In this document: positions 1-64,000 of the stretch, piece by piece | Layout of the letters: the number at the start of each line of letters is the position of its first letter | How positions within the stretch are numbered: the first letter of the stretch is position 1 | Assembly (NCBI GenBank): GCA_037308085.1 | Contig: CP147779.1 | Coordinates: forward strand, 288,001 to 352,000 | Direction: 5' to 3' | DNA length: 64,000 bases | Origin: Promethearchaeati archaeon SRVP18_Atabeyarchaeia-1 | GTDB taxonomy: Archaea; Asgardarchaeota; Atabeyarchaeia; Atabeyarchaeales; Atabeyarchaeaceae | Made by a program: the position numbers and the translations under genes | The notes under the pieces: model-generated | The model's database searches: none | What the model was told of the DNA's origin: nothing | What the model saw: the letters and a program-made list of their open reading frames with translations, nothing else

Positions 1-182
1 GGTTTAAAAGTGCGACAGTAAATATATTCACAATGAGTATCAGTCCGGCTACTCGTGCGAAAGAACGGAACGGAGAAATTCCGAAACTAGGGGCAGCTTG
101 GTGCGAAAGTTGTTGGAACTCCCCTAGGAATGCAAATATCAAGAAAATATAGGTCGCGGAAGTACTCGATAGGTGACCGAAC

Positions 183-2432
183 TTGCCATTAGAAAAACTG
201 AGTGAGATTCCTGGTGTAGGGGCGAAAATTGCTGAAAAGCTCGTCGAAGCTCTCGGCAGCGAAGAAGAAGCTCTCAGGGCAATCACAAATGGTGACGCCG
301 CAGCCCTAGCAGCGGTTCCTGGCTTCGGCCATGGCAAAGCCCTCAGAATCATCAGATCATTCTACGAAGCCAGAGAAGGTGTGACCCTGGAGCAGGTAAT
401 GAGAACTCAGGATACCGTGGAGATCTACGATCACATAATGAACATAATCAGATCCTATGCGAGAACTGATTACGCCGGCGACAAGCTCTCACTCTACTTC
501 CCGCTTCCCTCCAGCAAGATTGGGGCTATGGAGGACAGGATATCAAGGTTCAGCGAAGCCAAAAGACTAGTTGAGAAGATTGGCAACGACAAGGCTGCTG
601 CGATCTCAAAATGCCTGACTAGGATTCACGGTTTGAAGCGCTGGTCGGAGAAGAAGCAACTGAAAGGAAGACTAATCATAACAGACAGCGAGGAAATACT
701 GAAGGATCTCGAGAAGAGCCATGTCTCAAGATACTGTACAGTTCGCCATCTCGCCCACGGGGAGGCGCCATCAGAAGAGGGAGCATCATTCTCCGAAGAC
801 ACCGATGGGATCGAGCGAAGAGAGAGGGAAGGGGAGGGAATTGTTGAGCTTTCCAAGGCGTATGATGTCGTAATCTTCATACCTTCCGGTACATCATACT
901 CACCCGTCTTCGACAATATTGACAACTTGGAGCTGATCAAGAAGGAGTGGACTATCGACCAAGTCGCACCTGAGAGCATAATCGACTTCTACTCCACTAA
1001 CACGGATGTCATAAAAGCTATCTGTGAGCTCTCTGAGATTTTCAAGACCATGCCCGAAGAGCGCGCCATGAAGGAGTTCAAATCGGGGCTCGACTCCGAT
1101 GGACTGCGTCAAGTTGCCACGCTGTCTGGTTCTATCACCGACAAAGGAGAAGCGATTGGGGATGCCTATCCCGAACTGGGCAGGTTAAGGAAAGCGATCA
1201 GGAGCTTCAATTCAGTCATAAACGACGTTGAGTCATGGGTCAACGATGAGATAAAGAAACGGGTAGGGGAAAGCAGTGTGACCATTCGCGGGGAGCAAGT
1301 AATCAATATCCTCATGGCTGCAAGAGACGACGCGATACCGCCAGAAGAACTCAACAGATACTTGCCACCAGAAGTCGTACAGGTCGTGACAACTACGTTG
1401 ACCAAAGGAGAAGAAAACATAGTCAGCAAACTCGGCCTGAAAGGCGATGAAGAGTCTCTGGTGGAGGGCGTGATACCTAGAAAAGTGGCGCTCCCCATCG
1501 AAGTGGACAGAAGGAGAGTGAAGGAGCTCGAAGACCTCCTAAGAAGGGAGTACGCGATAAACGAATACCGTGAGCTGAGGAACCTGGCAGGCAAACTTAT
1601 CAAGTACATGAGTGCGGTAGAGAAGGCTCTTCAGACACTTCTAGAGTTCGACCTATTCTTCGCCGTGGGCCAATTTGCCAAGGACTATGGCTTGACTCCG
1701 CCGAAGCTTTCGAAGGACGATTTGGGGGCTGGATTCAGGAATGGAGTGAACATCTTCCTGAAAGAGGAGGAACTCAAGAAGCGCCTTGAGGCAAGACCCA
1801 TCAACTACATCGTTGGAAACGTCCCTCTGGGCGCCCAACTTAAGGGTACTAAAGGCGAAAGGGTTGTCCTGCTGAGTGGTGCGAACTCAGGCGGGAAGAC
1901 TTGCTGCATCCAGACAGTTGCACACGTAGTCATCATGGGACAGATGGGTCTACCAGTCCCAGCCGAAGACGCCTGCATTGGAGTATTTGACGAGATACAC
2001 TACTTCTCAAAGTCGAAAGGAGTCGCGGATGCAGGGGCATTCGAGGCCACTCTCAGAAGCTTCGCTAAGGTAATCCTCAGCCAGAAAAAGAAAATCATCC
2101 TCGTAGATGAGCTTGAGAGTATCACGGAACCTGGCGCAGCAGCGAAGGTCATAGGAGGAGTTCTCGAGAAGCTCAGCGAGAATTCCAATACATGCGCAAT
2201 CTTCGTGAGTCACCTTGCCGAAGAGATCTCTAAGGCAATAAAGACCGCGATAAGGATCGATGGAATTGAGGCAAAGGGCCTAGACCAGAACATGAACCTA
2301 GTCGTTGACAGAAACCCCATATTTAACCACCTCGCAAAAAGCATGCCTCAGCTCATAGTCCAACGCCTCAGCGCGCTCGCAAAGGGGGATGAGAAGGAAA
2401 CTTACGACCACATCCTAGCAAAATTCCGGTAA
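183..2432 (+). CDS. Archaeal MutS-family ATPase with N-terminal helix-hairpin-helix (MutS2/MutS5-like)
   Basis: HhH motifs (IPGVG, VPGFG); C-terminal MutS ATPase SGANSGGKT, GAFE and LVDELE; TTG start after AGGTGA. Confidence 0.85.
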   Translation: MPLEKLSEIPGVGAKIAEKLVEALGSEEEALRAITNGDAAALAAVPGFGHGKALRIIRSFYEAREGVTLEQVMRTQDTVEIYDHIMNIIRSYARTDYAGDKLSLYFPLPSSKIGAMEDRISRFSEAKRLVEKIGNDKAAAISKCLTRIHGLKRWSEKKQLKGRLIITDSEEILKDLEKSHVSRYCTVRHLAHGEAPSEEGASFSEDTDGIERREREGEGIVELSKAYDVVIFIPSGTSYSPVFDNIDNLELIKKEWTIDQVAPESIIDFYSTNTDVIKAICELSEIFKTMPEERAMKEFKSGLDSDGLRQVATLSGSITDKGEAIGDAYPELGRLRKAIRSFNSVINDVESWVNDEIKKRVGESSVTIRGEQVINILMAARDDAIPPEELNRYLPPEVVQVVTTTLTKGEENIVSKLGLKGDEESLVEGVIPRKVALPIEVDRRRVKELEDLLRREYAINEYRELRNLAGKLIKYMSAVEKALQTLLEFDLFFAVGQFAKDYGLTPPKLSKDDLGAGFRNGVNIFLKEEELKKRLEARPINYIVGNVPLGAQLKGTKGERVVLLSGANSGGKTCCIQTVAHVVIMGQMGLPVPAEDACIGVFDEIHYFSKSKGVADAGAFEATLRSFAKVILSQKKKIILVDELESITEPGAAAKVIGGVLEKLSENSNTCAIFVSHLAEEISKAIKTAIRIDGIEAKGLDQNMNLVVDRNPIFNHLAKSMPQLIVQRLSALAKGDEKETYDHILAKFR

Positions 2433-2511
2433 GTACCAGACACCGTTCACGTATTCTGGCGAGTGCAAAGCGCAAATCACGAGTTGTCTAGAGGAGAAGA
2501 GAGGGAGACTC

Positions 2512-3348
2512 ATGAGCACATCCGCAGGAAGCTCTGGAACTTCTATCCCGAATCCTCCGATAATAGCACTCCTGTCAGATTTTGGATTGAATGATCCATA
2601 CGTGGCTTCTATGAAGGGTGTAATACTGTCGATTTGCAGGAGAGCGGTATTGATAGACATTACACACGCGGTGGCTAAATTCAATGCGCAGCAGGGAGCA
2701 TACTTGCTGGCTGCTACTGTCTCTTATTTCCCTCCTGGAACAATCCACGTTTGTGTGGTGGATCCTGAGGTCGGCACGGAGCGCAAGGCGCTCCTGATCA
2801 AAACCAGGAGAAGTTACCTTGTAGGGCCGGATAATGGAGTTCTGATCCCTGCAGCCGACAAAGAAGGGCTTGAGAGGGTTATTGAAATAAGAAACCGTAA
2901 GTATGTGTTGGGTCGCATCTCCTCAACGTTCCACGGAAGGGACATATTTGCATCTGTGGCAGGGCATCTGGCGGAAGGCGTCTCAGCAGCCGAGTTTGGC
3001 CCAGAGATAGAGGAGTACGTCCGTCAGAAACCCTCGAAGCCCCTGGTATCAAGAGATAGAGCGGTGGGACAGATAATCCACATAGACGGTTTCGGAAACA
3101 TTGTAACAAATATCTCGCCTGATGAGCTTAATGAATTGAAGATAAGGGCTGGCTCCATGATTAGCGTTGGCATTGGGCTAGTCACTAAGAGAATGAAGTT
3201 CTGCTCAACCTATAATGAAGTGGATGTAGGCGAGCACCTCGCGTTGGTAGGAAGTACTGGATTCCTTGAAGTATCCGTCAATAGAGGAAACGCCTCCTCA
3301 ATTCATAATGCACAGGAGGGATCCCAGGTAACTGTTTCAAGCAATTAG
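2512..3348 (+). CDS. SAM hydroxide adenosyltransferase / chlorinase-fluorinase family (DUF62)
   Basis: LLSDFG, VVDPEVG, GPDNG, TFHGRDIF and HIDGFGN motifs. Confidence 0.92.
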   Translation: MSTSAGSSGTSIPNPPIIALLSDFGLNDPYVASMKGVILSICRRAVLIDITHAVAKFNAQQGAYLLAATVSYFPPGTIHVCVVDPEVGTERKALLIKTRRSYLVGPDNGVLIPAADKEGLERVIEIRNRKYVLGRISSTFHGRDIFASVAGHLAEGVSAAEFGPEIEEYVRQKPSKPLVSRDRAVGQIIHIDGFGNIVTNISPDELNELKIRAGSMISVGIGLVTKRMKFCSTYNEVDVGEHLALVGSTGFLEVSVNRGNASSIHNAQEGSQVTVSSN

Positions 3349-3435
3349 TCAAGGAGCGCGCGTAGTCATGGTCTTGGGTAATTCTTAGGTATAAGAAATG
3401 GAGAAGAAATCTGGCAACTGAGTTGTAGAGATATG

Positions 3436-3443
3436 TATTTAAA
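3436..3443 (+). promoter_or_regulatory. Putative TATA box upstream of the nadM leader
   Basis: TATTTAAA about 140 nt upstream of the nadM ATG. Confidence 0.4.
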
Positions 3444-3582
3444 GACGCCCAGTTTACTATTCGCATGTCCGCATGGTGATGTTCTTTCCTAGACAAAGCA
3501 AAAGAGCCAATGCTCTCCCGGAACACTTCAGAGCTCGTCAGGGACATCATTGTCCGTGTGTTCCCAAGAGGCGAATGTGGCA

Positions 3583-4122
3583 ATGGTTAACAGGGGATTG
3601 TTCGTTGGGAGATTTCAGCCCTTTCATAAGGGTCACCTGCACGTGATCCAAGATATCCTCAAGCAGGTTGGCGAAGTCATTGTAGCCATTGGGAGTGCTC
3701 AGTGTAGCCACACATCTGAGGACCCTTTTACTGCAGGCGAGCGAATAGACATGATTAGAAGATCGCTGATTGCTCAGCATATTGACCCCTCGAAGTATCT
3801 CCTGATCCCCATCACCGACGTGAATGACAATCGGCTCTGGGTTTCCCACGTGACTACTCTGGTCCCGCACTTCGACGTAGTGTTTAGCAACAAGCCCCTG
3901 GTGAGAATACTGTTCTCTGAGGCTGGATTCAAGGTTCAATCTATCGAATTCTTCCACAGAGAGGAATACTCAGCGACTGAAATACGAAGCAAGATCGTTA
4001 GGCAAGACGAAGAGTGGAAGAACCTTGTACCAAAAGAAGTTGTTGACTTCCTTCTTTCTATCAAAGGAGACGAAAGGCTAAGAGCAGTTGCAGCAACTGA
4101 TACTCTACATGGCAAGATGTGA
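3583..4122 (+). CDS. nadM: Nicotinamide-nucleotide adenylyltransferase
   Basis: GRFQPFHKGH, DPFTAGER and SATEIR motifs; ATG at 3583 preferred over TTG at 3550. Confidence 0.93.
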   Translation: MVNRGLFVGRFQPFHKGHLHVIQDILKQVGEVIVAIGSAQCSHTSEDPFTAGERIDMIRRSLIAQHIDPSKYLLIPITDVNDNRLWVSHVTTLVPHFDVVFSNKPLVRILFSEAGFKVQSIEFFHREEYSATEIRSKIVRQDEEWKNLVPKEVVDFLLSIKGDERLRAVAATDTLHGKM

Positions 4123-4152
4123 GCGCATGTGACAGGGTGCCGCGATGCTCCA

Positions 4153-4545
4153 TCAATGCTGGGTTGCCTTGCGCAGGTCTTCTCCCTTTACGAGATACTT
4201 CCTCAAGTCTATTCTGCCTGCACTGTCAACACTCACGCCCTCTTCCCTAAGCATCTTAATCTTTCTCTCAACGTTTTCGCCTGAAGTCTCGCCGCTGAAA
4301 CCGCCAATGTCGCCAGAAGATCTGATTACTCTGTGGCAAGGTACCTTGGGGGCGAAGGGGTTGTCTCTTGCTGCATTGCCAACGGCCCTGCTGAACTTGG
4401 ATCCGCCCATGGCCTTTGCAAGTTCCCCGTAGGTCGTCACCTTTCCCCTGGGGATCTTGGTCATTAACTCATAGACCCTTTTTTGAAAATCTATTACCTC
4501 TTTCATTTCTCGTGAACACATCTCCCTGCTCTGAACCGTCTCCAA
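4153..4545 (-). CDS. ogt: O6-methylguanine-DNA methyltransferase (MGMT family)
   Basis: IPRGKVTTYG, RAVG and the active-site PCHRV. Confidence 0.9.
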   Translation of the reverse strand: METVQSREMCSREMKEVIDFQKRVYELMTKIPRGKVTTYGELAKAMGGSKFSRAVGNAARDNPFAPKVPCHRVIRSSGDIGGFSGETSGENVERKIKMLREEGVSVDSAGRIDLRKYLVKGEDLRKATQH

Positions 4546-4675
4546 TACTGGAAAGTTAGTGACCCGTCCTAAATAGACATATTCTGGGCATTTGAATATA
4601 AGCTTCCATATAGATTAAGGGAGATGGCATAATGCTGATTCTCGGATATCGTCAGCCTCGAGTGGGTCTCTGCTC

Positions 4676-5740
4676 TTACCTGTTTCTCTTAAATCCTACG
4701 CCGTTGCAGGATATGATCCGGTTACTATTCACCTGGCTGATCGTGAATTCTGTATTCACGAATTCCTTAACGATTGCCATATTGGTCTTCGTGTGAAGCG
4801 ACAGATCTGAGGCCAACATGGTTGATTTGCCGCTCGCCAAGGCAATGTAGGGAATCATCATATCTGATAAGTTAAGGTCGACGGCGCACCTCCTGTCCAA
4901 CAAGCCAATCAACTTGGTGGCTGCCTCAATGCCGACTTCCTCGGCAGGTTTACCCTTCTCGCCAAGGCAATCAGCTCCAATCCGCGCATTACTGGTTGTA
5001 GATGCGCACAAGGCTATTCCGCTGCCTGGACCGAGGTGGGATATTTGATCGTCCATGTGCCAAACTTCTATCTCGACGTTCCTGTATCCATTGCTAATTA
5101 GCTTCTCTCTTGCCGCATCCGCTTGTCTGGTGGCAACGTGTCTAGGTAGCTTGACGGCGTGACTTACTCCCTTGATGCTATCCACCTCTCCGAACTCATC
5201 GAGTCTGATCGATGCCAGCCTGTCTGGAACCGGAGCGATCGTGACTTTGACTGTTCCCCCACCCCTTGGGTAGTGACCTCTCTTAACCAGCTGAGTGGTA
5301 ATTTGGCAACCCATCCTTCGGATTATCGGAATAAAAACCAACTCAATGAAATCAAAACTCGGGCTAAAAGGCACGTCCGTCCCACCAGTCAATTCGAGCG
5401 AGACCCCACTTGGGGCGAAACAAGCAACTGGAGCCAGAGCCTGCAGGATCAGAGATACACTTCCAGCGGTACCCACGTCGATCTTGAAGTGGTCGCCCCT
5501 AATCTGCTTAGGGTGAAACTCTATTGACTGCGATCCTCTTTGGAGACCTTCCACCTTCGCGTCGACAAGTCTGGCTATGGCATCGACAGCAGAAATGTGC
5601 TGCGCCTGTAGCCCGGGGTTCTCTCGCTTCGCCCTTATTCTTGTCACCTTAACGGGATCCCCAGTCAAGGCTGACATGGCGACTGAGGTTCTCAGTATTT
5701 GACCACCGCCTTCTAGGAGACTTCCATCAATCTCGATCAT
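4676..5740 (-). CDS. rtcA: RNA 3'-terminal phosphate cyclase
   Basis: IDGSLLEGGGQILR, GGTDVP, YPRGGG and the catalytic His in SLHTKTN. Confidence 0.95.
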   Translation of the reverse strand: MIEIDGSLLEGGGQILRTSVAMSALTGDPVKVTRIRAKRENPGLQAQHISAVDAIARLVDAKVEGLQRGSQSIEFHPKQIRGDHFKIDVGTAGSVSLILQALAPVACFAPSGVSLELTGGTDVPFSPSFDFIELVFIPIIRRMGCQITTQLVKRGHYPRGGGTVKVTIAPVPDRLASIRLDEFGEVDSIKGVSHAVKLPRHVATRQADAAREKLISNGYRNVEIEVWHMDDQISHLGPGSGIALCASTTSNARIGADCLGEKGKPAEEVGIEAATKLIGLLDRRCAVDLNLSDMMIPYIALASGKSTMLASDLSLHTKTNMAIVKEFVNTEFTISQVNSNRIISCNGVGFKRNR

Positions 5741-6819
5741 TTGCCTGAATCACCACGTTCCGAGCCAAGCGCCCCTTCTTGTACGCAGCTATCTTGCACA
5801 AGCGCATCAAAGACTGTGTTGACAAGGGTGTCTATGCCCTTCCCTGTCAGAGCGCTGACTTCGAATATTGTTTTCTCGTCTGGAAGCGACTTTCTCACTT
5901 TGCTGAGCTGCTCCTCTGTGAGTATGTCAATCTTGTTTACAACTATAATGTGTGGAGTTTCCTTGAAGAGGTCTCTTATTTCCCTTGAGATGTTGATCTG
6001 GGTCTCCATTGAGTATCCGCACACTTCGGAGGGATCGAATAAGAAGACTATCATCTTTGCGAGGTATCTGAGGGCTATGATAGCTTGTAACTCGAGTGGG
6101 TTTCTCCTGCTTACCGGTCGATCCAGTAGACCTGGTGTGTCTATTACCTGGACGCGTCTCTTACCACGCGTGAGATGCCCGATGACCAGGTTCTTGGTTG
6201 TAAATGGATATTCGGCAACCTCGGGCTTAGCCGATGATATCAGACGAACCAGTGATGATTTGCCGACGTTCGGGGCACCGGAGACTACTACCGTTGGTTC
6301 ATACGGGTTAATCGATACGATCTTTCTCAGCTTGTTTCTTGCGTCGCCGAGCAGCTCCAGCCTGCCACCAGCTTTGTTGATCACTGAGGACAAGCGGCCG
6401 TAGCATGCTCTCCTCAACCCCTTTAGTTCGGTAAATGTCTGAGCAGACTTGGTTCTGCGAATGAAATCTCGACTTACGTTCTTGATGACTTGCCGATATC
6501 CGTCTATTCCCCCGATTGCTTCCTTCAGCTTGTCCAAGCCGATTGTGACGTCTGCGATTTCCTTGTAGAAAGTGTCAACAGAGTCCAGTGATGGGAATTC
6601 CTTCACGATACTTGTGAACTGCTCGAGCATGACCCTAGAGGCGGTCTCCAGCTTCGAGGATTCAAGGATCTTTGCCCTATAGAGCCTGTCAATGATCCTT
6701 CTACTGATCGTTGGTCTTGTCTTGTTGGCCTTTCTGAAAGATAAGTCCAGTACTTCCTGGCTGGTCGGGACTCTCGGGAGTTTTGCAAATGGATTCATTT
6801 TTATGACGCGACCTTCCAC
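5737..6819 (-). CDS. NOG1-family (OBG) ribosome biogenesis GTPase
   Basis: GAPNVGKSS, YPFTT, DTPGLLDR and NKID motifs. Confidence 0.93.
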   Translation of the reverse strand: MEGRVIKMNPFAKLPRVPTSQEVLDLSFRKANKTRPTISRRIIDRLYRAKILESSKLETASRVMLEQFTSIVKEFPSLDSVDTFYKEIADVTIGLDKLKEAIGGIDGYRQVIKNVSRDFIRRTKSAQTFTELKGLRRACYGRLSSVINKAGGRLELLGDARNKLRKIVSINPYEPTVVVSGAPNVGKSSLVRLISSAKPEVAEYPFTTKNLVIGHLTRGKRRVQVIDTPGLLDRPVSRRNPLELQAIIALRYLAKMIVFLFDPSEVCGYSMETQINISREIRDLFKETPHIIVVNKIDILTEEQLSKVRKSLPDEKTIFEVSALTGKGIDTLVNTVFDALVQDSCVQEGALGSERGDSGK

Positions 6820-6890
6820 ATAGTATATGTCATCGAGATAAACTCTTAAATACGATTCTAGATTATCCTTGAAGCCAAGGTGATCTAATC

Positions 6891-7520
6891 ATGAACTTGC
6901 CATCTGATGCCGCGCAACAGCAAATCGAGATTCCTCTGGGCGCAACTACGATAGGTCTGGTCTGCAAGGATGGAGTGGTTCTTGCCAGCGAGCGCAGAGT
7001 AGCGTGGGGGACTTTCGTCCTAAGCAAGGCGGGGAAGAAGGTCTTCAAGATAGCTGACAAGATTGGGGTCGCCTGCGCGGGCTTGATGTCAGACATGCAG
7101 GTACTCGCACGCACGATGGGAGCGCAGGCTGCGTTGTACTTACTCGACATGAGAAGGCCTATGCCAGTTAAGGCTGCCGCGAAACTCTTGTCGAACATCC
7201 TGTTCGAGAGAAGGGGCTCGCCACTCTTTACGCAAACAATAATAGCTGGCGTGGACGATGGTGGCCCGCGGATGTTCATCCTCGATCTCCTTGGCTCGTT
7301 GATCGAAGATAAGTATGCTGCAGTTGGAAGTGGGGCTCAAGTGGCAATTGGTGTTCTCGAGGCCGAGTACAAGGAAAGCATCACCGTGGAACAAGGAAAG
7401 GAAATCGTGATCAGGGCGATCAGATCAGCGATCGAAAGAGATGCAGCGTCGGGTAACGGCGTTGACATTCTGACCATAACAAAGAGCGAAACTTCTGAGA
7501 TCTCCGAGAGTCTGAAATGA
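6891..7520 (+). CDS. psmB: Proteasome beta subunit
   Basis: Propeptide followed by GATTIG; GSG and RDAASG motifs. Confidence 0.93.
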   Translation: MNLPSDAAQQQIEIPLGATTIGLVCKDGVVLASERRVAWGTFVLSKAGKKVFKIADKIGVACAGLMSDMQVLARTMGAQAALYLLDMRRPMPVKAAAKLLSNILFERRGSPLFTQTIIAGVDDGGPRMFILDLLGSLIEDKYAAVGSGAQVAIGVLEAEYKESITVEQGKEIVIRAIRSAIERDAASGNGVDILTITKSETSEISESLK

Positions 7521-7573
7521 GATAGCATTTCCGAAAAAAGCATCTCCCATTTTTCTTGAAGCAGAAGACTATG

Positions 7574-8560
7574 TTATTGATCGAACCTTACCGGCTTCTC
7601 CAGCCTGCTTAGTAACGCCACTTCACTTTTCAGTACATCATCCAATATCCTGTAGCCAGTAATTTCTGAGAGCCTCTTAGAGAAATCCATTATTTCCCAG
7701 TGTTTGGGCATGTGTTCGTATTTCATTCTGCCAGTCTGCAGACCGTACCCGACATTCATCGCTCCCTTGGGCTCAACATACGTGCTATTCCCTTTCATAA
7801 CGAGTTTGGCATAGCCCTCTGGATCCTTCAGATTGAGACCTCGGGCAAGCGTCATCCGGATGACCGTGGGGCACTTGAAACTTCGAAGCAATTCTATGCT
7901 CTCCAGGAGCCTTTTCCAGCCATCGCCTAGCCTGGGTCTGCATACTCTCCTGTATGTTTCCTCGTCGGGGGCGCAGACGCTCAGATATAGTTGCGAGGGT
8001 TCAACTGAGAGGTTCGACAGGACTTCGGGGAATGTCCCGTTGCTGACTAGGAAGATTGTCTTGAAGCCTCGTTTGAATGCCTCCTCGAACGCAGTACTCA
8101 GCCTCTCGGCGCCGTAGAGTGTGGGCTCCCCGACAAGTGACGCTGTGAGGTGATTAGGAGCCATGGCGTCTTCCAGCATCTCTCTGCTCACCTTGCGGTT
8201 GGAGCCATAGCCTGTTAGAATTCTCTTGTGTTCCCTAATGCATGAATCGATGAGCTCCTTGGGATCATCGTATTCGGACCAGCTCAGCTCATCCCACTTT
8301 AGCCCAAGGTCAGTAGGTTGGACACGCCAGCAGAACAGGCATGCCTGGGAGCAAGCAGGCACGGGAGTGAATTGCACACATTTATGGGACCTGATTCCAT
8401 AGAACCTCTGCTTATAGCAGTGATCTTGACCCTGGCTGGTCAGCGACTTCCAGAGCCACCTGCAGGGCTTCACAAGCCCGCTTTTCCCAATGAAGTGATA
8501 CCGCTGGTACCGCAATGCTTTCTTCAATTCCAGAGGAAGCGACAAGTAGTAGCACACCAC
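7574..8560 (-). CDS. taw1: 4-demethylwyosine synthase (radical SAM, TYW1/Taw1)
   Basis: KPCRW, CYKQRFYGI, CSQACLFCWR, GEPTLY and EPKG motifs. Confidence 0.93.
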   Translation of the reverse strand: MVCYYLSLPLELKKALRYQRYHFIGKSGLVKPCRWLWKSLTSQGQDHCYKQRFYGIRSHKCVQFTPVPACSQACLFCWRVQPTDLGLKWDELSWSEYDDPKELIDSCIREHKRILTGYGSNRKVSREMLEDAMAPNHLTASLVGEPTLYGAERLSTAFEEAFKRGFKTIFLVSNGTFPEVLSNLSVEPSQLYLSVCAPDEETYRRVCRPRLGDGWKRLLESIELLRSFKCPTVIRMTLARGLNLKDPEGYAKLVMKGNSTYVEPKGAMNVGYGLQTGRMKYEHMPKHWEIMDFSKRLSEITGYRILDDVLKSEVALLSRLEKPVRFDQ

Positions 8561-8669
8561 AGATTCAATGGAGCCGATGTTTAAATATTGTTTTGTGTTC
8601 TCTATTAGGGGAGACTTCGTAATAGGAGCCCCTTAACTCTGACCCAGTTTGCAATAGGTGATTTGACCC

Positions 8670-9311
8670 ATGAAGTTGGAGGAGATTATTGACGAGGTGC
8701 GGGAGAATCTGGATAAGCGAGATGAGGCGCGAGAGAGAGTCTTTGACCTAACTAGGCAGGCTATAAGACTCTGCGCGACCACGATCAAGTCTATTCACAG
8801 GAAGGAATTCGATCTTGCCGAGCAGAATATCTCCAAGATCAAGGAATCACTTGGAGACGTAGTTAGTAGCCTCGACAGCGTTCCAGAACTACTTCACTCA
8901 GGAATGGTGAACTCGGCTTTCCAAGAGTACTCAGAAGCCGCGCTCCTTATGTCCTTGGTCAAGGATGGCAAATATGCTTCGCCCGAGGAATTGTCAGTCC
9001 CATTCTTCGACGCTTACGTTCTGGGGTTAGCGGATCTTATTGGTGAGCTGAGGAGAAGCGCTCTTGATGCCGTATGCGCGGAGAACACTGAACAGGCTGT
9101 GACCGCTCTTGACAGTATGGACGAGATACTTGCAAACCTCGTCACACTGGACTACCCAGAAGCGATAATCCCGGGGTTGAGACACAAGTGCGACGTCGCA
9201 CGTAACCTAGTGGAGAAAACTCGCGGGGACATAGCCAACTCCGTCAGCAACCAGAAGTTGGTTCAAGAGATAAAGAAGCTGAATGAAAAGTTGGATGGCA
9301 TGAAGCTCTAA
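8670..9311 (+). CDS. Translin/TRAX-family RNA-binding nuclease
   Basis: QEYSEA and YVLGLADLIGELRR translin signature. Confidence 0.88.
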   Translation: MKLEEIIDEVRENLDKRDEARERVFDLTRQAIRLCATTIKSIHRKEFDLAEQNISKIKESLGDVVSSLDSVPELLHSGMVNSAFQEYSEAALLMSLVKDGKYASPEELSVPFFDAYVLGLADLIGELRRSALDAVCAENTEQAVTALDSMDEILANLVTLDYPEAIIPGLRHKCDVARNLVEKTRGDIANSVSNQKLVQEIKKLNEKLDGMKL

Positions 9312-9400
9312 GCACGGATGCATATTCTGTTTCTTCCTTCGAAGACTCCGTGCGCCGCCAATTGCTCTCTATCCTTGGAATGGGGGTGAAATAACCAGAA

Positions 9401-11020
9401 TTGACTAGACTGAAACCTAAGGAGATTAGAGAGAAGGCCGAAGAGGATTTTGCCAAGGCTTGGATCGAGACTGGTCTTCTTCTCTCGGAAGACAATATGA
9501 AGCCCAGGAAATATCCGTCAACTAAGATCGAAGCTGGAAGGCCTCACGTGGTTTTCGAGACAACTGAGAGGCTCAGGAGACGTCTCCTATCACTTGGATT
9601 CTCAGAGGTTCTGAACCCAGTGATAGTGGATGAAGCCGAGATGTTCAAGCAGTACGGGCTCGAAGCGCCGGCAATCCTTGACCGCTGCTTCTACCTTGCC
9701 ACACTCGAAAGGCCAGACGTAGGACTAGGCAAGGAGAAGATCAACGAGCTGAAGACACTGGCAAACTTGGATGAAGAGAAGATACCAGTGCTGCAATCTA
9801 TACTACATTCCTACAAGAAGGGGGAAGTCGATGGGGATGACTTGATCGAGAGAATTGCAGAGGCTCTGGGGATCAGCGACGTCCTCGCGATGAGGGTGTT
9901 GGACAAAGTCTTTCCCTCGATGAAGGGTATGACCCCCGTTCCGTCCAAGATGACTCTGAGGTCTCACATGACTACAGCATGGTTTCTGACACTCTCAAGT
10001 ATGCAGGGAAAGGTCAGGCTCCCCGTAAGATTGTTCTCGGCCGATGTCAGGTTCCGCAGAGAGCAACAGGAGGATGCTACGCATCTCAAGACCCATCATG
10101 TGGCTTCGGCAGTAATAATGTCAGACGATGTCTGCTTGGATGATGGAAAACTTCTCGCTGAAGCGATCCTTGGCGAATTCGGCTTCAAGGATTTCAGATT
10201 CAAGACCAAGAGCGTTACGGCGAAATACTATGCCCCCAACAGCGAAATCGAGGTCTTTGTGCCCAACGTCGGGAAGGGGGGAGAGCTTGTCGAGGTTGCA
10301 GATTTCGGTCTCTATGCTCCGACAGCACTAGCGAATTATGACCTCGAGTACCCTGTACTAAACCTAGGCATGGGTGTAGAGAGACTCGCTATGGTGCTGC
10401 ACGGATATGATGACGTTAGAAGACTAGCGTACCCCCAGTTCTACGAAGAGTGGAAGCTCAGTGACAGAGAACTGGCTACGATGACAAGAATCGATAAGAC
10501 CCCCAGAACAAATGAGGGAAAGCAACTCGTAGATCATATAATCAATGCCGCTCTCAAAAACAAAGATGTGGCAAGCCCTTGCAGTTTCACCATCCTTGAG
10601 GGACTACTGCTGGGAAAAAAGGTCAAGGTGGAGATCTATGAAAATGACCCTGGCGTGAAAATGCTTGGCCCAGCTTCACTCAACAGCATCTACGTCTATC
10701 GGAATACGATAGTTGGAATCCCTCAATTGGAACTTAAAGAAGAGCCCTTAATCCCCATAAAGGAAATCAGAGAGCGTGGCGTTCCCACTGGTATCACTTA
10801 TCTCGAAGCCGCAGCAAATCTGGCTGCGTTCAGAATAGAGGAGGGCATCTTGACCGGGGAGAGAAAGATAGATATCAGAATCAAGATGGCGAAGTTGCCG
10901 AGCGACGTAAACCTGTTGATAGACGAAGTCGCACAGAGATACATAATGTCCAAGAGATTGAAAATAGATGTTAGGGGACCCGTCTTCATAGGGGTTAGAG
11001 CGGAAATCACTGGAGACTAA
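9401..11020 (+). CDS. sepS: O-phosphoseryl-tRNA(Cys) synthetase (SepRS)
   Basis: KQYGLEAPAILDRCFYL, TLRSHMT, FRREQQED and NLGMGVERLAM; 539 aa. Confidence 0.93.
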   Translation: MTRLKPKEIREKAEEDFAKAWIETGLLLSEDNMKPRKYPSTKIEAGRPHVVFETTERLRRRLLSLGFSEVLNPVIVDEAEMFKQYGLEAPAILDRCFYLATLERPDVGLGKEKINELKTLANLDEEKIPVLQSILHSYKKGEVDGDDLIERIAEALGISDVLAMRVLDKVFPSMKGMTPVPSKMTLRSHMTTAWFLTLSSMQGKVRLPVRLFSADVRFRREQQEDATHLKTHHVASAVIMSDDVCLDDGKLLAEAILGEFGFKDFRFKTKSVTAKYYAPNSEIEVFVPNVGKGGELVEVADFGLYAPTALANYDLEYPVLNLGMGVERLAMVLHGYDDVRRLAYPQFYEEWKLSDRELATMTRIDKTPRTNEGKQLVDHIINAALKNKDVASPCSFTILEGLLLGKKVKVEIYENDPGVKMLGPASLNSIYVYRNTIVGIPQLELKEEPLIPIKEIRERGVPTGITYLEAAANLAAFRIEEGILTGERKIDIRIKMAKLPSDVNLLIDEVAQRYIMSKRLKIDVRGPVFIGVRAEITGD

Positions 11021-11025
11021 GAAGA

Positions 11026-11730
11026 ATGACTAACAGTGACGCAAGTAACAATGACAAGTCAAGTATGTGCGGTCGAATTCTGAATCAACAGGTGATTAGC
11101 CACTGGGAAGCTATTCAGAAGAGACTCGCTAGAAAAGTCATCCAGAAAGACTCATTCGAGTATCCCCCAAAGCTAGTGGCCGGCGTCGACGTCGCCTACC
11201 TGGGGAACGAAGCGTTCAGCGCTGCAGTAGTGTTAGACAACAAGACACTCCGGCTTGTGGAGAAGCAGGTAGACCGATCTATTGTCAGCGTTCCATATAT
11301 CCCGTCTTACCTCGCATTTAGAGAAGTTCCATTGTTGACCAACGTGATACGGAAACTGAAACAGAAGGCTGACGTCTTCCTCGTCAACGCCCACGGAGTA
11401 GCACACCCACTGAGGTGTGGCTGCGCTTCACACCTCGGGGTCGTACTAGACATCCCTACAATAGGTGTTGCAAAGAGAATCCTTTCTGGTAAGATCTCTG
11501 AATCTGAACAAGGCGAAATAAGGTACTTGAGGGATGGAAATGAAGTCATCGGGGCTACTCTCATGACTCGGGGTGGCTCCAACCCGATTTTCGTATCAGT
11601 TGGACATAAGGTGAGCCTCACCTCAGCAATTGGAATCGTACAAGGAACTCTCAAGGAAGCTCGTTTGCCTGAACCTTTGGAACAAGCTCACAGACTATCA
11701 AACGAATCCAGAAAGGAAAACCATAAGTAA
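11026..11730 (+). CDS. nfi: Endonuclease V (third catalytic Asp replaced by Asn)
   Basis: GVDVAY, PYIPSYLAFRE, HPLRCGCASH, IGVAK and LPEP motifs. Confidence 0.9.
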   Translation: MTNSDASNNDKSSMCGRILNQQVISHWEAIQKRLARKVIQKDSFEYPPKLVAGVDVAYLGNEAFSAAVVLDNKTLRLVEKQVDRSIVSVPYIPSYLAFREVPLLTNVIRKLKQKADVFLVNAHGVAHPLRCGCASHLGVVLDIPTIGVAKRILSGKISESEQGEIRYLRDGNEVIGATLMTRGGSNPIFVSVGHKVSLTSAIGIVQGTLKEARLPEPLEQAHRLSNESRKENHK

Positions 11731-11752
11731 ATGGCCTTGTAGATACTTCGAC

Positions 11753-12445
11753 ATGAAGGCGATCCAGTTGAAGGAGTCTCCGCTGCTTACCTTGATCGCT
11801 CTCGCGAGCATGGGGGCGTACAGCAAGGCGCTTGAAACCACAACAACTATCGTTGGAAAGAAACTTGGAATAAGCCAGCAGACGGCATCTAGGCGACTCA
11901 GCCAGCTTGAGAGGACTGGTTGGATCACGAAGGAGAGAACGCTAAAAGGGCAGGGAATCAGGATAAGCAAGGAAGGTGTTGAGGTTCTGAGATCAATCTA
12001 CGGAGAGCTGAGAAGCCTTCTTGAAGGGGAGCTCGCTTCACTGGATATAGAGGGAACAGTGTTCTCTGGGATGCGTGACGGCGCGTACTATGTCACTAGG
12101 GAAGGGTACGAGAAGCAGTTCATGGAGAAACTCGGATTTAGTCCTTACCCTGGAACCCTTAACTTGAAACTCAAGACGGGGTTGGAGGTACAAGCCAAGC
12201 GAATACTTGATGCTTATCCCGGAATCGTCATAGAGGGCTTCGAGGATGGGCAGAGAACATTTGGCCCTGTGAAGTCTTTCAAGGCAGTAATAAACAATAA
12301 GATCGAGGGTGCTATCCTCCTAATAAAGCGAACACACCACGGCGAGAACGTGATGGAGATCATATCGTCAGTATATCTTAGGGACAAACTCGGACTCAAG
12401 GATGGCGACAGAGTCAATCTCAAGATTCTGATTAACCAAAAGTAG
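11753..12445 (+). CDS. ribK: CTP-dependent riboflavin kinase with N-terminal HTH (RbkR type)
   Basis: HTH (SQQTASRRL); G-V-SG..G and PYPGTLN motifs; ATG 11753 chosen. Confidence 0.9.
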   Translation: MKAIQLKESPLLTLIALASMGAYSKALETTTTIVGKKLGISQQTASRRLSQLERTGWITKERTLKGQGIRISKEGVEVLRSIYGELRSLLEGELASLDIEGTVFSGMRDGAYYVTREGYEKQFMEKLGFSPYPGTLNLKLKTGLEVQAKRILDAYPGIVIEGFEDGQRTFGPVKSFKAVINNKIEGAILLIKRTHHGENVMEIISSVYLRDKLGLKDGDRVNLKILINQK

Positions 12446-12472
12446 AGTGGCCCCAGATCCTTTAGGTTAAGC

Positions 12473-12940
12473 TCATTGCGCCGTTCTCATTTTGTCCATG
12501 ACTTCTTGGATGCGTTTAACGACTTTTGATGTGCTGTTTAGAACTTCATCGCCGTATTTCGTAAGTCTCTTGATTCTTGTTCCGGCAAGACCCCTTTTCT
12601 TTAGCTCTGTCTTCAGGAAATCCTCTGTGGGTTTCTCGTCGTATCCGAGCGCGATGATGTCTGGTCTGAGTTCTTCGACTACTCTTAGCCTGTCTTCTCC
12701 CTCGTAGCCTAGAATCGCTTTATCAACAGGCTTCAGTGACTCTACTAGATATCTTCTCTGCTCCTCTGGGAATATTGGCTCCCTGCCCCTAAGCTTTCTT
12801 ACAGTCGAGTCTCTAGCTATTATGACTATCAGCTCTGAGTCCTTGCCGCCTAGTTTTCGACTTTCCTCCAAGTACTTTGCGTGACCAGCGTGAACTATGT
12901 CAAAAGTTCCAAAGGCTAGGACGCGTATTCTCTTAGCCAT
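12473..12940 (-). CDS. ribL: FAD synthase (archaeal cytidylyltransferase-like)
   Basis: GTFDIVHAGH, IIARD and PDIIALGYD motifs; adjacent to ribK. Confidence 0.88.
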   Translation of the reverse strand: MAKRIRVLAFGTFDIVHAGHAKYLEESRKLGGKDSELIVIIARDSTVRKLRGREPIFPEEQRRYLVESLKPVDKAILGYEGEDRLRVVEELRPDIIALGYDEKPTEDFLKTELKKRGLAGTRIKRLTKYGDEVLNSTSKVVKRIQEVMDKMRTAQ

Positions 12941-13037
12941 CTTGTACAACAACCAGCAGGTGCTCTTACCGTCGGCGGCCTTTCGTCTATTGTAGTCCCT
13001 CAAAATAGTATGTGCTATAGCTTAAAAGTCTTGATAT

Positions 13038-13898
13038 TCATTTGCCCGCATCTCTTCTTGTTAATAGCGACCCTGGAGCCCCAAATAGCTTCACGAGTGT
13101 CTCAGCCTCCATGAAGTGGAGCTCCCCTGGAACAATAAGTGTGTAGGGAGGCGCGCCGAAATCTGCCTCCATCAGATCCTTGATGTAGCCGCACTTGACC
13201 GTTGGCTCAGGGGAACCAGCATGAGCGACTCCCAGCAGAATTCTATCTTTGGTGAAGACGCTCTTCTTCCTTATGTTCTCAATCCTCAGCATGAGAGCCA
13301 AAGCACCCTGAATCGAGAGAAACTCGCCGCTTTCCACGTTCAAATCGAGGAGCACAAGCGTGTGAAGACCGCGCGAGAAATTGTCCAAGACGACATCATA
13401 GGAGGACAAGGGCAAGTGACCTTCCTGCGGCAGAGGTATCGTGACCGCTCTTCCGAACTTGTAGTGCTGCAAGCCTGTTAGGCTTGGTGCGGCAGAGAAA
13501 ATCGACGCGGCGTGGACGATTTCAGTTTTGATCCCCAGTTCAAAGGCTCTCAGCCTTAGACTCACGTGCGTCGTCGCAGCGAGCGGATCGCCTGGAACCA
13601 GAAGCACTACTCTCCTACCTTTTGCCCGCTCAAGTATTCTCCAATCTGCGTCCTCCTCAAGGTCGTGCCTGCTTGCGACAGTAATCCTCTTGCCAATCCT
13701 TCTCTCCAAGTGAGCTATGTTGAGACCCGGCATCACGCTGGTGTAGAATTCTGCATACACTTCATCGGCTTTTCTTGCTGATCGTATTCCAGACAAGCTT
13801 ATGCCATTGTGATCCCATAGACCCATTCCAACGAAAGCCAGCGTTCCTCGTTCTTCGCTTTTTCCTCTGACTAGGGATGGAAAGCTGTTCTTACTCAT
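13038..13898 (-). CDS. dph5: Diphthine synthase
   Basis: EFYTS, GDPLAATTH, LQHYKFG and GLHTLVLLD motifs. Confidence 0.95.
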   Translation of the reverse strand: MSKNSFPSLVRGKSEERGTLAFVGMGLWDHNGISLSGIRSARKADEVYAEFYTSVMPGLNIAHLERRIGKRITVASRHDLEEDADWRILERAKGRRVVLLVPGDPLAATTHVSLRLRAFELGIKTEIVHAASIFSAAPSLTGLQHYKFGRAVTIPLPQEGHLPLSSYDVVLDNFSRGLHTLVLLDLNVESGEFLSIQGALALMLRIENIRKKSVFTKDRILLGVAHAGSPEPTVKCGYIKDLMEADFGAPPYTLIVPGELHFMEAETLVKLFGAPGSLLTRRDAGK

Positions 13899-14048
13899 CC
13901 TTTTAGCCTCCCAGTTCGATGGATTTTTAACGGTTACCTCCGTTAAATAGATGCAAAGTCTATATTAATGTCGGACAGGAATTAAGCCAGATGACGGAGC
14001 GCCATGGCCAACTTGGGAACAGCATTCAGGTGGAGGGACAGATGATTC

Positions 14049-15257
14049 TTGAGCGAGTTACCGATAGACTCCTTAATGACCTGGTATGAAGAGAAAACAA
14101 AGGAGCTGTTCAGCGTCTTTGCTTCTGACACAGGGAAGAGGCTTGGTGGGATCAAACAAGCATCCAGGGACATTAAGCTAGTTTTGGACGAGATCAACAG
14201 CTTGAAATCAACCCAAGAGGACGAGAACCTGAAAGCCGCGCTCGACAGGTTCATCGAACGAGTGAGCTCCACACTCCAAAGTGTGACATATCCCGATGAC
14301 CTCACCTACTCGACTGTCGGCGACTTCCTAAGCAGAATTGAGAGGTCAGTTGCTGATATATTCGATGCAGGAAAAAGATGGATCCCCAGATTCCGAGGCC
14401 GGAAATACAAATCCGTTATAGTGGATCTGGATAAACATTTCCGCGAGCTGACCAAGGAAACACAGGACCTAAGTTCCGCCTACAAGCACTACGTTCACCT
14501 AGAGAAGGTCGAACGTGTCAGAGACGGTATCCAGGGATTAAGTGAGATGGTGACCAGAATACCAATACTGAAGGCTGAAATCAAAGAGCAGGAAAAGAAG
14601 CTTCAGAATGCCAGAGACCTCGTCAGTGCGGGCGAGTCAAGGCACAAGGAGTACAAGAGCGCCACCGGAATCGATGAGAAAGAGCGCATCGACAGGGAAC
14701 TCGAAAGAATCCGCCAGAGCTTAGGCAGCCAGATCGATCTTCTGAAGAAACCCATGTCGAAAATCAGAGAGCTGTCTGAGGCAGGAACGATCCATGTGAA
14801 ACCCGAACACATAACGGCCATTGACCTGTACTACCACGACATAATTGATGCCTTAGGTAGCGAGTCTGAGGGTTGCCCAGCGTTTAGGGATCTTCTGACT
14901 GAGATGTCGAGGATTATGGACAGCCTAGGCCTAGAGGGCAGCAGACAGCGGAGGACTCTAAAACGCATAGAAAGCCTGCTGAGTAGCGATCTGCTTCAGT
15001 CTTCGCAGAAGAGAGTGAAGGAACTCCTGCAGAGAAGGGAGGAAGTAGCCAAGGTCTACCAACCTGGCGAGGAAAAGAAAATACTCACGGACCTTGAAGA
15101 AGCGAAAAAGCTACTCCGTGACGAAGAAACAAAGACGTACAGGCTCAATGAAGAGCTTGATCAGCTTTCTTCAAAGTTGAAGAAGAATTCCAAAGAAATT
15201 AGCTCTGAAATAGCCAAGATCACAGGCAAGAAGATTCACATCTCACTAAACAGTTGA
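14049..15257 (+). CDS. Hypothetical long coiled-coil protein
   Basis: 402-aa, E/K/L-rich heptad ORF with no recognised motif. Confidence 0.7.
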   Translation: MSELPIDSLMTWYEEKTKELFSVFASDTGKRLGGIKQASRDIKLVLDEINSLKSTQEDENLKAALDRFIERVSSTLQSVTYPDDLTYSTVGDFLSRIERSVADIFDAGKRWIPRFRGRKYKSVIVDLDKHFRELTKETQDLSSAYKHYVHLEKVERVRDGIQGLSEMVTRIPILKAEIKEQEKKLQNARDLVSAGESRHKEYKSATGIDEKERIDRELERIRQSLGSQIDLLKKPMSKIRELSEAGTIHVKPEHITAIDLYYHDIIDALGSESEGCPAFRDLLTEMSRIMDSLGLEGSRQRRTLKRIESLLSSDLLQSSQKRVKELLQRREEVAKVYQPGEEKKILTDLEEAKKLLRDEETKTYRLNEELDQLSSKLKKNSKEISSEIAKITGKKIHISLNS

Positions 15258-15269
15258 AATGGTTGACTG

Positions 15270-16370
15270 CTACTCGACGATGGAATCAACCGCAACCTGC
15301 CACTCATGAGGCGCAGACGATCGAACCAGCCGTCCTCCGAGAGTTGTGTGCAATGTTCTACCCAAGGACTTTAGTCTGACACGAAGCGCTTCCACTGCAT
15401 CTCCGATTGGGTCAGACCCAGATTGGAATTGATATGAGTGCAGGACACCGCCACCGGGCTTCAGGGCGGAGCACGCTGCGTCCATGAATTCAAGAGATGC
15501 AGATGGAAGGTTCATTATGATTCTGTCTGCTATACCTGCTAGGTTCCTCGAAATGACCACCCGAGCGTCTCCGAGTATGGGGTCTACGAGTCGCTCGACC
15601 TTGTTCAATCTGCAGTTCATCTTTATATACCGAACTGCATCGGGGTTCACATCGATGGCATGGACCACAGCACCCTTTTTCTTGGCAATCAATATCGCGA
15701 ATGGCCCCACCCCTGCGAACATGTCAATCACAATCTCCTTTGGAGACACTTGTGATGCGACCCGAAGATGCTCTGTTGCAAGTCTTGGACTGAAGTAGAC
15801 CTTTGTGACGTCCAGGACGTACTGGCAACCGTGTTCTCTATGAGTCGTTACAGTTCTGGCTTCACCTAAGACGTGCTCGTAGCTTCTCACTCTATACTGG
15901 CCATCGACCGCCCCACTCTTGCATAGCACGGTCTTGACCCCCCTGTGGACTTCAATGATTGCCTCTGCAATCAGCCTCTTAACCGAATCGAGCCCCCTAG
16001 CAACCTCAATGATCGCGATGTCGCCTATCACGTCAAAAGAGCGCCCGACGGAGGGTAGCAGCTTGGGATCGATCCGGTCCTTCAAAACCTCCGCGACACT
16101 CCGCGGATGCCCCGCCTTCTCCAGAAGCCTGGATTCAACTTCGACCGATTCGGTCTCTGGAGCTAGACCCCTCAAGACTTTCCATTCATTGTCGTCAGGT
16201 TCTCTGAGCAGAGGAATATCTACAAAACGATCGCCCCCAGAAATTCTACGCTCCACGTCCATCAGAGCAAGTTGGATCAGCTGCTGCCGAACCTTCTCCG
16301 CCGAAGGCTTCAAAACACGCAGGCAGAGTGATTCGCCCTTCATGTCTACACTTCCAACACCTGAAGGCAT
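15270..16370 (-). CDS. trm5: Trm5/Taw2-family tRNA methyltransferase
   Basis: IGDIA, YFSPRL, DMFAGVGPF and IMNLP motifs. Confidence 0.88.
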   Translation of the reverse strand: MPSGVGSVDMKGESLCLRVLKPSAEKVRQQLIQLALMDVERRISGGDRFVDIPLLREPDDNEWKVLRGLAPETESVEVESRLLEKAGHPRSVAEVLKDRIDPKLLPSVGRSFDVIGDIAIIEVARGLDSVKRLIAEAIIEVHRGVKTVLCKSGAVDGQYRVRSYEHVLGEARTVTTHREHGCQYVLDVTKVYFSPRLATEHLRVASQVSPKEIVIDMFAGVGPFAILIAKKKGAVVHAIDVNPDAVRYIKMNCRLNKVERLVDPILGDARVVISRNLAGIADRIIMNLPSASLEFMDAACSALKPGGGVLHSYQFQSGSDPIGDAVEALRVRLKSLGRTLHTTLGGRLVRSSAPHEWQVAVDSIVE

Positions 16371-16410
16371 TCGGACTGAGCTATTGAAGTTATCGCTTGC
16401 AGTTCATACC

Positions 16411-16424
16411 AAAAAAATTTATAA
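16411..16424 (+). promoter_or_regulatory. BRE/TATA promoter of tRNA-Lys
   Basis: AAAAAAA-TTTATAA ending about 33 nt upstream of the mature tRNA 5' end. Confidence 0.65.
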
Positions 16425-16456
16425 CACCGTAGTCTAATCCTACTACACTAACGGCG

Positions 16457-16624
16457 GGGCCTGTAGCTCAGCCAGGTAGACGAAGCGGCAAACAATGACT
16501 TCAATGATCGCCTAAAGCGTCGGGCTCTTAGCGTCAGGTTGTTAGCCTCGAGAGTAACCCGATGGCCGGGGGTTCAACTGCCTATTGCAAATGAAGTAGG
16601 CTGAAAATCCCCTCAGGCCCGCCA
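16457..16624 (+). tRNA. tRNA-Lys(CUU) with three introns (about 16480-16515, 16531-16556, 16579-16607) and encoded CCA
   Basis: Removing the introns gives GGGCCTG-TA-GCTC-AGCCAGGTA-GAGC-G-TCGGG-CTCTTAA-CCCGA-TGGCC-GGGGG-TTCAACT-CCCCT-CAGGCCC-G-CCA. BHB helices CTCT/AGAG (37/38) and TTCA/TGAA (59/60); relaxed motif AGGT/GCCT at 22/23. Confidence 0.93.
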
Positions 16625-16736
16625 AATTCTCACAAGGAAACCATGGTTTGCGCCATCTCTCAGCCAATCCAATCGGAAAGTCGATCTATCCTAATGCAGG
16701 AACATGGCGTGAGAGAAAGTCTCGAAATCCGGGATG

Positions 16737-16782
16737 GCGACTCTTCCCACCCTTGAAGGACGTGGGGTTCCTCGCAACGAGC
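16737..16782. mobile_element. Solo IS200/IS605-type end hairpin (remnant)
   Basis: cgactcttCCCACccttgaaggacGTGGGgttcctcgc closely matches the end of the tnpB element at 21986-22025; followed by ATGA. Confidence 0.6.
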
Positions 16783-16789
16783 ATGAAAG

Positions 16790-17218
16790 TCATTCACTTT
16801 CGACAAGAAGTTCGATCGAGACCTTGTTTTCTGGGTTTCTCAGTCTCTCAATGATTCTTCGATCTAGGTCTTTTGCTGCTTTGTTTGCTCTCACCATTAG
16901 CGTTCTTTCACATGTGAAGCTGCTTTTTCGACATACCATGTCTTCTCTGCTTGTTAGACGTAGCTGAGGGTCTCCTTGCCCCGTGACCTCTTCCTTCAGA
17001 CCGCATACTTCTAGAACGAGCAGAACTTTTGATGATTCTCTTCTGAGAAGGTTCTTGAAGAGGTTACTAAAATCGCTTGGCGATTTGCTTGCGTTGGCGG
17101 CAATTATACAGTCACCTTTGAGAGTGACCTCTTCCGCCTTGGTTATCTCCAGGGTTGTTCCGTGAGTTCCCCTGATGCAACTATGACCGTATGCAGTTAG
17201 GCACTCGATGGCTTTCAC
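16790..17218 (-). CDS. DUF371 family protein
   Basis: GH..I...H.TTLEITK, GDCII and RKS.F...RT motifs. Confidence 0.85.
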   Translation of the reverse strand: MKAIECLTAYGHSCIRGTHGTTLEITKAEEVTLKGDCIIAANASKSPSDFSNLFKNLLRRESSKVLLVLEVCGLKEEVTGQGDPQLRLTSREDMVCRKSSFTCERTLMVRANKAAKDLDRRIIERLRNPENKVSIELLVESE

Positions 17219-17404
17219 TTTGATTGCACCCGGCAGTTTGCCTGGATTGATCCGGAACCGTCTATGCTTTTTAATATGGCTATGGCTTATTACTATATAG
17301 CTCTGAATTCCAATTAGTTTCTCGCGCCGTGGGCTCAGTTACTCTGTCTAATAAATGGGAGAAACGGTGAAGAGGAACCGAACTGGAGTCTGTTTGTAGC
17401 GGGT

Positions 17405-18119
17405 GTGGAGTTGAAAGACTTAGAGAAGAACAAGCAGAGGCTTCTTGAGCACTACGTTGACGAAGGCATTGCTAATAGTAGCACTGTGATCAAGGCATTC
17501 ATGAAGGTTCCGAGAGAGGAATTTGTGCCGGAGGACGTCAGGGATTCTGCTTATGATGATCGCCCCCTTCCGATAGCTTTTGGGCAAACAATAAGTGCGC
17601 CACACTACTTGGGAACCCCAAGTTGGGCGAGACATGGTCATCATAATGTGTGAACAGTTGAAGCTTGAGGAAGGGCACCGCGTGCTCGAAGTGGGAACTG
17701 GTTCGGGTTACCATGCTGCGATCTGCGCCGAAATCGTTGCACCTGCCTCATCTCGGAAGCCGGGGCATGTCTACACAATCGAGAGAATAAGGTCCTTAGC
17801 CGACTTTGCTAGGGAGAACTTGAGGAGAACAGGTTACGAGGACCGCGTGACTGTAATTGTCGGAGACGGAACAGTAGGTTACAGGGAGGCCACGCCGTAC
17901 GACAGAATTCTTGTGACGGCGTCAGCGCCCAAAATCCCCGATCCTTTGGTCGAGCAGTTAGGCGACGCGGGAATAATGACGATCCCTGTTGGCGGTCGGT
18001 ACGGCTGGCAGGATTTGGTCATTATAAAGAAAATGAAGGACGGCAAGATAAAGACCGAGAACTTCGGTGGAGTAGCGTTTGTGCCCCTAATTGGAAGACA
18101 TGGCTGGGAAAACGAGTAG
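17405..18119 (+). CDS. pcm: Protein-L-isoaspartate O-methyltransferase; spliced, join(17405..17603,17632..18119), 228 aa
   Basis: [14 protein letters not shown]|[11 protein letters not shown] and FVPL motifs; the two ORF halves are out of frame until a 28-nt BHB intron is removed. Confidence 0.9.
17604..17631 (+). other. BHB-type mRNA intron in pcm (28 nt)
   Basis: Outer helix GTG/CAT, central helix CGCC/GGCG, bulges ACA and AGA, inner stem ACTTGGG/CCCAAGT. Confidence 0.85.
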
Positions 18120-18284
18120 ATAGTTGCCGGTGGTTTCGGTTCCACTAGGCAGGGCTACTCATTTTCTGCCAACTCTTGCGCTTTGCTTCTTGCGTGTTTT
18201 TAAAAGACTATATATATGGATAGGATCGAGAGTAAAGGACAATACCTTGAGCCCAGCGTTCACGGCGCGGAAAGTGGGTTGTCG

Positions 18285-19124
18285 ATGGCTGAAGAACTCA
18301 TGGAGAAGGCCTCAGATCTTCGGACTAGGGGGTCGCCTGAAGAGGCAGCGAAGCTGTACTTGCATGCAGCGATTGAATTTGAGAAGAGCGGTAAAGTTGC
18401 TGACGCTGCCCAAGCGTACAACGCGGCTGGTCTACTTCTGAGCGAGGCAGGCAAGAGTGAGGAGGGGTATAACCAGTATGTCAAAGCAATCGAGGGATTC
18501 TCAAGGCTCAATGATGAAGAGGGAAAGGCTGACTCCAGTTACAATGCTTGTGTCGCCCTAAATGATATGGGCTCCTATGAGGAAGCAGTCAAGCATTGCT
18601 CAATTGCCCTGCAACTCTATGAAAGCCTGAAAAGCGAAGAGAGGATGGCAGACGCACTCTACGGGATGGGACTTGCGTACCTTGGATCAGCCAAGTTAGA
18701 CGAAGCCCTCGGCCTGTTCAGCAGAGCACTTGAGATATGCAAAAAGATGAATAACTATGAGGGAATCATGAGCATCTCCCTCGACATAGGCAACATTTAC
18801 AAGAAGAAGGAGGAATTAGACAAAGCGCTCGTCTCGTTTAAATCGGCGCTCGAGGTGGCACGGAAGCTGAAAGATGACGCGAGCATGGGGGATGCCCTCG
18901 TCGCAATGGGAGAGGCATATGAACTTTCTGAGGAATATGGAAGATCAGCGGACGCCTTCCTTTCAGCGGCGGAAAAATACTTGAAGGCCGGAATGGACGA
19001 CTTGGCGGAGGAATACAGTAGTCGCATCGAAGACCTAATCGCAGACTTGACCGCTGTCACAGCGGAGAGAGTCAAGAAGAAAATGGAGGAGATACGCGGG
19101 AGGATTCCAAAGAAACAGTTGTGA
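18285..19124 (+). CDS. TPR-repeat protein, alpha-SNAP-like N-terminus
   Basis: Repeated A..Y..A helical TPR units; EEAAKLYLHAAIEFEK segment. Confidence 0.75.
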   Translation: MAEELMEKASDLRTRGSPEEAAKLYLHAAIEFEKSGKVADAAQAYNAAGLLLSEAGKSEEGYNQYVKAIEGFSRLNDEEGKADSSYNACVALNDMGSYEEAVKHCSIALQLYESLKSEERMADALYGMGLAYLGSAKLDEALGLFSRALEICKKMNNYEGIMSISLDIGNIYKKKEELDKALVSFKSALEVARKLKDDASMGDALVAMGEAYELSEEYGRSADAFLSAAEKYLKAGMDDLAEEYSSRIEDLIADLTAVTAERVKKKMEEIRGRIPKKQL

Positions 19125-19144
19125 GGAACGGATTCCAGCTCTCT

Positions 19145-19669
19145 TCAAGGGTTCATCTTACCGAAGATTCTCTTCGCGATGCTTGTGAATGCACTGTTAA
19201 TCAATTCACCAGTCTTGGCACTAGTCTCGAAGAATTCGGCATTGATCTGCGTAGCCTGAGTCGCACCGTCTTCTTTCTTAACCGACCTTTGGCTGTCGAG
19301 ATCAGTCTTGTTGCCAAGTAGGGTCAGAGGGATATCTCCGCAAATGCCCTTGACCTCCTTAGCCCACTTGGGTATTACTTCGAACGTGTTTCTGTCCGCA
19401 ATGCTGTACACTAAGACCGCAGCCCTCGCACCTGGATAGTAGAATGACCTTATCCTCATGAATTGAGCTTGCCCACCTAAGTCCCACATTTGGAGCTTTA
19501 TCTGCTGGCCGTCAATATTGAGGGTTTTGACGGCGAAATTGGTCCCGATAGTCGTTATGTATTCGCCTAGAAACCGATCTTGTGTATATCGCAATATAAG
19601 CGAAGTTTTCCCGACTCCGCCTTCTCCCACCACGACAACCTTAAACACGAACTTGGGAGACTGGAACAA
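19145..19669 (-). CDS. Rab-like small GTPase (Asgard eukaryotic signature protein)
   Basis: GEGGVGKT, TIG, IKLQMWDLGGQ, NKTD and ETSAK; no C-terminal prenylation Cys. Confidence 0.92.
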   Translation of the reverse strand: MFQSPKFVFKVVVVGEGGVGKTSLILRYTQDRFLGEYITTIGTNFAVKTLNIDGQQIKLQMWDLGGQAQFMRIRSFYYPGARAAVLVYSIADRNTFEVIPKWAKEVKGICGDIPLTLLGNKTDLDSQRSVKKEDGATQATQINAEFFETSAKTGELINSAFTSIAKRIFGKMNP

Positions 19670-19745
19670 GGTTTTGTGACCCCCTCACTTATTGAACAAT
19701 AGACTGAAAGGGTTGTTATATGGTTTTCTGGTCAAGCTAATTCTC

Positions 19746-20573
19746 TTACTCCGCATTGTCACTTATATTCTGTTCTCTCATTAAAGGCTTCTCTTTGCCA
19801 TCATCGCCTTGGACATCCTTCAGGTAAGGTGAGGTCAGGATCTTCTTTGCGCTCTCAACTATTGTTGGTCCTATTCCCTTCACATCTGAGATTGGACCTG
19901 AAAGGCGCCTTGTTTTGCCAGTTTTGGACTGAAGTATTTCAGCTTCAGCTATTTGCCTGAATACATTGTATGGCGTCTGAGCCTTTGAAAGTAGGCTGTC
20001 TGCGAGTGTCACGCCAACGTTTGGGAGACCGCATATCAGGTACTGCTGCTGCTGGGCAAGCGTAAGCGTCTTTTCCTTAGGTCTTATTACGATTGGGCGC
20101 TTGACCTTTACTTGTTCAGAGTACGCTAAGCGCTCAATGAATCTGGCAGTATGCTTTGTATCTGGGGTGGGAACTATTGAGATCCTGAGTTGCACAGCTA
20201 GACTCGTCATTGCCCCCCAGATTGAACTTTCGTTTACCTTTCTCATCTTGAAGATGATCGGCATGTACCCCTCTAGAACTAGTATCGGGATCTCGTACGC
20301 ATCCTTGAGCCTGGAGCACTCATCGAAGAGCCTGTTCGTGTAAATAGAACTCGCAAGCTCGTTTACGCTCTTCCTCTCGACAGCTACGCGATCTGAAACG
20401 ACATAATCTGCAACGCTTAGCTGTTTCTCGACAACATTCACATCAAGCTCTCTCAGATATTCGCTAACCCGTGAACGCAGTTCCCGGTTATCAACGAAGA
20501 CTGTCACTCTTCCTGAATTTGATCCTCCGCTTCCTTTTGCGTAGGAGTCTAGAGTATCCTGATTCATTCTCAC
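19746..20573 (-). CDS. Stand-alone ERCC4/XPF-family nuclease
   Basis: VDNRE, ADY and VERKS catalytic motifs; C-terminal HhH (PNVG, KGIG). Confidence 0.88.
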   Translation of the reverse strand: MRMNQDTLDSYAKGSGGSNSGRVTVFVDNRELRSRVSEYLRELDVNVVEKQLSVADYVVSDRVAVERKSVNELASSIYTNRLFDECSRLKDAYEIPILVLEGYMPIIFKMRKVNESSIWGAMTSLAVQLRISIVPTPDTKHTARFIERLAYSEQVKVKRPIVIRPKEKTLTLAQQQQYLICGLPNVGVTLADSLLSKAQTPYNVFRQIAEAEILQSKTGKTRRLSGPISDVKGIGPTIVESAKKILTSPYLKDVQGDDGKEKPLMREQNISDNAE

Positions 20574-20676
20574 CCACTTTCCTCACTACTTCGTGAACGT
20601 GCGTCATATTTAAGAAAATGGGTTTGGAGAACCTCTCGATCTTGGAGAAGCAGAAGCGTGGAGAGCTCTCTGGATA

Positions 20677-22033
20677 GTCAGTTACCCACTGCCAAAGCTT
20701 GTGGGCTTGCAACTCGGGGTTGTCTGGCGCGGCCTTTCAAACCCTTCACCTTGCCAAACGCGCCTACTGACGGAGGCGTTCCCCCCAGGAAACTGGTCCA
20801 TCTTGTCGGCTCTTGATGTGTCCTGTGTTTGGGCCGCCCTGAGGGCGATGTTGAGGCTCGCCACGCGGTCTCGGTTCGCCTCGAAGCCGCATGCCCTGCA
20901 CCTGAAGTAGGAGTAACCAACCCAGTTCGTCTTGCTCGTGCGCCTACAGTAGGGGCAAGCCTGGGACGTGTACCTGGGATCAACCTCGACGAGCAGCACG
21001 CCCTGCCTCGCAGCCACGTATCTGAGGGCGTGTCTGAGGAAGCCGTAGGGGGTGCGGTTCACCTTCCTGCGGCTCTTCGCGCTCCACTCGCCTCGCTTCT
21101 TCCTGAGGTGCCTCAGCTTCTCCACTACGATGTTTGCGCCGAGTGCTTTTGCCTGCTGCACGATCTGGTTGGCGATGAGCCAGATGCTTGTCCGCACGTA
21201 GTTACTCTGCCTCTTGCCAAGGCGCTTGAGCTTGAGCCCCGCCTTGCTCCTAGACGATGTATCCCTCCATGGCTGGAGCGCTGTTCTACTTTTCTCGAAG
21301 TTGAACTGCGTTGTGGAGACCTCCTGCCCAAGGTAGGTCTGCTTCAGGACGCCGCAGCTTGGGCCTATGACGGTGGTGGCGATCCTCGAACTGTTCACGT
21401 CCACTCCCAGCCAGTTGGATTTCACCTGAGGTTCTGGCGTCTCCTTGGAGAGGACGGCGAAGAGCTTTATGCTACTCTTCATGATGATGATGATGCTCGG
21501 CTCCTAGCCCTGAGTCAAGTGCTCTTGGAGGCGCTGGTATGCTCCATCCCTACTTATCGGCAGGCCGATTCTCTTGTTGCTAGCTCTCAGTGTCAGCACG
21601 GGGTTGCCCCTCCTGGTCTCCCTGAAGCTGAAGAGGCGCGCGTCGAAGCGGACGACGCACTTCTCGACGACGCTGCCGCCGCTGATGGTTTTCCTTGCGC
21701 TCCACGCGTAGCTTGTGGCCTCGATGATGAGCTGGGATGCCACTTGGTGCCTGCCTCTTAGTGCCGTGTAGGTTTTGTGGTGGAGGTCGGCTCTGCTCTT
21801 GGCGCCGCCAAGGTAGCTGAGGGCCTCCTTCACGGTGGCGAGGAATGTGGTGTAGGTTTGCTTGAGCATTCTCCTCTTTGCTTCTGTGGGTTCGAGGAGG
21901 TTGAGAGGTAGGCACTTTCTCATGGTATCTCCAAAAGGATGTTAGGGGAGCGCGGTATTTAAGGCTCCCAATTGGAGTCTCGCTGCGATTCCTCCCACCC
22001 CTGACGGGATGTGGGCTTCCTCGCAGCGCCGAT
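20677..22033 (-). mobile_element. Non-autonomous IS200/IS605 (IS1341-like) tnpB element
   Basis: Right end GTCAGTTACCCAC...GTGGGCTTG at 20677; left-end hairpin CCCAC...GTGGG at 21994-22015; no tnpA. Confidence 0.8.
20682..21923 (-). pseudogene. tnpB: TnpB interrupted by one in-frame TAG (21504-21506)
   Basis: The two ORFs are in frame (LTQG*EPSIIIIMKS). RuvC GVDVN / VEKL / NRD and Zn finger CPYC..CRAC are intact. Confidence 0.85.
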
Positions 22034-22160
22034 GTGAGAATCGCAACCGCAAAATAGTGAAGGGGGACACGTGGAACCGCAAACCCTTATCCATAGCTTT
22101 CTTGCGGGTTTTTGGTTAGGCCAAGGCGGCGCTCGGATGCGAATGGATTACGCCGCAGGT

Positions 22161-22595
22161 CTATCTCTTAGCGTTTTTTCTTTTGTGCCGGACCTTTGGA
22201 GCCGCCACTTTACGGGATCTGACCTTCTTGTGGCGTACTCTTGTTTTCGCAGTGTACCCCATGGCTTCGAGTTTCTGTCTTACTCTCTGCCTTTCGTCCT
22301 CTTCTGCCTCTTTCTGCATTTGTTCCTTCAAAGGCAGGAGCTGTCTGTTTACGTCGAATAGCTTCAGCAAGTACTGCTTGACAAGCTTGTCATGTTGCCT
22401 TGCCGTCATCTTGGAAGTGTCGTATTTTGTTTCTAGCTGTTGTATCTTGCTGCGCAGGTCGTCAGCTTCCTTCGTAAGGGCATCAACTTTCTCAGTCATA
22501 CCTGGATTATCTGGAGCGTTAATTGGGCTTGCTGCAGGTTCGGCTGCTAATAGAACTTCGTTTCCGGAAATACCATTACTGCTTCTATGCGGCAT
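22161..22595 (-). CDS. Hypothetical coiled-coil protein with steadiness-box-like segment
   Basis: LETKYDTSKMTARQHDKLVKQYLLKLF resembles the C-terminus of the Vps23 ORF in this window; basic tail. Confidence 0.55.
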   Translation of the reverse strand: MPHRSSNGISGNEVLLAAEPAASPINAPDNPGMTEKVDALTKEADDLRSKIQQLETKYDTSKMTARQHDKLVKQYLLKLFDVNRQLLPLKEQMQKEAEEDERQRVRQKLEAMGYTAKTRVRHKKVRSRKVAAPKVRHKRKNAKR

Positions 22596-22871
22596 TGGCT
22601 CTATTTTTCCCCCATCTTGCAGCTTTCTAATCCGCTTTTCTTTACTATACTGGGTGCTAGAAGCTTTATGAGCATTTCCAATTCAATGCGAAGTCCACAA
22701 TACTTGACGACTTAGGAGGCGATTTTTCCCTGACTGAAAAGACCATGTCGCGAGAGGGAAGGTTCAACCGGATTTTTATATCTATAATCATCTCATAGAA
22801 TCAGACGCCGGTTTTTTAATATTGGCAATGTTTATTTAAGGATGTCCCGCTTGTATTACCGGGACTGAAAA

Positions 22872-23327
22872 TTGAGTGAAGTTCCTCATGTGAGCGCCCC
22901 AGATGCCGGGAACCTGACTCGTGAGGCTCGCATATGGCAGCGGGACGAGCTGCTTCTGATTCTAAAGTCCACGGGCAGATGCCTGCCCTTAGAGGACATA
23001 GCCAAGTTCATTGATTTCCTTGAAACTGTTCTGCCTGACGACAAGATAATCAGATTCTCAGGAGTCCATCATGTCAGCAGGCAACTTGAGCAGATGGCGA
23101 AGTCAGAGCTCATCGAGAAGCGTGGGGTTTGCTACAAGATAACCGAGAAGGGCAGCAAACTTGCGGATGAAGCGGAGCTATCAATAGAGGATAGCGAGGT
23201 AACTAATAGGGCCTGGGCTACCGTGAGGAGCGCGCTTGCTAGCCTACCCTCAAGCAAGCTGGCTTGGGACTCCCATCTGAACGCGACAACGAAGCGAATT
23301 GGAGAGGAGTCTCAGAAGTCAGGATAG
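22872..23327 (+). CDS. Hypothetical winged-helix protein
   Basis: LEQMAKSELIEKRGVCYKITEKG wing motif. Confidence 0.6.
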   Translation: MSEVPHVSAPDAGNLTREARIWQRDELLLILKSTGRCLPLEDIAKFIDFLETVLPDDKIIRFSGVHHVSRQLEQMAKSELIEKRGVCYKITEKGSKLADEAELSIEDSEVTNRAWATVRSALASLPSSKLAWDSHLNATTKRIGEESQKSG

Positions 23328-23430
23328 CTTCGATCGGCGAAGACCTTCGCCCGACCAGCCGAATCAAAACTTATATTAGCCCTAGCAGGAGAGAACAACA
23401 TTCTAGCAACCATGAGAAGGAACAGCGGAC

Positions 23431-24015
23431 TTGATTTCAAAAAGAAAGGACAAACTGGCTAGGTTTTTCCGCCCCTTTGCGAAGATGCTCGAGAAGATGC
23501 ATCTAACACCCAATGCGGTTACCTTTCTTGGGTTTCTTCTTTCCTTGCTGATCGTTCCCTTCACGATCCTGTTGAATTATAATCTGGCTGGAATCATGAT
23601 CCTCATCACGGGGCTCTTTGACGCCTTGGACGGAGCTCTAGCAAGATTGACCGACAAGATCACTGCGCGAGGTGGCTTCCTTGATTCGGTTCTGGACAGG
23701 TACTCGGACGCCATAATAATGATAGCGATAATCTTTGCAGGCCTCTGCAACGTTGTCTGGGGATTCGTTGCATTAATCGGTTCACTGCTAGTAAGCTACT
23801 CGAAGGCACGCGTGGAGGCGTTTGGAGTAAAACACTTTGTTGTGGGATTCGCCGAGAGACCCGTAAGGCTCCTCATGATAGCTCTGGCATTCTTCCTCGA
23901 AAACTGGTACCCAAAGACACTAAACTATGCGATCATAGCTCTGGCGATCCTTACCCACCTGACTGTTCTGCAGAGAAGTATAATGGCAAAAGACGTGCTG
24001 TCTGGACGCTCCTGA
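23431..24015 (+). CDS. CDP-alcohol phosphatidyltransferase (archaetidylinositol phosphate synthase-like)
   Basis: DALDGALAR...GGFLDSVLDRYSD signature. Confidence 0.92.
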   Translation: MISKRKDKLARFFRPFAKMLEKMHLTPNAVTFLGFLLSLLIVPFTILLNYNLAGIMILITGLFDALDGALARLTDKITARGGFLDSVLDRYSDAIIMIAIIFAGLCNVVWGFVALIGSLLVSYSKARVEAFGVKHFVVGFAERPVRLLMIALAFFLENWYPKTLNYAIIALAILTHLTVLQRSIMAKDVLSGRS

Positions 24016-24123
24016 CCAATGCAGAAGCGGAATCGAGGAGGCTTAGATGCCTCGGGCATCCATCTGGAAATACGATTTCATTTTCTCAAAGAATGAGGGA
24101 TCACCGAGGATCGCCCTGTCTTC

Positions 24124-24471
24124 CTAGGTAAGGTCGAATGCGTTCTTCATCAGTTTGGTGAGAATTATCTTTGCAGCTTGCATTGCACGTTCGCCGTCCT
24201 TCGTTATCACGTAGTATTTCCTGTCTGGTTTTCCCTTGGCCTCGCTTTCGGCTCTCTTGCTTTCGACTAGTCCATCCCTAGCCATCTTGTAGAGTATTAC
24301 ATATGATGTGACCGTTGCGGGCTTGAACCCGAATCTCTTGTCTATCATCGCGCGGACCTCGTATCCATATCTCGGGCTTTCCTGAAGGAGACGTAGGATG
24401 TATATCCAGAGGTTTTCACTAGTCATTTTCGCTACGAACCTTCGTAGAGCCTTGAATTCATCAACAGTCAA
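24124..24471 (-). CDS. PadR-family transcriptional regulator
   Basis: PRYGYEV and RKYYVITKDG motifs. Confidence 0.88.
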   Translation of the reverse strand: MTVDEFKALRRFVAKMTSENLWIYILRLLQESPRYGYEVRAMIDKRFGFKPATVTSYVILYKMARDGLVESKRAESEAKGKPDRKYYVITKDGERAMQAAKIILTKLMKNAFDLT

Positions 24472-24604
24472 GAACCTGCCTCCAATGTAAAGATCAGTAC
24501 AGTGGGATCGTCCCTGCGATTGATCTCAAAGACTGTTTGTATTTTCATCTAAACGAGTAATTTAATCTTGTGACATGGTTTGTACCAAAAAGACCCTTTC
24601 CTTC

Positions 24605-25219
24605 TCACACCCTTGGGCGTCTCCGATCAAGTTCATCTTGGGTAAGAGTGATAACTTGGGATGAGAGATAGCTGAGTGGCCCCACGCTTACCCTTCTGGC
24701 GCGTAATCCGTCTAACATACTCTCTTCCTGCGGACTCAGCCCTTTCTGGTCGCCCAAGACGAAAGTATCATCGCATTCGAGATCGAAGTTGACATTTCTA
24801 ATATCTTCACCCCTTTCATGAAGGTAGTAGAGCCCACCTGTAGCCAAACTGTGATGTAATAACTCGGCAAAGGATTCCCTTTCGATCGAAACGCCTTTCC
24901 AATAGGGGACGGGATGCTTCTTCCCACTTTCACAGCCGTCGCTCAGGACTCTTCGTAGTAATCCTGCTACTGCTATCTCGGAGAAAGGTATAGTTCTGAT
25001 TTCTTTTCCGTCAAATTCCAGACATAGAGGTGCTCTGGTCCCGCCTTCAAGCACCGCGATGAAGGTGGTATCGGTCCTTATTCGCTGATTATCGAGAAGA
25101 GAGGCGATGGAGCATCTGCAAACCACATCGAGTCGACCGCTAGAGGACGGCAGATCCTTCAAGCTGAAGTCCCCCGAAGCGTGTGCCTCACTTGCCTTGA
25201 GTATGAAGATGCGGGTCAA
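24605..25219 (-). CDS. trmY: tRNA (pseudouridine54-N1)-methyltransferase (SPOUT)
   Basis: FSLKDLP..GRLDVVCRC, FVLGDQKG and SVGP motifs. Confidence 0.88.
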   Translation of the reverse strand: MTRIFILKASEAHASGDFSLKDLPSSSGRLDVVCRCSIASLLDNQRIRTDTTFIAVLEGGTRAPLCLEFDGKEIRTIPFSEIAVAGLLRRVLSDGCESGKKHPVPYWKGVSIERESFAELLHHSLATGGLYYLHERGEDIRNVNFDLECDDTFVLGDQKGLSPQEESMLDGLRARRVSVGPLSYLSSQVITLTQDELDRRRPRV

Positions 25220-25507
25220 CAGATGACTGACCTCCCTTCCCTATGGAAATGCCGTCCCGCGCACTAACCAACCGACAAATCAGATCGGGATCTACTCAAC
25301 ACCGTGAAGGCGGAACTTCGAATCTATATACGCGCTATGATGATCGAGTGATTGATAGGTTTGACCATTGGGGGCGGCATTCTAAAGGTTCCCAAGCTGA
25401 GACAATAACACTATAATGCTTATATGCAAGCCTAAGCCTATTGAAGTTATGATACAGAGTTCTGTTTGCCCATGGGTAATAAGAACTCTCAGATGGTGTT
25501 GACTACA

Positions 25508-25792
25508 ATGACTAAGAAGAGAAGAAGTCGCGGAAGATCCAAAGGTGGATCTGGTAGAAAAGGTCTGGTTCAGTGCTCTAACTGTGGTACGCTAGTTCCC
25601 AGAGACAAGGCGAAGAAGGTAACACGTTGGGTTTCCCTAGTCGACCCTGTGATGGCGAGGGAACTCAGGAAGCAGGGAGCCATACTTCCACATGAGAAAG
25701 TGATGAAGTACTATTGTGTATCCTGTGCCGTTCACTCAGGGGTCTCCAAGGTCAGGGGCAGGGATGAAAGAAAAGATCATTCGCGGTACTAG
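25508..25792 (+). CDS. rps26e: 30S ribosomal protein S26e
   Basis: MTKKRRSRGR, CSNC..VPRDKA and YCVSCAVH motifs. Confidence 0.95.
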   Translation: MTKKRRSRGRSKGGSGRKGLVQCSNCGTLVPRDKAKKVTRWVSLVDPVMARELRKQGAILPHEKVMKYYCVSCAVHSGVSKVRGRDERKDHSRY

Positions 25793-25846
25793 TACAATTT
25801 AGGGGCTATTGCCCCTCCGGTTTCTGTCCAGATTTCTTAAGTCGTT

Positions 25847-26794
25847 GTGATTAGGCCTGTTGCCAATCAAGACTCAATTGAAGGATTGGTGTCAGTGCTC
25901 GACATTGCCGTATTCGGCCACTTCGCTATAGACCAAGTGGAAAGGGATGGAAACGTACTTCCTCCTTCTCTGGGTGGAACTGTTACCTTCTCCAGTCTAG
26001 CCGCTGCGAGGTTAGGGGCTAAAGTCGGAATCGTCTCAAAGGTAGGACCGGATTTCAGAGACGACCATCTTCTCGTATTCGCTCGAAGTGGAATTGATGT
26101 TTCGGGAGTGAAGAAGGTCAAAGCCCCTACGACCAAGTATAGACTGCAGTACACGGGGGAAGAGAGGAATCTAACGCTCCTGTCAAGGTGTGATCCCATC
26201 AAACCTGAAGATGTCAGGCACCTTCGGGGCAAAGCCAAAGCTGTCCATCTAGGTCCAATAGCTGGTGAAGTTCCCCTTGAGACAGTCAAGGAGGTTGCCA
26301 AATGGAGCACCATTGTCATGCTTGATCTTCAGGGGTTCGTCAGGAAGTTCGACAGGAATGGCAAGGTCTCCCTCGAAAGGAATCCTCAGCTCCTGGAAAT
26401 AGTCAAGAGAGCGATGATAGTGAAGTCTGCTCTGCAAGAGGGGGAGACCGTAATGAATGTTTCTGGATTTGAGGAGGTCGCTTCATCGTTTCTCAATATG
26501 GGATGCAAGATCACAATCGTGACCCTTGGCGGGAAAGGGGCCTACATTTCCACCTGTGAAGGAGAATCTCTTGTCGTTCCTGCAATCAACCCCCGCAGGA
26601 TCACTGATCTCACTGGAGCAGGAGATGCTTACGCGGGTTCATTTCTCGCAGAGTACCTGAAGACCAAAGATCTCAGACGTTCAGCGATAATCGCAAGCTC
26701 AGCGGTCTCATTCAAGGTTGAAGGACACTCAACGTCAGGATTCGCGTCAAGAGCAGACATAGAGAAGCGAGCCAGGGAGTACCTCGAACAGTGA
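25847..26794 (+). CDS. PfkB-family carbohydrate/nucleoside kinase
   Basis: GG...AARLG and DLTGAGD motifs. Confidence 0.9.
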   Translation: MIRPVANQDSIEGLVSVLDIAVFGHFAIDQVERDGNVLPPSLGGTVTFSSLAAARLGAKVGIVSKVGPDFRDDHLLVFARSGIDVSGVKKVKAPTTKYRLQYTGEERNLTLLSRCDPIKPEDVRHLRGKAKAVHLGPIAGEVPLETVKEVAKWSTIVMLDLQGFVRKFDRNGKVSLERNPQLLEIVKRAMIVKSALQEGETVMNVSGFEEVASSFLNMGCKITIVTLGGKGAYISTCEGESLVVPAINPRRITDLTGAGDAYAGSFLAEYLKTKDLRRSAIIASSAVSFKVEGHSTSGFASRADIEKRAREYLEQ

Positions 26795-26957
26795 CCGCAA
26801 CCGTCGAGTATAGGATCTAGCTTGGCCAAGAGGCAGGGAAATCCCACGACTCAGAAAAACTGTCGGAAACCAAATCCAGAATAAGCCTAACGGTTAGTTT
26901 AATAAGTCATGAGGACAATCAAATGATTCAATATGAAGTTCGGTGGGTAGACTGCAA

Positions 26958-27254
26958 ATGAAGATTAGTGATCTAAAAGCCGGCATGCGGAAAGTTGATC
27001 TTAAAGTCAAGATTGTGGATGTGGGAGAGCCCAGAGACGTGAATACAAAGTTTGGGCCCGGTCGCGTTGCGACTGCTACAGTGGCAGATGAAACTGGACA
27101 GACGAAATTGTCTTTGTGGAACGATGACATTGAAAAAGTCAGCCAAGACGACGTCATCGAGATAAAGAATGGTTACATAACCGAATTCCGAGGGGAACTT
27201 CAACTAAACGTTGGGCAATACGGGACAATGAACATAACTAAGGAAAAGGACTAA
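26958..27254 (+). CDS. Single OB-fold ssDNA-binding protein (SSB/RPA)
   Basis: MKISDLK, VADETG..KLSLW and LNVG.YG motifs. Confidence 0.88.
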   Translation: MKISDLKAGMRKVDLKVKIVDVGEPRDVNTKFGPGRVATATVADETGQTKLSLWNDDIEKVSQDDVIEIKNGYITEFRGELQLNVGQYGTMNITKEKD

Positions 27255-27461
27255 GCGCTCCGCGGAGGCAACCTCTCGTCCTGCGGCGCAACTTCGACGG
27301 GAGCCCCGCGAATCCGGCTTGAGCTGTTGAGAGAAAGGGTGCCACGAGCTACTTCCTGTTTTTTGCCGTCATGATACTTGAATTGTCGTATTTGCTCATG
27401 TTGGTCTCCAATACTGAGGGGTTGTTGCCTCGGTTTTGTCTGCTCTGAATGTCAGTTTAGC

Positions 27462-28346
27462 CTACATTTCTGTCAGCTCTTTCGGTGGAATGAACCTAGT
27501 TCGAGGGTCTTCGAGGATCCTATCCAGAAGTCTAATAGTCTCAGGCTTGTCCTCTGGGAACTTCGCCTCGAAGTCAACGTAGTCCGAGACGTGGTCATTG
27601 TATATCTCGCTATGAACATCCAGACTTGCCAAGATTTCACGCTGCTCTTTTATGACCTCGTACGGTGTCAGCAGCTTGAATCTGCCTTCTTTGACTTCCT
27701 GAAATAGAGGCGTGTTTGCCAATATGTTGAGTGTTCTAAACCTGATGAAGTCCGGATCAGCTTCGTTGAGCACCCTAGCGGTTTCCTTGGCGTGTTCCTG
27801 TGTGAGACCCTTTCCCCCAAGCCCCAAGAGTACGTAGAGGGAGAATTCTATTCCAGCATTCTTTATCCTTCGTCCAGCTTGGACAATGATCTTCGAGATA
27901 GTTCCTTTTTTCATTAGCTTAAGGATTCGGTCACTTCCGCTTTCGAGTCCCATATGTATTCTTCTCAAACCGGCCTTCCTCAATTGCATAAACTCGTCAG
28001 GCGTCTTGGCTATGGCGGATCTCGCCGACGAGTAGCACGTTATTCTTTCTAGCCTTGGGAAAGTTTCTGATATTCTATTCAGCACTTTCAGCAGTAAACT
28101 TGTTGGGAGACAGGTCATGTCCGATCCTGTGAGGAAAACCGTGCTATAGTAATCATGATAAAGCTTCTTCGCCACATCAATCTGCTGAAAGATCTCTTCT
28201 AGTTCGAGGACCTTGAAGCCTTCTCTTTGCTTATAGATTCCGCAGAATCTGCATTGATTATAGTTGCAGCCTTGAAATACTTCTACGAGTAGGCTGTGCG
28301 CCTCAGACGGGGGTCTTATCAGAACTCTGCCCGATCCCATAACCAT
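27462..28346 (-). CDS. Radical SAM protein
   Basis: RPPSEA, CNYNQCRFC and GLESG motifs. Confidence 0.88.
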   Translation of the reverse strand: MVMGSGRVLIRPPSEAHSLLVEVFQGCNYNQCRFCGIYKQREGFKVLELEEIFQQIDVAKKLYHDYYSTVFLTGSDMTCLPTSLLLKVLNRISETFPRLERITCYSSARSAIAKTPDEFMQLRKAGLRRIHMGLESGSDRILKLMKKGTISKIIVQAGRRIKNAGIEFSLYVLLGLGGKGLTQEHAKETARVLNEADPDFIRFRTLNILANTPLFQEVKEGRFKLLTPYEVIKEQREILASLDVHSEIYNDHVSDYVDFEAKFPEDKPETIRLLDRILEDPRTRFIPPKELTEM

Positions 28347-28556
28347 GTGATTCCACCTTGCTCCCTGCTTCCACGAACTCTAACCTTCTGCTTCACTACC
28401 CAACCAAGCTAGCAAGGTTTAAAATGATGAGTTGGAGTTCCTCTATTTAACATCTGGGACTCTATTCCTGGAAGAGCTTTGCGCACAGATAAATGATTGC
28501 CAAATCCTGCTGAAAGCTAGTGTAACTGTAACAGTTGTCGTTGGAGGCTTTAACAG

Positions 28557-29987
28557 ATGAAGATCAAGAAGGAGGAAGACTTCAGTTCCTGGTATGATGA
28601 AGTGCTCCAAGAGGGAGAGCTTGTCGATATTCGGTATGGCGTGAAGGGTTTCATCATCTACAGGCCGAACATAATGCGAATCATTAACCAAGTATATCGG
28701 CTATACGATGTCGAACTCGAGAAAACCGATCATAGTCCTTGCCAATTTCCAGTAGTTATTCCCTTGAGCTACTTCAGGAAGGAGTCTGCCCATGTTCAAG
28801 GCTTCGAGGATGAAGTATTCTGGGTGACTAAGGCGGGAAGCCATGAGCTGGAGGAACCCTTGATACTGAGGCCGACTAGCGAAACTGCAATCTACCCTAT
28901 GTACTCCCTGTGGATCCGGACCTACAGGGATTTGCCAATAAAATATTACCAGGGAGGATCAGTTTATAGATATGAGACCAGGGCGACGAGACCGCTCCTC
29001 AGGGGTAGGGAGTTTCTCTGGATCGAGACTCACACGGCGCATGCAAGCCTTGAAGACGCGGAAGACCAAGTCAAGCAGGATATGAGCATCGCGAACAAAG
29101 TCGTGTACGAGAAATGTGGCATTCCTTTTCTAATGCTAGATAGACCTGAATGGGACAGGTTTGCGGGAGCACAGAGAACTTATGGGTTCGACACCCTGCT
29201 TCCCGATGGGAAAGCACTTCAGATAGGGACTACGCATCTGTTGGCTGACAACTTCTCCAAAGTATTTGATATTCAGTTCGAGGGCAAAGATGGAAGTAAG
29301 AGCTTTGTGCAGCAGACATGCTATGGCCCTGGAATCTCACGAATCGCTGCCTCCGTAATCTGCATTCACGGCGATGACTATGGTTTAGTCCTACCTTTTG
29401 AGATGGCCCCTGTCCAGGTAGTTGTTGTCCCAATAGTTTTCAAAGAAGGGGAGAAGACAGTTATCGAAAAATGTGCCGGGATCGCGAAGCGACTTGAAGA
29501 ATCTGGAATCAGGGTGAAGTTTGATGATCGAGAACAATCGGCTGGATCCAAGTTCTATTACTGGGAGCTAATGGGTGCGCCGGTAAGGGTCGAGGTTGGC
29601 CCCAAAGAAGCACAAAGCCAAACGGTGACCCTGTTCAGAAGAGACAATAGGACGCGTCAAAGTTGCAGCGAGGAAAATCTGACCGAAGTAATCCTGAAGG
29701 TTGGAGCCGACATATTGAACTTCCTAAGAAAGAAGGCTGAGGATCGCCTAAAAAGGAGCATAACTTGGGTGAATACAAAGAAAGAGCTACTGGATTCAAC
29801 CAAGAAGGGCGGTTTCTTAAAGCTCAACTTCTGTGGAAGGCAGGAATGCGCAGACGAGATGAAGAGTCAGACTGGGGGTTTCGAAGTCAAAGGGACTTCC
29901 TTTGAGTCTGATGAGAAACCAAAGGGGAGTTGCGCATGGTGCGGTGAGACAGCGACCCAAGTAGTGTACGCCGCGAAATCATATTAG
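28557..29987 (+). CDS. proS: Prolyl-tRNA synthetase (archaeal/eukaryotic type)
   Basis: LRPTSET, REFLW.E.H and the C-terminal AKSY. Confidence 0.96.
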   Translation: MKIKKEEDFSSWYDEVLQEGELVDIRYGVKGFIIYRPNIMRIINQVYRLYDVELEKTDHSPCQFPVVIPLSYFRKESAHVQGFEDEVFWVTKAGSHELEEPLILRPTSETAIYPMYSLWIRTYRDLPIKYYQGGSVYRYETRATRPLLRGREFLWIETHTAHASLEDAEDQVKQDMSIANKVVYEKCGIPFLMLDRPEWDRFAGAQRTYGFDTLLPDGKALQIGTTHLLADNFSKVFDIQFEGKDGSKSFVQQTCYGPGISRIAASVICIHGDDYGLVLPFEMAPVQVVVVPIVFKEGEKTVIEKCAGIAKRLEESGIRVKFDDREQSAGSKFYYWELMGAPVRVEVGPKEAQSQTVTLFRRDNRTRQSCSEENLTEVILKVGADILNFLRKKAEDRLKRSITWVNTKKELLDSTKKGGFLKLNFCGRQECADEMKSQTGGFEVKGTSFESDEKPKGSCAWCGETATQVVYAAKSY

Positions 29988-30125
29988 ATGGGACATCGGC
30001 TGTAGCCAGCGGTAGGATCATAGGATAGCTAATAAAGGTACGACTGAATAGAGTGATTGGAACACGATACTTGTATTCTGATGAAGGTAGAACCTCAGAT
30101 TGAAGTGGAGGTGCAGTGGCTCTCA

Positions 30126-30488
30126 ATGTCATTATATGAGTTGCTAGTAAAGAGGCTTGGAGAAGCAGATAGATACATCAAGGAGGACGGAAAGATCAGA
30201 GGAGCCCTCAGGATGATAGGCAAGATCAAGGTTAATGTCAAAACCACTGATACAGCAGAGAACGTCGGAGCTACAATAAGCACCGACGGGGTGGATTTGT
30301 CCAAGGAAGCAGTTGAAGGACCGGCTATCACAATCACGGGAACTAGCCGAGTCTTAACGGACTTGATTCAGAATCCCGACCGGGCCAAATTCGATGAAGC
30401 CCAACGACAAGAGAAAATAAAGTTGGAGTCACACGGCCTTAAAGGGAAGCTAGTCATGTCTAAGGTGAAGGATCTTCTTTCGGCATGA
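30126..30488 (+). CDS. Hypothetical protein (possibly SCP2-like fold)
   Basis: ORF after a GGAGGTG ribosome-binding site; the fold is a guess. Confidence 0.55.
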   Translation: MSLYELLVKRLGEADRYIKEDGKIRGALRMIGKIKVNVKTTDTAENVGATISTDGVDLSKEAVEGPAITITGTSRVLTDLIQNPDRAKFDEAQRQEKIKLESHGLKGKLVMSKVKDLLSA

Positions 30489-30628
30489 GAGACCAAAACT
30501 AAACAAACCTAGAAGCCAACCTTAAGGAAAAGTATTCGACGTTCGTAAGATCGCAATGAGAAGGACAACTATAAAAGGAAACCTCGTATTATTATGGATT
30601 GAAAGACCTCGCCCTGAGGATCCTTATC

Positions 30629-31198
30629 ATGAGCAGCCCATCAGAACTAGTCGACATTCTGCAGAATGTGGCGAACATTTTTCTCCGAGCTGTCGAATCC
30701 ATTGAGAACCGAATGATGATGATAGAGCAGAGGCTCGACCAATTAGAGAGAACGTCCGCAGGATCTGGAGCATACGGGGCACCGCCTCCTAGTAGGGGGG
30801 CACCAGTTGCACCAAGCCAAGCCACGCCATCCGTGATGCAGGATAACCGGAGGGCACCTCCACCAATTATACCCCCGCCAGCGCCTCCTCAGCCACAGGC
30901 CTACGCTAGTCCTCAGCCGCAATGGGGAGCCCCAAGACAGGACAGCTACCCTCAGCCACCTAACCCGGGCTACCAGAGTAGACCACCAGCGCCCTCGTAC
31001 CCGCAGCAAGGCCAACAGCAGCAACCGCAAGGGTATGCTCCACAAGGGTACGCGCCACAAGGTCAGTCTCCTCCACAACAGCAGGGACCGCCTGGACCCA
31101 GACCGCCCGCTAATCCTTTGAACATCCGTCAGGAGATGACGGGTGAACTCAAAGATATTTTCGCAAGGATGAGGGCGCGTGCAGAAGGAAGGCAGTAG
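30629..31198 (+). CDS. Coiled-coil + Pro/Gln-rich + C-terminal amphipathic helix protein
   Basis: N-terminal heptads, PPPIIPPPAPP, QGYAP repeats and C-terminal IRQEMTGELKDIFARMR. Confidence 0.7.
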   Translation: MSSPSELVDILQNVANIFLRAVESIENRMMMIEQRLDQLERTSAGSGAYGAPPPSRGAPVAPSQATPSVMQDNRRAPPPIIPPPAPPQPQAYASPQPQWGAPRQDSYPQPPNPGYQSRPPAPSYPQQGQQQQPQGYAPQGYAPQGQSPPQQQGPPGPRPPANPLNIRQEMTGELKDIFARMRARAEGRQ

Positions 31199-31282
31199 GT
31201 TGGTCACCTGGCTACAAGGCAGATGGGGGATTTGAGCGTTGAGCGCTCGTCCTCACGATTGAAGTTAACACCTGTAGATAAT

Positions 31283-32707
31283 CTAGAAGTAATCAGATAG
31301 GTTTCTTTGAACGGGTTGTTTCTCCTTTTCCTCCGTCGCTGGCTTCCTTTGCCGTTGCTGCTCTTCACTTTCTTGGCTGATCTGGATGGAGCGATCAGCC
31401 CGAGTATTCTCGTCTTCAAATATTATGGGCTGCCCATATACTCCGTCGTATCCTGGCCTGAACCTTATCTTCTTCTCCCTCACCCTCAAGATCGCTTCCG
31501 ACACCCTATCTCCTGAAACTGATGCAATCTCACTTCTAGGCGCCTCAAGCAGAATGTAGAGTTCATTTGGGAACCTCTTGAGAAGTCTCCCATATTCCTC
31601 CCACACAGCCTTGGAGAAAACCTCCTTGAGTCCTAGCGCGATGGATATTATCTCTTGAAGAGGGATCAGACTCACATATGGGATAGCTCCTTGGGGCTTG
31701 AAGCCATCCGCCCTATCAGCAAGTTCCTCGACGCGATCCAACACACCGACCGTCAACTTCCTTCCACAGACTGGACATATCTCATGGCACCTGCTGGATT
31801 CCTTTGGGCCAAGGACGACTTTGCAAATCCTGTGCCCAGTGTAATGATACTTCCCGTAACTTGGATCAACTTCAATTGTCTCGATGAATCTTGCTGGATC
31901 TTTCTTTCGGATTGTGTCGACTATCTCCTTGTAGGTCACATTTCGCAGTTCGAGGACATTTGCCTCTCTGCCTACACGGTAAGGCCAAGGACTGTGAGAA
32001 TCGCTGTTGCTCATCAGGGTGAATCGGTCCAAACTTGAAAGACGCCAATTCATCGCAGGGTCTGAACTCAAGCCAGTTTCAAGCGCGTGTATGTTCCGCG
32101 TCTGATCCTGAAAACAATCCTCAATCCTATCAAAACCCGACCTAGACCCAAACAAACTGAAAAACGGCGTCCACACGTGTGCTGGGATTACCTCATTCCA
32201 CTGGTCAATCTCTGTTATGATCGCCGTGAGTTCTGCCGCAGTTACCTTAAGCTTTGGTCTTCCATCCGAATTGAGGTCACCGTATTTGGAGATTCTATCG
32301 TTTATCTGCTTCGCAACTTCAAGGTTCGGGCATAGAACTAGAAGGTGAATTCTCTTTGCCTTTTCCTCCCAAGTGAACTCTGTGTCAACTTCTCCAGTTA
32401 CCATGAAAAGGGTCGATCCCGATACGCCCCGACCGGTCTTTAAGGTGTACAGCCCGCTCTTGTCAACCTCGGAAAGGGACGATTCACATTCCGTGAGCCA
32501 TCTCGGCGAGGTAAAGTGGAGACTCACCTACCTTAGCTTGCCGAAGCATTACATAATGCAGGTCGAGTTGTCTCCTGTGCCGAGAAGACTCAAACCCTTG
32601 ACCCTAGCCTGTCTTTCAAGATTGACCAGATTCATGTCTTGGCTGGTAGCCGCCGAATACTTGCTATGAATATGGAGATCTGCGACGACCCTCAGATGGC
32701 TGTCCAC
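31283..32707 (-). CDS. endoQ: Endonuclease Q / PHP-domain Zn-finger nuclease; spliced, join(32707..32570,32515..31283), about 456 aa
   Basis: Exon 1 has DLHIHSKYS...LGTGD; exon 2 has FTSPRW, PAHVWTP, ETGLSSD, NSDSHS, GREAN, GKYH and CPVC. Confidence 0.88.
32516..32569 (-). other. BHB-type mRNA intron in endoQ (54 nt, contains in-frame TAA)
   Basis: Central helix GGAG/CTCC, bulges ACA and ACT, inner stems ACTC/GAGT and ACCTGC/GTAGGT. Confidence 0.85.
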
Positions 32708-32808
32708 CTCCGCAGCGAGGCATAACCATTATTATGTGAGATATTGCTTCTTCTCTTTATATCACTTCACTTTAGCGCATAAAATGCATCGCACCTGGAG
32801 ATGGTCTG

Positions 32809-34080
32809 ATGAAAAAGAGAGAGCGAGAAAACCAGGATGGGCGAGACAGCGCGATGAGACAGGAGAATCGCCCAAGAATCTTCGACTTTGTCGAGAAAGA
32901 TCCTATACTGGACATAGAAGCCACTACGGAGTATCCAGTCATGTACCGAGCCCTCGGTAGTGAACAGAGATCTGGACATCCCTACCATGTTTACGATGAT
33001 ATCCGGACCGAACCCCAAGCCGTCAAGAAGACACTGGGTATTATCGACAATGACGTCAAACGAATCGCAGGGGAATTCAATAGAAGGGAGATTGACCACG
33101 TAGTTGGCATTGGAATGGGTACAAGTCAATTCGTGGCACAGGCCTGTGGGCCAGCCTTCTGGGAGTGGGCGCACCTGACGACTGAGGATCGTGATAGCGT
33201 AGAGCTCCTTACAGCCGACAAGCCGTATGACTACGAGCACACGGCCCTGATATGTTATAGCGGTAGCGGAAGCACGGTGGACACTATCTCTGCCGCCAAA
33301 AAGTTGACAGAGAAAGGAGCCTACAGTGTGGCTATGACCTCGATAGCAGGTAGCCCACTTACCAAGATAACGAAGGATACAATTGCATGCGCCGGGGGAT
33401 ATGACACAGGTGGATCAGACACATTTCACTACGCGACGCGCCTTGCAGCAAGTCTAGCCCTTGCAATCGAACTGGGGAAGGACAGGGCAGTCAACCACAT
33501 AGACTTCAAGGTTCTCAAATCCCAGTTGATGGCAGTGCCTACGGCAATGGCGGACCGACTTGACGAGACTGATAAGCGCTGCCAGAGCATTGCAAAACAT
33601 AATGCAAGAAGTCGCAGCGCGATCATCATCGGATCTGGTCCTAACTATGGGACAGCTGAGGAGATGGCGCTGAAATTCGATGAAATGGCGCATATCCCCG
33701 CGAAAGCGATGGTGCCGACTCGACACTTACATGGTGCGCTTGGGCTAACGGCCGAAAACATTCAGACAATAATCCTCGCGCCAGAGAGCAAAGCCTCTCG
33801 ATGGATTGAGCAGATTGCAGATGCAACCGTCATGTTGAAGAGCCCATCGATGGCAATCGTACCCGATGGGGAGAACGTGATTTCCCTCGTCATGGACTAC
33901 GTGATCAGAACCCCCGTCACAAACGAGCATCTATTTGCGTTGTACGTTGTTCCAGCCATCCAAATGTATCCGTACTACTGCGCTATTGAACAAGGTGGCA
34001 TCAACCCTGATTGTCAGAGAAGCGACATTCCGAAATATGCCCGAGTTTGGAGGATGGTTCTTCCGAGAGGATCACACTGA
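32809..34080 (+). CDS. SIS-domain sugar isomerase/deglycase (GlmS C-terminal-like)
   Basis: GMGTS, SGSGST and AEEMALK motifs; tandem SIS domains. Confidence 0.85.
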   Translation: MKKRERENQDGRDSAMRQENRPRIFDFVEKDPILDIEATTEYPVMYRALGSEQRSGHPYHVYDDIRTEPQAVKKTLGIIDNDVKRIAGEFNRREIDHVVGIGMGTSQFVAQACGPAFWEWAHLTTEDRDSVELLTADKPYDYEHTALICYSGSGSTVDTISAAKKLTEKGAYSVAMTSIAGSPLTKITKDTIACAGGYDTGGSDTFHYATRLAASLALAIELGKDRAVNHIDFKVLKSQLMAVPTAMADRLDETDKRCQSIAKHNARSRSAIIIGSGPNYGTAEEMALKFDEMAHIPAKAMVPTRHLHGALGLTAENIQTIILAPESKASRWIEQIADATVMLKSPSMAIVPDGENVISLVMDYVIRTPVTNEHLFALYVVPAIQMYPYYCAIEQGGINPDCQRSDIPKYARVWRMVLPRGSH

Positions 34081-34083
34081 GAC

Positions 34084-34286
34084 GTCAAGAACTCCGTCCT
34101 AAAGGGCGGGGCTTGGATGGTGGTAAAGACGCAAGTCTTGACTAGAGGGCTCGAAGAGAGCAGAGGCGCCGTGGGCTACAATGCCGGCGGAGTGTACTAG
34201 GCTATTTAACCAGAGTATTTTCTACAAGCGGGAGACACCCCGATTTCTCCTCTCTCTGAAGGAAGGGGTCTCCTCAAGGGTTTAAG
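34084..34286 (+). mobile_element. ORF-less IS200/IS605 mini-element with the 5' part of an IscB-type omega/HEARO RNA
   Basis: GTCAAGAACTCCGTCCTAAAGGGCGGGGCTTG...CAAGTCTTGACTAGAGGGCT; terminal hairpin at 34246-34275 followed by ATGA. Confidence 0.7.
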
Positions 34287-35297
34287 ATGAAGAAGAGCGG
34301 TTACCGCTTATTGAGGGAGCTGGAGATGCGAAGAATGAGGGTTGGCGTTCTGGGGGCTCTGAATGTTGATATCGTAGTACACGGGTCAGCCCCCCATAAC
34401 CTAGGGGAATTGAGAGGATGGGTCGGTCCATCGGAGATCACTTGCCTTACTGCTGGTTCAGTGGGTTACTTCGCCCAGAACCTCGCCAAAATGGGTTGTA
34501 ACGTGCATCTCGTCTCAACGATCGCCGATGATACTCATGGAAAATCAATCATCTCATCTCTTCAAAGCGCGGGCATTGACACAGACCAAATAAACGTGGA
34601 GCCAAGAACTGAATCCGGGATAGGTGTCTACCTGCTCATCTTTGGAGCATCCAAGCGGCCGATGACTTACAAACTTCCAACCCATCATGCCTGGCCTCCT
34701 CATCTTGCCCCAGAGAACATTGGTTACCTGTTGGATACCGATCTGGTTCATTGTGGAGGCTATCTTCACTTCCCAGACCTTTGGAACAAAGATGTACCCA
34801 GCTTGTTTGCCAAGGCGCAGAAAAACGGACTGATAACATCCTTGGATCCGCAATTTCCACTCTCCCCGCTGGAATCGGCATGGATCGAGGTCCTGAAGCC
34901 AATTCTCGTCCACACAGACGTGTTATTCCTAGATGAGTATGAGGCGCTTGGCGTAGTTCGAGCAGAAGGATTTGACCAAGCTATAGGAAAACTCAAGCGG
35001 ATCGGTGTGGATGAAGTCGTAATCAAACTTGGGGAAAGGGGATGCCTATTACTGAACAAAGGTGCGGAGTTGTATCAACCTGCGGTGAAACCCGCGAAAT
35101 TCGTTGATAGCATAGGGGCGGGTGATTCATTTGATGTGGGATTTCTTTACGGCATCTTGAAAGGTTTCACGCCAGAGAAATCAGCTAAGCTAGCTGTGTA
35201 TGTGGCATCCAAGAGTATTGAAGGCCCAGGAGGAACGATCGCCTTTCCGCGAATCAGCGATATAGAAATCAGGGATTGGGAAAGGGAAGTAACTTAG
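34287..35297 (+). CDS. PfkB-family sugar kinase
   Basis: GALNVD and DSIGAGDSF motifs; the true start may be a downstream ATG. Confidence 0.88.
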   Translation: MKKSGYRLLRELEMRRMRVGVLGALNVDIVVHGSAPHNLGELRGWVGPSEITCLTAGSVGYFAQNLAKMGCNVHLVSTIADDTHGKSIISSLQSAGIDTDQINVEPRTESGIGVYLLIFGASKRPMTYKLPTHHAWPPHLAPENIGYLLDTDLVHCGGYLHFPDLWNKDVPSLFAKAQKNGLITSLDPQFPLSPLESAWIEVLKPILVHTDVLFLDEYEALGVVRAEGFDQAIGKLKRIGVDEVVIKLGERGCLLLNKGAELYQPAVKPAKFVDSIGAGDSFDVGFLYGILKGFTPEKSAKLAVYVASKSIEGPGGTIAFPRISDIEIRDWEREVT

Positions 35298-35313
35298 AAA
35301 AGAAAAACGCATC

Positions 35314-35320
35314 TTATATA
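35314..35320 (+). promoter_or_regulatory. Putative TATA box for vps4-vps25
   Basis: TTATATA preceded by an A-rich BRE-like stretch, about 90 nt upstream of vps4. Confidence 0.45.
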
Positions 35321-35408
35321 CGAGGCAGAGTTGTAGAATAGTCTATTAGCGAGTACCGTTCCAGTACCTTGTGGTCTATCCTGCTTCAAGTTGTGCATCG
35401 CCCGTTAG

Positions 35409-36587
35409 GTGGCTAACGACATGTCAGAAAGAATGTTCCAGCAAGCTAAACAGATAGCTGAGGAAGCTGTTAGGCTAGATAATGGTGGCAATTACAAGGC
35501 TGCGCTTCCACTCTATCTTCAGGCGGCCGAGATCCTGGCAAAAATGGTTAGGTTCACTGACAACTCAACTCTTCGTGTCAAGTACTCTGACGCCGCCAAG
35601 ACGTATATAGAGCGTGCTCAGGCACTGAAGACTTTGGCGGCAAGGGCTGCGCCACTTGGGAAAGCTGGCAAGCTTTCAGCCGGAGGGGAACAGGATACCG
35701 AGGAGGAAGCACGGAAGCAGGACATACTGGACACTATTCTCACCGAGAAACCCAATGTCAAGTGGGAAGACGTGGCTGACTTGAAGGATGCAAAGCAGGC
35801 ATTGCGTGAGGCAGTAATCATACCGACGCTTAGACCTGACCTTTTCCAGAGCAAAACTAGACGCGCGTGGCGAGGAATTATGCTCTTTGGACCACCCGGA
35901 TGTGGTAAGACAATGATAGCCAAAGCTGTCGCTACTGAATGTGAAGCCACATTCCTGAGCATAGACGCGGCCTCCATTATGTCAAAGTGGCTCGGGGAAT
36001 CAGAGAGGCTTGTGAAGGAACTGTTCAATGTGGCAAGGGACAATCAGCCAGCAATAGTATTCACAGATGAGGTTGATTCGATAGCGTCGACGAGAACTGG
36101 AGAGGAGATTGGCGGAGAGAGGAGAGTTAAGACTCAGTTCCTCAAGGAGATGGATGGAGTGAGTACAAAGGCAGACGAGAAGATTCTGGTTCTGGGCGCC
36201 ACAAACAGACCCTGGGATATTGACGAAGCGTTCAGAAGAAGATTTGAGAAGAGGATATACCTGCCAATGCCTAACGTCGACGCCAGGAAGGAGCTCTTCA
36301 AAATATACGTTAAGGAGATCGAGATTGATCCAGACTTCAACGCGGACAAACTTGTGGGGGCGACCGACGGTTACACAGGGTCAGATATTGCCATGATATG
36401 CAGGGAAGCATCCATGCAACCGATTAGGGAGCTCGATACCTCGGGGAAGATAACGGACCCAGCAGTTAAGGTGCGACCCGTTAACATGGAAGACTTTCTT
36501 GCTGCAATCAGGCGTGTTAGACCCGTTGTCTCAGCAAGTGAACTAAACAGGTTCAAGCAATGGAACGACGAGTTCGGCGCTTACTAG
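35409..36587 (+). CDS. vps4: Vps4 AAA+ ATPase (MIT + AAA)
   Basis: MIT domain (AVRLD...Y..A..LY...YIERA..LK), GPPGCGKT, SKWLGESE, RRFEKRIY and C-terminal DEFG. Confidence 0.93.
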   Translation: MANDMSERMFQQAKQIAEEAVRLDNGGNYKAALPLYLQAAEILAKMVRFTDNSTLRVKYSDAAKTYIERAQALKTLAARAAPLGKAGKLSAGGEQDTEEEARKQDILDTILTEKPNVKWEDVADLKDAKQALREAVIIPTLRPDLFQSKTRRAWRGIMLFGPPGCGKTMIAKAVATECEATFLSIDAASIMSKWLGESERLVKELFNVARDNQPAIVFTDEVDSIASTRTGEEIGGERRVKTQFLKEMDGVSTKADEKILVLGATNRPWDIDEAFRRRFEKRIYLPMPNVDARKELFKIYVKEIEIDPDFNADKLVGATDGYTGSDIAMICREASMQPIRELDTSGKITDPAVKVRPVNMEDFLAAIRRVRPVVSASELNRFKQWNDEFGAY

Positions 36588-36632
36588 CACAGACCAGCCA
36601 AGTTAGATATTGCCGAAAGAGGAAGGATCATA

Positions 36633-37340
36633 TTGGAGAAGCAGAAGGAAAAGGGGAAAGTGAAAGGGAGCTCCGACAGAGAAGAAAAGAAAGAAGAGCT
36701 GGTGAAGGAAGGACCTGATGTCGACTTGGAGTTAAAGAAGCTGGAACAGCAAGTCGCCAAGGAGAATAGGGAAAACGCGGCGGGATTGCTTCCGGACCAG
36801 TCTGAATCCGGAGCAATCGCCAAGCAGGGAACGCAGCTAGCCGGCAGAACAGCTTTAGAATATCCCAAGTGGATCGACTATCCGTGGATGTACACGAGAC
36901 CCCTAAGGGCTGAATATCTGGATTCATGGTTGAAGGATTGGGGGGATTTCATCCTAAAGTGGTGCCAATTCACAGTTCACCATGTTGTTGGTCTAAAAGA
37001 TTTCAATACGTCGAAACCATTTGACAAGCTACCCGAGAAGGAGCTACGCGACATTCTTCAGTTCATGATCGACAGAGGACTCGGAAAATGGATTGACAAA
37101 GACAGAACTGTCGCCAGAATAATGTGGCGCTCTCTTCAGGAATGGGCGACAGAGTTGTATGAATGGGCTTACCGCAATGGCGTGGAGATACTTGATGTGC
37201 CTATGATCAGAAGCGCAAACAAGGATTTTAGTACGCTCCCAGTCCCAGACATTAGGGGCGTGATGGATGAGATGGTCAAGAACAAGCAGCTCAAGTGGAT
37301 CGACAGGAATCATGAACAGGCGAAGCTAATCTTTCAATAG
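36633..37340 (+). CDS. vps25: ESCRT-II subunit Vps25-like
   Basis: YPWMY..P....W...W..FIL.W and WRSLQEWA..LY.W patterns; adjacent to vps4. Confidence 0.82.
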   Translation: MEKQKEKGKVKGSSDREEKKEELVKEGPDVDLELKKLEQQVAKENRENAAGLLPDQSESGAIAKQGTQLAGRTALEYPKWIDYPWMYTRPLRAEYLDSWLKDWGDFILKWCQFTVHHVVGLKDFNTSKPFDKLPEKELRDILQFMIDRGLGKWIDKDRTVARIMWRSLQEWATELYEWAYRNGVEILDVPMIRSANKDFSTLPVPDIRGVMDEMVKNKQLKWIDRNHEQAKLIFQ

Positions 37341-37366
37341 AAAAGTGAGTTTGCTCCCTCAATCCT

Positions 37367-38107
37367 CTACTTGTCTCCAACATTAGCGGGAGTTAAGCCA
37401 GGGAAATACCACCGAGTTCCAGTGGCATAGCTACGCTCAACTCGCGTGATACCAATCTGCTCTAGACTTCTTAGCGTTCTTTCCACGCGCTCCCTTGGCC
37501 ACTGCGTCTTTAGCATTACTTCCTCAGTAGTAAGCCATCCTTTCTCGGCTGCCAAATCTAGTACTCTGTTCGAATCGTCGGTCAGTTCAGCTGGAAGGAA
37601 TTCCACTATTTTTACCCCAGACGGAAGAGTTCTTACACCAGTTATTAGTCCAGCGTCTTTCAGCACCTCAACTGCTTTGACTATCTCTCCCAGCTCTGTT
37701 ATCTTTCCTGATTGTTCATTACTGACTCTCAGCGCCACTTCGGCAAGAGTGAGAACACCGCCGCTTTCCTTCGCTCTACTACCAGTCGCTTCGAGAATTT
37801 CCACTGCCAACAGATTATAATATTTCCCTTTGCCTATGAGCTTCTCAAACACTGTCGGTTCAATCTTTTCTCGCGTTGGAGGCGTCTCCGTCAGACCGAG
37901 CTCTACCTTCAGCGCTTTGAGTTTTTCTCTATATTCAGGAGACGTCATGAGCTCGGAGTACTTCTCCTCAAATTGCTCAATTCTTTGCCTCAGATCCTGA
38001 ATGTTGTTAAACATCCCCTGAAGTTCCTGCATCATCAGCTCTACCTTCTCTTTCTCGAAAGCCTGCTTAAGCTGTATTTTCCGTTCAATCTCATGAAGCC
38101 CACACAT
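37367..38107 (-). CDS. vps22: ESCRT-II Vps22/Vps36-like (EAP30 domain)
   Basis: YYNLLAVEI, GGVLTLAEV, ELTDD...VL and W..ER....L motifs. Confidence 0.85.
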   Translation of the reverse strand: MCGLHEIERKIQLKQAFEKEKVELMMQELQGMFNNIQDLRQRIEQFEEKYSELMTSPEYREKLKALKVELGLTETPPTREKIEPTVFEKLIGKGKYYNLLAVEILEATGSRAKESGGVLTLAEVALRVSNEQSGKITELGEIVKAVEVLKDAGLITGVRTLPSGVKIVEFLPAELTDDSNRVLDLAAEKGWLTTEEVMLKTQWPRERVERTLRSLEQIGITRVERSYATGTRWYFPGLTPANVGDK

Positions 38108-38163
38108 TGTCTGATCAGTACTCCCAAAATCGAAGGTCGTCTACGAAATATGATGACAGCCTA

Positions 38164-39455
38164 GGTTCTGTTACCTCTGCGATTGATAACCGTTTGGGTT
38201 AACTTCTCCGCTTTGGCTCATAGCCTTGTTGAAGGGACTAATCACTGCTACACGTGCGGAGCGATCCAGGGTGAACCGCACCCTTTCATCTTGGGCTTTC
38301 AGCATGCTCAAGCAGGCGTTCACGTGGCGGTCCATCCCGCAGCATTCCACGGTTTTCGCTTTCGGGTCTCGCATCACGCACCCACACACCGCGCAGACCC
38401 TGGAAGTGTCCCAAGCACTCACTTTAGTGATTTTGGCTCCATCCCAGAGAGCCTTGTACTCGATGAAGCCTTGCAGCCTGCGGAAGCTCCACGAGTTCAG
38501 CCTCCGCTTCAGCCTCTTAGAGCGTATGCTGATCATCTGGATCTTCCTGTTGAAATCGTTGACGCCTAGGACTTTCCTGTTGATTGTCCTTCGAATATGT
38601 CTAAGATCTTCCAGGATGATACCTTGCCCCCTGGTTTTCGCTTGCCTGACTATCGCTGAACTCACCTGGTGCAGCATTGTGCTGACCTTGCTGTTCTGAT
38701 TAGCGAACCACCTTCTCTGAATCTTCGTCGCCACCCGTCTATCCTTCGCGTACCTGGCTTGCATCCTCCGCACTCGTTCGAAGTACCCTTGCCTAGCTTC
38801 TGAAACCCCTGACAAGTCGCGGCTTTCAACGGCCAGTCCTCCATCTTCTCTTACATAGGCTCCGTCTATTGAGCGCTCATTCGTGTCGTACGCCACGTAG
38901 CTCCCTAGTTCGGCGACCTCAGCGATCTTCGAGAAAACCACTGAAACCGCGCAGGAAGTCAAAGTTATCGAGCCCAACTTGAGCGTGGCATCCGACAGGA
39001 ACTGCGCCGCCCTCTTATGCAGGGGAACGTAGAAGTACTCTCTTGGCTTGATCGGTATTCTCAGCTTGCCGTCAGCAACTTTGTAACCCTGATTTCCCAG
39101 TTTGGCAATGAGTTTCGTGGCTCTCGGCACTCGAGCATTCTGTCGCCTTCTTTTCGCTTTCCTGTAGTTCTTCAAAATGGCAGTGGCAGCCTCGATGGCG
39201 GAGAGGCTGTACCAGGTGTGGAGACCGTAGTTGCCCAGCTTGTGGTACGTCTCGCTCTGCAGGCTGAACCTTGAAGTCACATTCTTCTCCAGACCAACAC
39301 GAATGCAACAGTTAACCATGCTCCTGAAAGTTTCAAGAAGACTAAGAACATCACTTGTAGGCTCGTATGGTACTTGCACCGCCTTAACTGCCCGCATAGA
39401 ACTAGACAAGTAAAGACTCCTATTTAAACTCACGAACCGCAGAGGTAACAGAACC
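38164..39455 (-). mobile_element. tnpB-only element bounded by 18-bp perfect terminal inverted repeats, inserted in the ESCRT cluster
   Basis: GGTTCTGTTACCTCTGCG (38164-38181) and CGCAGAGGTAACAGAACC (39438-39455); flanks ACAGCCTA and GCAGCCTA. Confidence 0.85.
38171..39397 (-). CDS. tnpB: TnpB-family RuvC protein (RuvC-III Asp to His)
   Basis: AYDTN, LEDL, TSRVCAVC and MDRHVNAC motifs; the stop codon lies inside the inverted repeat. Confidence 0.88.
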   Translation of the reverse strand: MRAVKAVQVPYEPTSDVLSLLETFRSMVNCCIRVGLEKNVTSRFSLQSETYHKLGNYGLHTWYSLSAIEAATAILKNYRKAKRRRQNARVPRATKLIAKLGNQGYKVADGKLRIPIKPREYFYVPLHKRAAQFLSDATLKLGSITLTSCAVSVVFSKIAEVAELGSYVAYDTNERSIDGAYVREDGGLAVESRDLSGVSEARQGYFERVRRMQARYAKDRRVATKIQRRWFANQNSKVSTMLHQVSSAIVRQAKTRGQGIILEDLRHIRRTINRKVLGVNDFNRKIQMISIRSKRLKRRLNSWSFRRLQGFIEYKALWDGAKITKVSAWDTSRVCAVCGCVMRDPKAKTVECCGMDRHVNACLSMLKAQDERVRFTLDRSARVAVISPFNKAMSQSGEVNPNGYQSQR

Positions 39456-39515
39456 GCAGCCTATGAGAAGATAGATGCAAGTTCATCCGCCAAAGTCCTG
39501 TTTTCTGGTCGAAAC

Positions 39516-40373
39516 TCAGATTTCTCGCAACCGCCTTTTGAAATCGTCGAGAAGCCTCGTGGCATCAAGCCCCAGCTTGCTCGTTTCATCAGGGGTCAAG
39601 ACCGCGTCGGCAGGCAAACCCAACAGCTTGTCGTGCCACTCGGTTAACAGACCAAGTCCCCAATAATCCCCACGCGTCGTGGGAAAACTCCGGAGGAGCG
39701 ACAGTACCCTGTCTATTATTGGAATCAGTGATTCGACCTTAACAATGTCTCCGCCCAGATGGGCATAGTCGGATAAAGTAATGAGGTTGGAGACTATCTC
39801 TGCTGTGCTGGAAGCTACGTCGGCCTTGGTGACCGTTAAGCTCTCAACAAACGATTCGAGAGTCTCGCCCGAATCCAGCAGCTTGAACTTCTCGAAAACC
39901 ACGGGATATTCTTCCTGTATCTTTTCATTCACGAGGAAATATTCCATTGATATCCCGCTTCTCTCAAGCATCACCTTGAATTTCATCATGTCCGTTATTA
40001 ATGACTGCACTTGGCGTTTATAGGTTGCGAGTTCAACGTTACCCTTCTCAAAGTTGCACATAAGTGAGTTAAGTGTCGCAATGCAAGCATACAGTTCAGC
40101 TTCATACTCAAGCTGGTCCGGCGACAGCTTTGCCCTTGCTTCGATCGCTTGCGGAGCCACAGCTTCCCCTGGTATCTCAACTTTTCGTTGGACCACCTGG
40201 AAACGAGAAGACTGCCTAGGTTTCTCTTCTTGCTTCCTCTGCGATTCCTCTTGCCTGAGCGGGGGAGGTAGTTGCGGCTTTGCGGGCTCAGCTTCTGCCG
40301 TCACAGGCTTCGAGTCCTTTTCCAGCTTCTTCTTGGCTGATCTTCTGGGCAGTTCTTTCTCCATGTTCTGCAT
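39516..40373 (-). CDS. vps28: ESCRT-I subunit Vps28-like
   Basis: EAELYACIATLNSL...Y...VQSLI N-terminal domain, AEIVSNLITLSD C-terminal bundle, and cluster context. Confidence 0.8.
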   Translation of the reverse strand: MQNMEKELPRRSAKKKLEKDSKPVTAEAEPAKPQLPPPLRQEESQRKQEEKPRQSSRFQVVQRKVEIPGEAVAPQAIEARAKLSPDQLEYEAELYACIATLNSLMCNFEKGNVELATYKRQVQSLITDMMKFKVMLERSGISMEYFLVNEKIQEEYPVVFEKFKLLDSGETLESFVESLTVTKADVASSTAEIVSNLITLSDYAHLGGDIVKVESLIPIIDRVLSLLRSFPTTRGDYWGLGLLTEWHDKLLGLPADAVLTPDETSKLGLDATRLLDDFKRRLREI

Positions 40374-40466
40374 TCCCCAGTGGCTGTCAATCTGCCTGTG
40401 ACTGGCGGGCTAGACTTGATCTAAGAGCTTTCGGAGCCCCTAAATTGAGAAGCCATGATGGTCCCA

Positions 40467-41258
40467 CTACTGTCCTTGGCGTTCTTCGGTGAGTTTCTTA
40501 TCTAGAAGGAACAGTTCTTTCTTGTATTTCCTGTACAGTCTTGCATAATCCGCGGGCGCGATATCGCCTGACTCATATTTCTCCTCTAAGCTCCTAATGA
40601 GGTCTTCAAGGGCGATTTTGTCGCTTTCCATGTCAAGTGTCTGCCTTTGCTTTGGGTCGCTGGGTAGCAGGACTTGGTCAACCCTTTCAGGTCCCTCCTC
40701 CGGAACGTTGTGAGCTGTCATTTTTCCTCTGAGATGGGCAACCTCCTCTTCGAGGGTAGAGATCTGCTGTTTCAGTCTGCTAGCGTCGTCCGGTCTGGGA
40801 GGTGGAGCCTGGGCTGTGCTGGGTGGAGGAGGAGAAGGAGAAGGAGAAGGTTGGTAGCTCTGTCTGATACTGACTTGTGCCTGAGGTTGAGGGGTTCTTG
40901 CAGCAGGCTGCCCAATGCCTGGCTTCGGTGGTATTTGAGCAAACATGCCCTTGACCGTATTGATGACCTGATAGAGGTGATACTCAGGTCTCCAGTTGCT
41001 TATGATTGTAAGCCTCAATGTCCCGGTAGCCTGATCCAAATATGGATGCTCTATCGGAGTGACCATCCTAACTAAAGGCGGAATACTCGGAAATCCATTG
41101 GGTACTACTATTTCCACTTCGAAGCTCAAGTTCCTATAAGGACCCCTGCCAGGGATTGAACCCCTCCACCTTCGAAGGTCCCCGCCTGTGGGCTTGAACT
41201 CCGGCGCACGGCTGTATAGCAGCTGAGCCTCACGGGCTAATGTCAAATCATCACTCAA
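40467..41258 (-). CDS. vps23: UEV-Vps23/Tsg101-like ESCRT-I subunit (UEV, Pro-rich linker, coiled coil, steadiness box)
   Basis: E2 fold lacking the catalytic Cys (FPSIPP, HPYLDQATGTLRL); C-terminal LEDLI..LEE.Y..G.I...DY..LYR; TTG 41258 start chosen. Confidence 0.85.
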   Translation of the reverse strand: MSDDLTLAREAQLLYSRAPEFKPTGGDLRRWRGSIPGRGPYRNLSFEVEIVVPNGFPSIPPLVRMVTPIEHPYLDQATGTLRLTIISNWRPEYHLYQVINTVKGMFAQIPPKPGIGQPAARTPQPQAQVSIRQSYQPSPSPSPPPPSTAQAPPPRPDDASRLKQQISTLEEEVAHLRGKMTAHNVPEEGPERVDQVLLPSDPKQRQTLDMESDKIALEDLIRSLEEKYESGDIAPADYARLYRKYKKELFLLDKKLTEERQGQ

Positions 41259-41448
41259 AGGACTACCCCCTGAATAAGAAGCTTGGCAATACCAGAGATG
41301 ATCCCAGATGATCACAATGCTCGTAAAGGAGCCAACATATATAAAAGAGATAGGATTATTGACTTATTATGTCTTTTTGTAGAAAACGCATTCTTGCGAT
41401 GTAAGACAAGGAAATCAGCGAGAGACCGCCATTCATGGGGGGCAGGCG

Positions 41449-41898
41449 TTGGAAAGGCCAAGACCAACACACCCAGTAAAGTTGAAGAAGGAAGTGCTGG
41501 ACGGGATCAGAAAGCAAGCGCAATCTGCCAGCAATGAAATTGCAGGTCTACTCCTCGGAAGAATGCGCGGGAACACGCTCATTGTGACTGACATTGTGAC
41601 TGGCGAACAGTCAGGCTCTCGAACTCATGTTGTCCTAGATGACGAGTTCCTCGCTAGGGTCGCATCCGAATACGGAGAGCAAGGAAAGAAGAAGAGCATC
41701 GTCGGTTGGTATCACAGCCACCCAGACCTTGGCTGCTTCGTTTCCAGCACCGACTTTGAGACACAGAGGAGGTTCCAAGCGCTTTTTTCTGACGCAATAG
41801 GCTTGGTCATCGACCCGAGTCCGCCAGAGAGGCTTGCAGTGTTCCGTGTCGGCGAGGAAAAACCTAAGAGTGTCAAGGAAGAGGCCGCCGCGAACTAG
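41449..41898 (+). CDS. JAMM/MPN+ metallo-deubiquitinase
   Basis: EIAGLLLG and GWYHSHP....SSTD motifs. Confidence 0.92.
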   Translation: MERPRPTHPVKLKKEVLDGIRKQAQSASNEIAGLLLGRMRGNTLIVTDIVTGEQSGSRTHVVLDDEFLARVASEYGEQGKKKSIVGWYHSHPDLGCFVSSTDFETQRRFQALFSDAIGLVIDPSPPERLAVFRVGEEKPKSVKEEAAAN

Positions 41899-41947
41899 GC
41901 ATCATTGGAGACATCTGCGGCCAGCCCAACTGGCTGCCTTCATACCT

Positions 41948-42748
41948 CTATCGACCGGAGGAATCTTCGTCCACAGCCTGCGCAGTCGAATCCGCTGCCC
42001 GCTCCTTTTCCTTCTTGCCAGTGCTTGGTAGCTGTGGCAATGACCCTGTAATCGTGTCCAACCTTCGTGAAAGACTGGCCAGCGCATCCCCGAGAAACTT
42101 CACCAGATCACTAAGGTCCTCTCTTAATCCTTCGACGGTCTTCTTCGTGTCCCCGACCAGTTGCGAAGCTTCGCCTATTCTCTTGTCAACGTAGTCTCGT
42201 AGACCATCCAGCTTTGCACCGTACTCCCTGGAACTGAGTGGCTCGTCAGCTCCTGACTTCCTGAGCTCATCGGAGAGCTTCTTCTCAAATAGGTTGAGGT
42301 TGTCCGAGAACTCCCTTCTTAGGTTGTTCGTTATGGCGCCTATGTATCTAGCCAGCTCAGTTGATTCCGCCTTTTGGCTTTCGACTGTCTCGACCGCTTT
42401 CCCCAACTTTGGTTCGAGCTCGTTGATTTTTTGGAAAGTTGCTTCAATCGATATTGCTGTCTCGGAGACCAGCCTCTTCATGCTCGTAATATCTTTTTCA
42501 AGATCCTTCATTTTGGATAGAACACTCTTCCTTATTTCCTCGGTCACTGACGAGAACTCAGAGTCCAAGATGTTCAGACCATCTACGACACGCTCCAAAG
42601 ATGAAACCGTGGGAACGTCACCCTTGGGCGTTGATATAGCACTTATCTGGATCTCAACTTTCTTCCTATCGCCGGCAGAAGGCGAGCGCTTCTCCACTTT
42701 CGTGAACTCGATTTCACTACTCTCGTCGGCGTCCTTCATCGCTAACAC
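41948..42748 (-). CDS. Hypothetical coiled-coil protein inside the ESCRT-ubiquitin cluster
   Basis: 266-aa heptad-rich ORF. Confidence 0.7.
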   Translation of the reverse strand: MLAMKDADESSEIEFTKVEKRSPSAGDRKKVEIQISAISTPKGDVPTVSSLERVVDGLNILDSEFSSVTEEIRKSVLSKMKDLEKDITSMKRLVSETAISIEATFQKINELEPKLGKAVETVESQKAESTELARYIGAITNNLRREFSDNLNLFEKKLSDELRKSGADEPLSSREYGAKLDGLRDYVDKRIGEASQLVGDTKKTVEGLREDLSDLVKFLGDALASLSRRLDTITGSLPQLPSTGKKEKERAADSTAQAVDEDSSGR

Positions 42749-42978
42749 CAGACCTACTTAGAAAGAATCATTCATCCGCAAAATAGTGCAGGGCGAATGA
42801 GTGTCACACTACTATAAGACAATACTTATAGTTGACAGCGGTTATATTTGTTTAGCTAAAGTGTAGATGACTGCAAATCTGTTACTGCCAGCAGCTGGAT
42901 TTCGGTGAAAGTAAGTTGGTGCGCTCAACCCGTTTTGTCGTGACAGGCGTGAAGGTCGTTGGGAAATGGGACTGGGCA

Positions 42979-43167
42979 ATGAAGATGAAGTGCGTAGTCT
43001 GCAACTTGGACATCAAGAAAGGCGAGACGTTGCTTAAATGTCCCTACTGTGGCAACATTTCGCACAAAGTACACTTGCTTGCCTGGCTTCACGTCAAGAA
43101 CACTTGCCCAGCATGCAACCGGCGCCTATCCGAATCGGAACCTCAAGAATTCTCTCTGGAGGATTGA
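42979..43167 (+). CDS. Small RING-finger E3-like protein
   Basis: CVVC..CPYC..H..H..W..CPAC cross-brace pattern. Confidence 0.85.
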   Translation: MKMKCVVCNLDIKKGETLLKCPYCGNISHKVHLLAWLHVKNTCPACNRRLSESEPQEFSLED

Positions 43168-43444
43168 ACCGAGTATTCGTGAGGGCTAGCCAAAACAAGG
43201 AATGCGCTAGTCTGAACTCTACGTATCCGTTAGTCACTGTCTGCAGAAATCGACGGCTTAGTCGAACTCCCGATTCATGACTCTGACTTACTCATAAAGC
43301 GATCAGGGAGGATGAACCTTGGGAAGATCGCATTTTAAACATTGTAATCGGAAACACAAACGGAAAGGTATAATAGGTTAGGAATCCGTGAGAATTAATG
43401 ATCAATCTACAAAAAGCATTGTGAATTTGATCGCCTTGTAAGGG

Positions 43445-43699
43445 GTGGAGAAGACAAAAATGATGCTGAAGATCGTTTCTGCAATCGGTGGGGACGTCAT
43501 CGAGATCGACGTGCCACCACAATCGACAGTTGCGGCCGTTAAGAGAGAAATCGCCTCAAAGAAGAAGATACCCGCCTCGACAGTCCTTCTAGTCTATCGC
43601 GGAAAGCAGTTGGATGACGACACTATGCTTCAGGATGCAAACGTGGGTGACTACGACAAACTCTACTTGATTACCAGAACTGAAGGCGGCAACGACTAG
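43445..43699 (+). CDS. Ubiquitin-like protein (pro-form ending TEGG-ND)
   Basis: Beta-grasp pattern LVYRGKQLDD; di-Gly motif plus a 2-aa tail. Confidence 0.9.
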   Translation: MEKTKMMLKIVSAIGGDVIEIDVPPQSTVAAVKREIASKKKIPASTVLLVYRGKQLDDDTMLQDANVGDYDKLYLITRTEGGND

Positions 43700-43790
43700 A
43701 ATCTTAGGAACGAGAGAAAGGTTTCTCTCTCGAATTTATTTCGGCATAGAAGAGAGCATTGAACTTCGGTGCCACTAGGGGTGACACATT

Positions 43791-44255
43791 ATTCTATCTC
43801 AGAATGAGTATTGGGCGCGTCTTTCCATCGAAGCGAAAATGCTGGAACAAGAGGAGCCGAGCTTCCGCCCAGTGAAGGGCAATATTCGACTCTGGCGAGG
43901 ATACATACTTGGAACAGGAATATATGACGGCGGAGTGTTCCAGCTTGAAATCGAGATAACGGATAAGTTTCCTTTCGAGCCTCCGATTGTAAGATGTCTA
44001 ACTCCAGTTTTTCATCCCAATTTTAAAGCTGAAAGAGTTTGTGTGGGCATCCTAGGCAAGCAGTGGACTCCAGCCTCGTCTGTCGCCGGCGTAATTGAGG
44101 CTATAAGAAACCTGCTGAATTTCCCAAACCCCAACGATCCCCTTAACCTTGATGCGGCTGAGACAATGAGAAACAACCCCGACAAGTTCCGAAGGGAAGC
44201 TATGGATTGGGTCAGAAGATATGCAACCTGGGACAAGGTGAAGGAGCATAACTGA
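43791..44255 (+). CDS. E2 ubiquitin-conjugating enzyme
   Basis: FPFEPP, HPN, catalytic Cys and NDPLN. The frame stays open upstream of ATG 43839 to ATT codons at 43788/43791, after a GGGGTGA ribosome-binding site. Confidence 0.88.
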   Translation: MLSQNEYWARLSIEAKMLEQEEPSFRPVKGNIRLWRGYILGTGIYDGGVFQLEIEITDKFPFEPPIVRCLTPVFHPNFKAERVCVGILGKQWTPASSVAGVIEAIRNLLNFPNPNDPLNLDAAETMRNNPDKFRREAMDWVRRYATWDKVKEHN

Positions 44256-45300
44256 CAATAAGAAGCGCAAGGACGGAGAATCAGCGGAAAAAGAGGGGAG
44301 GTACAGCAGACAGCTTATCGCCGAAGAATGGAAGCAAGACAGACTGAAAGCAGCCAAGGTCTTGATAGCGGGGGTCGGCGCACTAGGATCAGTTGTAGCC
44401 ACTAACTTGGTGTCCCTCGGCGTCGGGGAAACAATACTCGTGGACTTCGACACCGTAGAAATCACCAATCTCAACAGGCAGCTCATTTATAGAGAAAAAG
44501 ACATCGGAAAGCCAAAAGTTGAAGCTGCAAGTAGGTTCCTCGCAGATCTCAACCCAGATGTTAGCATTAGAGTGTACGATCAGGACCTTCACCAAATTCC
44601 CAAGGAAGTATTTGAATCGTGTAGCGTAATTGTTGACTGCCTCGACACCTTCGAGGTAAGGAGATGGCTCAACTCAGTTTGTGTAACCCTAAAGAGGCCA
44701 CTTATCCATGGTGGGTTATACGGTTGGATGGGAAATGTCCAGGTTGTGATCCCCTACAAAACGCCCTGCCTAGAGTGTCAGCCACTGATACCTACTGAAA
44801 GACTACAGAAGGCTTGCACACCGCCTGGAGCAAGAAGACTTATAGAGCAACGAGAGAAGCAGGAAGAGGAGAAGCGCCAGAAGGTTCCCTCCTTTCCGAC
44901 AGTTCCCACGGTGATAGGTGGAATCCAGTCTCAGGAAGCATTGAAGCTTATCATGGGAGGGGAAAGCTTCTCCATACTTGACAATTACTTGTTCTATGAT
45001 GGCAAGAGTGAGTCATTCACACAGATTCAGCTACAAAGGAACCCGGGTTGCATAGTATGTGGAGAAAAATATGCGCTTAAGACGGTTGAGTATGCCATCG
45101 ACAGAGAAGAAAACATACGTTCACTAAAAGATCGGTTGATTGTTTCCTGGGGGCTCGTTGAGCCAATTAGAGTCATCTCAAAAGGGGTAATCCTCGAAGA
45201 CGACATGAGAATAGGAGACCTCAACAAGGGTCAGAGCACAGATCTCTACGTCTACGATCTTTCATTGTACAAGCCGATGCGACTAGTGCTCAAGACATAG
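44248..45300 (+). CDS. E1 ubiquitin-activating enzyme (ThiF + C-terminal Ubl-like domain)
   Basis: RYSRQ, GVGALG, NLNRQ, CLEC, KACT and CIVC motifs. RYSRQ lies upstream of the TTG at 44362, so the likely start is ATA 44248. Confidence 0.88.
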   Translation: MTDNKKRKDGESAEKEGRYSRQLIAEEWKQDRLKAAKVLIAGVGALGSVVATNLVSLGVGETILVDFDTVEITNLNRQLIYREKDIGKPKVEAASRFLADLNPDVSIRVYDQDLHQIPKEVFESCSVIVDCLDTFEVRRWLNSVCVTLKRPLIHGGLYGWMGNVQVVIPYKTPCLECQPLIPTERLQKACTPPGARRLIEQREKQEEEKRQKVPSFPTVPTVIGGIQSQEALKLIMGGESFSILDNYLFYDGKSESFTQIQLQRNPGCIVCGEKYALKTVEYAIDREENIRSLKDRLIVSWGLVEPIRVISKGVILEDDMRIGDLNKGQSTDLYVYDLSLYKPMRLVLKT

Positions 45301-45319
45301 AAAATCATATGATGGGAAG

Positions 45320-45784
45320 CTACGCTGATCCTGTGCCAGTTTCCTCCAGCCATACTGTGTCCTGGTCCTCGTCTATGTCGATACTCAACCATTCGCTCGC
45401 CGGATAATAGAGCGTCTTTTCATGCGCAAGTCTGATGAATGTCAATGATCTGCAATCATAGCAGTAAACTTCGAAATGGAAGCCCCCCTTGACTTCAAAA
45501 TATCTTTTACCACTATCCCAGATTTCTCCCGAGCCGACAATGCTCTTAATGAGCTCTCCTCTCGAGTTGACATGTGCCTTGATCGCATTCTCGATTACCA
45601 CAGATACCTCATTCATCGTTACCGGTATTCTCGTCGAATCCTTAAAGAAGTAGTTGCCTGAATAGACGCTGTACTTGCCTCTTGATTTTCGCGTCATCGT
45701 GGGCGAGCGTATTAGCCCATCGATTTTCGCCAGATAGTCGACGATTGCGTCGTGTAGTTCGCTCGACAATGATGCCATGATCAT
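45320..45784 (-). CDS. Hypothetical protein
   Basis: 154-aa ORF with an upstream TATA-like TTAAATA. Confidence 0.6.
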   Translation of the reverse strand: MIMASLSSELHDAIVDYLAKIDGLIRSPTMTRKSRGKYSVYSGNYFFKDSTRIPVTMNEVSVVIENAIKAHVNSRGELIKSIVGSGEIWDSGKRYFEVKGGFHFEVYCYDCRSLTFIRLAHEKTLYYPASEWLSIDIDEDQDTVWLEETGTGSA

Positions 45785-45854
45785 AAATATGGCGCGAACA
45801 AACCTATTTAATAATTCTTGGTTGACTCAGACTTTAGGCACGGTTTTTATCCAT

Positions 45855-46117
45855 AGACGAGTCTGATAAATTAGATCGCCTGTCTTAAGACTCTCGGACT
45901 CTGGAGTCTCGGAAGTCGCGGTGGCAGTGGATCACCTGATTTATGTCTTACTATTATTCACAGATGAAAAAGAGAGTATACACCAAAAGGCTGACCCCTT
46001 TAGATGATCTCCGTTTACCTTCGACATTAGATTGTGTTATCCTTATTGTATCCTTATTGAAGATCTCTTTATACCATAAAGCGAGAACCAGGTAATCAAA
46101 GTAGGGTCAGGTCATCT
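45855..46117 (+). ncRNA. Candidate structured non-coding RNA
   Basis: Nested stems ATAAATTAG/CTGATTTAT, CTGTC/GGCAG, GGACTC/GAGTCT, CTGACCC/GGGTCAG and TTACCT/AGGTAA; G-U pairs favour the + strand. Confidence 0.35.
46038..46059. repeat. 11-bp tandem repeat TATCCTTATTG x2
   Basis: Read directly from the sequence. Confidence 0.8.
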
Positions 46118-46331
46118 AGGTCATTTGTTATGCGATTATTTTTACATTTTTGTATTAACCATCGATCAGAAATGACCTCCTTGACCTCGCTCCAATCGCC
46201 TTGAGCGCATCGAGTCGTCGAGAAGGCTAAGAAGCAGGGGCTAATCCCATCTCGAGCTAGACAGAGCTCTCTCACTAGCTACTGACTTTGCCGATTGTCC
46301 AGATATCCATTGCAGAATCAGCTTCGTCTAC

Positions 46332-46631
46332 TCAATCTTCCTTGAACCTGTCAACAAATGATGGCTTTCGGGCCACGTCTCGCGTTTTGGCCTTAACCTT
46401 CTCTTTACGGACTTCCTCGTTCGTTATGCAGGTGAGTGTCGCAATGTATTCTTCGCTCAGGTCGAATCCTGAAAGGTACCCAGCCACCCAATCCTTTGTC
46501 CATGGTAAGCCTGTTCCACCCCGCCCCATGGCAATAAGTAAGCCCAGCAGAGCACCGATCTTCTTTCCCAATTCGCGAATCTCATATTGCGGACTTCTGT
46601 CCACGTCTTGACCCCTCCTATTCGCAAGCAT
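46332..46631 (-). CDS. Hypothetical protein
   Basis: 99-aa ORF with an upstream TATATA; no motif recognised. Confidence 0.45.
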   Translation of the reverse strand: MLANRRGQDVDRSPQYEIRELGKKIGALLGLLIAMGRGGTGLPWTKDWVAGYLSGFDLSEEYIATLTCITNEEVRKEKVKAKTRDVARKPSFVDRFKED

Positions 46632-46902
46632 GCGTCGTTATGACGCGTAACGGTGTTACTTTGCTCTATATATGCCTCTCTTAGGCAGCGATCTCCGAGC
46701 TGTCTAGCATGGACTGGCTAGTTTCGAACCCTGCATGCGACTGGCTCTGGTTGCATATCAATGGCAGAGATTTCGAGTAAGCTTGGATAAGCGATTCATG
46801 GACTTTCCGCCTGATGTCCTCCTCTTTATCCGGAGCCATCCATTAATTATAACTATCTAAAGGTCCTCATTTGTTGCTGGAGAATGTGAGGTGTTTTGAG
46901 GT

Positions 46903-47709
46903 TTGCCGGGTCTCAAGATTGCAGTGTCAGGCAAAGGTGGAGTCGGAAAGACGACTATAGCTGGTACGCTTGCTAGGCTCTTCGCCAAGGATGGAAACAA
47001 GATCTTGGCAGTCGACGCAGATCCGAGCATGAACCTATATACAGCGATAGGTTTGGATAGAACTGCTATGAATAAGATACACCCAATCAGCGAGATGTCT
47101 AATCTGATTGAGGAAAGAACAGGGGCAAAACCTGGTACGTCCGGCGGGATTTTCGTGGTAAATCCGAAAGTCTCTGACATACCTGATAGGTTCTCAGTTC
47201 TAGGCCCTGATGGCGTGAAGCTTCTGGTAATGGGTTCCATAAAGCCGGCGGGGACAGGATGTTTTTGCCCCGAGAATGCGCTAATAAGGACCTTAGTTTC
47301 TCACATAATCCTCGACAGGGGAGAAATCGTAATAATGGACATGGAAGCCGGGGTGGAGCACCTAACCAGGGGAACTGCTAGAAGTGTTGATCTCATGCTC
47401 ATTGTGGTCGAGCCTGGTCAGAGATCGATGGAATTGGCAGAGACTATCAAGAGACTCTCTTCCAATCTTGGAATCAAGAGGATATGCTTCGTGGCAAACA
47501 AGGTGAGATCGGACAAGGAAGAGGAATTCGTGATCAAGTCAGCTCAATCAGCGAAGACGGACTTGATTGGCATCGTACACTATGACGACGAGGCCAATAT
47601 CGCCGATAGGGAAGGAAGAGCAGTAGTAGACTTGGCCCCAGATTCCAGAATCATAAGAGAGATAAAGGAAGTGAAGGAAAAAATCAGCAGGGTTTACTCG
47701 TTGCCCTAG
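46903..47709 (+). CDS. cooC: CooC/AcsF nickel-insertion ATPase
   Basis: GKGGVGKT, DADP, GCFCP and DMEAGVEH motifs. Confidence 0.92.
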   Translation: MPGLKIAVSGKGGVGKTTIAGTLARLFAKDGNKILAVDADPSMNLYTAIGLDRTAMNKIHPISEMSNLIEERTGAKPGTSGGIFVVNPKVSDIPDRFSVLGPDGVKLLVMGSIKPAGTGCFCPENALIRTLVSHIILDRGEIVIMDMEAGVEHLTRGTARSVDLMLIVVEPGQRSMELAETIKRLSSNLGIKRICFVANKVRSDKEEEFVIKSAQSAKTDLIGIVHYDDEANIADREGRAVVDLAPDSRIIREIKEVKEKISRVYSLP

Positions 47710-47769
47710 CCAAAGCGGGCTTCCAACAAGTTCTCAGCCAAGTAAGATGCGCGAAGAAGGTATCGAGCT

Positions 47770-48915
47770 TTGAGCGGAAAAACTGTCATAATCTACAGCG
47801 ATGACTTCATGAAATATGATTTTGGACCTTCACACCCCCTAAGGCCGATAAGGCTCAAACTTACTTTTGAGCTGCTCAAAGCCACCGGTGTACTGAATAA
47901 TCCCCTTGTTGGCGTTCAGTTGCCCCGCCAGGCAAATGAAGGCGAGCTTCTGATGGTACATAGCAGAGAATACGTGGAAGAAGTCAAGGCCTTCAGCAGA
48001 ACTGGTGCAGGCTACTTGGATGCGGGGGACACACCCGCATTCAAGGGAATCCATGAGGCCACAGCAATGGCCGTCGGCGGATCGCTAGTAGCTGCCGACT
48101 TAGTCATGAAGGGAGAGGCGACACATGCTTTCAACCCAGCGGGGGGACTACACCATGCTGGAAGAGATCATGCGGCCGGCTTCTGCGTCTACAACGATAT
48201 AGCAGTAGCAATAAGACATATACAGAAAGCCTATGGAGTAAGAAAAGTGGCTGTAGTTGATGTCGACGTGCACCACGGCGACGGTACACAAGCAATCTTC
48301 TACAGTGATCCAACCGTCCTGGGGATCGATTTCCACGAAGATGGAACATACCTATACCCTGGGAGCGGTTCTGTGCGAGAGACAGGAGAAGGGGCAGGTC
48401 GAGGGTACAAGGTGAATATCCCACTCCCACCTCTGACGGGTAGTGAATGCTATCTACATGCCTTCGATGAGGTGACCCCCGCGCTAATAAGAGCATTCAA
48501 GCCTGAGATAATAGTAAATCAGTTTGGAGCAGATACACATTACGATGATCCACTTGCGCATCTGAGCCTCACAATGGATGTGTACGGGAAAATCGCCTCA
48601 AGGCTGCATTCATTGGCTCACGAAGTCTGTGGAGGTAAGTACTTGGTCCTCGGAGGAGGGGGGTACAAGCCAGAAAGCGTCGCTAGAGTATGGACGACCA
48701 TGTTCAGCAATATCAGCGAAAGCACGATACCAGACAAGATACCCGAAGAGTGGGTGAAGTTCTGCAGAGAGAAAATGAAGAGAGAACCCCCAACCACCTT
48801 CTCAGATGAGTATGAGCGCTCTATCAACAACTCCGAGCGAGAAAAGATAACTTGGACAGTTGAGCAGACACTGAAGGAAATCAAGAGCAAGATATTCCCG
48901 GCATGGAGAATTTAA
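47770..48915 (+). CDS. acuC: AcuC / class I-like histone deacetylase family
   Basis: HPLRP.R, GGLHHA, GFC, DVDVHHGDG and GGGGY motifs. Confidence 0.92.
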   Translation: MSGKTVIIYSDDFMKYDFGPSHPLRPIRLKLTFELLKATGVLNNPLVGVQLPRQANEGELLMVHSREYVEEVKAFSRTGAGYLDAGDTPAFKGIHEATAMAVGGSLVAADLVMKGEATHAFNPAGGLHHAGRDHAAGFCVYNDIAVAIRHIQKAYGVRKVAVVDVDVHHGDGTQAIFYSDPTVLGIDFHEDGTYLYPGSGSVRETGEGAGRGYKVNIPLPPLTGSECYLHAFDEVTPALIRAFKPEIIVNQFGADTHYDDPLAHLSLTMDVYGKIASRLHSLAHEVCGGKYLVLGGGGYKPESVARVWTTMFSNISESTIPDKIPEEWVKFCREKMKREPPTTFSDEYERSINNSEREKITWTVEQTLKEIKSKIFPAWRI

Positions 48916-49117
48916 CCGTAGCCCGCTATCATCTGGGAGTCTGTTGTTTCACGGAGATTCAGCCTCGATCAACTAGGTTTAAAGGATCTCTACGTTAATC
49001 TACCTAGTTGATGGTTCACTCCAGCGACCACGTTTTTCCGAAGGCGCAATATCAGGGTAGAGATCATCGTCTGCCCTGAAGCATGACGTAACACGCGAGT
49101 GGAGAGGACAGTAGAGT

Positions 49118-52100
49118 TTGACTGGGGACGCTCCGAGTCTTGACGATTATTTTCCTCCAACCAGTAATGGCAAGGAGAATCGAGCCTCCAAGGGCAGCGT
49201 AGGTCCTGGCGGGAAGAAGAAGGTTCAAGGTGAATTGGATCTCGATGTGACAGATCATGAGCCCACCTTGTCGGAGTCTGACGAGGAAGACGAGGAGGAG
49301 GAAGAAGCAGAATCGAAGATCGGAGAAATTGCTGGTCACAAGTACGTAACTGAAGCTCCTCCATCCGTTCTCCTCGCAGTCAGGTACGACGGAGAATCCA
49401 GAAGTGCTTTTGCAAGGCTGTACGATCCTGAGACAAGGCAGCTCTCCGATTGGAAGGACAACACTGGGCACCTTCCATATTGCTTCACAGATATACCGCC
49501 TGACGTGATAAGAAAGAACTTTACAAAGATAGTCAACCACCCCGGCTTCAGAGACCTTGGCGTGGCTGACAAATACGACTTGTTGTCTGACAAACAAGTC
49601 AAGATGACCAAGATTGTGGCCGCTGATCCACTAGCGATTGGTGGAAGAACAGATTCGATAAGAGAGTACCTGCCTGATAACGTGTGGGAAGCGAAAATAC
49701 CGTACCACATATGCTACATATATGACCGAGGGTTAACCCCTGGAATGCTTTACCGAGTAAGCAAGAACCAGCTTCTGCCCGTAGAGAGCAAGATACCGGA
49801 AAGTCTGAGGCATGAGTTTTCGCAGATTTTTGAGAATGACCCCCAAGAATTCAAAGAATTGCTCCCTAGATTGTTGCCATATTTCATAGAACCCACACCA
49901 GACATAAGAAGAGTGGCGGTTGACATTGAGGTTCACGCACCCATAGTGGACCGAATACCAGATGCGACACTAGCTGAGCATAGTGTGTTCGCTGTCTCTT
50001 TGGCTTCAAATGATGGGTTAAAAGAGGTCTATTTGCTCAAACCAGAGGGGGAGGACAGCAATTATCGAGGCTTGCTCAATTCCTCACCCAACGAAGAGTT
50101 TCGAGTGACTTTATTTGATAGTGAGGTAAAGCTTCTGAAGAAGACCTTTGAGGTTCTCGATGATTACCCCATTGTCTTAACTTTCAATGGTGACCAATTC
50201 GATTTACGATATCTTTCACACCGAGCACGGAAGCTCGGCATCGACGTTAACAAGACCCCCATAATCCTGACAAAAGACAGAGCGATGCTGAAGCGCGGCG
50301 AACATATCGATCTCTACAGATTCTTCTTCAATCGTTCAATCCAAGTATACGCGTTCTCGAACAAATATAGAGATCTCTCGCTCGACACTGTATCCAGGGC
50401 ATTGATTGGAATCGGGAAAGCGGAGATCAGCAAACCAATTGACCAGCTTTCACCCACGGAGCTTGCCACCTACTCCTGGCAGGACGCCAAAATAACTTTC
50501 GGGTTAACTCAGTTCAATGGTAACCTCGTTCTCAACCTGATATTGCTGATCATGAGGCTCTCTCATCTGCCGATTGAAGATGTGACAAGACAGGCAGTCT
50601 CAGCTTGGATTCGGAGCCTCTTCTATTTTGAGCACCGCAGAGCAGGGTATCTTATCCCACGACCGCAGGACATTTCCAGGGTCAAAGGCAATGTTGATAC
50701 GAGGGCCATAATCAAGGGAAAGAAGTACCAAGGAGGAATAGTTGTCGAGCCTCAAAAGGGCGTGCACTTCAAAGTAGCGGTACTCGACTTTGCTTCTCTA
50801 TACCCAAGTATAATAAAAACGAGGAACCTCAGCTATGAGACTGTGAGATGCATTCACCCTGAGTGCAGGGCGAACAAGATTCCAGAGACTACTCACTGGG
50901 TTTGCATCAAGCGACGAGGCATATCATCGCTTCTCATCGGATTCTTACGCGACATAAGGGTGAAATGGTTCAAACTCAAGTCCAAGGACAAGAAGCTCGA
51001 CAAAAACCAAAGAGATCTCTATGAGGCAGTATCTCAAGCGCTGAAAGTATTCCTGAATGCCAGCTATGGAGTTTTCGGCGCCGAGGCATTCCCGCTGTAC
51101 TGCCCCCCCGTCGCCGAAAGCACCACTGCAGTAGGCAGATACGCCATAAAGAAAACCATAGAAAAGGCAAAAGAGCTGGGCGTCGAAGTCATCTACGGCG
51201 ACAGTCTTGCTTATGATCGCAGGATCTTCGTCCAGACTCCGGAAGGCGACATCCGTCTCCGAAAAATAGGAGAATTTATTGATGAAAATATGGCCAACCC
51301 AAGTGGGTATAGGACTCTGGCGCTTGAAAACGGAAAAGTCAGATTCCAGCCTATAGCGAGGTTGATTAGACACAGATACGACGGACAAATGCTGAGGATT
51401 ACCGCACAGCACGGCAGAACTGTTGTAACGAAGCAGCACTCAGTCTACACTTACAGGGATGGAAACATAACTCTTTGCGATGCTGGAAAATTGAGGAAAG
51501 GGGATCTTCTCTTTTCTCTAACTAATCCCATTATAGAGTCGACTTACAAAGAGAATCACGTCTTTGATCTGGCAAAACTTAACTGGGAGAACTACAAGGA
51601 CGAAGTTTTGTTATGGAGAGACAACCTCAGATTCCCTAAAAAAGGAGGGTTCTGCCCCTATTGCGGCAAGAATGTAGCCTATCTCTCTACTCACGCTCAT
51701 CTTGAGCATTCAAATCGAAGGCTGCCCCTGTCTTCCAACGTTGATTGGAGGTTCATAGGTGGCAAGAATGCCAAATCCGAAAGGATCCCCAGATTCATCC
51801 AACTGACTCAGGATCTAGCTTGGATTCTAGGATTCTACTGTGCTGAGGGTTCAACCTCAGATGTCGAAACGAGATATGGCAGAAAACGCGTTCTCTTCTT
51901 CGGTGGGCAGAAAAGAAAGCATGTGGAGAGGATAAAGAAGTACTTTGACGAGCTACTAGGCAAGAATTCCAAAATCATAAGAGACGTAGACAAGAGAACT
52001 GGAAATCCGATGTATTATTATCACGTTTCTGGTGTTCCTGCCGTCGCGCTCTTCTCGGAGGCATTCGGGTGTAAGAGCGGCGCATCGCAGAAGAGAGTTC

Positions 52101-53179
52101 CCTACTTCATTTTCGGTTCCGAGGAGAGCTTAAGAAGAGCCTTCGCCGAGGGATATTTGGCGGGAGATGGATATACAAAGATTGCCCCAAGATACAGGAC
52201 TGTTTTTCCAGAATTTTCGACAAAGAGTCTTGAACTGGCCATTGGGATGCAACTCATCCTCAAATCCCTAGACTTTGGCAAGACCAGGTTTGGGAAGCAG
52301 CTTAAGCACTTGTACTGGAAATGGCGAAAGGACAAGCCCGGGATAGTCAATTTAAGGCTGCAAGGAGCCAGAAGTAATGACAGATTAGGCGAGAACTTCT
52401 GTCTGACAGTGGTGACTGACATACGCAAATCGAAATACGTTCATCCCTTCGTCTACGATATTGAGGTTGAGGGAGCACACAATTTTGTTGATGCCGAGGG
52501 AATGATCCTCGTCCACAATACTGACTCAGTGTTCTTGAAGAACCCGACCGATGCTCAGGTGGAGGAGATCTTTGATTGGAGTACCAAGAACTTGGGGATT
52601 GATCTGGAATTAGACAAGAAGTATAGGTATCTGGCTCTTAGTGAGAGAAAAAAGAATTACCTTGGTGTCTACGAAGATGGCGCGGTCGACATAAAGGGAT
52701 TGACGGGAAAGAAGAGGAATACGCCTGAGTTTCTCAAGGAAGCATTCCGGGAGATGGTTCGGGTTCTCGCAGATGTGCATTCGACCTATGACTTTGACGA
52801 GGCGCGAAGAAGGATCAAGGAGATCGTCATGACATGCTATAGAAAACTGGAGAAGCATGAGTACTCGTTGGATGAATTGGCGTTTGGCATTGAGTTAACC
52901 AAGGACCTGGGTGACTACAAGAAGACGACTCCCCAACATGTGAAGGCAGCGAAGCAGCTTCAGGATGGTGGCGCCGACGTCAGGGCAGGAGACATAATCT
53001 ACTTCGTCAAGACCAAGGGACCAGGCGGCGTTCGACCAATAAAGCAGGCAAACGTCAATGACATTGACATAGAGAAATACAAGGATCAATTGAAGAGCAC
53101 TTTCGAGCAGGTCTTAGATGCGCTGGGAATCGAGTTCCATGAGATAATGGGATATTCGAGGCTGGACGCATTCTACTAG
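49118..53179 (+). CDS. polB: Family B DNA polymerase (PolB1-like) with intein
   Basis: Exonuclease motifs DIE and FNGDQFD; polymerase motifs DFASLYPS, KVFLNASYG, YGD/TDS and KKNY. Confidence 0.95.
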   Translation: MTGDAPSLDDYFPPTSNGKENRASKGSVGPGGKKKVQGELDLDVTDHEPTLSESDEEDEEEEEAESKIGEIAGHKYVTEAPPSVLLAVRYDGESRSAFARLYDPETRQLSDWKDNTGHLPYCFTDIPPDVIRKNFTKIVNHPGFRDLGVADKYDLLSDKQVKMTKIVAADPLAIGGRTDSIREYLPDNVWEAKIPYHICYIYDRGLTPGMLYRVSKNQLLPVESKIPESLRHEFSQIFENDPQEFKELLPRLLPYFIEPTPDIRRVAVDIEVHAPIVDRIPDATLAEHSVFAVSLASNDGLKEVYLLKPEGEDSNYRGLLNSSPNEEFRVTLFDSEVKLLKKTFEVLDDYPIVLTFNGDQFDLRYLSHRARKLGIDVNKTPIILTKDRAMLKRGEHIDLYRFFFNRSIQVYAFSNKYRDLSLDTVSRALIGIGKAEISKPIDQLSPTELATYSWQDAKITFGLTQFNGNLVLNLILLIMRLSHLPIEDVTRQAVSAWIRSLFYFEHRRAGYLIPRPQDISRVKGNVDTRAIIKGKKYQGGIVVEPQKGVHFKVAVLDFASLYPSIIKTRNLSYETVRCIHPECRANKIPETTHWVCIKRRGISSLLIGFLRDIRVKWFKLKSKDKKLDKNQRDLYEAVSQALKVFLNASYGVFGAEAFPLYCPPVAESTTAVGRYAIKKTIEKAKELGVEVIYGDSLAYDRRIFVQTPEGDIRLRKIGEFIDENMANPSGYRTLALENGKVRFQPIARLIRHRYDGQMLRITAQHGRTVVTKQHSVYTYRDGNITLCDAGKLRKGDLLFSLTNPIIESTYKENHVFDLAKLNWENYKDEVLLWRDNLRFPKKGGFCPYCGKNVAYLSTHAHLEHSNRRLPLSSNVDWRFIGGKNAKSERIPRFIQLTQDLAWILGFYCAEGSTSDVETRYGRKRVLFFGGQKRKHVERIKKYFDELLGKNSKIIRDVDKRTGNPMYYYHVSGVPAVALFSEAFGCKSGASQKRVPYFIFGSEESLRRAFAEGYLAGDGYTKIAPRYRTVFPEFSTKSLELAIGMQLILKSLDFGKTRFGKQLKHLYWKWRKDKPGIVNLRLQGARSNDRLGENFCLTVVTDIRKSKYVHPFVYDIEVEGAHNFVDAEGMILVHNTDSVFLKNPTDAQVEEIFDWSTKNLGIDLELDKKYRYLALSERKKNYLGVYEDGAVDIKGLTGKKRNTPEFLKEAFREMVRVLADVHSTYDFDEARRRIKEIVMTCYRKLEKHEYSLDELAFGIELTKDLGDYKKTTPQHVKAAKQLQDGGADVRAGDIIYFVKTKGPGGVRPIKQANVNDIDIEKYKDQLKSTFEQVLDALGIEFHEIMGYSRLDAFY
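51203..52519 (+). mobile_element. Intein (439 aa) with LAGLIDADG homing endonuclease in PolB motif C
   Basis: YGD|SLAYD...ILVHN|TDS junctions; LGFYCAEG and EGYLAGDG motifs. Confidence 0.93.
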
Positions 53180-53205
53180 CTGAAGCGGGAAGGCTCTGAA
53201 GTCGA

Positions 53206-54000
53206 CTATGGCAGGCTTTCGCCGCAATTGGGGCAAAACCTGGCTCTCGAAGGCAGCTCAGCTCGACAATGAGCGCAGCGCACTGCGCCCTCTTTCTCTT
53301 CTCCTTCCACTTCAGTCCTGTTGTCGAAGGTAAGTGGCATATTACCCGAATGGTTCCATCCACCAAAACCCTTTTCTCTTCTTGCCTCCTCGCTTGGGTA
53401 TGCGCCGCTGCTTCTCGCTGACTGCTCGCCGAAGATAAGGTTCAGATCAATAGGGCCATAGGATTTGCTATCCGGCGTGGAAGCTTCAGAAGACTCGCTG
53501 CCCTCAGAATAGGCGTTTGAGGAACCTCGATAGTGGGAATTTGATTCAGACTGCCGGGACCGAGACTGGTCAACTCGTCTGTCTTCGCCCATGTCTGACG
53601 AAACTTGGAATGTCCATGCAGCGCTCTTAAGAGAGGAAGTGTCAAGAAGTCTCTTGGCGGCATCTATAAAGATCTGGTGGCAAGCCGACTTGATCCTTTG
53701 GTAGTCTTCCATAGTGAGCCCGAGAAGTTCCAGTGCGCCATCCCTGTCCACGCATTTCCTATCCGAGCTACAACAGTATGCCAAGGAGCCATGGCAGGTG
53801 CGAAGCATCGCCAAGTCCTGCACGCTTCTTGATACGGGCTGGATCCTACTCCCTCCAATTACTAGTGATGCTCCTTCAACCTTGATATCAACGTAGGAAT
53901 TGCCTAGCAGGGCGTCGAGGATTTTCTGTGCGTCGTAGGCACGGCCGTTTATTATAATGACTCCTTTTGCCGAGGCTACCTCCAAGAAAAACACTCCCAC
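53206..54000 (-). CDS. Cys-rich domain protein with C-terminal zinc ribbon
   Basis: TCHGSLAYCC....C..RD..L motif; CAHC...FCPNCG zinc ribbon. Confidence 0.7.
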   Translation of the reverse strand: MGVFFLEVASAKGVIIINGRAYDAQKILDALLGNSYVDIKVEGASLVIGGSRIQPVSRSVQDLAMLRTCHGSLAYCCSSDRKCVDRDGALELLGLTMEDYQRIKSACHQIFIDAAKRLLDTSSLKSAAWTFQVSSDMGEDRRVDQSRSRQSESNSHYRGSSNAYSEGSESSEASTPDSKSYGPIDLNLIFGEQSARSSGAYPSEEARREKGFGGWNHSGNMPLTFDNRTEVEGEEKEGAVRCAHCRAELPSRARFCPNCGESLP

Positions 54001-54176
54001 ATAATAGTAATATCAAAGCGGAATATATCTCATTCTCTCAACAAAGGCCGACAGCTACCAGTAAGCGCAACTGGTAGTACTTAGAGAAGATCAGCGGAAT
54101 ACGAGACCTCTCTAGAGGTGATCGACCTAAGACCAACAAAGCATGGAACCCTCGTCAAACATGATAGAAAAAGAAA

Positions 54177-54353
54177 CTATCCCAGTGTGCTACTAATGTC
54201 TTCACCTTTGACTTCTGACTCGGGGAACTCGCTCCCACAGAAAGGGCACTTAACATATTTACAGCCGAACGATGATGATGGGCAGCCCCCACACGCGAAT
54301 GTTCTCCCATATGAAAGCGCAAATGATCGTTTACACTTTGGGCAAGTTACCAT
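54177..54353 (-). CDS. Small multi-CxxC zinc-finger protein
   Basis: CPKC, CGGC, GC and CPFC; AGGTGA ribosome-binding site before ATG 54353. Confidence 0.7.
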   Translation of the reverse strand: MVTCPKCKRSFALSYGRTFACGGCPSSSFGCKYVKCPFCGSEFPESEVKGEDISSTLG

Positions 54354-54414
54354 GGCTGACTCATCACCTTGGCACCTGAAAAGGATCAACAAGTATTAAT
54401 GCTTTCTTGAGAGG

Positions 54415-55938
54415 GTTTCAATCTACGTAGGCATAGGTAGGTATGCATCAGCGTACCTATCGTATTCCACGTAGATCTGGGGCTTCACCTCATCATGTAG
54501 GAGCCTCACGAGTTCATCAGCACCCTTCCGCTCCGCCCCCGTCAGGGCGTACCCACCCACGAGGAGCGTGGGCAGGATGGCTTCATCCCACCGCTGCTTC
54601 CCGCGGGGAACGCCCTCCATCCTCAGGTACAGGTTGATGGCTGCGTTGAGCTGCCTATCAATCCGCAGGCCACAGTTCCCGCACTCGAAGACCGCTCCTC
54701 TCAGGTCTTTGCTGATCCACCCGCATCTGGAGCATGTCTTCGATGAGTACTGTGGGGGCACCTCGACGCCTCCTGCAAGCCTCCTTATTCCACGCCAATC
54801 CGTTCTCGCTACTCGGCGGTTCCACTTCCTGGAGCGCGTGTACAGCTTCTCCTTTCTCAGCGCCTCGAAGCCGCTCCTCTTGGAGAGCACGCGGATCGCC
54901 CTCGCAATCTCCACCTGGTGCTTCCTTGCACGGTTCCTCTCCCTTCTTGCGTACTCTGCGAGGACTCTCTTCGCCCTCTTCGACTTCGAGGCTTTCCTCT
55001 GCACGCTGCGCCTCTTCTCGAAGCTCGACACGTGCACCGAGGCTAGCCTCCTCGTGTCAATCTTCACCCAACCAGTCTCAGGACTGTACCCATCCATGGA
55101 TAGCATGTTCGAGTCCCACGCCACCGCCTCAGCAGTTCTCTCGTCCTCCTCGTCCTTTCTCTCCCCCTCCAATACATGAATGGGCAGGTGTATCTTGTCG
55201 GGCGTGATGACTGGTTCTCCTATGCCCGCGGAGGACACGTTGTCGGGCAACTTGAAGTAGCGTTGGGAGAGGTCGATGTAGACGAACTCACGTGGCTTCA
55301 GGGTGATCCTGAGCGTGTCGCCCTCAAGTTTGAGGAGGGTTTGCTTGACCTGTAGGAAGAGCCGCCCCGCGCGCGGACACGCCCTCTTCCTCTCACCCTT
55401 CTCATAGTTCCTCTTCCAGGAAGCCATGATGCTGAAGGCTGTCTTCAAGGCGGAGTCAACCCAGTGCGCAGCATAGCACCACTCTTCTAGGCACCCGTCT
55501 CTCAACCTCCGCTTGAAGGCATTGTCCTTCCTGTAGCGAGGGTAGAGCCTATGCTGCTTCTTGCCCCTGATCTGGTGCTTCTTCCACTCTGCCGTACGCC
55601 AGATGCACTGCAACATGGTGTTGAGGATGGAATTCTAGGCAGCCATTAGGCCGTTGAGTGCTTCGCCTTGGTTATGGCTGAGTGAATAGGTCCTTAGCGC
55701 CTTCAGCAACCGCCATATATTCGTGGGTTCTCATCCTCTGAGGCTTCTGGGTCTAGGGGTTCAGCGGACACGTCTTCAGTGTCTTCTCCGCCACGCGGTC
55801 TTCACAGGTGGGTTGTCCCTTCCTCGCCACGTCCGCAGTGGACAGGAGCGTCTCTTCACCAGTACTACTGTCCGAGGGTTCTCAATATAAACGACCACCC
55901 TCTTACGTACGCCTACTTATGCCTACGAACCCTGAAAC
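54415..55938 (-). mobile_element. IS607-family element with internally deleted serine-recombinase tnpA
   Basis: Imperfect end inverted repeats (GTTTCA-n5-CGTAGGCATA.GTAGG); tnpA relics ETLLSTADVAR and RMRTHEYMAVAEGAKDL overlap the tnpB start. Confidence 0.75.
54423..55709 (-). pseudogene. tnpB: TnpB with in-frame TAG near the N-terminus (55635-55637) and RuvC-III Asp to Gln
   Basis: LLKALRTYSLSHNQGEALNGLMAA*NSILNTMLQCIW; AWDSN, GFEAL, CSRC..CGNC and DRQLNAA motifs. Confidence 0.8.
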
Positions 55939-56000
55939 TGTTGAATACGGCGAATGTTAACGCATTCTTAGAAGAGGAGGAGTTTGCGACAATCTGCATC

Positions 56001-58991
56001 CTAACTTTCGATGTATATTGATGGCCTATACGGCTGAGATAGAGCTCCTTTCTTGGTTGGGTCGTAAATCTCTTTCGCCTCAGCGTCGAATACTTTCACA
56101 TCAGCAGAGAACTGGGATCTAATCAGGTTCATTGATTCCTTCAGTGTTGACTCTTCGCTGAATCCGACTTTGAGCCTTCGCTCGATTAGACTCTTTGGCA
56201 TTGTCTTTATCGTGGCGCTGTAAGTGTTCTGAATGTATCTTGATATGATCTTCTCTTTGCCCTTGGCAAAGGGTTGGGAAAGGACCTCCCGGATCAGCGA
56301 ACCTATGATGGTGTCTTCCCCCTTCAGGGCCGCACTTAACATCAGTTTATAGACTTCGGACATCCATCTTGGAGACGTGTAGTAGAATAATGTCTTAGGC
56401 TTGATGTTAGTCACTTTCATTATGGCTCTGGTATCCTCGAGCACCCTCATTAAGTAACTCTCTTGCTCTTCCGCTTCGATATCTATGAGACGCTGGTCCG
56501 CCGACGGCCACGTGGCGTTAGAGATGAAGCCTTTTCCCCCAAACTTCTCCCAAGCTTCTTCGCAGACATGCGGTGCAAATGGTGCCAGCAGTCTGACCCA
56601 AGTCTCAGCCACCTTGGTCAGCACGAAAATCGTTGAATCGCGCCGACCTGCAGATCCTTCATGCCTGTCGGCCGTTTCAGCATTGACTCTTCTCAGGTAC
56701 CAGCCCAGGTCGATGTCTAGCAAGAAGAATGCTTGTTGAAGTACTTCTCGAACCTCGCAGTTCTCCATCGCCTCGGTTGCCTGGGCGACGCGAGTTTGCA
56801 GGATGGAGAGCATCCACTTGTCTATGGGATTCAGTGGGGGGCTTGTTCTTGTCCCTGAAAGATCATTGGCAGCAGATTTGCCCGATGCTGCATCGACTAT
56901 GAATTCGTAGAATTTCTCAAGTCGCTGGCGCATGGTTTCCGCAATAGAATCACTGAAGTTGGCGTCTGAGAGAAGTTCGGCGGAGCCGAGGACAACGATC
57001 TTTATTGTGTCTGCACCATAGCGCCCAATTGCGTCGCGTATTGGGATTGTGTTGCCAATTGACTTACTCATCTTCTTGCCTTCCATCTGAACCATTCCGT
57101 TGTTCACGATCTGTCTAGGCCAGAGATTTTCGGGAAAGATCGCGACATGGTTGAAGATGAAAAACGTCAAGTGATTCGGAACAAGATCACTTCCAGAGTG
57201 TCTTGAGTCCAGTGGATACCAGTAGAGGAACTCATTTCTCATTAATTTCAGTGTGTCTACTTGTAGACCAGCTTTCTTGGCGATTGCACTGGGATTGCCT
57301 ATTCCTAGAAATACATAATCGAAGACATCATCGTTGAACTGCCCTTCCAGCAATTTCAATTCTTTTATGTACTTGGCAATGGTGTAGTAGGCCATGTATA
57401 TCGTTGAATCTGATAGGCTTTCAATTATCCAGGCCGGGTCCTGCGGGAGGTTTGTTCCTAGACCTGACTTCCTGGCACACGCCCTGTATCTTAGCCAATC
57501 GATAACATTTCTATACTCCTGTCTAAGATCCTCCGGGATTATCCGCATTCTTTCCAGTTGCTCATGTACCGTTTTCTTCCATTCGGCATCTCCGTAGTTG
57601 ATGAACCACTGATTCTCGACGATCTTGACCACACACTCGGTCCTACATCTGCAGTAGATGGGGCTGTTAGTCAACTCGTAGAACTTTTCGGCGAATCCTT
57701 CCCTTTCAAGATCGGATTTGACTAGGTCTTTGGCAACAGAGACCTTCATACCGGCATATTTGCCGGTATTGTCTTTCATAACGCCATCATTGAACTCTTT
57801 CAAGTAGACTTCCTTTGTGGCCTCCTCAGCCTTTTCGTCCATTTGGGACTTGATGCTCATTCGTTCGACAACATCGACGGCAGGAAGCTCGGAATAGCCG
57901 TCAACTTTGATGATTGAGATCGGGGAGACCTTTCTGATCCTCGAGGGCTCTAAATGGTATTTCTTCGATAGCTGCTCCAATTCGTTATCCTTCTTCAAGT
58001 CGATCAAAGCCAGATAGTCATAGGGGGCATGCCCTGGAACACTCATAACCAATCCAGTTCCAGTCTTGGGATCAACGAATGATGCTGGCAGAACTATGCT
58101 TTTCCGGCCGGTTAGGGGGTTGGATGCCATAATTCCGACTAACTTGCTTCCAAGTACCTCTTTCTGATCAGAGAAGTCGATTTTCCGGGATTGATATTTC
58201 AGCTTCTCATAGCACTCCTTCGAAGCCACCCATTTCTCTCCATTGACCAAGACGATGCGATACTCAACGTCGGGGTTGACCCAAATATTCGTGACACCGA
58301 AAAGAGTTTCAGGGCGGTACGTCGTCACCGGAAGTACGGATCCGTCGTCCAGTCTGAACTTAACTAAGCACACTTCAGCGATCTCGGGTTCTACGTCTCC
58401 CTGTGTGTCATGCATTCCTACGGGGCCATTATCGGATGGGCACCAGCCGACAGGGTGCGTTCCCTGAACAAGGTAACCTTTACTACTCAGTTTCCTGAAT
58501 TGCCATTGGATGAATTTCTTGTAGACTGGATCTATTGTGGTGAATTCTCGTCTCCAGTCTACCGAGTAACCCATCTCCTTCATTCCAAGTTTTAGTTCAT
58601 TGTGGAAATACTTGGCGAGGGTCATTGGATCGCTAAAGGATTCCACTACACCAGGCGGAACATGATAGATCCCTATGAACTCTTTTATTAGGTCACTGTC
58701 CTTGTTGGCTACTCTCTTTGCCATAGCTAGAACAGGAGTTCCTGTATAGTGGAAACCCTGTGGATACAGGACGTTGAATCCCCTCATCCTCTTGTATCTA
58801 GCATATACATCGGTTAAGCTGTATGTTCTCCCGTGACCAATGTGCTGCGGAGCGTTCACGTATGGATAGGCGACTGTTAAGAAGAATTTCGGTTTCGATG
58901 GGTTTACATCAGCTTCGAAGATTCTTGCTTCTTCCCAACGCTTCTGCCACTTTTCTTCTATTCTCCTGAATTCGAAGTGTTGTGATGCCAT
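56001..58991 (-). CDS. leuS: Leucyl-tRNA synthetase (archaeal type)
   Basis: AYPY..HIGH, GTGLVMSVPGHAP, ESLSDSTIY and KMSKS motifs. Confidence 0.96.
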   Translation of the reverse strand: MASQHFEFRRIEEKWQKRWEEARIFEADVNPSKPKFFLTVAYPYVNAPQHIGHGRTYSLTDVYARYKRMRGFNVLYPQGFHYTGTPVLAMAKRVANKDSDLIKEFIGIYHVPPGVVESFSDPMTLAKYFHNELKLGMKEMGYSVDWRREFTTIDPVYKKFIQWQFRKLSSKGYLVQGTHPVGWCPSDNGPVGMHDTQGDVEPEIAEVCLVKFRLDDGSVLPVTTYRPETLFGVTNIWVNPDVEYRIVLVNGEKWVASKECYEKLKYQSRKIDFSDQKEVLGSKLVGIMASNPLTGRKSIVLPASFVDPKTGTGLVMSVPGHAPYDYLALIDLKKDNELEQLSKKYHLEPSRIRKVSPISIIKVDGYSELPAVDVVERMSIKSQMDEKAEEATKEVYLKEFNDGVMKDNTGKYAGMKVSVAKDLVKSDLEREGFAEKFYELTNSPIYCRCRTECVVKIVENQWFINYGDAEWKKTVHEQLERMRIIPEDLRQEYRNVIDWLRYRACARKSGLGTNLPQDPAWIIESLSDSTIYMAYYTIAKYIKELKLLEGQFNDDVFDYVFLGIGNPSAIAKKAGLQVDTLKLMRNEFLYWYPLDSRHSGSDLVPNHLTFFIFNHVAIFPENLWPRQIVNNGMVQMEGKKMSKSIGNTIPIRDAIGRYGADTIKIVVLGSAELLSDANFSDSIAETMRQRLEKFYEFIVDAASGKSAANDLSGTRTSPPLNPIDKWMLSILQTRVAQATEAMENCEVREVLQQAFFLLDIDLGWYLRRVNAETADRHEGSAGRRDSTIFVLTKVAETWVRLLAPFAPHVCEEAWEKFGGKGFISNATWPSADQRLIDIEAEEQESYLMRVLEDTRAIMKVTNIKPKTLFYYTSPRWMSEVYKLMLSAALKGEDTIIGSLIREVLSQPFAKGKEKIISRYIQNTYSATIKTMPKSLIERRLKVGFSEESTLKESMNLIRSQFSADVKVFDAEAKEIYDPTKKGALSQPYRPSIYIES

Positions 58992-59424
58992 TGTCAGAAT
59001 TGACCCCCGTTATTTTTGTGACCGTCCCACTCGGCAATACTTGCCGATGCTTTGGTGATGAACTGATATTCATATATGGGATCCGAGCTTTCAGAAGACT
59101 GCCATGTAGAATGCAAAACTGGCATGTCTGCTAGCGAGTATTTCTGGTATTCTACATGAAAGAGAAGGAATAGTTGGCGCCTATTATAAGAGTTATCACG
59201 TGAGGGCAGAGACGCGAAGATAGAACTAGAGACCGATGAGATTATAATCCCTCAAAACCATTCTATCTGGTTCCTCCTCTCTTGGGCAATCTCCTATGAT
59301 AGTTGCACATTGTCACTAATTAACATTTGGTCGACTTTGCTTGACTCTCGTTTTGCTAAAGCCTCTCGTCGAGAAGTGAATAAGAGCGACGAAATCTAAC
59401 GAGTGAAGTACGTGAGGCCCTTTG

Positions 59425-61854
59425 TCAACTATATTCAACGGTGCTGCTTGCCCCACCCTCACCACGATGTACTATTGCATAGTTGCCGCCAGCCCATCCC
59501 TTGACAGCATCTAAATGGGAGATCAGGATTGTCAAGCCAAAGAGTTTTGTCAGTTCCTGGATTATATCGATGGTTGAGTTCACTCCTTCACCGTCGAGGC
59601 TTCCAAGATCTCCTTCATCGATTACCAGAGTTCTCATCTTTGATAGTCTCTTGCCAGCTTCGGGCAGTTCGCTCAGAACTTTGCTGACTGCAAGTCGGAC
59701 AGCCAACGCAATGCGCACCTTCTCTCCTCCACTGAACCTTTGGACACCGTATCTGCTTTCCCCGTCTTTTACCCAGATATTCAGTCTCCCGTCTTCCTGC
59801 TCCTCTATGGTGATAGCGTCATACCTCCCATCGCTCAGTTGGGCAAGGATGGATGATGCCTCAGAGGCTACTCTAGGCACTATCCTTCTGAGGATTACTG
59901 ATGGTATGCCATCTCGATGGAAGACTGACTCGAGTCTATTGTAGTCTGAGATCTCGTATTCGAGTTCCTTTTGCTTGCTCAGCAAGTCCTTTATAGTTGA
60001 CTTGTAGGACATGATATTCTCAAGGTTAGCCTGTATTTCCTCTCTTCTGCCCTTCAGGCCATCGAGTTCTTTGCTAAGATCAGCAAACTGTTTCTGTGTG
60101 GTTGAAAGTCTTCCTCTTGTATTTTGGTATTCTTCTTTGATGGGTTTTGTGGACTCTAGTTCCTTCTCTAGCCTGCCATACTCTTCCGTGAGAATTCTGT
60201 GCTCCTCTGTCAGCGATTCCACAGTCCTCTCCAGGGTTGAGACGCTCTGCTTGATCTTTGCTAGCTCTTCTCTTGCGCTGATGCCCTCGCCCACCTTCTG
60301 CCTCAACCGATCATATCTGACTGGATCGTAACCAGATTCGGCGAGATAGCCGATTTTGGCACCATATTCTTCAAGACTCTTGTTTGCGTCTCGCAGATTC
60401 ACTGGACCCTTGCCATCGATTTCACCGACCATAAGAGTTTGCTCATTGAGGGAGCTTTGCCTCTCCGACAGAGCCTTGCAGGCTTCAGCGGTCTGTTTCG
60501 TTATGGCGTCGAATTTAACCTCAAATGTTGAGAGCTTTGGAAGTTCAGTAACAAGGTCATCTAGAGTCTCATTCACGATCTTTCTGGTGGTGCTTAGTTT
60601 CTGTCTCTTCTCTACTGCAACCTTCTTCAGTTCTGTCAACTTTCCACGGTCGTGGGTCGCGATCTTCGCGGCTTCGAGATCTCTCTCTAGTCTTCCAAAC
60701 TCTGTCGCGGTTTCTTCAAGTCTATCTATGCTTTCTTTGTGTTTCCTTGTCAGAACCGAAACAGAAGGTCCACTTGATCTCTCGTCATTTTGCCTCGAAA
60801 GAGACTCTTTCTCATTCAATAGTTCTTCCTGTTCCTCCCTTAGTCGGCTGATCGCTTCTTTTTCTTGGTCAAGCCTGATCCTGACGAGTTTCTCTAGGAC
60901 CTCTTTCTGATTTGTCACCTTGACATATTCATCCCGCAATGCCGACATCGATTCGTATTCTTTCCTTAGTCGTTCTGCCTCGTTCGCCTTCTCCACGTAG
61001 TTGCCAAGTTGTTCTTGAGATTTTGACAATGCAGATCTGTTATCGAGTAATTTTGATTGAGTGTCCTTTACTCTTACTTCCACGAGCTTAGATTTGGTTT
61101 CAGCTACTATGAATTTGTTGACATTGTTTTCGAGTTCAGAGACGCTCAGTTCCAGTGCGTGAAGTGAGGTCTCAGTTTCAGCTTTCTTTTTCTCTGTTTC
61201 CTTGATCAATGGGTCAAGTTCCTTGCGTTTGTCGAGCCAGTTCTTCTCCTGAGCTAGGAATTCCTCTTTCGCCTCAAGGCTCCTGTTTATTTCTGCCAGC
61301 TTCGTCTCAGCCTCGACCCGGCCTTCTTTTGTCTTTTGCAGAGCTTCTTCATATATTCCCAGCCTGAATAGCGATATGAAAATGTCTTTTCTCCGTGACG
61401 GGTCCTCTGCGATTAGTCGCTTCATCTCCTCTTGTCTAATGATTGTGCTATTGACGAATCCTTCGTAGTCTAGACCGATGCGCTCAGTGAGAAAACGCTC
61501 AGCATCCTTGACCTTCAAGTCAAGACGTCTCTTGTTGACTGACACGTCGAGAAAAGTAGCCTTTCTTGTAGTGTTGTAAGTTCTCTTGACATTATAGATG
61601 TCTCCACCCAGTTCAAATTCGATCTCAACGTAACACTCTTTCGAGCCAACTCTGACTAGGTCTTCCTGCTTGTAGCCTTTGAAGTCAGTCACAGATGTTC
61701 GCCCGTATATGCACCATGTTAATGCATCGATGACTAGTGTTGATTTTCCTGCGCCGTTCGCGCCCACAACTGTGACCGATTCCAGGCCGCGGAGGTTGAG
61801 TTCTGCTTCTTTGAAGCATCTGAAGTTGTGCACACGAATTGTAAGAAGTCTCAC
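59425..61854 (-). CDS. rad50: Rad50/SbcC SMC-like ATPase lacking a CxxC zinc hook
   Basis: GANGAGKST, FSGGE, IDEGDLGSLD and ISH motifs; overlaps the mre11 stop codon. Confidence 0.9.
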   Translation of the reverse strand: MRLLTIRVHNFRCFKEAELNLRGLESVTVVGANGAGKSTLVIDALTWCIYGRTSVTDFKGYKQEDLVRVGSKECYVEIEFELGGDIYNVKRTYNTTRKATFLDVSVNKRRLDLKVKDAERFLTERIGLDYEGFVNSTIIRQEEMKRLIAEDPSRRKDIFISLFRLGIYEEALQKTKEGRVEAETKLAEINRSLEAKEEFLAQEKNWLDKRKELDPLIKETEKKKAETETSLHALELSVSELENNVNKFIVAETKSKLVEVRVKDTQSKLLDNRSALSKSQEQLGNYVEKANEAERLRKEYESMSALRDEYVKVTNQKEVLEKLVRIRLDQEKEAISRLREEQEELLNEKESLSRQNDERSSGPSVSVLTRKHKESIDRLEETATEFGRLERDLEAAKIATHDRGKLTELKKVAVEKRQKLSTTRKIVNETLDDLVTELPKLSTFEVKFDAITKQTAEACKALSERQSSLNEQTLMVGEIDGKGPVNLRDANKSLEEYGAKIGYLAESGYDPVRYDRLRQKVGEGISAREELAKIKQSVSTLERTVESLTEEHRILTEEYGRLEKELESTKPIKEEYQNTRGRLSTTQKQFADLSKELDGLKGRREEIQANLENIMSYKSTIKDLLSKQKELEYEISDYNRLESVFHRDGIPSVILRRIVPRVASEASSILAQLSDGRYDAITIEEQEDGRLNIWVKDGESRYGVQRFSGGEKVRIALAVRLAVSKVLSELPEAGKRLSKMRTLVIDEGDLGSLDGEGVNSTIDIIQELTKLFGLTILISHLDAVKGWAGGNYAIVHRGEGGASSTVEYS

Positions 61855-63167
61855 TGAGCGTCACCACTCTTCTCAAGCACATCCTCGAGGATCTTCTCTC
61901 CAAGCTTTATTACTCGTTTCTTCTCGTCCTCGCTTGCCTTCTTCATTGCGTCCACATATCTGACCAGTTCTTCACTTGGCTTCAGGAAGATTTCACCTGC
62001 TTCCAAGCCAGGGTGAACCTCTTCCTTACTCAACTCATAATCGAGTTCCCAGTGAAAGGCATTCTTCAATAATGCATTGATAGTATCTTGTCTTAGGTTC
62101 AAGTTGGTTTTCAATTCTGCTGTAGCATTACGTATAAGAATTCTGATTATCGCCTCTTTCTCTTCTCCCTTAGCCGTCAGCTGCCCCAAAGTCTTCAGAA
62201 AATCAGCTAACGGATCTCTTCCGTTCTTGTCTGTCCGTTTTTCTGGAACTAGAAACTCAAACACTTTCATTGGGCGAGTCGGAACCTTAACGAATTCCGC
62301 TCCAAATTGATCGGATCCGGACGTGTCAAGAAGAATAAAGCCCTTGTCTTCGTCGTATTCGTTGAAGCTGGTTCTTTCCGTGCTTCCGCTGTAGAAAGCC
62401 ATCCCCCCTTGGGAAGGCTGGCTCACGCGTTGATGCTTGTGGACATGCCCACAGGCAACATAATTGAAATCTCTCATGGGGATTGCTGTTCTTGGAAGAA
62501 CAATGTCGTTGATCACGTGTTCAGTGTGACCTACGTCTGTCCCCTCAATCATGTAATGCATCATCAGAATTGACTTCCTATGTCCCCTGCTCTTAGCTAT
62601 GCCAGCCATGTCGTTTAGAGTCTTCGAAATTGCGTCTACAATGATAGTGTGCCTGTCAGAGATCGTCAACTCTCTTTCAGGCACCTTCAGGTCAATGCGA
62701 TTCTTTGCGTAATCGAACCATCTAGATGGGGGTAGATAGGGGAACGCGTAAATGTCGACCTCATCTGAACTTCCGTTTGCTCTCAGCGCCAAGGGTTCGG
62801 CAGAGGGTCTATGGTAAACACTAACAGAGTCAATATGCTCTAAGAGTTGGAGTGGAGAGGCTGAACCCAGCAACCTAGGAGTATCGTGGTTTCCTCCGAT
62901 TATGACTACCTTGGTTCCCTTCCGGGTTAATTCCGTGAGTGAGTCCAGCACGTCTTTTCTTACTTTGTTGACCGGATCGATCCTGTCAAATATGTCTCCG
63001 CACATTAGAACAGCGTCAACGTGTTCCTTAGCGGCAAATTCCATAACAGAAAGAAATGACTTGGTAAAGTCTTCAGCCCTGATTCGAATCCCGGTTGATG
63101 GATCGATCTTGCTGTACGCTTTTGGGAATATACCGAGGTGCATATCTGAAACATGAATGAGCCGCAT
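61851..63167 (-). CDS. mre11: Mre11/SbcD nuclease
   Basis: SDMHLG, GDIFD, GNHD, GHVH and YSGS motifs. Confidence 0.92.
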   Translation of the reverse strand: MRLIHVSDMHLGIFPKAYSKIDPSTGIRIRAEDFTKSFLSVMEFAAKEHVDAVLMCGDIFDRIDPVNKVRKDVLDSLTELTRKGTKVVIIGGNHDTPRLLGSASPLQLLEHIDSVSVYHRPSAEPLALRANGSSDEVDIYAFPYLPPSRWFDYAKNRIDLKVPERELTISDRHTIIVDAISKTLNDMAGIAKSRGHRKSILMMHYMIEGTDVGHTEHVINDIVLPRTAIPMRDFNYVACGHVHKHQRVSQPSQGGMAFYSGSTERTSFNEYDEDKGFILLDTSGSDQFGAEFVKVPTRPMKVFEFLVPEKRTDKNGRDPLADFLKTLGQLTAKGEEKEAIIRILIRNATAELKTNLNLRQDTINALLKNAFHWELDYELSKEEVHPGLEAGEIFLKPSEELVRYVDAMKKASEDEKKRVIKLGEKILEDVLEKSGDAQ

Positions 63168-63218
63168 ATGTCAAAGGTAGCCTCCGTAATGCGGAAAATC
63201 CTAACCACAATATGAGAT

Positions 63219-64000
63219 CTATAGGCGCTCCGAAACTTCCTTAAGTCTCTTCTTGCTCTCATCAACTGAAGAGGAATCCTTGCCGCTGTCCGTTCCTCCA
63301 TGTCCAGGCTCGTTCTTCCGCGTTTTCATCGGGCTCCATATATCTTTTAGAGATTCATCGTAGTTGCCAACCTTGAATACTGTGTGATTTGGAAAGGCGT
63401 ACCCAAAACCCAGGCACTCCTGTCTTCCGATCCTTGCAAGAACGTTTCTCCACTTAGCAGGTTGCTCGCTCCCACTTAATGCTGCATCGATGTCTCTCTC
63501 CTCTCCCAAGTGAAACAGAAACCTCGTGGGCATTTGACTTATAACCTCATCGTAAATCGCTGATGGGCGCTGATCCACGACGCAGAGCGTGAGCTTGAAC
63601 TTTCTCATCTCGCGAGCGATCTTGCCGAAGACGCTTCTCCTAGAGAGTTCCGGCGACAGGAACTTGTGCCCTTCTTCCACCATGATCTTGGTAGGTTGAT
63701 ACACATCGGGATTAGAAGTGAACTTTTCATAAAGACGGCGAGTGATCATGTTAGAAACCATGACATACGTTCCAACATCCATACCATACTTGCCAAAATC
63801 CAGTACGACACTCTTGCCGGATTTCAGGTAGTTTAATATGTTCTTGACGCTGTCGATCTCGGTTTTCTCCTTAACGAAACTGAGACGCACGATCCTAGCA
63901 TGAATCCTCCTCTGAATTGCAGCCAAAGTTCCCCGGGGGATGTTGCCTGGCGTAGCTTTGCCCTTCTCATCGGTTTGACCTCCAGTCATGGCTAGTAGTT
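63219..64000 (-). CDS. herA: HerA helicase/translocase, C-terminal part (5' end outside the window)
   Basis: VEEGHKF, IAREMRKF and DQRPS motifs; frame open to the window edge; upstream of mre11-rad50. Confidence 0.85.
   Translation of the reverse strand, partial: LLAMTGGQTDEKGKATPGNIPRGTLAAIQRRIHARIVRLSFVKEKTEIDSVKNILNYLKSGKSVVLDFGKYGMDVGTYVMVSNMITRRLYEKFTSNPDVYQPTKIMVEEGHKFLSPELSRRSVFGKIAREMRKFKLTLCVVDQRPSAIYDEVISQMPTRFLFHLGEERDIDAALSGSEQPAKWRNVLARIGRQECLGFGYAFPNHTVFKVGNYDESLKDIWSPMKTRKNEPGHGGTDSGKDSSSVDESKKRLKEVSERL

Follow-up and report, generated by a model that had tools for sequence, protein, structure and literature searches.

An intron of the bulge-helix-bulge (BHB) type in the cbf5 pre-mRNA of Crenarchaeota was reportedly described by Watanabe in 2002 and by Yoshinari in 2006. 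A hetero-oligomeric splicing endonuclease removes this intron, whose gain and loss among relatives is patchy (PMC2738675). As late as 2025 it was the only archaeal coding-sequence example cited (PMC12397907), and among the papers that could be searched none was found on BHB introns in archaeal protein genes beyond cbf5. In the Atabeyarchaeia and Freyarchaeia introns occur in 92-95% of tRNA genes (PMC11291895). More than half of the tRNA genes carry multiple introns, and those in the D-arm often lack the canonical motif and are missed by standard tRNA finders (PMC11291895; bioRxiv 10.64898/2026.10.13.758758). Both of these studies deal with tRNA genes only, and protein-gene introns appear in neither.

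The window, a 64,000-nucleotide stretch of an Atabeyarchaeia genome, contains five inserts, three in one tRNA gene and one each in pcm and endoQ, all at the places given in the original prediction. They are very likely genuine archaeal BHB introns, cut by the splicing endonuclease EndA and joined by the ligase RtcB. The transcripts of tRNA-Lys(CUU), pcm and endoQ would fold to place every splice site in a 3-nt bulge next to a helix of 4 bp. A heterotetrameric EndA, composed of a catalytic alpha subunit and a non-catalytic beta paralogue, would cut just past the second base of each bulge, and RtcB would join the exons. Full-length PCM and EndoQ would then be encoded solely by the spliced mRNAs, so that splicing is predicted to be obligatory and probably constitutive. 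Cutting and ligation in the cell, and the enzymes responsible, are what we infer from the sequence. A 4-bp central helix with opposite 3-nt bulges and at least one adjoining helix was found in the inserts, in relaxed form in endoQ and in the first tRNA intron. Cleavage after the second bulge nucleotide on both sides yields a mature tRNA fold and intact pcm and endoQ frames.

The tRNA-Lys(CUU) gene (16457..16624, + strand) has an encoded CCA and goes undetected in the raw window by both ARAGORN and Rfam. Once the three inserts are deleted, ARAGORN recovers a tRNA-Lys(ctt) of 77 nt that folds into a perfect cloverleaf. Intron 1 (16480..16515, +) is a 36-nt insert in the D-arm with a relaxed BHB, in which the central helix is AGGT:GCCT, the cuts are AG^A and AA^A, and the inner helix adjoining the bulge, judged from the sequence, is weak. 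Introns 2 and 3 have strict motifs with a 4-bp helix and 3-nt bulges. The former (26 nt; 16531..16556, +) occupies the canonical position 37/38, with central helix CTCT:AGAG, cuts TA^G and TA^A and the anticodon stem as its outer helix. The latter (29 nt; 16579..16607, +) lies in the T-loop at about 59/60 and is of the hBHBh' class, with central helix TTCA:TGAA, inner helix GCCTA:TAGGC and the T-stem as outer helix. Deletion of 16578-16606 also gives a valid cloverleaf; the strict BHB rule selects 16579-16607. Enumeration of triple excisions with ARAGORN returned hundreds of spurious 'tRNA-Ser' solutions and was set aside for the direct construct. With introns in the D-arm, at 37/38 and in the T-loop, this tRNA-Lys(CUU) is in keeping with the multi-intron tRNA genes of the Thermoproteales and of the Atabeyarchaeia and Freyarchaeia.

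In pcm, which encodes protein-L-isoaspartate O-methyltransferase, exon 1 (17405..17603, +) ends in GQTISAP and the C of a His codon and matches Pfam PCMT positions 2-59 and NCBIfam NF010549 positions 3-63. Exon 2 (17632..18119, +) supplies the AC of that codon, continues with MVIIMCEQL to the stop and matches PCMT positions 61-208 and NF010549 positions 65-214. The single residue absent between the two matches is this His, its codon divided C/AC. The predicted mRNA intron between them, assigned from the BHB motif and homology, is 28 nt long and in phase 1 (17604..17631, +). It is a strict hBHBh' with central helix CGCC:GGCG, bulges AC^A and AG^A, an inner stem of 9 bp that contains one mismatch, and a 3-bp outer helix. 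The highest-scoring BHB motif is exactly the one of the length required by homology, and its score (37) was equalled or exceeded by the best motif in 3 of 400 random genome windows with no length requirement imposed; the score of 40 found in gatE was reached in one of 400. Joining the exons by the cut rule restores GQTISAPH/M in an uninterrupted 227-aa frame with contiguous PCMT coverage. As predicted, translation is blocked unless the intron is spliced, the frame shifting to a stop at TGA 17651-17653. The 82-aa truncated exon-1 ORF is a called protein on record, which bears out the expectation that annotation misses such introns.

Fourteen loci of five Asgard families have the pcm intron at one and the same site, and it is absent from 21 other loci and from the TACK homologues. 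Compensatory substitutions accompany it. Across 13 sequences 91.2% of cells are paired, against 31-51% in slid-partner controls, nine pairs have changes on both sides, and none of 500 shuffles reaches the covariation score. Among these orthologues the central helix itself switches from CGCC:GGCG to CACC:GGTG. Such conservation weighs against the reading in which the inserts are pseudogenising insertions, frameshifts or assembly errors and pcm and endoQ are dead genes. Both genes are indeed broken if left unspliced. However, the assembly is a single 2.81-Mb contig, the pcm interruption recurs with compensatory changes in 14 independent assemblies in which both exons are intact and conserved, and the insert ends match the BHB cut rule to the nucleotide. 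This reading is largely refuted and scarcely credible.

The endoQ gene lies on the opposite strand. Exon 1 (32570..32707, -) has 46 codons running from DLHIHS to GTGD and was identified by its match to residues 3-42 of P. furiosus EndoQ (E = 5e-6) and to TIGR00375 positions 2-39. Exon 2 (31283..32515, -) runs from FTSPRW to the stop and matches EndoQ residues 78-384 (E = 8e-50). The predicted mRNA intron (32516..32569, -) is 54 nt long and, as foreseen, blocks translation by an in-frame TAA. It has a relaxed BHB of the HBh' type with central helix GGAG:CTCC, first bulge AC^A and an inner helix ACTC:GAGT together with a stem of 6 bp. The 3′ cut, AC^T, falls not in a clean 3-nt bulge but inside a larger internal loop with a 10-nt strand, whose closing helix, of 7 bp, pairs exon with exon. 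Constrained to the BHB, the RNA folds to within 0.3 kcal/mol of the minimum free energy, a competing 6-bp helix (GGAGAC:GTCTCC) being 0.3 kcal/mol more stable.

Joined in this way, the product reads LGTGDFTSPRW where intron-less orthologues have GTGD/FTHPKW. The intron is restricted to the three genomes of the Atabeyarchaeia family, where it measures 54, 53 and 41 nt, and the same cut rule gives in-frame GTGDFT(S/M)PRW in all three. Restoration of the frame by one rule despite these different lengths rules out an in-frame insertion or read-through. The exons, 68% identical and open in the three genomes while the intron length varies, also speak against a dead endoQ. In the inner stem an A:U pair is replaced once by G:C, and in the central helix one A:U pair becomes G:U; among three related genomes such compensatory change is suggestive only.

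Translational bypassing, programmed frameshifting or separately made polypeptides that assemble would be other ways round the interruptions, with no RNA splicing at all. Phage T4 gene 60 is the precedent, with translational bypassing of about 50 nt, and a GTG codon within the endoQ insert opens the downstream ORF. However, the covariation follows an RNA helix geometry peculiar to EndA substrates rather than take-off and landing codons, and a motif of this type also breaks up a tRNA gene 800 nt upstream, where translation plays no part. The pcm gene is divided inside a codon, and endoQ exon 1, of only 46 aa, contributes DLHIHS, a metal-binding motif belonging to the same domain. These routes are very improbable.

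Splicing of tRNA type is the preferred reading, and the extension of tRNA-type introns to several mRNAs, as originally proposed, is seen in at least 11 protein genes of this genome. A homology-first scan, with the intact ORFs of a 1.42-Mb relative as reference, together with checked leads, documented 12 introns; the scan is insensitive. Besides pcm and endoQ the genes are valS, gatE, glyA, ahcY, MTA phosphorylase, cbf5, RIO2, rpl39e and a RuBisCO-like gene. The scan itself independently found pcm, cbf5, valS, ahcY, glyA, MTA phosphorylase, gatE and the RuBisCO-like gene (two introns). NCBIfam coordinates are contiguous in all four genes scanned (glyA, MTA phosphorylase, gatE and the RuBisCO-like gene). 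The central helix has 3 bp or is poorer in valS, MTA phosphorylase, RIO2 and the first RuBisCO-like intron. The mRNAs of pcm, endoQ and at least nine other protein genes thus very probably need tRNA-style splicing. The claim that further cases exist held, while 'tens per genome' exceeds the dozen or so introns documented; the true number may be higher, given the insensitivity of the scan.

The homology scan also flagged the nuoC/nuoD junction (genome position about 938,475), which consists of two separate genes fused in the reference relative; it has no BHB of fitting length and serves as a negative control of that scan. In-frame extras of 198-237 nt at genome positions 956,315, 1,563,591, 2,072,478 and 2,458,036 are probably insertions or divergent segments, no good BHB having been seen in them. 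The intron sequences have no further copies in the genome, and the idea of mobile introns was dropped. A BHB-first scan of about 550,000 motifs (4-bp helix, 3-nt bulges; both strands), filtered for the joining of open coding-like frames, gave in three versions no excess over joins 1 or 2 nt out of register. The true cases, about a dozen, are drowned out by motifs arising by chance and by the junctions of ordinary genes. The BHB-first scan was therefore rejected as a test: it lends no motif-only support and is no evidence in either direction.

The cbf5 gene of this genome has a 41-nt intron that divides the catalytic Asp codon. The crenarchaeal intron (PMC2738675) and those described here are alike in being short BHB introns at a conserved motif of a protein gene. 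They differ in the Asgard host, in the presence of introns in pcm, endoQ and at least eight more genes besides cbf5, and in the occurrence of one intron, that of pcm, in common among five families.

Two genes of the EndA family (PF01974) are present. The 209-aa alpha protein has the A. pernix catalytic subunit 3P1Z_B as its best match (5e-46), the Tyr/His/Lys triad and a crenarchaeal-type loop, VRKPKTFDF, whereas its beta-like paralogue lacks the His. This is the subunit architecture that the original prediction had asked about, and a loop of this type has been linked to relaxed specificity (PMC5829648). The relaxed-specificity EndA that had been proposed is supported as to its two subunits and its loop, and its range of substrates is predicted only. 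RtcB is encoded by one intact copy (490 aa). By gene content, the genome holds an RNA ligase and a candidate endonuclease for relaxed motifs.

The IRE1-dependent splicing of HAC1 and XBP1 resembles the proposed process in the protein-only, spliceosome-independent removal of a short intron from an mRNA with a change of reading frame, and in metazoans the exons are joined by RtcB, whose gene is also present here. It differs in employing the IRE1 kinase-RNase on twin stem-loops under stress regulation, where the present introns have a BHB motif. No match to PF06479 (KEN/RNase) was found in the genome, with a control set that held no positive, and no membership of the IRE1 type is indicated; the likeness would be one of outcome only. 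It underlies the suggestion that EndA/RtcB splicing is also conditional and switches repair enzymes post-transcriptionally. Neither unspliced mRNA can be translated past the intron, RtcB is of the ligase class used for metazoan XBP1 (PMC8718801), and the near-isoenergetic alternative fold of endoQ could in principle make cleavage tunable. Yet there is no sign of regulation in the sequence, an IRE1-type RNase domain was not among the genome's matches under the same positive-free control, and the interrupted genes are mostly constitutive housekeeping and metabolic ones (valS, gatE, rpl39e, cbf5, glyA, ahcY) that form no repair regulon. Since pcm and endoQ are intron-less in most relatives, function does not depend on the intron. 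A switch is unlikely. The special link to repair is unsupported, given the identity of the other nine genes, and the IRE1/HAC1-XBP1 analogy, on which no sequence evidence bears, is unsupported.

In the textbook picture archaeal protein genes are uninterrupted, with cbf5 as the sole documented exception. Here about a dozen ordinary genes, among them one for a ribosomal protein, two each for enzymes of translation and of repair, and others for metabolic enzymes, are predicted to need splicing of tRNA type, and one intron has been kept across five Asgard families. The sharing of the pcm intron suggests a bolder and improbable view, in which EndA/RtcB mRNA splicing is an ancient, phylum-wide Asgard layer of tuned efficiency that conditionally licenses the intron-bearing mRNAs, those of repair included. 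If this is true, the lineage ancestral to eukaryotes would have had a protein-only forerunner of regulated mRNA splicing. Metatranscriptomes exist for the source wetland site (PMC11291895). Gene calls in these genomes truncate or split real proteins, and metabolic reconstructions and phylogenomic marker sets may consequently miss genes. The predicted in vivo substrate range of the archaeal splicing endonuclease is broader than assumed. Interrupted coding sequences would already be tolerated in the closest archaeal relatives of eukaryotes, which bears on the debate over the origin of mRNA splicing.

Five inserts had been proposed in the window, three in one tRNA gene and one each in pcm (protein-L-isoaspartate O-methyltransferase) and endoQ (the DNA-repair enzyme EndoQ), and all five are confirmed: a tRNA-Lys cloverleaf and the reading frames of both protein genes are restored by the same cut rule. 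Neither ARAGORN nor Rfam finds a tRNA in the raw window. Read by eye, positions 16457-16624 hold acceptor, D, anticodon and T arms with three inserts between them. Removal of 16480-16515, 16531-16556 and 16578-16606 leaves 77 nt that ARAGORN folds into tRNA-Lys(CUU) without any defect, the CCA being encoded; the precursor with its inserts is not called as a tRNA. Intron 2 (16531-16556, plus strand) occupies the canonical 37/38 site within a motif of the bulge-helix-bulge (BHB) kind with the helix CTCT:AGAG and cuts at TA^G and TA^A. The register taken from it and applied throughout reads, 5′ to 3′ on each strand, four helix bases followed by a 3-nt bulge, with the cut between the second and third bulge bases. 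By this rule intron 3 lies at 16579-16607 (plus strand; TTCA:TGAA), with an inner helix of 5 bp and the T-stem as outer helix. Intron 1 (16480-16515, plus strand) has an AGGT:GCCT helix and a poor inner helix, in agreement with published D-arm inserts, which frequently lack a canonical motif (bioRxiv 10.64898/2026.10.13.758758). Introns are present in 92-95% of tRNA genes in Atabeyarchaeia and Freyarchaeia, in an account that does not mention protein genes (PMC11291895).

The genome is a single contig of 2,808,651 bp, of which the window is bases 288,001-352,000. Within the genome collection, CP147780.1 (Candidatus Atabeyarchaeum deiterrae, Atabeyarchaeia-2) is the closest relative and shares its GTDB family; one relative from a further family bears the name Baldrarchaeota. 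These names point to an Asgard genome of the Atabeyarchaeia class, like those in PMC11291895. G+C is raised at window positions 20001-22000 (0.55) and 54001-56000 (0.54) against about 0.49 elsewhere, and Rfam identifies no RNA family at either segment.

The N- and C-terminal parts of pcm lie in two ORFs of different frames (17405-17653 and 17595-18119). In the cut register exon 1 ends at 17603, a 28-nt intron spans 17604-17631 and exon 2 starts at 17632, all on the plus strand. The join rebuilds a His codon, C|AC, to give GQTISAPH|MVIIMCE, and profile coverage is contiguous over it (Pfam PCMT 2-59 then 61-208; NF010549 3-63 then 65-214). The intron forms a strict hBHBh′ motif with an outer helix of 3 bp, CGCC:GGCG at the centre, ACA and AGA as its bulges, and an inner stem of 9 bp with one mismatch. 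It scores 37, ahead of every other motif lying up to about 60 nt from the break in homology (the runner-up has 25), and its length of 28 nt is exactly what the alignment demands; scores of at least 37 arise in three of 400 random windows when any length is allowed.

A pcm match is found in 121 of 151 genomes from the phylum. Among parsable loci, to which the presence and absence counts refer, 14 have 25-32 extra nucleotides at precisely this position (families f1, f7, f8, f14 and f18) and 21 others are continuous (ISAPHM...), as are the homologues of TACK archaea. Across 13 aligned intron-bearing sequences the proposed structure is paired in 91.2% of cells, against 31-51% when the partners are slid by one to three columns. 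All eight inner-stem pairs have changed on both sides, the first exchanging C:G and U:A, and the central helix has passed from CGCC:GGCG to CACC:GGTG in two genomes; none of 500 shuffles reaches the covariation score. Such change is predicted by selection on an EndA substrate and would not be shown by a decaying insertion. In family f4 the pcm matches (e.g., G026:C1:2274026-2274466, and those in genomes G073 and G096) begin only at query residue 11-12, several with one in-frame TAA, a hint that pcm in this family may be interrupted elsewhere, close to the beginning of exon 2.

On the minus strand, exon 1 of endoQ (32707-32570) ends in ...LGTGD and matches residues 3-42 of the P. furiosus enzyme; the downstream ORF matches residues 78-384, and the two are separated by 54 nt with an in-frame TAA. 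Just one of the three equivalent boundary placements fits the cut register (GGAG:CTCC, cuts AC^A and AC^T), giving GTGD|FTSPRW. The inner helix is strong, with ACTC:GAGT, six more pairs and a hairpin capped by CUUCGG. The 3′ cut falls inside a loop strand of 10 nt that a 7-bp helix between the exons closes, which makes the motif a relaxed one (HBh′), and a rival, register-shifted helix of 6 bp is more stable by 0.3 kcal/mol. What decides the case is comparison: in both other genomes of the family this site holds an insert, of 53 and 41 nt respectively, and the same cut rule yields GTGDFTSPRW and GTGDFTMPRW. Since these lengths differ modulo 3, an in-frame insertion with read-through of the stop is ruled out. 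Over the three genomes one A:U has changed to G:C in the inner stem and one A:U to G:U in the central helix. In every other family where the motif can be found, GTGD leads without a break into a conserved aromatic motif, which reads FTHP(K/A)W in the closest of these families. Orthologues in four genomes of other Asgard families (L029/G018, L036/G008, L037/G028 and L047/G025) have no intron after GTGD; they are broken or hold an in-frame stop around query residues 210-230, which may represent independent introns at a second site.

A motif-first scan of the genome failed as a route to an intron count. A homology-first scan used intact ORFs of a 1.42-Mb relative (G003) as tblastn probes and sought collinear hit pairs whose frame was broken over a short gap. 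It independently recovered pcm (28 nt), cbf5 (41), valS (31), ahcY (34), glyA (38), MTA phosphorylase (35) and gatE (41), together with a RuBisCO-like gene with two breaks of about 22 and 28 nt; endoQ was missed because its first exon is short. NCBIfam coordinates are contiguous over the breaks in all four genes scanned (glyA, MTA phosphorylase, gatE and the RuBisCO-like gene). For pcm, cbf5, gatE, ahcY and the 28-nt RuBisCO-like intron, the BHB with the highest score is also the one whose length fits exactly; for glyA the fitting motif comes second. In valS, MTA phosphorylase and the RuBisCO-like intron of about 22 nt the central helix is of 3 bp with an outer mismatch, as judged partly by reading the sequence. 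In rpl39e, removal of a strict 49-nt hBHBh′ restores ...VPTWI|VVKTNRKVRTHP. In RIO2, excision of 49 nt gives GVGKE|SDVY; the outer and inner helices are good and the central one is poor. Altogether 11 protein genes hold 12 introns. Splicing extended to several mRNAs is supported for about a dozen genes, and the tens per genome of the original rough extrapolation are not demonstrated; as roughly 1% of the 1,000 or so probed genes are split, the real figure may be two or three times as large.

The reference relative is itself intron-bearing, with BHB inserts in two genes. Its actin-like gene (about 535,700, plus strand; stretch L074, G003:C1:520001-540000, local position about 15,700) holds a strict 34-nt BHB with GTAC:GTAC, cuts TC^A and AA^A and a score of 37, and a gene resembling the glycine-cleavage P-protein (about 827,296) holds a 29-nt insert with CCCC:GGGG. 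A candidate at nuoC/nuoD (G000:C1, the contig studied here, about 937,169-938,975, minus strand; L125) was rejected, as these are two adjacent separate genes that form one fused ORF in G003. Outside the window, a small gene at G000:C1:456133-456185 (minus strand), continuous in G003 as a 120-aa ORF (about 725,131-725,491), has a +1 single-base frame change that is not a BHB intron; possible explanations are frameshift, sequencing error and recoding.

The intron-bearing genes have mixed housekeeping and metabolic functions. This list does not bear out a link to repair, and the presence of two repair enzymes in the window looks coincidental. The breaks lie mostly within highly conserved motifs. 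Their placement may reflect ascertainment, because both the first reading and the homology scan can detect breaks only where conservation is high; a real bias is also plausible, since half of the BHB is exon sequence that conserved codons would keep stable. The introns are unique, with no further copies in the genome.

The genome encodes two tRNA_int_endo proteins. The best match of EndA alpha (209 aa; G000:C1, about 202.6 kb) is the catalytic subunit of the heterotetrameric A. pernix enzyme (3P1Z_B, 5e-46); its Tyr/His/Lys triad is intact, and the alignment extends across the crenarchaeal-specific loop (VRKPKTFDF vs VEKPRGADF). The second paralogue, beta (241 aa; about 624.3 kb), lacks the catalytic His and resembles structural subunits. 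Judged by these alignments, the enzyme is an (alpha-beta)2 form with an L1 loop, an architecture already described in Asgard archaea and associated with broad specificity (PMC5829648); the expectation of a relaxed EndA would thus be right, though not new. A single RtcB ligase is intact. Splicing of these mRNAs by EndA and RtcB is very probably the mechanism. Its use as a regulatory switch comparable to IRE1/HAC1-XBP1 is speculation, and an improbable one.

In the literature searched, that outside subscription journals, cbf5 of Crenarchaeota is the one coding region with EndA-type splicing on record (PMC2738675), and papers of 2018 and 2025 continue to cite it as the only example. Neither of two papers on tRNA introns in Asgard archaea (PMC11291895; bioRxiv 10.64898/2026.10.13.758758) mentions mRNAs, and the same search yielded no further papers on Asgard mRNA BHB introns. 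The introns described here are mechanistically of the same kind as the crenarchaeal cbf5 intron; what makes them notable is how many there are, that they are conserved and in which lineage they occur.

What the first reader, a model, noticed from the sequence alone, without database searches (positions are those of the whole stretch)
17595..17635. BHB mRNA intron in pcm restores the frame at the conserved GQTISAPH-M motif
Seen: pcm is split into two out-of-frame ORFs, and the junction reads GTG-CGCC-AC^A-CTACTTGGG-AAC-CCCAAGTTG-GGCG-AG^A-CAT. This is a canonical bulge-helix-bulge: a 4-bp CGCC/GGCG helix, two 3-nt bulges and flanking helices. Cutting after the second base of each bulge, the rule for archaeal tRNA splicing endonuclease EndA, removes 28 nt (17604-17631) and yields ...ISAPHMVIIMCE..., the normal Pcm sequence of 228 aa. 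Established: BHB introns in archaeal mRNA are known mainly from crenarchaeal cbf5. Inference: this is an EndA/RtcB-spliced protein-gene intron in an Asgard archaeon, which standard annotation would call a frameshifted pseudogene.
Basis: partly seen in the sequence, partly recalled or inferred. Interest (0 to 1): 0.92.

Follow-up and report, generated by a model that had tools for sequence, protein, structure and literature searches.

The report
tRNA-type intron splitting Asgard pcm gene
The only protein-repair methyltransferase gene (pcm) of this soil Asgard archaeon (Atabeyarchaeia) is broken by a 28-base insert shaped like a tRNA intron, kept at the same codon with compensating base changes in many other archaea, so the mRNA is very probably cut and re-joined by the tRNA-splicing enzymes, something published for the coding region of only one other archaeal gene (cbf5).

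Summary
Removing 17604-17631 (28 nt) gives an uninterrupted 228-aa Pcm reading ...GQTISAPH|MVIIMCE.

The insert and its 5' exon form a 4-bp helix CGCC/GGCG, the bulges ACA and AGA, and an inner hairpin of 8 pairs in 9. The outer helix is weak.

The same site carries a 21-48-nt insert in 21 distinct Asgard-side sequences and in a Bathyarchaeia-labelled class. The hairpin sequences differ but stay paired: 95% of cells pair, against 29-46% when the partners are slid, and 10 of 13 pairs show compensatory changes. One cutting rule restores APHM in all 21.

Both exons are under strong purifying selection (dN/dS 0.03-0.17). The genome encodes EndA alpha and beta subunits and RtcB.

No RNA evidence was found: no spliced-junction contig and no full-length protein from close relatives.

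"Canonical" is slightly overstated, and the intron is not confined to Asgard archaea.

This scan has noted the pcm intron at least 14 times on other DNA. The papers I could search confirm coding-region BHB splicing only for cbf5.

Verdict: a new member of a known kind. Confidence 0.88; interest about 0.68.

The parts
17405..17603 (+). pcm exon 1. It runs from a putative GTG start to the first base of the His codon and encodes ...[13 protein letters not shown] plus the C of CAC.
   Evidence: PCMT profile 2-62; 1jg1_A residues 13-77. The start codon is inferred: GTG 17405 or TTG 17411.
17604..17631 (+). 28-nt BHB (tRNA-type) intron, phase 1, unique in the genome.
   Evidence: One search found no other copy in the genome.
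17632..18119 (+). pcm exon 2. It supplies the AC of the His codon, then MVIIMCE...GWENE and the TAG stop.
   Evidence: PCMT profile 61-208; 1jg1_A residues 79-228.
17598..17601 (+). Central helix H, 5' strand CGCC. It lies in exon 1, within the Ala-Pro codons.
   Evidence: Pairs with 17626-17629. Paired 21/21 in relatives, with G-C to A-U double changes in 4.
17602..17604 (+). 5' bulge ACA. The predicted cut is after 17603.
   Evidence: The rule of cutting between the 2nd and 3rd bulge residues is from PMC2738675. It restores APHM in 21/21 sequences.
17605..17625 (+). Inner hairpin h': CTACTTGGG, loop AAC, CCCAAGTTG. It has 8 of 9 pairs and one U.U mismatch.
   Evidence: fold; all nine pairs covary among relatives.
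17626..17629 (+). Central helix H, 3' strand GGCG (intronic).
17630..17632 (+). 3' bulge AGA. The predicted cut is after 17631.
17595..17597 (+). Outer helix h, 5' strand GTG. It pairs with CAT at 17633-17635 (G.U, U-A, G-C).
   Evidence: Only the closing G-C/G-U pair is kept in all relatives (21/21, then 14/21 and 8/21).
17633..17635 (+). Outer helix h, 3' strand CAT (exon 2).

Best explanation
The 28 nt at 17604-17631 are an archaeal bulge-helix-bulge (tRNA-type) intron in the pcm pre-mRNA. The exon sequence GCG-CCA-CA supplies one strand of the 4-bp helix and the 5' bulge. The intron supplies the complementary GGCG, the 3' bulge and a stabilising hairpin. The heterotetrameric (alpha-beta)2 splicing endonuclease cuts after the second base of each bulge. 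RtcB then joins the exons and circularises the intron. Only the spliced mRNA encodes the 228-aa protein-L-isoaspartate O-methyltransferase. Shown here: the structure, its covariation, same-site conservation, frame and motif restoration, selection on both exons, and the presence of the enzymes. Inferred: the cleavage and ligation themselves, and which enzymes perform them.
For: (1) Anatomy and in-silico splice. The two ORFs are contiguous halves of one single-domain enzyme. (2) pcm is the only PCMT gene in a closed 2.81-Mb genome. (3) A same-site insert of 25-32 nt occurs in 21 distinct sequences. They come from Atabeyarchaeia, DXJG01 ('Baldr' label), and lineages labelled Jordarchaeales and Freyarchaeota, among others. 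In a 300-genome phylum sample, every pcm-bearing genome of five families has it: f1 2/2, f7 5/5, f8 1/1, f14 3/3, f18 6/6. It was not seen in the intronless loci read directly. Among the listed matches, short frames occur in those five families plus the second pcm copy of one f3 genome (G015), which also carries the intron. (4) Insert lengths fall in all three phases (25-32 nt; two 30-nt in-frame inserts carry stop codons). One cutting rule gives ...TISAPHM... in 21/21 sequences, and all conceptually spliced genes align end to end without stops. (5) Covariation: 226/231 cells pair in an alignment anchored on the splice sites. RNAalifold independently returns H, a 3-nt bulge and h', with 10 of 13 pairs compensatory. 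95% of cells pair, against 29-46% with slid partners, and 0/500 shuffles reach the observed score. A synonymous GCG-to-GCA change in the exon is matched by GGCG-to-GGTG in the intron. (6) dN/dS is 0.03-0.17 in both exons of intron-bearing pairs. (7) EndA alpha (209 aa) and beta (241 aa) and an intact RtcB are encoded. Asgard (alpha-beta)2 enzymes are reported to carry the L1 loop that confers broad specificity (PMC5829648). (8) Context: 92-95% of tRNA genes in this genome carry introns (PMC11291895). At least four other protein genes of this genome have frame- or motif-restoring BHB inserts.
Against: There is no RNA-level evidence. Two scans of the metagenome collection for spliced junctions found nothing. 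Every protein at least 73% identical in the 5.8-billion-protein set is a 145-200-aa product of the unspliced gene. The outer helix is minimal, so the motif is relaxed. The single-sequence fold is only moderately better than shuffles (z = -2.3). Exon 2 begins with the conserved ATG, so a separately translated C-terminal fragment cannot be excluded from sequence alone.
Confidence: 0.88

Rival explanations
1. Split enzyme: the N-terminal (about 66-82 aa) and C-terminal (161 aa, starting at the conserved Met) parts are translated separately and assemble. The conserved hairpin would serve translation coupling or mRNA stability, not splicing.
For: Exon 2 starts with ATG at 17634, and gene callers call both ORFs. 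Both parts are under purifying selection.
Against: This does not explain the invariant geometry of a 4-bp helix with a 3-nt bulge on each strand, with compensatory changes. It does not explain why one cutting rule regenerates the split His codon in 21/21 sequences. The N fragment would carry a variable junk tail. The break lies inside the TISAPH(M) motif in the middle of a single domain.
Confidence: 0.05
2. Decaying or inactive gene: the insert is a disabling insertion and pcm is a pseudogene.
For: Read literally, the frame is broken. A same-genus draft genome gave no pcm match, so pcm may be dispensable.
Against: The insert is retained at one codon in at least 21 distinct sequences across several families, with no other lesions. 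dN/dS is 0.03-0.17 in both exons while synonymous sites are near saturation. The structure is maintained by compensatory changes.
Confidence: 0.03
3. Translational recoding: ribosomes bypass (hop over) or frameshift across the hairpin.
For: A stable hairpin lies just after the take-off region. The repeated ACA/CAC-type bases at the two boundaries could resemble matched take-off and landing sites.
Against: Insert lengths of 21-48 nt fall in all phases, some in frame with stops. There is no conserved matched codon pair. The conserved features are those of a BHB, not of known bypass or frameshift signals.
Confidence: 0.02
4. Assembly or sequencing artefact.
For: None was found.
Against: The genome was manually curated and validated with long reads (PMC11291895). 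The insert recurs in dozens of independent assemblies.
Confidence: 0.005

Closest known systems
BHB intron of the cbf5 pre-mRNA in Crenarchaeota (Watanabe 2002; Yoshinari 2006; Yokobori 2009, PMC2738675)
   Same: It is a short intron (cbf5: 16-44 nt) inside a coding sequence at a conserved catalytic motif. It has a relaxed BHB cut between the 2nd and 3rd bulge residues, occurs in hosts with a heteromeric EndA, shows a patchy gain/loss distribution, and is mis-called by gene finders.
   Different: The gene (pcm) and the host lineages (Asgard, and a Bathyarchaeia-labelled class) differ. cbf5 of this genome is uninterrupted over TruB_N. cbf5 splicing has cDNA and in-vitro proof, whereas pcm has comparative evidence only.
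Non-canonical tRNA introns of Atabeyarchaeia and Freyarchaeia (PMC11291895; bioRxiv 10.64898/2026.10.13.758758)
   Same: The organism, motif class and presumed enzymes are the same. As far as submitter labels allow the match, the pcm intron occurs in the lineages those papers report as rich in tRNA introns: Atabeyarchaeia, Jordiarchaeia (Frey/Jord) and DXJG01.
   Different: The substrate is an mRNA, so splicing must come before or compete with translation. Neither paper mentions introns in protein genes.
BHB intron in the 5' UTR of Haloferax volcanii HVO_1309 (PMC7714728)
   Same: It is an EndA-cleaved BHB within an mRNA, and the excised intron is circular.
   Different: It lies in the UTR (46 nt) rather than the coding region, so no reading frame depends on it.
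IRE1/RtcB splicing of HAC1/XBP1 mRNA in eukaryotes (own knowledge; mentioned in PMC13149111)
   Same: It is spliceosome-independent endonuclease-plus-ligase splicing of a short frame-changing mRNA intron defined by RNA structure.
   Different: The endonuclease (IRE1) and the stem-loop motifs differ. It is regulated by stress and is not homologous at the RNA level.

Membership tests
Archaeal BHB (tRNA-type) intron, EndA/RtcB-spliced | Two 3-nt bulges on opposite strands, separated by a 4-bp helix | tested here: met
   CGCC/GGCG with bulges ACA and AGA. The helix is paired 21/21 with a compensatory G-C to A-U change.
Archaeal BHB (tRNA-type) intron, EndA/RtcB-spliced | Inner flanking helix h' | tested here: met
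   8 of 9 pairs here. All nine alignment pairs covary among relatives.
Archaeal BHB (tRNA-type) intron, EndA/RtcB-spliced | Outer flanking helix h (strict hBHBh') | tested here: inconclusive
   There are 3 pairs here, including one G.U. In relatives only the closing pair is constant (21/21; then 14/21 and 8/21). The motif is therefore the relaxed HBh' type, which (alpha-beta)2 enzymes accept (PMC5829648).
Archaeal BHB (tRNA-type) intron, EndA/RtcB-spliced | Cutting after the 2nd nucleotide of each bulge yields a functional product | tested here: met
   It restores the frame and the APHM motif in 21/21 sequences and in the 8 sequences of the Bathyarchaeia-labelled class that passed the motif filter. 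It gives full-length alignments without stops.
Archaeal BHB (tRNA-type) intron, EndA/RtcB-spliced | The host encodes a splicing endonuclease of suitable specificity and an RNA ligase | tested here: met
   EndA alpha-like (209 aa) and beta-like (241 aa) genes and an RtcB gene (490-aa frame) are present.
Archaeal BHB (tRNA-type) intron, EndA/RtcB-spliced | Excision observed in RNA (spliced junction, circular intron) | not testable with these tools
   No RNA reads were available. Searches for spliced-junction contigs and spliced proteins found none.
Protein-L-isoaspartate O-methyltransferase (PF01135) | A full-length match to the family after splicing | tested here: met
   The exons cover profile positions 2-62 and 61-208 of 210, and residues 13-77 and 79-228 of 1jg1_A.
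cbf5 pre-mRNA intron family | Located at the catalytic Asp codon of cbf5 | tested here: not met
   The gene is different. cbf5 of this genome is in one frame over TruB_N. The resemblance is one of mechanism, not of family membership.

The most novel reading that the evidence does not exclude
The pcm intron is one of a genome-wide population (tens) of EndA-spliced introns in protein-coding mRNAs of intron-rich Asgard lineages (Atabeyarchaeia, Jordiarchaeia and relatives). These introns would be produced by the same gain process that interrupted 92-95% of their tRNA genes. Obligatory, nucleus-free mRNA splicing would then be a routine step of gene expression in close prokaryotic relatives of eukaryotes. 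The same pcm site has been either kept since before the split of these lineages or hit repeatedly.
Probability: 0.4. Interest if true: 0.85.

Novelty: new member of a known kind. Interest (0 to 1): 0.68.

Why it matters
- Papers up to 2020-2025 state that cbf5 is the only archaeal coding sequence known to need BHB splicing (PMC2738675, PMC7714728).
- A second gene family with the same requirement, conserved over several Asgard families and a Bathyarchaeia-labelled class, shows that tRNA-type mRNA splicing is neither a crenarchaeal oddity nor limited to one gene.
- Annotation pipelines truncate these genes. Here pcm is called as a 145-190-aa fragment, which distorts metabolic reconstructions and ortholog counts for Asgard genomes.
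- In organisms where transcription and translation are thought to be coupled, a coding-region intron raises the question of how unspliced mRNA is kept from the ribosome. That question can be tested with the existing metatranscriptomes of this very population.
- The co-occurrence with extreme tRNA-intron loads offers a handle on how BHB introns are gained.

Tried and rejected
1. **Homology-free genome census of frame-restoring BHB sites**. There were 240,939 permissive motifs. The counts of sites that "restore" open frames equalled the phase-shift controls at every threshold (for example 136 against 125 and 125). The method cannot separate real introns from open-frame noise, so no genome-wide number is claimed.

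2. **Spliced-junction search in the metagenome collection.** I used degenerate patterns for the Atabeyarchaeia-type junction and the Frey/Jord-type junction. Both gave 0 hits.

3. **Search for full-length (spliced) proteins** among 5.8 billion sequences. None is more than 72% identical to an intron-bearing lineage. One 200-aa cluster member (P0130) proved to be an out-of-frame upstream extension through the intron.

4. **Rfam**. The only hit was a chance miRNA hairpin, E = 0.2 and far below the gathering score.

5. **Repeat or mobile-element reading**. The intron has no second copy in the genome.

6. **Single origin versus several.** The gene tree needs at least 2-3 changes, but the AU test does not reject one clade (p = 0.18). 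This is left open.

7. **Frameshift, bypass, pseudogene and artefact readings.** These were rejected for the reasons given under the rival explanations.

Full report
**1. What is in the sequence**

Two ORFs overlap here in different frames: 17405..17653 (82 aa) and 17595..18119 (174 aa). The first matches Pfam PCMT (PF01135) positions 2-62. The part of the second that starts at the ATG at 17634 matches positions 61-208 of 210.

Against solved structures, the two pieces align to residues 13-77 and 79-228 of one chain, P. furiosus PIMT 1jg1_A. They are therefore two halves of a single-domain enzyme, broken inside the conserved TISAPH-M motif.

Removing 17604-17631 (28 nt) gives a 687-nt frame, 228 aa plus stop, reading ...[18 protein letters not shown].... 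The intron is in phase 1 of the His codon (C|AC).

The boundary is degenerate over three positions at the sequence level. The bulge-helix-bulge (BHB) rule selects 17603|17604 and 17631|17632.

**2. The structure**

The layout is h (GUG/CAU), H (CGCC/GGCG), 5' bulge ACA, h' (8 of 9 pairs, one U.U) with loop AAC, and 3' bulge AGA. The two bulges lie on opposite strands, 4 bp apart, in the same order as in pre-tRNA.

The cut between the second and third bulge residues is the rule documented for cbf5 (PMC2738675).

The single-sequence MFE fold (-17.4 kcal/mol, z = -2.3) keeps H and the hairpin but shifts the register at the 5' bulge. In most relatives the MFE fold itself is H, a 3-nt bulge and h'.

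The outer helix is weak. "Canonical" is therefore a slight overstatement; the motif is close to the relaxed HBh' class.

Only 138 sites of equal formal quality occur in 5.6 Mb counted over both strands. The intron has no second copy in the genome. Rfam has nothing here.

**3. The organism and its enzymes**

The window lies at 288001-352000 of a closed 2,808,651-bp genome. The nearest record is Ca. Atabeyarchaeum deiterrae Atabeyarchaeia-2. The size matches the complete 2.81-Mbp "Atabeyarchaeia-1" genome.

That paper reports introns in 92-95% of tRNA genes, often at non-canonical positions, and does not mention introns in protein genes. Its KEGG table lists one pcm ORF.

pcm is the only PCMT gene in the genome.

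The genome encodes:
- a catalytic-type EndA (209 aa);
- a second EndA-like protein (241 aa) that aligns to the N-terminal half of fused enzymes and weakly to beta-subunit models;
- an intact RtcB.

This fits the (alpha-beta)2 architecture with the L1 loop reported for Asgard archaea, the type that accepts relaxed motifs (PMC5829648).

**4. Comparative test**

Among 40 relatives, eight showed the same break at residue 67.

A 300-genome sample of the phylum, plus fetched regions, showed a BHB insert at the same codon in every pcm-bearing genome of five families: f1 2/2, f7 5/5, f8 1/1, f14 3/3 and f18 6/6. It is also in a second pcm copy of one f3 genome.

By record titles and protein names these are Atabeyarchaeia, DXJG01 ('Baldr' label), and lineages labelled Jordarchaeales and Freyarchaeota. 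The 23 other loci that I read directly are intronless. So are 18 of the 20 loci. Among the 150 listed matches, short frames occur only in the five families and in the second pcm copy of the f3 genome G015.

In the protein collection, every cluster at least 73% identical to an intron-bearing lineage is a 145-200-aa product of the unspliced gene.

The insert also occurs in a MAG labelled Bathyarchaeota (L048). In that MAG's class, about 25 of 84 pcm matches have short frames. Of the 11 short-frame regions fetched, 8 showed a 21-48-nt BHB at the same codon. The other three showed comparable inserts that my motif filter did not score. One long-frame region fetched as a control (G316) was intronless.

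**5. Covariation and the cutting rule**

The 21 distinct sequences have inserts of 25-32 nt in all three phases. Two in-frame 30-nt inserts carry stop codons. The hairpin sequences are unrelated between clades.

One rule, cutting after the second base of each bulge, gives ...TISAPHM... in 21/21. All conceptually spliced genes align to the 228-aa product end to end without stops.

Three measures of pairing agree:
- In an alignment anchored only on the splice sites, 226/231 cells of H and h' pair, against 90-118 when the partner is slid.
- RNAalifold on a MAFFT alignment independently returns H, a 3-nt bulge and h', with 10 of 13 pairs showing double changes.
- The pair count gives 95% paired against 29-46% slid, and 0/500 shuffles reach the observed covariation score.

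A synonymous GCG-to-GCA change in the exon is matched by GGCG-to-GGTG in the intron in four sequences.

**6. Selection**

dN/dS between intron-bearing pairs is 0.03-0.17 in exon 1 and in exon 2, with synonymous sites near saturation. Both reading frames are therefore translated. This rules out a pseudogene.

With variable-phase inserts, it also leaves removal at the RNA level as the only common mechanism.

**7. History**

In a Pcm tree, intron-bearing genes form three clades:
- Atabeyarchaeia-type;
- Frey plus Jord;
- f8 plus DXJG01 plus the Bathyarchaeia-labelled pair.

The deep nodes are unresolved, and at least 2-3 changes are needed. An AU test does not reject a single clade (p = 0.18).

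Ancient origin with losses, repeated same-site gain, and transfer of the gene all remain open.

The f3 second copy groups 100/99 with the Bathyarchaeia-labelled sequence. This points either to transfer or to bin contamination.

**8. Context in the same genome**

The window holds a second case. A 54-nt in-frame insert with stops lies at 32516-32569 (minus strand), in a TIGR00375/EndoQ-type gene after GTGD, with a BHB layout.

My scan also recovered BHB inserts that restore conserved motifs in three other genes:
- ahcY (488226-488259);
- gatE (2219068-2219108);
- a RuBisCO-like gene (2712459-2712486).

These followed leads from earlier notes of this scan.

cbf5 of this genome is uninterrupted over TruB_N.

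A homology-free census could not give a total, because counts equalled the phase-shift controls.

**9. What is missing**

There is no RNA evidence. Two scans for spliced junctions found nothing, and no spliced-form protein exists in the collection.

Cleavage by EndA and ligation by RtcB are inferred from the motif and the gene content.

**10. Known or new**

Papers available to me state that cbf5 is the only coding-region BHB intron reported, plus one 5'-UTR case in Haloferax (PMC2738675; PMC7714728). Searches on Asgard, BHB and mRNA returned nothing on protein genes. The 2026 preprint on Asgard tRNA introns does not treat them.

Within this scan, the pcm intron has been noted at least 14 times in other genomes (Asgard, Bathyarchaeia, DPANN). 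Other Asgard mRNA introns have been noted repeatedly.

I class it as a new member of a known kind. The mechanism is the cbf5 and tRNA one. The gene, the breadth and the Asgard setting are new to print as far as I can tell.

**Verdict**

- Confidence in RNA-level BHB splicing is 0.88.
- Interest is 0.68.

Noticed in passing
window 32516-32569 (- strand): A 54-nt in-frame insert with stop codons interrupts a TIGR00375/EndoQ-type gene right after ...LLGTGD. The layout is GGAG-ACA-[hairpin]-CTCC-ACT. Exon 1 matches profile positions 2-39 and exon 2 matches 74-373. The fold z-score is -3.3.
   Followed up: partly
G000:C1:488226-488259 (+), 2219068-2219108 (+), 2712459-2712486 (-): Three more BHB-shaped inserts in protein genes of the same genome. 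Removing them restores conserved motifs: ahcY ...AEGHPS|EVMDMSF, gatE ...CLLEA|DEEPPH, and a RuBisCO-like gene ...GGGIHAHPDG.
   Followed up: partly
G000:C1:698178-698207 (+): A strict BHB candidate (CTAG-GGA-...-CTAG-AAC, 30 nt) lies at the place where another reader noted an intron in the SRP RNA gene. I did not examine it further.
   Followed up: no
L070/L075 (G015:C126) and L029 (G015:C90): One Asgard MAG (f3) carries two pcm genes, one intronless and one with a 30-nt BHB intron. The intron-bearing copy groups 100/99 with a Bathyarchaeota-labelled sequence (L048). This points to horizontal transfer or bin contamination.
   Followed up: partly
G301 class (loci L084-L095): About 25 of 84 pcm matches in the class of the Bathyarchaeota-labelled MAG have short frames. 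Eight of the 11 short-frame regions fetched show a 21-48-nt BHB insert at the same codon, and three more have comparable inserts. The twelfth region fetched was an intronless control (G316). The intron is therefore not Asgard-specific.
   Followed up: partly
G000:C1:383841-384134 (L082/L083): cbf5 (TruB_N) of this genome lies in one 291-aa open frame. The classical crenarchaeal cbf5 intron is not present here.
   Followed up: partly
G001 (same genus, 280 contigs, 94% complete): I found no pcm match better than E = 4e-5. The gene is either unassembled or lost in the closest relative.
   Followed up: no
window 16790-17218 (- strand) and loci L072-L074: A DUF371 (PF04027) gene lies divergently upstream of pcm. 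This arrangement is conserved in the metagenomic relatives.
   Followed up: no

What the first reader, a model, noticed from the sequence alone, without database searches (positions are those of the whole stretch)
32505..32580. Second BHB mRNA intron, splitting EndoQ at the TGD|FT motif
Seen (minus strand): ...ACA-GGAG-AC^A-ACTC-G-ACCTGC-[loop with hairpin and CUUCGG]-GTAGGT-GAGT-CTCC-AC^T-TT... Cutting by the BHB rule removes 54 nt (32516-32569) and joins GAC to TTT, giving LGTGDFTSPRW. The intron carries an in-frame TAA, so the unspliced mRNA separates the metal-binding DLHIHS N-terminus from the rest; the ORF track misses exon 1. The outer helix is weak (about 1 bp), so the motif is relaxed, like non-canonical tRNA introns. 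Inference: a second independent, spliced protein-coding intron.
Basis: partly seen in the sequence, partly recalled or inferred. Interest (0 to 1): 0.9.

Follow-up and report, generated by a model that had tools for sequence, protein, structure and literature searches.

The report
tRNA-type intron splitting the EndoQ gene
A DNA-repair gene (endonuclease Q) of an Asgard archaeon is interrupted by a 54-base insert that has the shape cut out by the tRNA-splicing enzyme. It is conserved across the whole lineage, so it is very probably a true intron in a protein-coding gene, which is rare in archaea.

Summary
On the minus strand, an EndoQ gene (TIGR00375; PfuEndoQ 5ZB8, E=6.5e-57) is split after LLGTGD by 54 nt (32516-32569). 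The insert carries in-frame TAA and TAG.

- **Same site in all relatives.** I recovered 13 alleles: 3 genomes, which are all that the class holds, and 10 metagenome contigs. Their inserts are 54, 53, 51, 42 or 41 nt. Each one shifts the frame or carries a stop.
- **Absent from outgroups.** Twelve intron-less Asgard homologs read GTGD followed directly by F/I/V/L/C.
- **Gene under selection.** Both exons are under strong purifying selection (dN 0.11-0.23, dS saturated).
- **Structure.** The RNA forms a 4-bp central helix, a canonical 3-nt 5' bulge and an inner helix. The 3' cut lies in a 10-nt loop strand closed by a distal 7-bp exon-exon helix, so this is a relaxed motif (HBh'/BHL type). Cutting after the second bulge nucleotide restores the frame in 13 of 13 alleles. 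Five base pairs show compensatory changes.
- **Machinery.** The genome encodes a crenarchaeal-type alpha/beta EndA with the broad-specificity loop, and RtcB.

Splicing itself has not been shown; no spliced product is on record.

Other first-stage notes on this genome had flagged similar introns. I verified those in pcm, glyA and gatE, and found a second EndoQ intron site in other Asgard lineages. This is a new member of the cbf5-type mRNA intron class, in a new gene and phylum.

The parts
32570..32707 (-). EndoQ exon 1 (46 codons, GTG start; PHP metal-binding motif DLHIHS, ends ...LLGTGD)
   Evidence: TIGR00375 profile positions 2-41. Aligns to PfuEndoQ residues 3-43. The GTG start and the 46-codon length are conserved in the six alleles with full-length exon 1.
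32516..32569 (-). 54-nt BHB-type intron
   Evidence: Lies between the homology-defined exon ends. Same site in 13 alleles, with lengths of 41-54 nt. Single copy in the genome.
31283..32515 (-). EndoQ exon 2 (410 codons plus stop), starts FTSPRW
   Evidence: TIGR00375 positions 74-373, E=8e-57. PfuEndoQ residues 78-384. Intron-less homologs read GTGD|F(T/S)HPxW.
32572..32575 (-). Central 4-bp helix, 5' strand (GGAG, last codons of exon 1)
   Evidence: Pairs with 32518-32521. 100% paired in 13 alleles. Pair 27-80 is seen as A-U, G-U and G-C.
32518..32521 (-). Central 4-bp helix, 3' strand (CTCC, near the intron's 3' end)
32569..32571 (-). 5' bulge ACA. The predicted cut is after the second nucleotide (between 32570 and 32569).
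   Evidence: Flanked by the central and inner helices. The cut position equals the homology junction in 13 of 13 alleles.
32515..32517 (-). 3' cut-site triplet ACT. The predicted cut is between 32516 and 32515. It is the first 3 nt of a 10-nt single-stranded loop segment, not a closed bulge.
   Evidence: Only 0-1 bp can form next to it.
32558..32568 (-). Inner (intron) helix, 5' strand: ACTCG, a one-nt bulge, then CCTGC
   Evidence: Pairs with 32522-32531. 99.2% paired. Compensatory changes at pairs 34-76 and 38-73.
32522..32531 (-). Inner helix, 3' strand (GTAGG + TGAGT). It contains the conserved in-frame TAG 32530-32528.
32540..32547 (-). Apical hairpin GC-UUCG-GC. This region varies in sequence and length between alleles.
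32579..32585 (-). Distal exon-exon helix, 5' strand (TCTCGGC, codons L-L-G)
   Evidence: Pairs with 32501-32507. Compensatory changes at synonymous sites: 18-96 goes C-G to U-A, and 15-99 goes U-A to C-G. Third positions of GGC and CCG are nearly fixed while neighbouring four-fold sites vary.
32501..32507 (-). Distal exon-exon helix, 3' strand (GCCGAGA, codons S-P-R)
32549..32551 (-). In-frame TAA inside the intron

Best explanation
This is an archaeal endonuclease-type (bulge-helix-bulge) intron inside the coding sequence of endonuclease Q. The host is an Asgard archaeon, most probably Atabeyarchaeum deiterrae.

Proposed mechanism:
1. The gene is transcribed as one pre-mRNA.
2. The last codons of exon 1 (GGAG) pair with the 3' end of the intron (CUCC) to form the 4-bp central helix.
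3. The 5' cut site lies in a canonical 3-nt bulge between this helix and the intron's own stem.
4. The 3' cut site lies 4 bp away on the other strand, in a 10-nt loop segment held in place by a distal 7-bp exon-exon helix. This is the relaxed HBh'/BHL geometry.
5. The alpha/beta splicing endonuclease EndA cuts after the second nucleotide on each side, and RtcB joins GAC to UUU.
6. The result is an mRNA for a 456-aa EndoQ that reads ...LLGTGD-FTSPRW...

Without splicing, only a 52-aa peptide can be made from the start codon.

Shown here: the interruption, its conservation, the selection on both exons, the structure with covariation, the agreement between the cutting rule and the homology junction, and the presence of the enzymes.

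Inferred: that cleavage and ligation actually occur, and that EndA and RtcB carry them out.
For: 1. **Gene identity.** Exon 1 and exon 2 hit consecutive parts of TIGR00375 and of PfuEndoQ 5ZB8/7K30.
2. **Same boundary everywhere.** All three genomes of the class carry the insert at the same codon boundary: 54, 53 and 41 nt, with the frames differing in two of them. Ten further environmental alleles do too. All 13 either shift the frame or carry in-frame stops.
3. **Gene callers lose exon 1.** The 23 closest protein clusters in public data all begin after the junction. More distant homologs are full length.
4. **Outgroups are uninterrupted.** Twelve intron-less Asgard loci read straight through GTGD.
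5. **Selection.** dN is 0.11-0.23 with dS saturated, and neither exon has any other lesion.
6. **Structure.** 94.4% of cells pair, against 35-48% for slid controls. Five pairs have changes on both sides, spread over the central, inner and distal helices. The covariation score is above 500 of 500 shuffles. The fold has z = -3.44.
7. **Cutting rule.** Cutting after the second bulge nucleotide gives the in-frame junction in 13 of 13 alleles. The chance of the motif falling on one exact pair of sites is about 2e-4.
8. **Machinery.** The EndA alpha subunit best matches A. pernix alpha (3P1Z_B, E=5e-46). It keeps the two basic residues of the Crenarchaea-specific loop, K-P-K versus APE K44/R46. That loop confers cleavage of BHL substrates (PMC3241643). 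A second EndA paralog appears to lack the catalytic His seen in alpha, judged by eye from its translation and so beta-like. One RtcB is present.
9. **Context.** BHB-rule introns also restore conserved motifs in pcm, glyA and gatE of this genome. A different EndoQ site (YG|KYH) carries them in four other Asgard genomes.
Against: - There is no direct evidence of splicing. No spliced-length product (about 456 aa) exists among the close relatives in the public protein collection, and no RNA-seq could be queried.
- The motif is not a strict hBHBh'. The outer helix next to the 3' site is 0-1 bp.
- RNAfold's MFE prefers a slipped register, a 6-bp GGAGAC/GUCUCC helix with an AAC bulge. That register would not give an in-frame product if it were cut.
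- The core of the motif is nearly invariant, so the covariation rests on five pairs in related sequences.
- The two distal-helix compensations lie in coding sequence.
Confidence: 0.85

Rival explanations
1. An intron removed at the RNA level, but not by EndA/RtcB acting on the BHB register. Another endonuclease-ligase pair, or EndA cutting a different conformer, would do the job.
For: The 3' site is not in a closed bulge. The MFE favours a slipped register. No enzyme assay was possible.
Against: The canonical rule (4 bp apart, cut after the second nucleotide) predicts the exact in-frame junction in 13 of 13 alleles. The slipped register would leave 2 extra nt. The host's EndA is of the type shown to cut BHL substrates.
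Confidence: 0.05
2. A split gene. A 46-52-aa N-terminal peptide and a C-terminal protein started inside or after the insert are made separately and assemble without a covalent link.
For: G000 has an in-frame GTG at 32527 just before exon 2. Gene callers report C-terminal ORFs.
Against: That GTG is GCG in 12 of the other alleles. No start codon is conserved, and gene callers pick six different downstream starts. In the 53- and 41-nt alleles the frames differ. The conserved RNA helices with compensatory changes would be unexplained. The HxH metal site lies on the small piece.
Confidence: 0.04
3. Translational bypassing (ribosome hopping over a coding gap, as in phage T4 gene 60) or another recoding event.
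For: There is a 41-54-nt gap, with a stem-loop and a stop codon soon after the take-off region.
Against: No landing codon matches. The take-off codon is GAC or GAT, but the last intron codon is CAC, CAT or CAA. The first stop lies 6-19 codons after the junction, not next to it. Gap length varies from 41 to 54 nt. The helices that covary pair exon with intron in the BHB geometry, which is not a take-off hairpin.
Confidence: 0.03
4. A pseudogene or decaying gene carrying an old insertion.
For: The ORF is interrupted, and annotation pipelines truncate it.
Against: Synonymous sites are saturated, yet both exons stay open. They have dN/dS far below 1 and no other lesion in the three genomes. Both exons read open at the junction in all 13 alleles, and the C-terminal ORF is intact in the 23 closest protein clusters. 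The insert ends are the most conserved nucleotides of the region.
Confidence: 0.03

Closest known systems
cbf5 pre-mRNA intron of Crenarchaeota (Watanabe 2002; Yokobori 2009, PMC2738675)
   Same: Both are short introns inside a protein-coding ORF. Both often have a relaxed BHB motif and occur in hosts with a hetero-oligomeric broad-specificity EndA. Both disrupt a conserved motif, so the protein needs splicing. Lengths are often not multiples of three. Both are conserved within a clade and missed by gene callers.
   Different: The gene differs (EndoQ, a PHP-domain DNA-repair nuclease). The phylum differs (Asgard, class Atabeyarchaeia). This intron is longer (41-54 nt against 16-44). The 3' site is closed at a distance by a covarying 7-bp exon-exon helix. 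Splicing of cbf5 was shown experimentally in some species; splicing here has not been shown.
Non-canonical (HBh'/BHL) tRNA introns of Thermoproteales and Asgard archaea
   Same: The geometry is the same: one canonical bulge plus a cut site in a loop, 4 bp apart. The presumed enzymes are the same. The host lineage has introns in 92-95% of its tRNA genes, many at non-canonical positions (PMC11291895; preprint 10.64898/2026.10.13.758758).
   Different: The substrate is an mRNA with no tRNA body to help recognition. The exon parts of the motif are constrained by coding.
BHB intron in the 5' UTR of Haloferax volcanii HVO_1309 mRNA (PMC7714728)
   Same: It is an EndA substrate in an mRNA.
   Different: It lies in the UTR, not the ORF. 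The host has a narrow-specificity homodimeric enzyme and the motif is canonical.
HAC1/XBP1 unconventional mRNA splicing in eukaryotes (Ire1 plus tRNA ligase/RtcB)
   Same: It is spliceosome-independent: endonuclease plus RNA ligase. The short intron is defined by RNA structure, and its removal changes the reading frame of a protein. This comparison rests on my own knowledge.
   Different: The endonuclease is different (Ire1). That system is regulated by stress. No regulation is shown here.

Membership tests
Archaeal BHB intron (EndA substrate), strict hBHBh' form | 4-bp central helix | tested here: met
   GGAG 32575-32572 pairs with CUCC 32521-32518. 100% paired in 13 alleles. One pair is seen as A-U, G-U and G-C.
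Archaeal BHB intron (EndA substrate), strict hBHBh' form | Two 3-nt bulges on opposite strands, each closed by helices on both sides | tested here: not met
   The 5' bulge ACA is canonical. The 3' site is the first 3 nt of a 10-nt loop strand, and the adjacent outer helix is 0-1 bp.
Archaeal BHB intron, relaxed HBh'/BHL form | Central helix, one canonical bulge and an inner helix, with the second cut site in a loop 4 bp away on the other strand | tested here: met
   The inner helix is 99.2% paired with 2 compensatory pairs. The loop is closed by a distal 7-bp helix with 2 compensatory pairs.
Archaeal BHB intron, relaxed HBh'/BHL form | Cutting after the 2nd nucleotide of each bulge gives the functional (in-frame, homology-consistent) junction | tested here: met
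   13 of 13 alleles give ...GTGD|FT(S/M/L)PRW. Intron-less homologs read GTGD|F(T/S)HPxW.
Archaeal BHB intron, relaxed HBh'/BHL form | The host encodes a broad-specificity splicing endonuclease and an RNA ligase | tested here: met
   There are two EndA paralogs. Alpha resembles A. pernix alpha and keeps the CSL K-P-K. The second paralog is beta-like and appears to lack the catalytic His, judged by eye from its translation. RtcB hits at E=2e-175. The role of the CSL is described in PMC3241643.
Archaeal BHB intron, relaxed HBh'/BHL form | The RNA is actually cleaved and the exons ligated in vivo | not testable with these tools
   No transcript data were available. No spliced-length product is in the public protein collection.
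Endonuclease Q (TIGR00375 / PF27218; PfuEndoQ) | N-terminal PHP metal-binding HxH motif and full-length homology to PfuEndoQ | tested here: met
   DLHIHS is in exon 1. Query 7-47 aligns to Pfu 3-43, and query 115-431 to Pfu 78-384, E=6.5e-57.
Endonuclease Q (TIGR00375 / PF27218; PfuEndoQ) | Score above the curated NCBIfam cut-off (326.6 bits) | tested here: inconclusive
   The exons were scored separately: 20.9 and 193.3 bits. The spliced protein could not be submitted as one reference.
Endonuclease Q (TIGR00375 / PF27218; PfuEndoQ) | Cleavage of DNA 5' of deaminated bases | not testable with these tools
   This needs a biochemical assay.

The most novel reading that the evidence does not exclude
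The EndoQ intron may be one of dozens of endonuclease-type introns in protein-coding genes of Atabeyarchaeia and Freyarchaeia. Repair, translation and metabolic genes (endoQ, pcm, glyA, gatE, valS and others) would be affected. If so, in these Asgard archaea the tRNA-splicing machinery (EndA plus RtcB) works as a general mRNA-splicing system, which would be a prokaryotic interrupted-gene regime not described so far. Gains recur at different sites of the same gene in different lineages. The intron-exon pairing is kept in place by selection on synonymous sites.
Probability: 0.55. Interest if true: 0.9.

Novelty: new member of a known kind. Interest (0 to 1): 0.75.

Why it matters
In the literature I could search, the cbf5 mRNA of Crenarchaeota is the only archaeal protein-coding sequence reported to carry a BHB intron. 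One further case lies in a 5' UTR in Haloferax (PMC7714728, PMC2738675). The papers on this Asgard lineage describe its extraordinary load of tRNA introns but say nothing about mRNAs (PMC11291895; preprint 10.64898/2026.10.13.758758).

This finding adds a comparatively well-supported mRNA intron in a new gene. It lies in the archaeal group closest to eukaryotes, and signs point to many more like it in the same genome. Three consequences follow:

- **Annotation.** All 23 closest public gene models lack exon 1 and with it the metal-binding motif.
- **Specificity.** It bears on how far the substrate range of the tRNA-splicing endonuclease extends.
- **Evolution.** It bears on debates about how interrupted protein-coding genes can arise and persist without a spliceosome.

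Tried and rejected
- **Spliced product in public data.** I looked for one via the search for homologous proteins. There is none among close relatives; all 23 closest clusters start after the junction. This is uninformative about splicing, because most records are DNA assemblies.
- **Genome-wide census.** I combined the BHB motif, ORF merging and a coding-potential score, and compared the real rule with frame-shifting decoy cut positions.
  - The relaxed motif is far too common (about 60,000 per strand), so it gave no signal.
  - Requiring an adjacent outer helix of at least 2 bp gave 343 loci. The eight decoys gave a mean of 298 (SD 13), an excess of about 45.
  - Sensitivity is poor. Both endoQ and pcm were lost by the filters. 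I use the result only as a rough hint.
- **Helix extension.** The extension 32587-32591 / 32495-32499 predicted by RNAfold is not supported, because one of its pairs is unpaired in 11 of 13 alleles.
- **Repeat or mobile element.** The intron is single copy in the genome.
- **Known RNA families.** Rfam and ARAGORN find nothing in the window.
- **First alignment.** With 7 alleles there was only one compensatory pair and no excess over shuffles. More alleles were needed.
- **Other explanations.** An intein or a group I/II intron is excluded by size (41-54 nt) and by lengths that are not multiples of three. An assembly error is excluded by 13 independent assemblies.
- **Literature.** PMC3064391 (Tocchini-Valentini 2011) is not held in the library.

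Full report
**1. What is in the sequence**

Read on the minus strand, an ORF starts at GTG 32707 and encodes VDSHLRVVADLHIHS...KGLSLLGTGD. It then runs into NSTCIM-TAA (32551-32549). A second in-frame stop, TAG, lies at 32530-32528. In the same frame, 54 nt after the GAC codon, the sequence resumes with FTSPRW... and stays open for 410 codons to 31283.

The ORF list shows only a 52-aa and a 414-aa ORF.
- The first matches positions 2-41 of NCBIfam TIGR00375.
- The second matches positions 74-373, E=8e-57.

With the two stops masked, the whole stretch aligns to Pyrococcus furiosus endonuclease Q (5ZB8, 7K30) at E=6.5e-57. Exon 1 covers Pfu residues 3-43, ending at the Pfu sequence VGTGD. The gene is therefore EndoQ, and the break falls directly after the conserved GTGD.

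**2. Whether it is a lesion or a conserved feature**

The window comes from a closed 2.81-Mb Asgard genome. Its class holds only three species genomes in the collection. One relative is named 'Promethearchaeati archaeon LC30'. The size, the LC30 label and the tRNA-intron richness fit Atabeyarchaeum deiterrae, 'Atabeyarchaeia-1', 2.81 Mbp (PMC11291895). This identification is an inference.

- **All three genomes are interrupted at the same codon boundary.** The inserts are 54, 53 and 41 nt, so in two genomes the exons lie in different frames.
- **Ten more alleles show the same thing.** A DNA pattern scan of metagenomes and look-ups of the closest protein clusters supplied them. Across the 13 alleles the lengths are 54 (nine times), 53, 51, 42 and 41 nt. 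Every allele shifts the frame or carries an in-frame stop. Removing the insert gives ...GTGD|FT(S/M/L)PRW... in all of them.
- **Public gene models lose exon 1.** The 23 closest protein clusters (65-99% identity) all begin after the junction, at six different pseudo-starts. The next tier (58% identity or less) is full length.
- **Outgroups are uninterrupted.** Twelve other Asgard loci read through GTGD|F/I/V/L/C without a break.
- **The gene is under selection.** Between the three genomes dN is 0.11-0.23 while dS is saturated, and there is no other lesion.

A pseudogene, an assembly artefact and a lineage-specific accident are thereby excluded.

**3. The RNA structure**

The elements are:
- Central helix: GGAG (32575-32572) pairs with CUCC (32521-32518).
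- 5' bulge: ACA (32571-32569) follows on the 5' strand.
- Inner helix: ACUCG pairs with (C/U)GAGU. After a one-nt bulge it continues as CCUGC/GUAGG, and it is capped by a variable hairpin.
- 3' side: CUCC is followed by ACU and seven more unpaired nucleotides.
- Distal helix: UCUCGGC (32585-32579) pairs with GCCGAGA (32507-32501), 7 bp, exon with exon.

The 5' site is therefore a canonical bulge. The 3' site lies in a loop strand. This is the relaxed HBh'/BHL geometry known from non-canonical tRNA introns.

The 101-nt region folds at -38.3 kcal/mol (z = -3.44).

On the 13-allele alignment (A2), 94.4% of cells pair, against 35-48% when partners are slid. The central helix is 100% paired and the inner helix 99.2%. 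Five pairs change on both sides:
- one in the central helix (A-U, G-U, G-C);
- two in the inner helix (U-A to C-G, and C-G to G-C);
- two in the distal helix (C-G to U-A, and U-A to C-G). Both of these lie at synonymous codon positions.

The covariation score exceeds 500 of 500 shuffles. The sequences are related, so this count is supportive rather than a probability.

Third positions of GGC (Gly) and CCG (Pro) in the distal helix are nearly fixed (one CCA in L036, compensated by CTT). The last base of the S/M/L codon is G in 12 of 13 alleles even though the amino acid changes. Nearby four-fold sites vary freely.

**4. Agreement of the cutting rule with homology**

EndA cuts after the second nucleotide of each bulge, 4 bp apart. 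This is established knowledge (Marck and Grosjean 2003, as cited). Applied here, the rule gives cuts at 32570|32569 and 32516|32515. These are exactly the junction required by protein homology and by the frame, in 13 of 13 alleles.

The relaxed motif alone is common, at about one per 46 nt per strand. Its probability at one exact pair of positions is about 2e-4.

One caveat applies. RNAfold's MFE prefers a slipped register, a 6-bp GGAGAC/GUCUCC helix with an AAC bulge, which has the same number of pairs. Cutting in that register would not restore the frame, so the enzyme would have to select the BHB conformer.

**5. The machinery**

The genome encodes two EndA paralogs.
- One (209 aa) best matches the catalytic alpha subunit of Aeropyrum pernix EndA (3P1Z_B, E=5e-46). 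It keeps the two basic residues of the Crenarchaea-specific loop, K-P-K aligned to APE K44-P-R46. That loop, and K44 in particular, confers cleavage of BHL and misplaced introns (PMC3241643).
- The other (241 aa) appears to lack the catalytic His, as read by eye from its translation, and resembles structural subunits.

One RtcB ligase is present. This is the alpha2-beta2 architecture associated with relaxed substrates and with the cbf5 mRNA intron (PMC2738675).

**6. Context beyond the finding**

- **A second EndoQ site.** In four other Asgard genomes EndoQ is interrupted at a different site, YG|KYH(Y/F)DGHR, by 24-32 nt. The BHB-rule cuts restore the frame there too. These are two genera in two families, and one is probably the closed Freyarchaeia genome. 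EndoQ has therefore acquired such introns at least twice.
- **Other genes in this genome.** I confirmed with my own scan that BHB-rule cuts restore TISAPH|MV in pcm (28 nt, window 17602-17629), YAEGWPGE|RVYAGC in glyA (38 nt) and CLLEA|DEEPPH in gatE (41 nt, a strict hBHBh'). valS has a 31-nt frame-breaking gap. Other first-stage notes had flagged these genes.
- **Census.** A decoy-controlled count suggests an excess of about 45 strict-motif ORF-joining sites. Its sensitivity and precision are low.

**7. Rivals**

- **Split gene.** There is no conserved start for exon 2, and the RNA covariation would be unexplained.
- **Ribosomal bypassing.** No landing codon matches, and the gap length varies.
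- **Pseudogene.** Refuted by the selection on both exons.
- **A different RNA-level mechanism.** This cannot be fully excluded without an assay.

**8. Known or new**

The searchable literature reports the cbf5 intron as the only BHB intron in an archaeal coding sequence, plus a 5'-UTR intron in Haloferax. Papers on Asgard introns concern tRNA only.

I therefore file this as a new member of a known kind: the first well-supported candidate in EndoQ and in Asgard archaea. Direct evidence of splicing is still missing.

Noticed in passing
L018:2149-2180, L019:2146-2173, L017:2152-2180, L007:2152-2175 (approximate intron spans): EndoQ of four other Asgard genomes is interrupted at a different site, between YG and KYH(Y/F)DGHR, by 32, 28, 29 and 24 nt. 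The genomes are G037 and G028, and G008 and G018. G037 is probably the closed Freyarchaeia genome. BHB-rule cuts restore the frame. The central helix is ATGG/CCAT (4 of 4 bp) in one genus and ACGG/ACGT (3 of 4 bp) in the other.
   Followed up: partly
window 17602-17629 (+): The pcm gene (protein-L-isoaspartate O-methyltransferase) is interrupted by 28 nt inside TISAPH|MV. The central helix is CGCC/GGCG, the bulges are ACA and AGA, and the outer helix is 3 bp. BHB-rule cuts restore the frame.
   Followed up: yes
G000:C1:654019-654056 (+), 2219067-2219107 (+), 443948-443978 (+); outside the window: glyA (38 nt) and gatE (41 nt, strict hBHBh' with a 9-bp inner and a 4-bp outer helix) are interrupted at conserved motifs, and BHB-rule cuts restore the frame. 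valS has a 31-nt frame-breaking gap for which my strict 4-bp search found no motif.
   Followed up: partly
P0001-P0023 (public protein clusters): All public gene models of this clade's EndoQ start after the intron, at six different pseudo-starts. They lack the metal-binding HxH motif. This is a systematic annotation error caused by the intron.
   Followed up: yes
window 32809-34080 (+): A divergently transcribed gene lies upstream of EndoQ. Its counterpart in the relatives' contigs L031, L032, L033 and L036 carries a SIS domain (PF01380), so the neighbourhood is conserved there. L035 has a Vps4-like AAA gene in that position instead.
   Followed up: no
window 1-64000: ARAGORN and Rfam (gathering thresholds) report no tRNA or other RNA family in the whole window. 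A first-stage note places a tRNA with three introns between 16457 and 32707. Multiply interrupted tRNA genes evidently escape both tools.
   Followed up: no
window 30599-31198 (+): An ORF of 199 aa has a coiled-coil-like N-terminus and a long Pro/Gln-rich tract. It lies directly downstream of EndoQ on the opposite strand.
   Followed up: no
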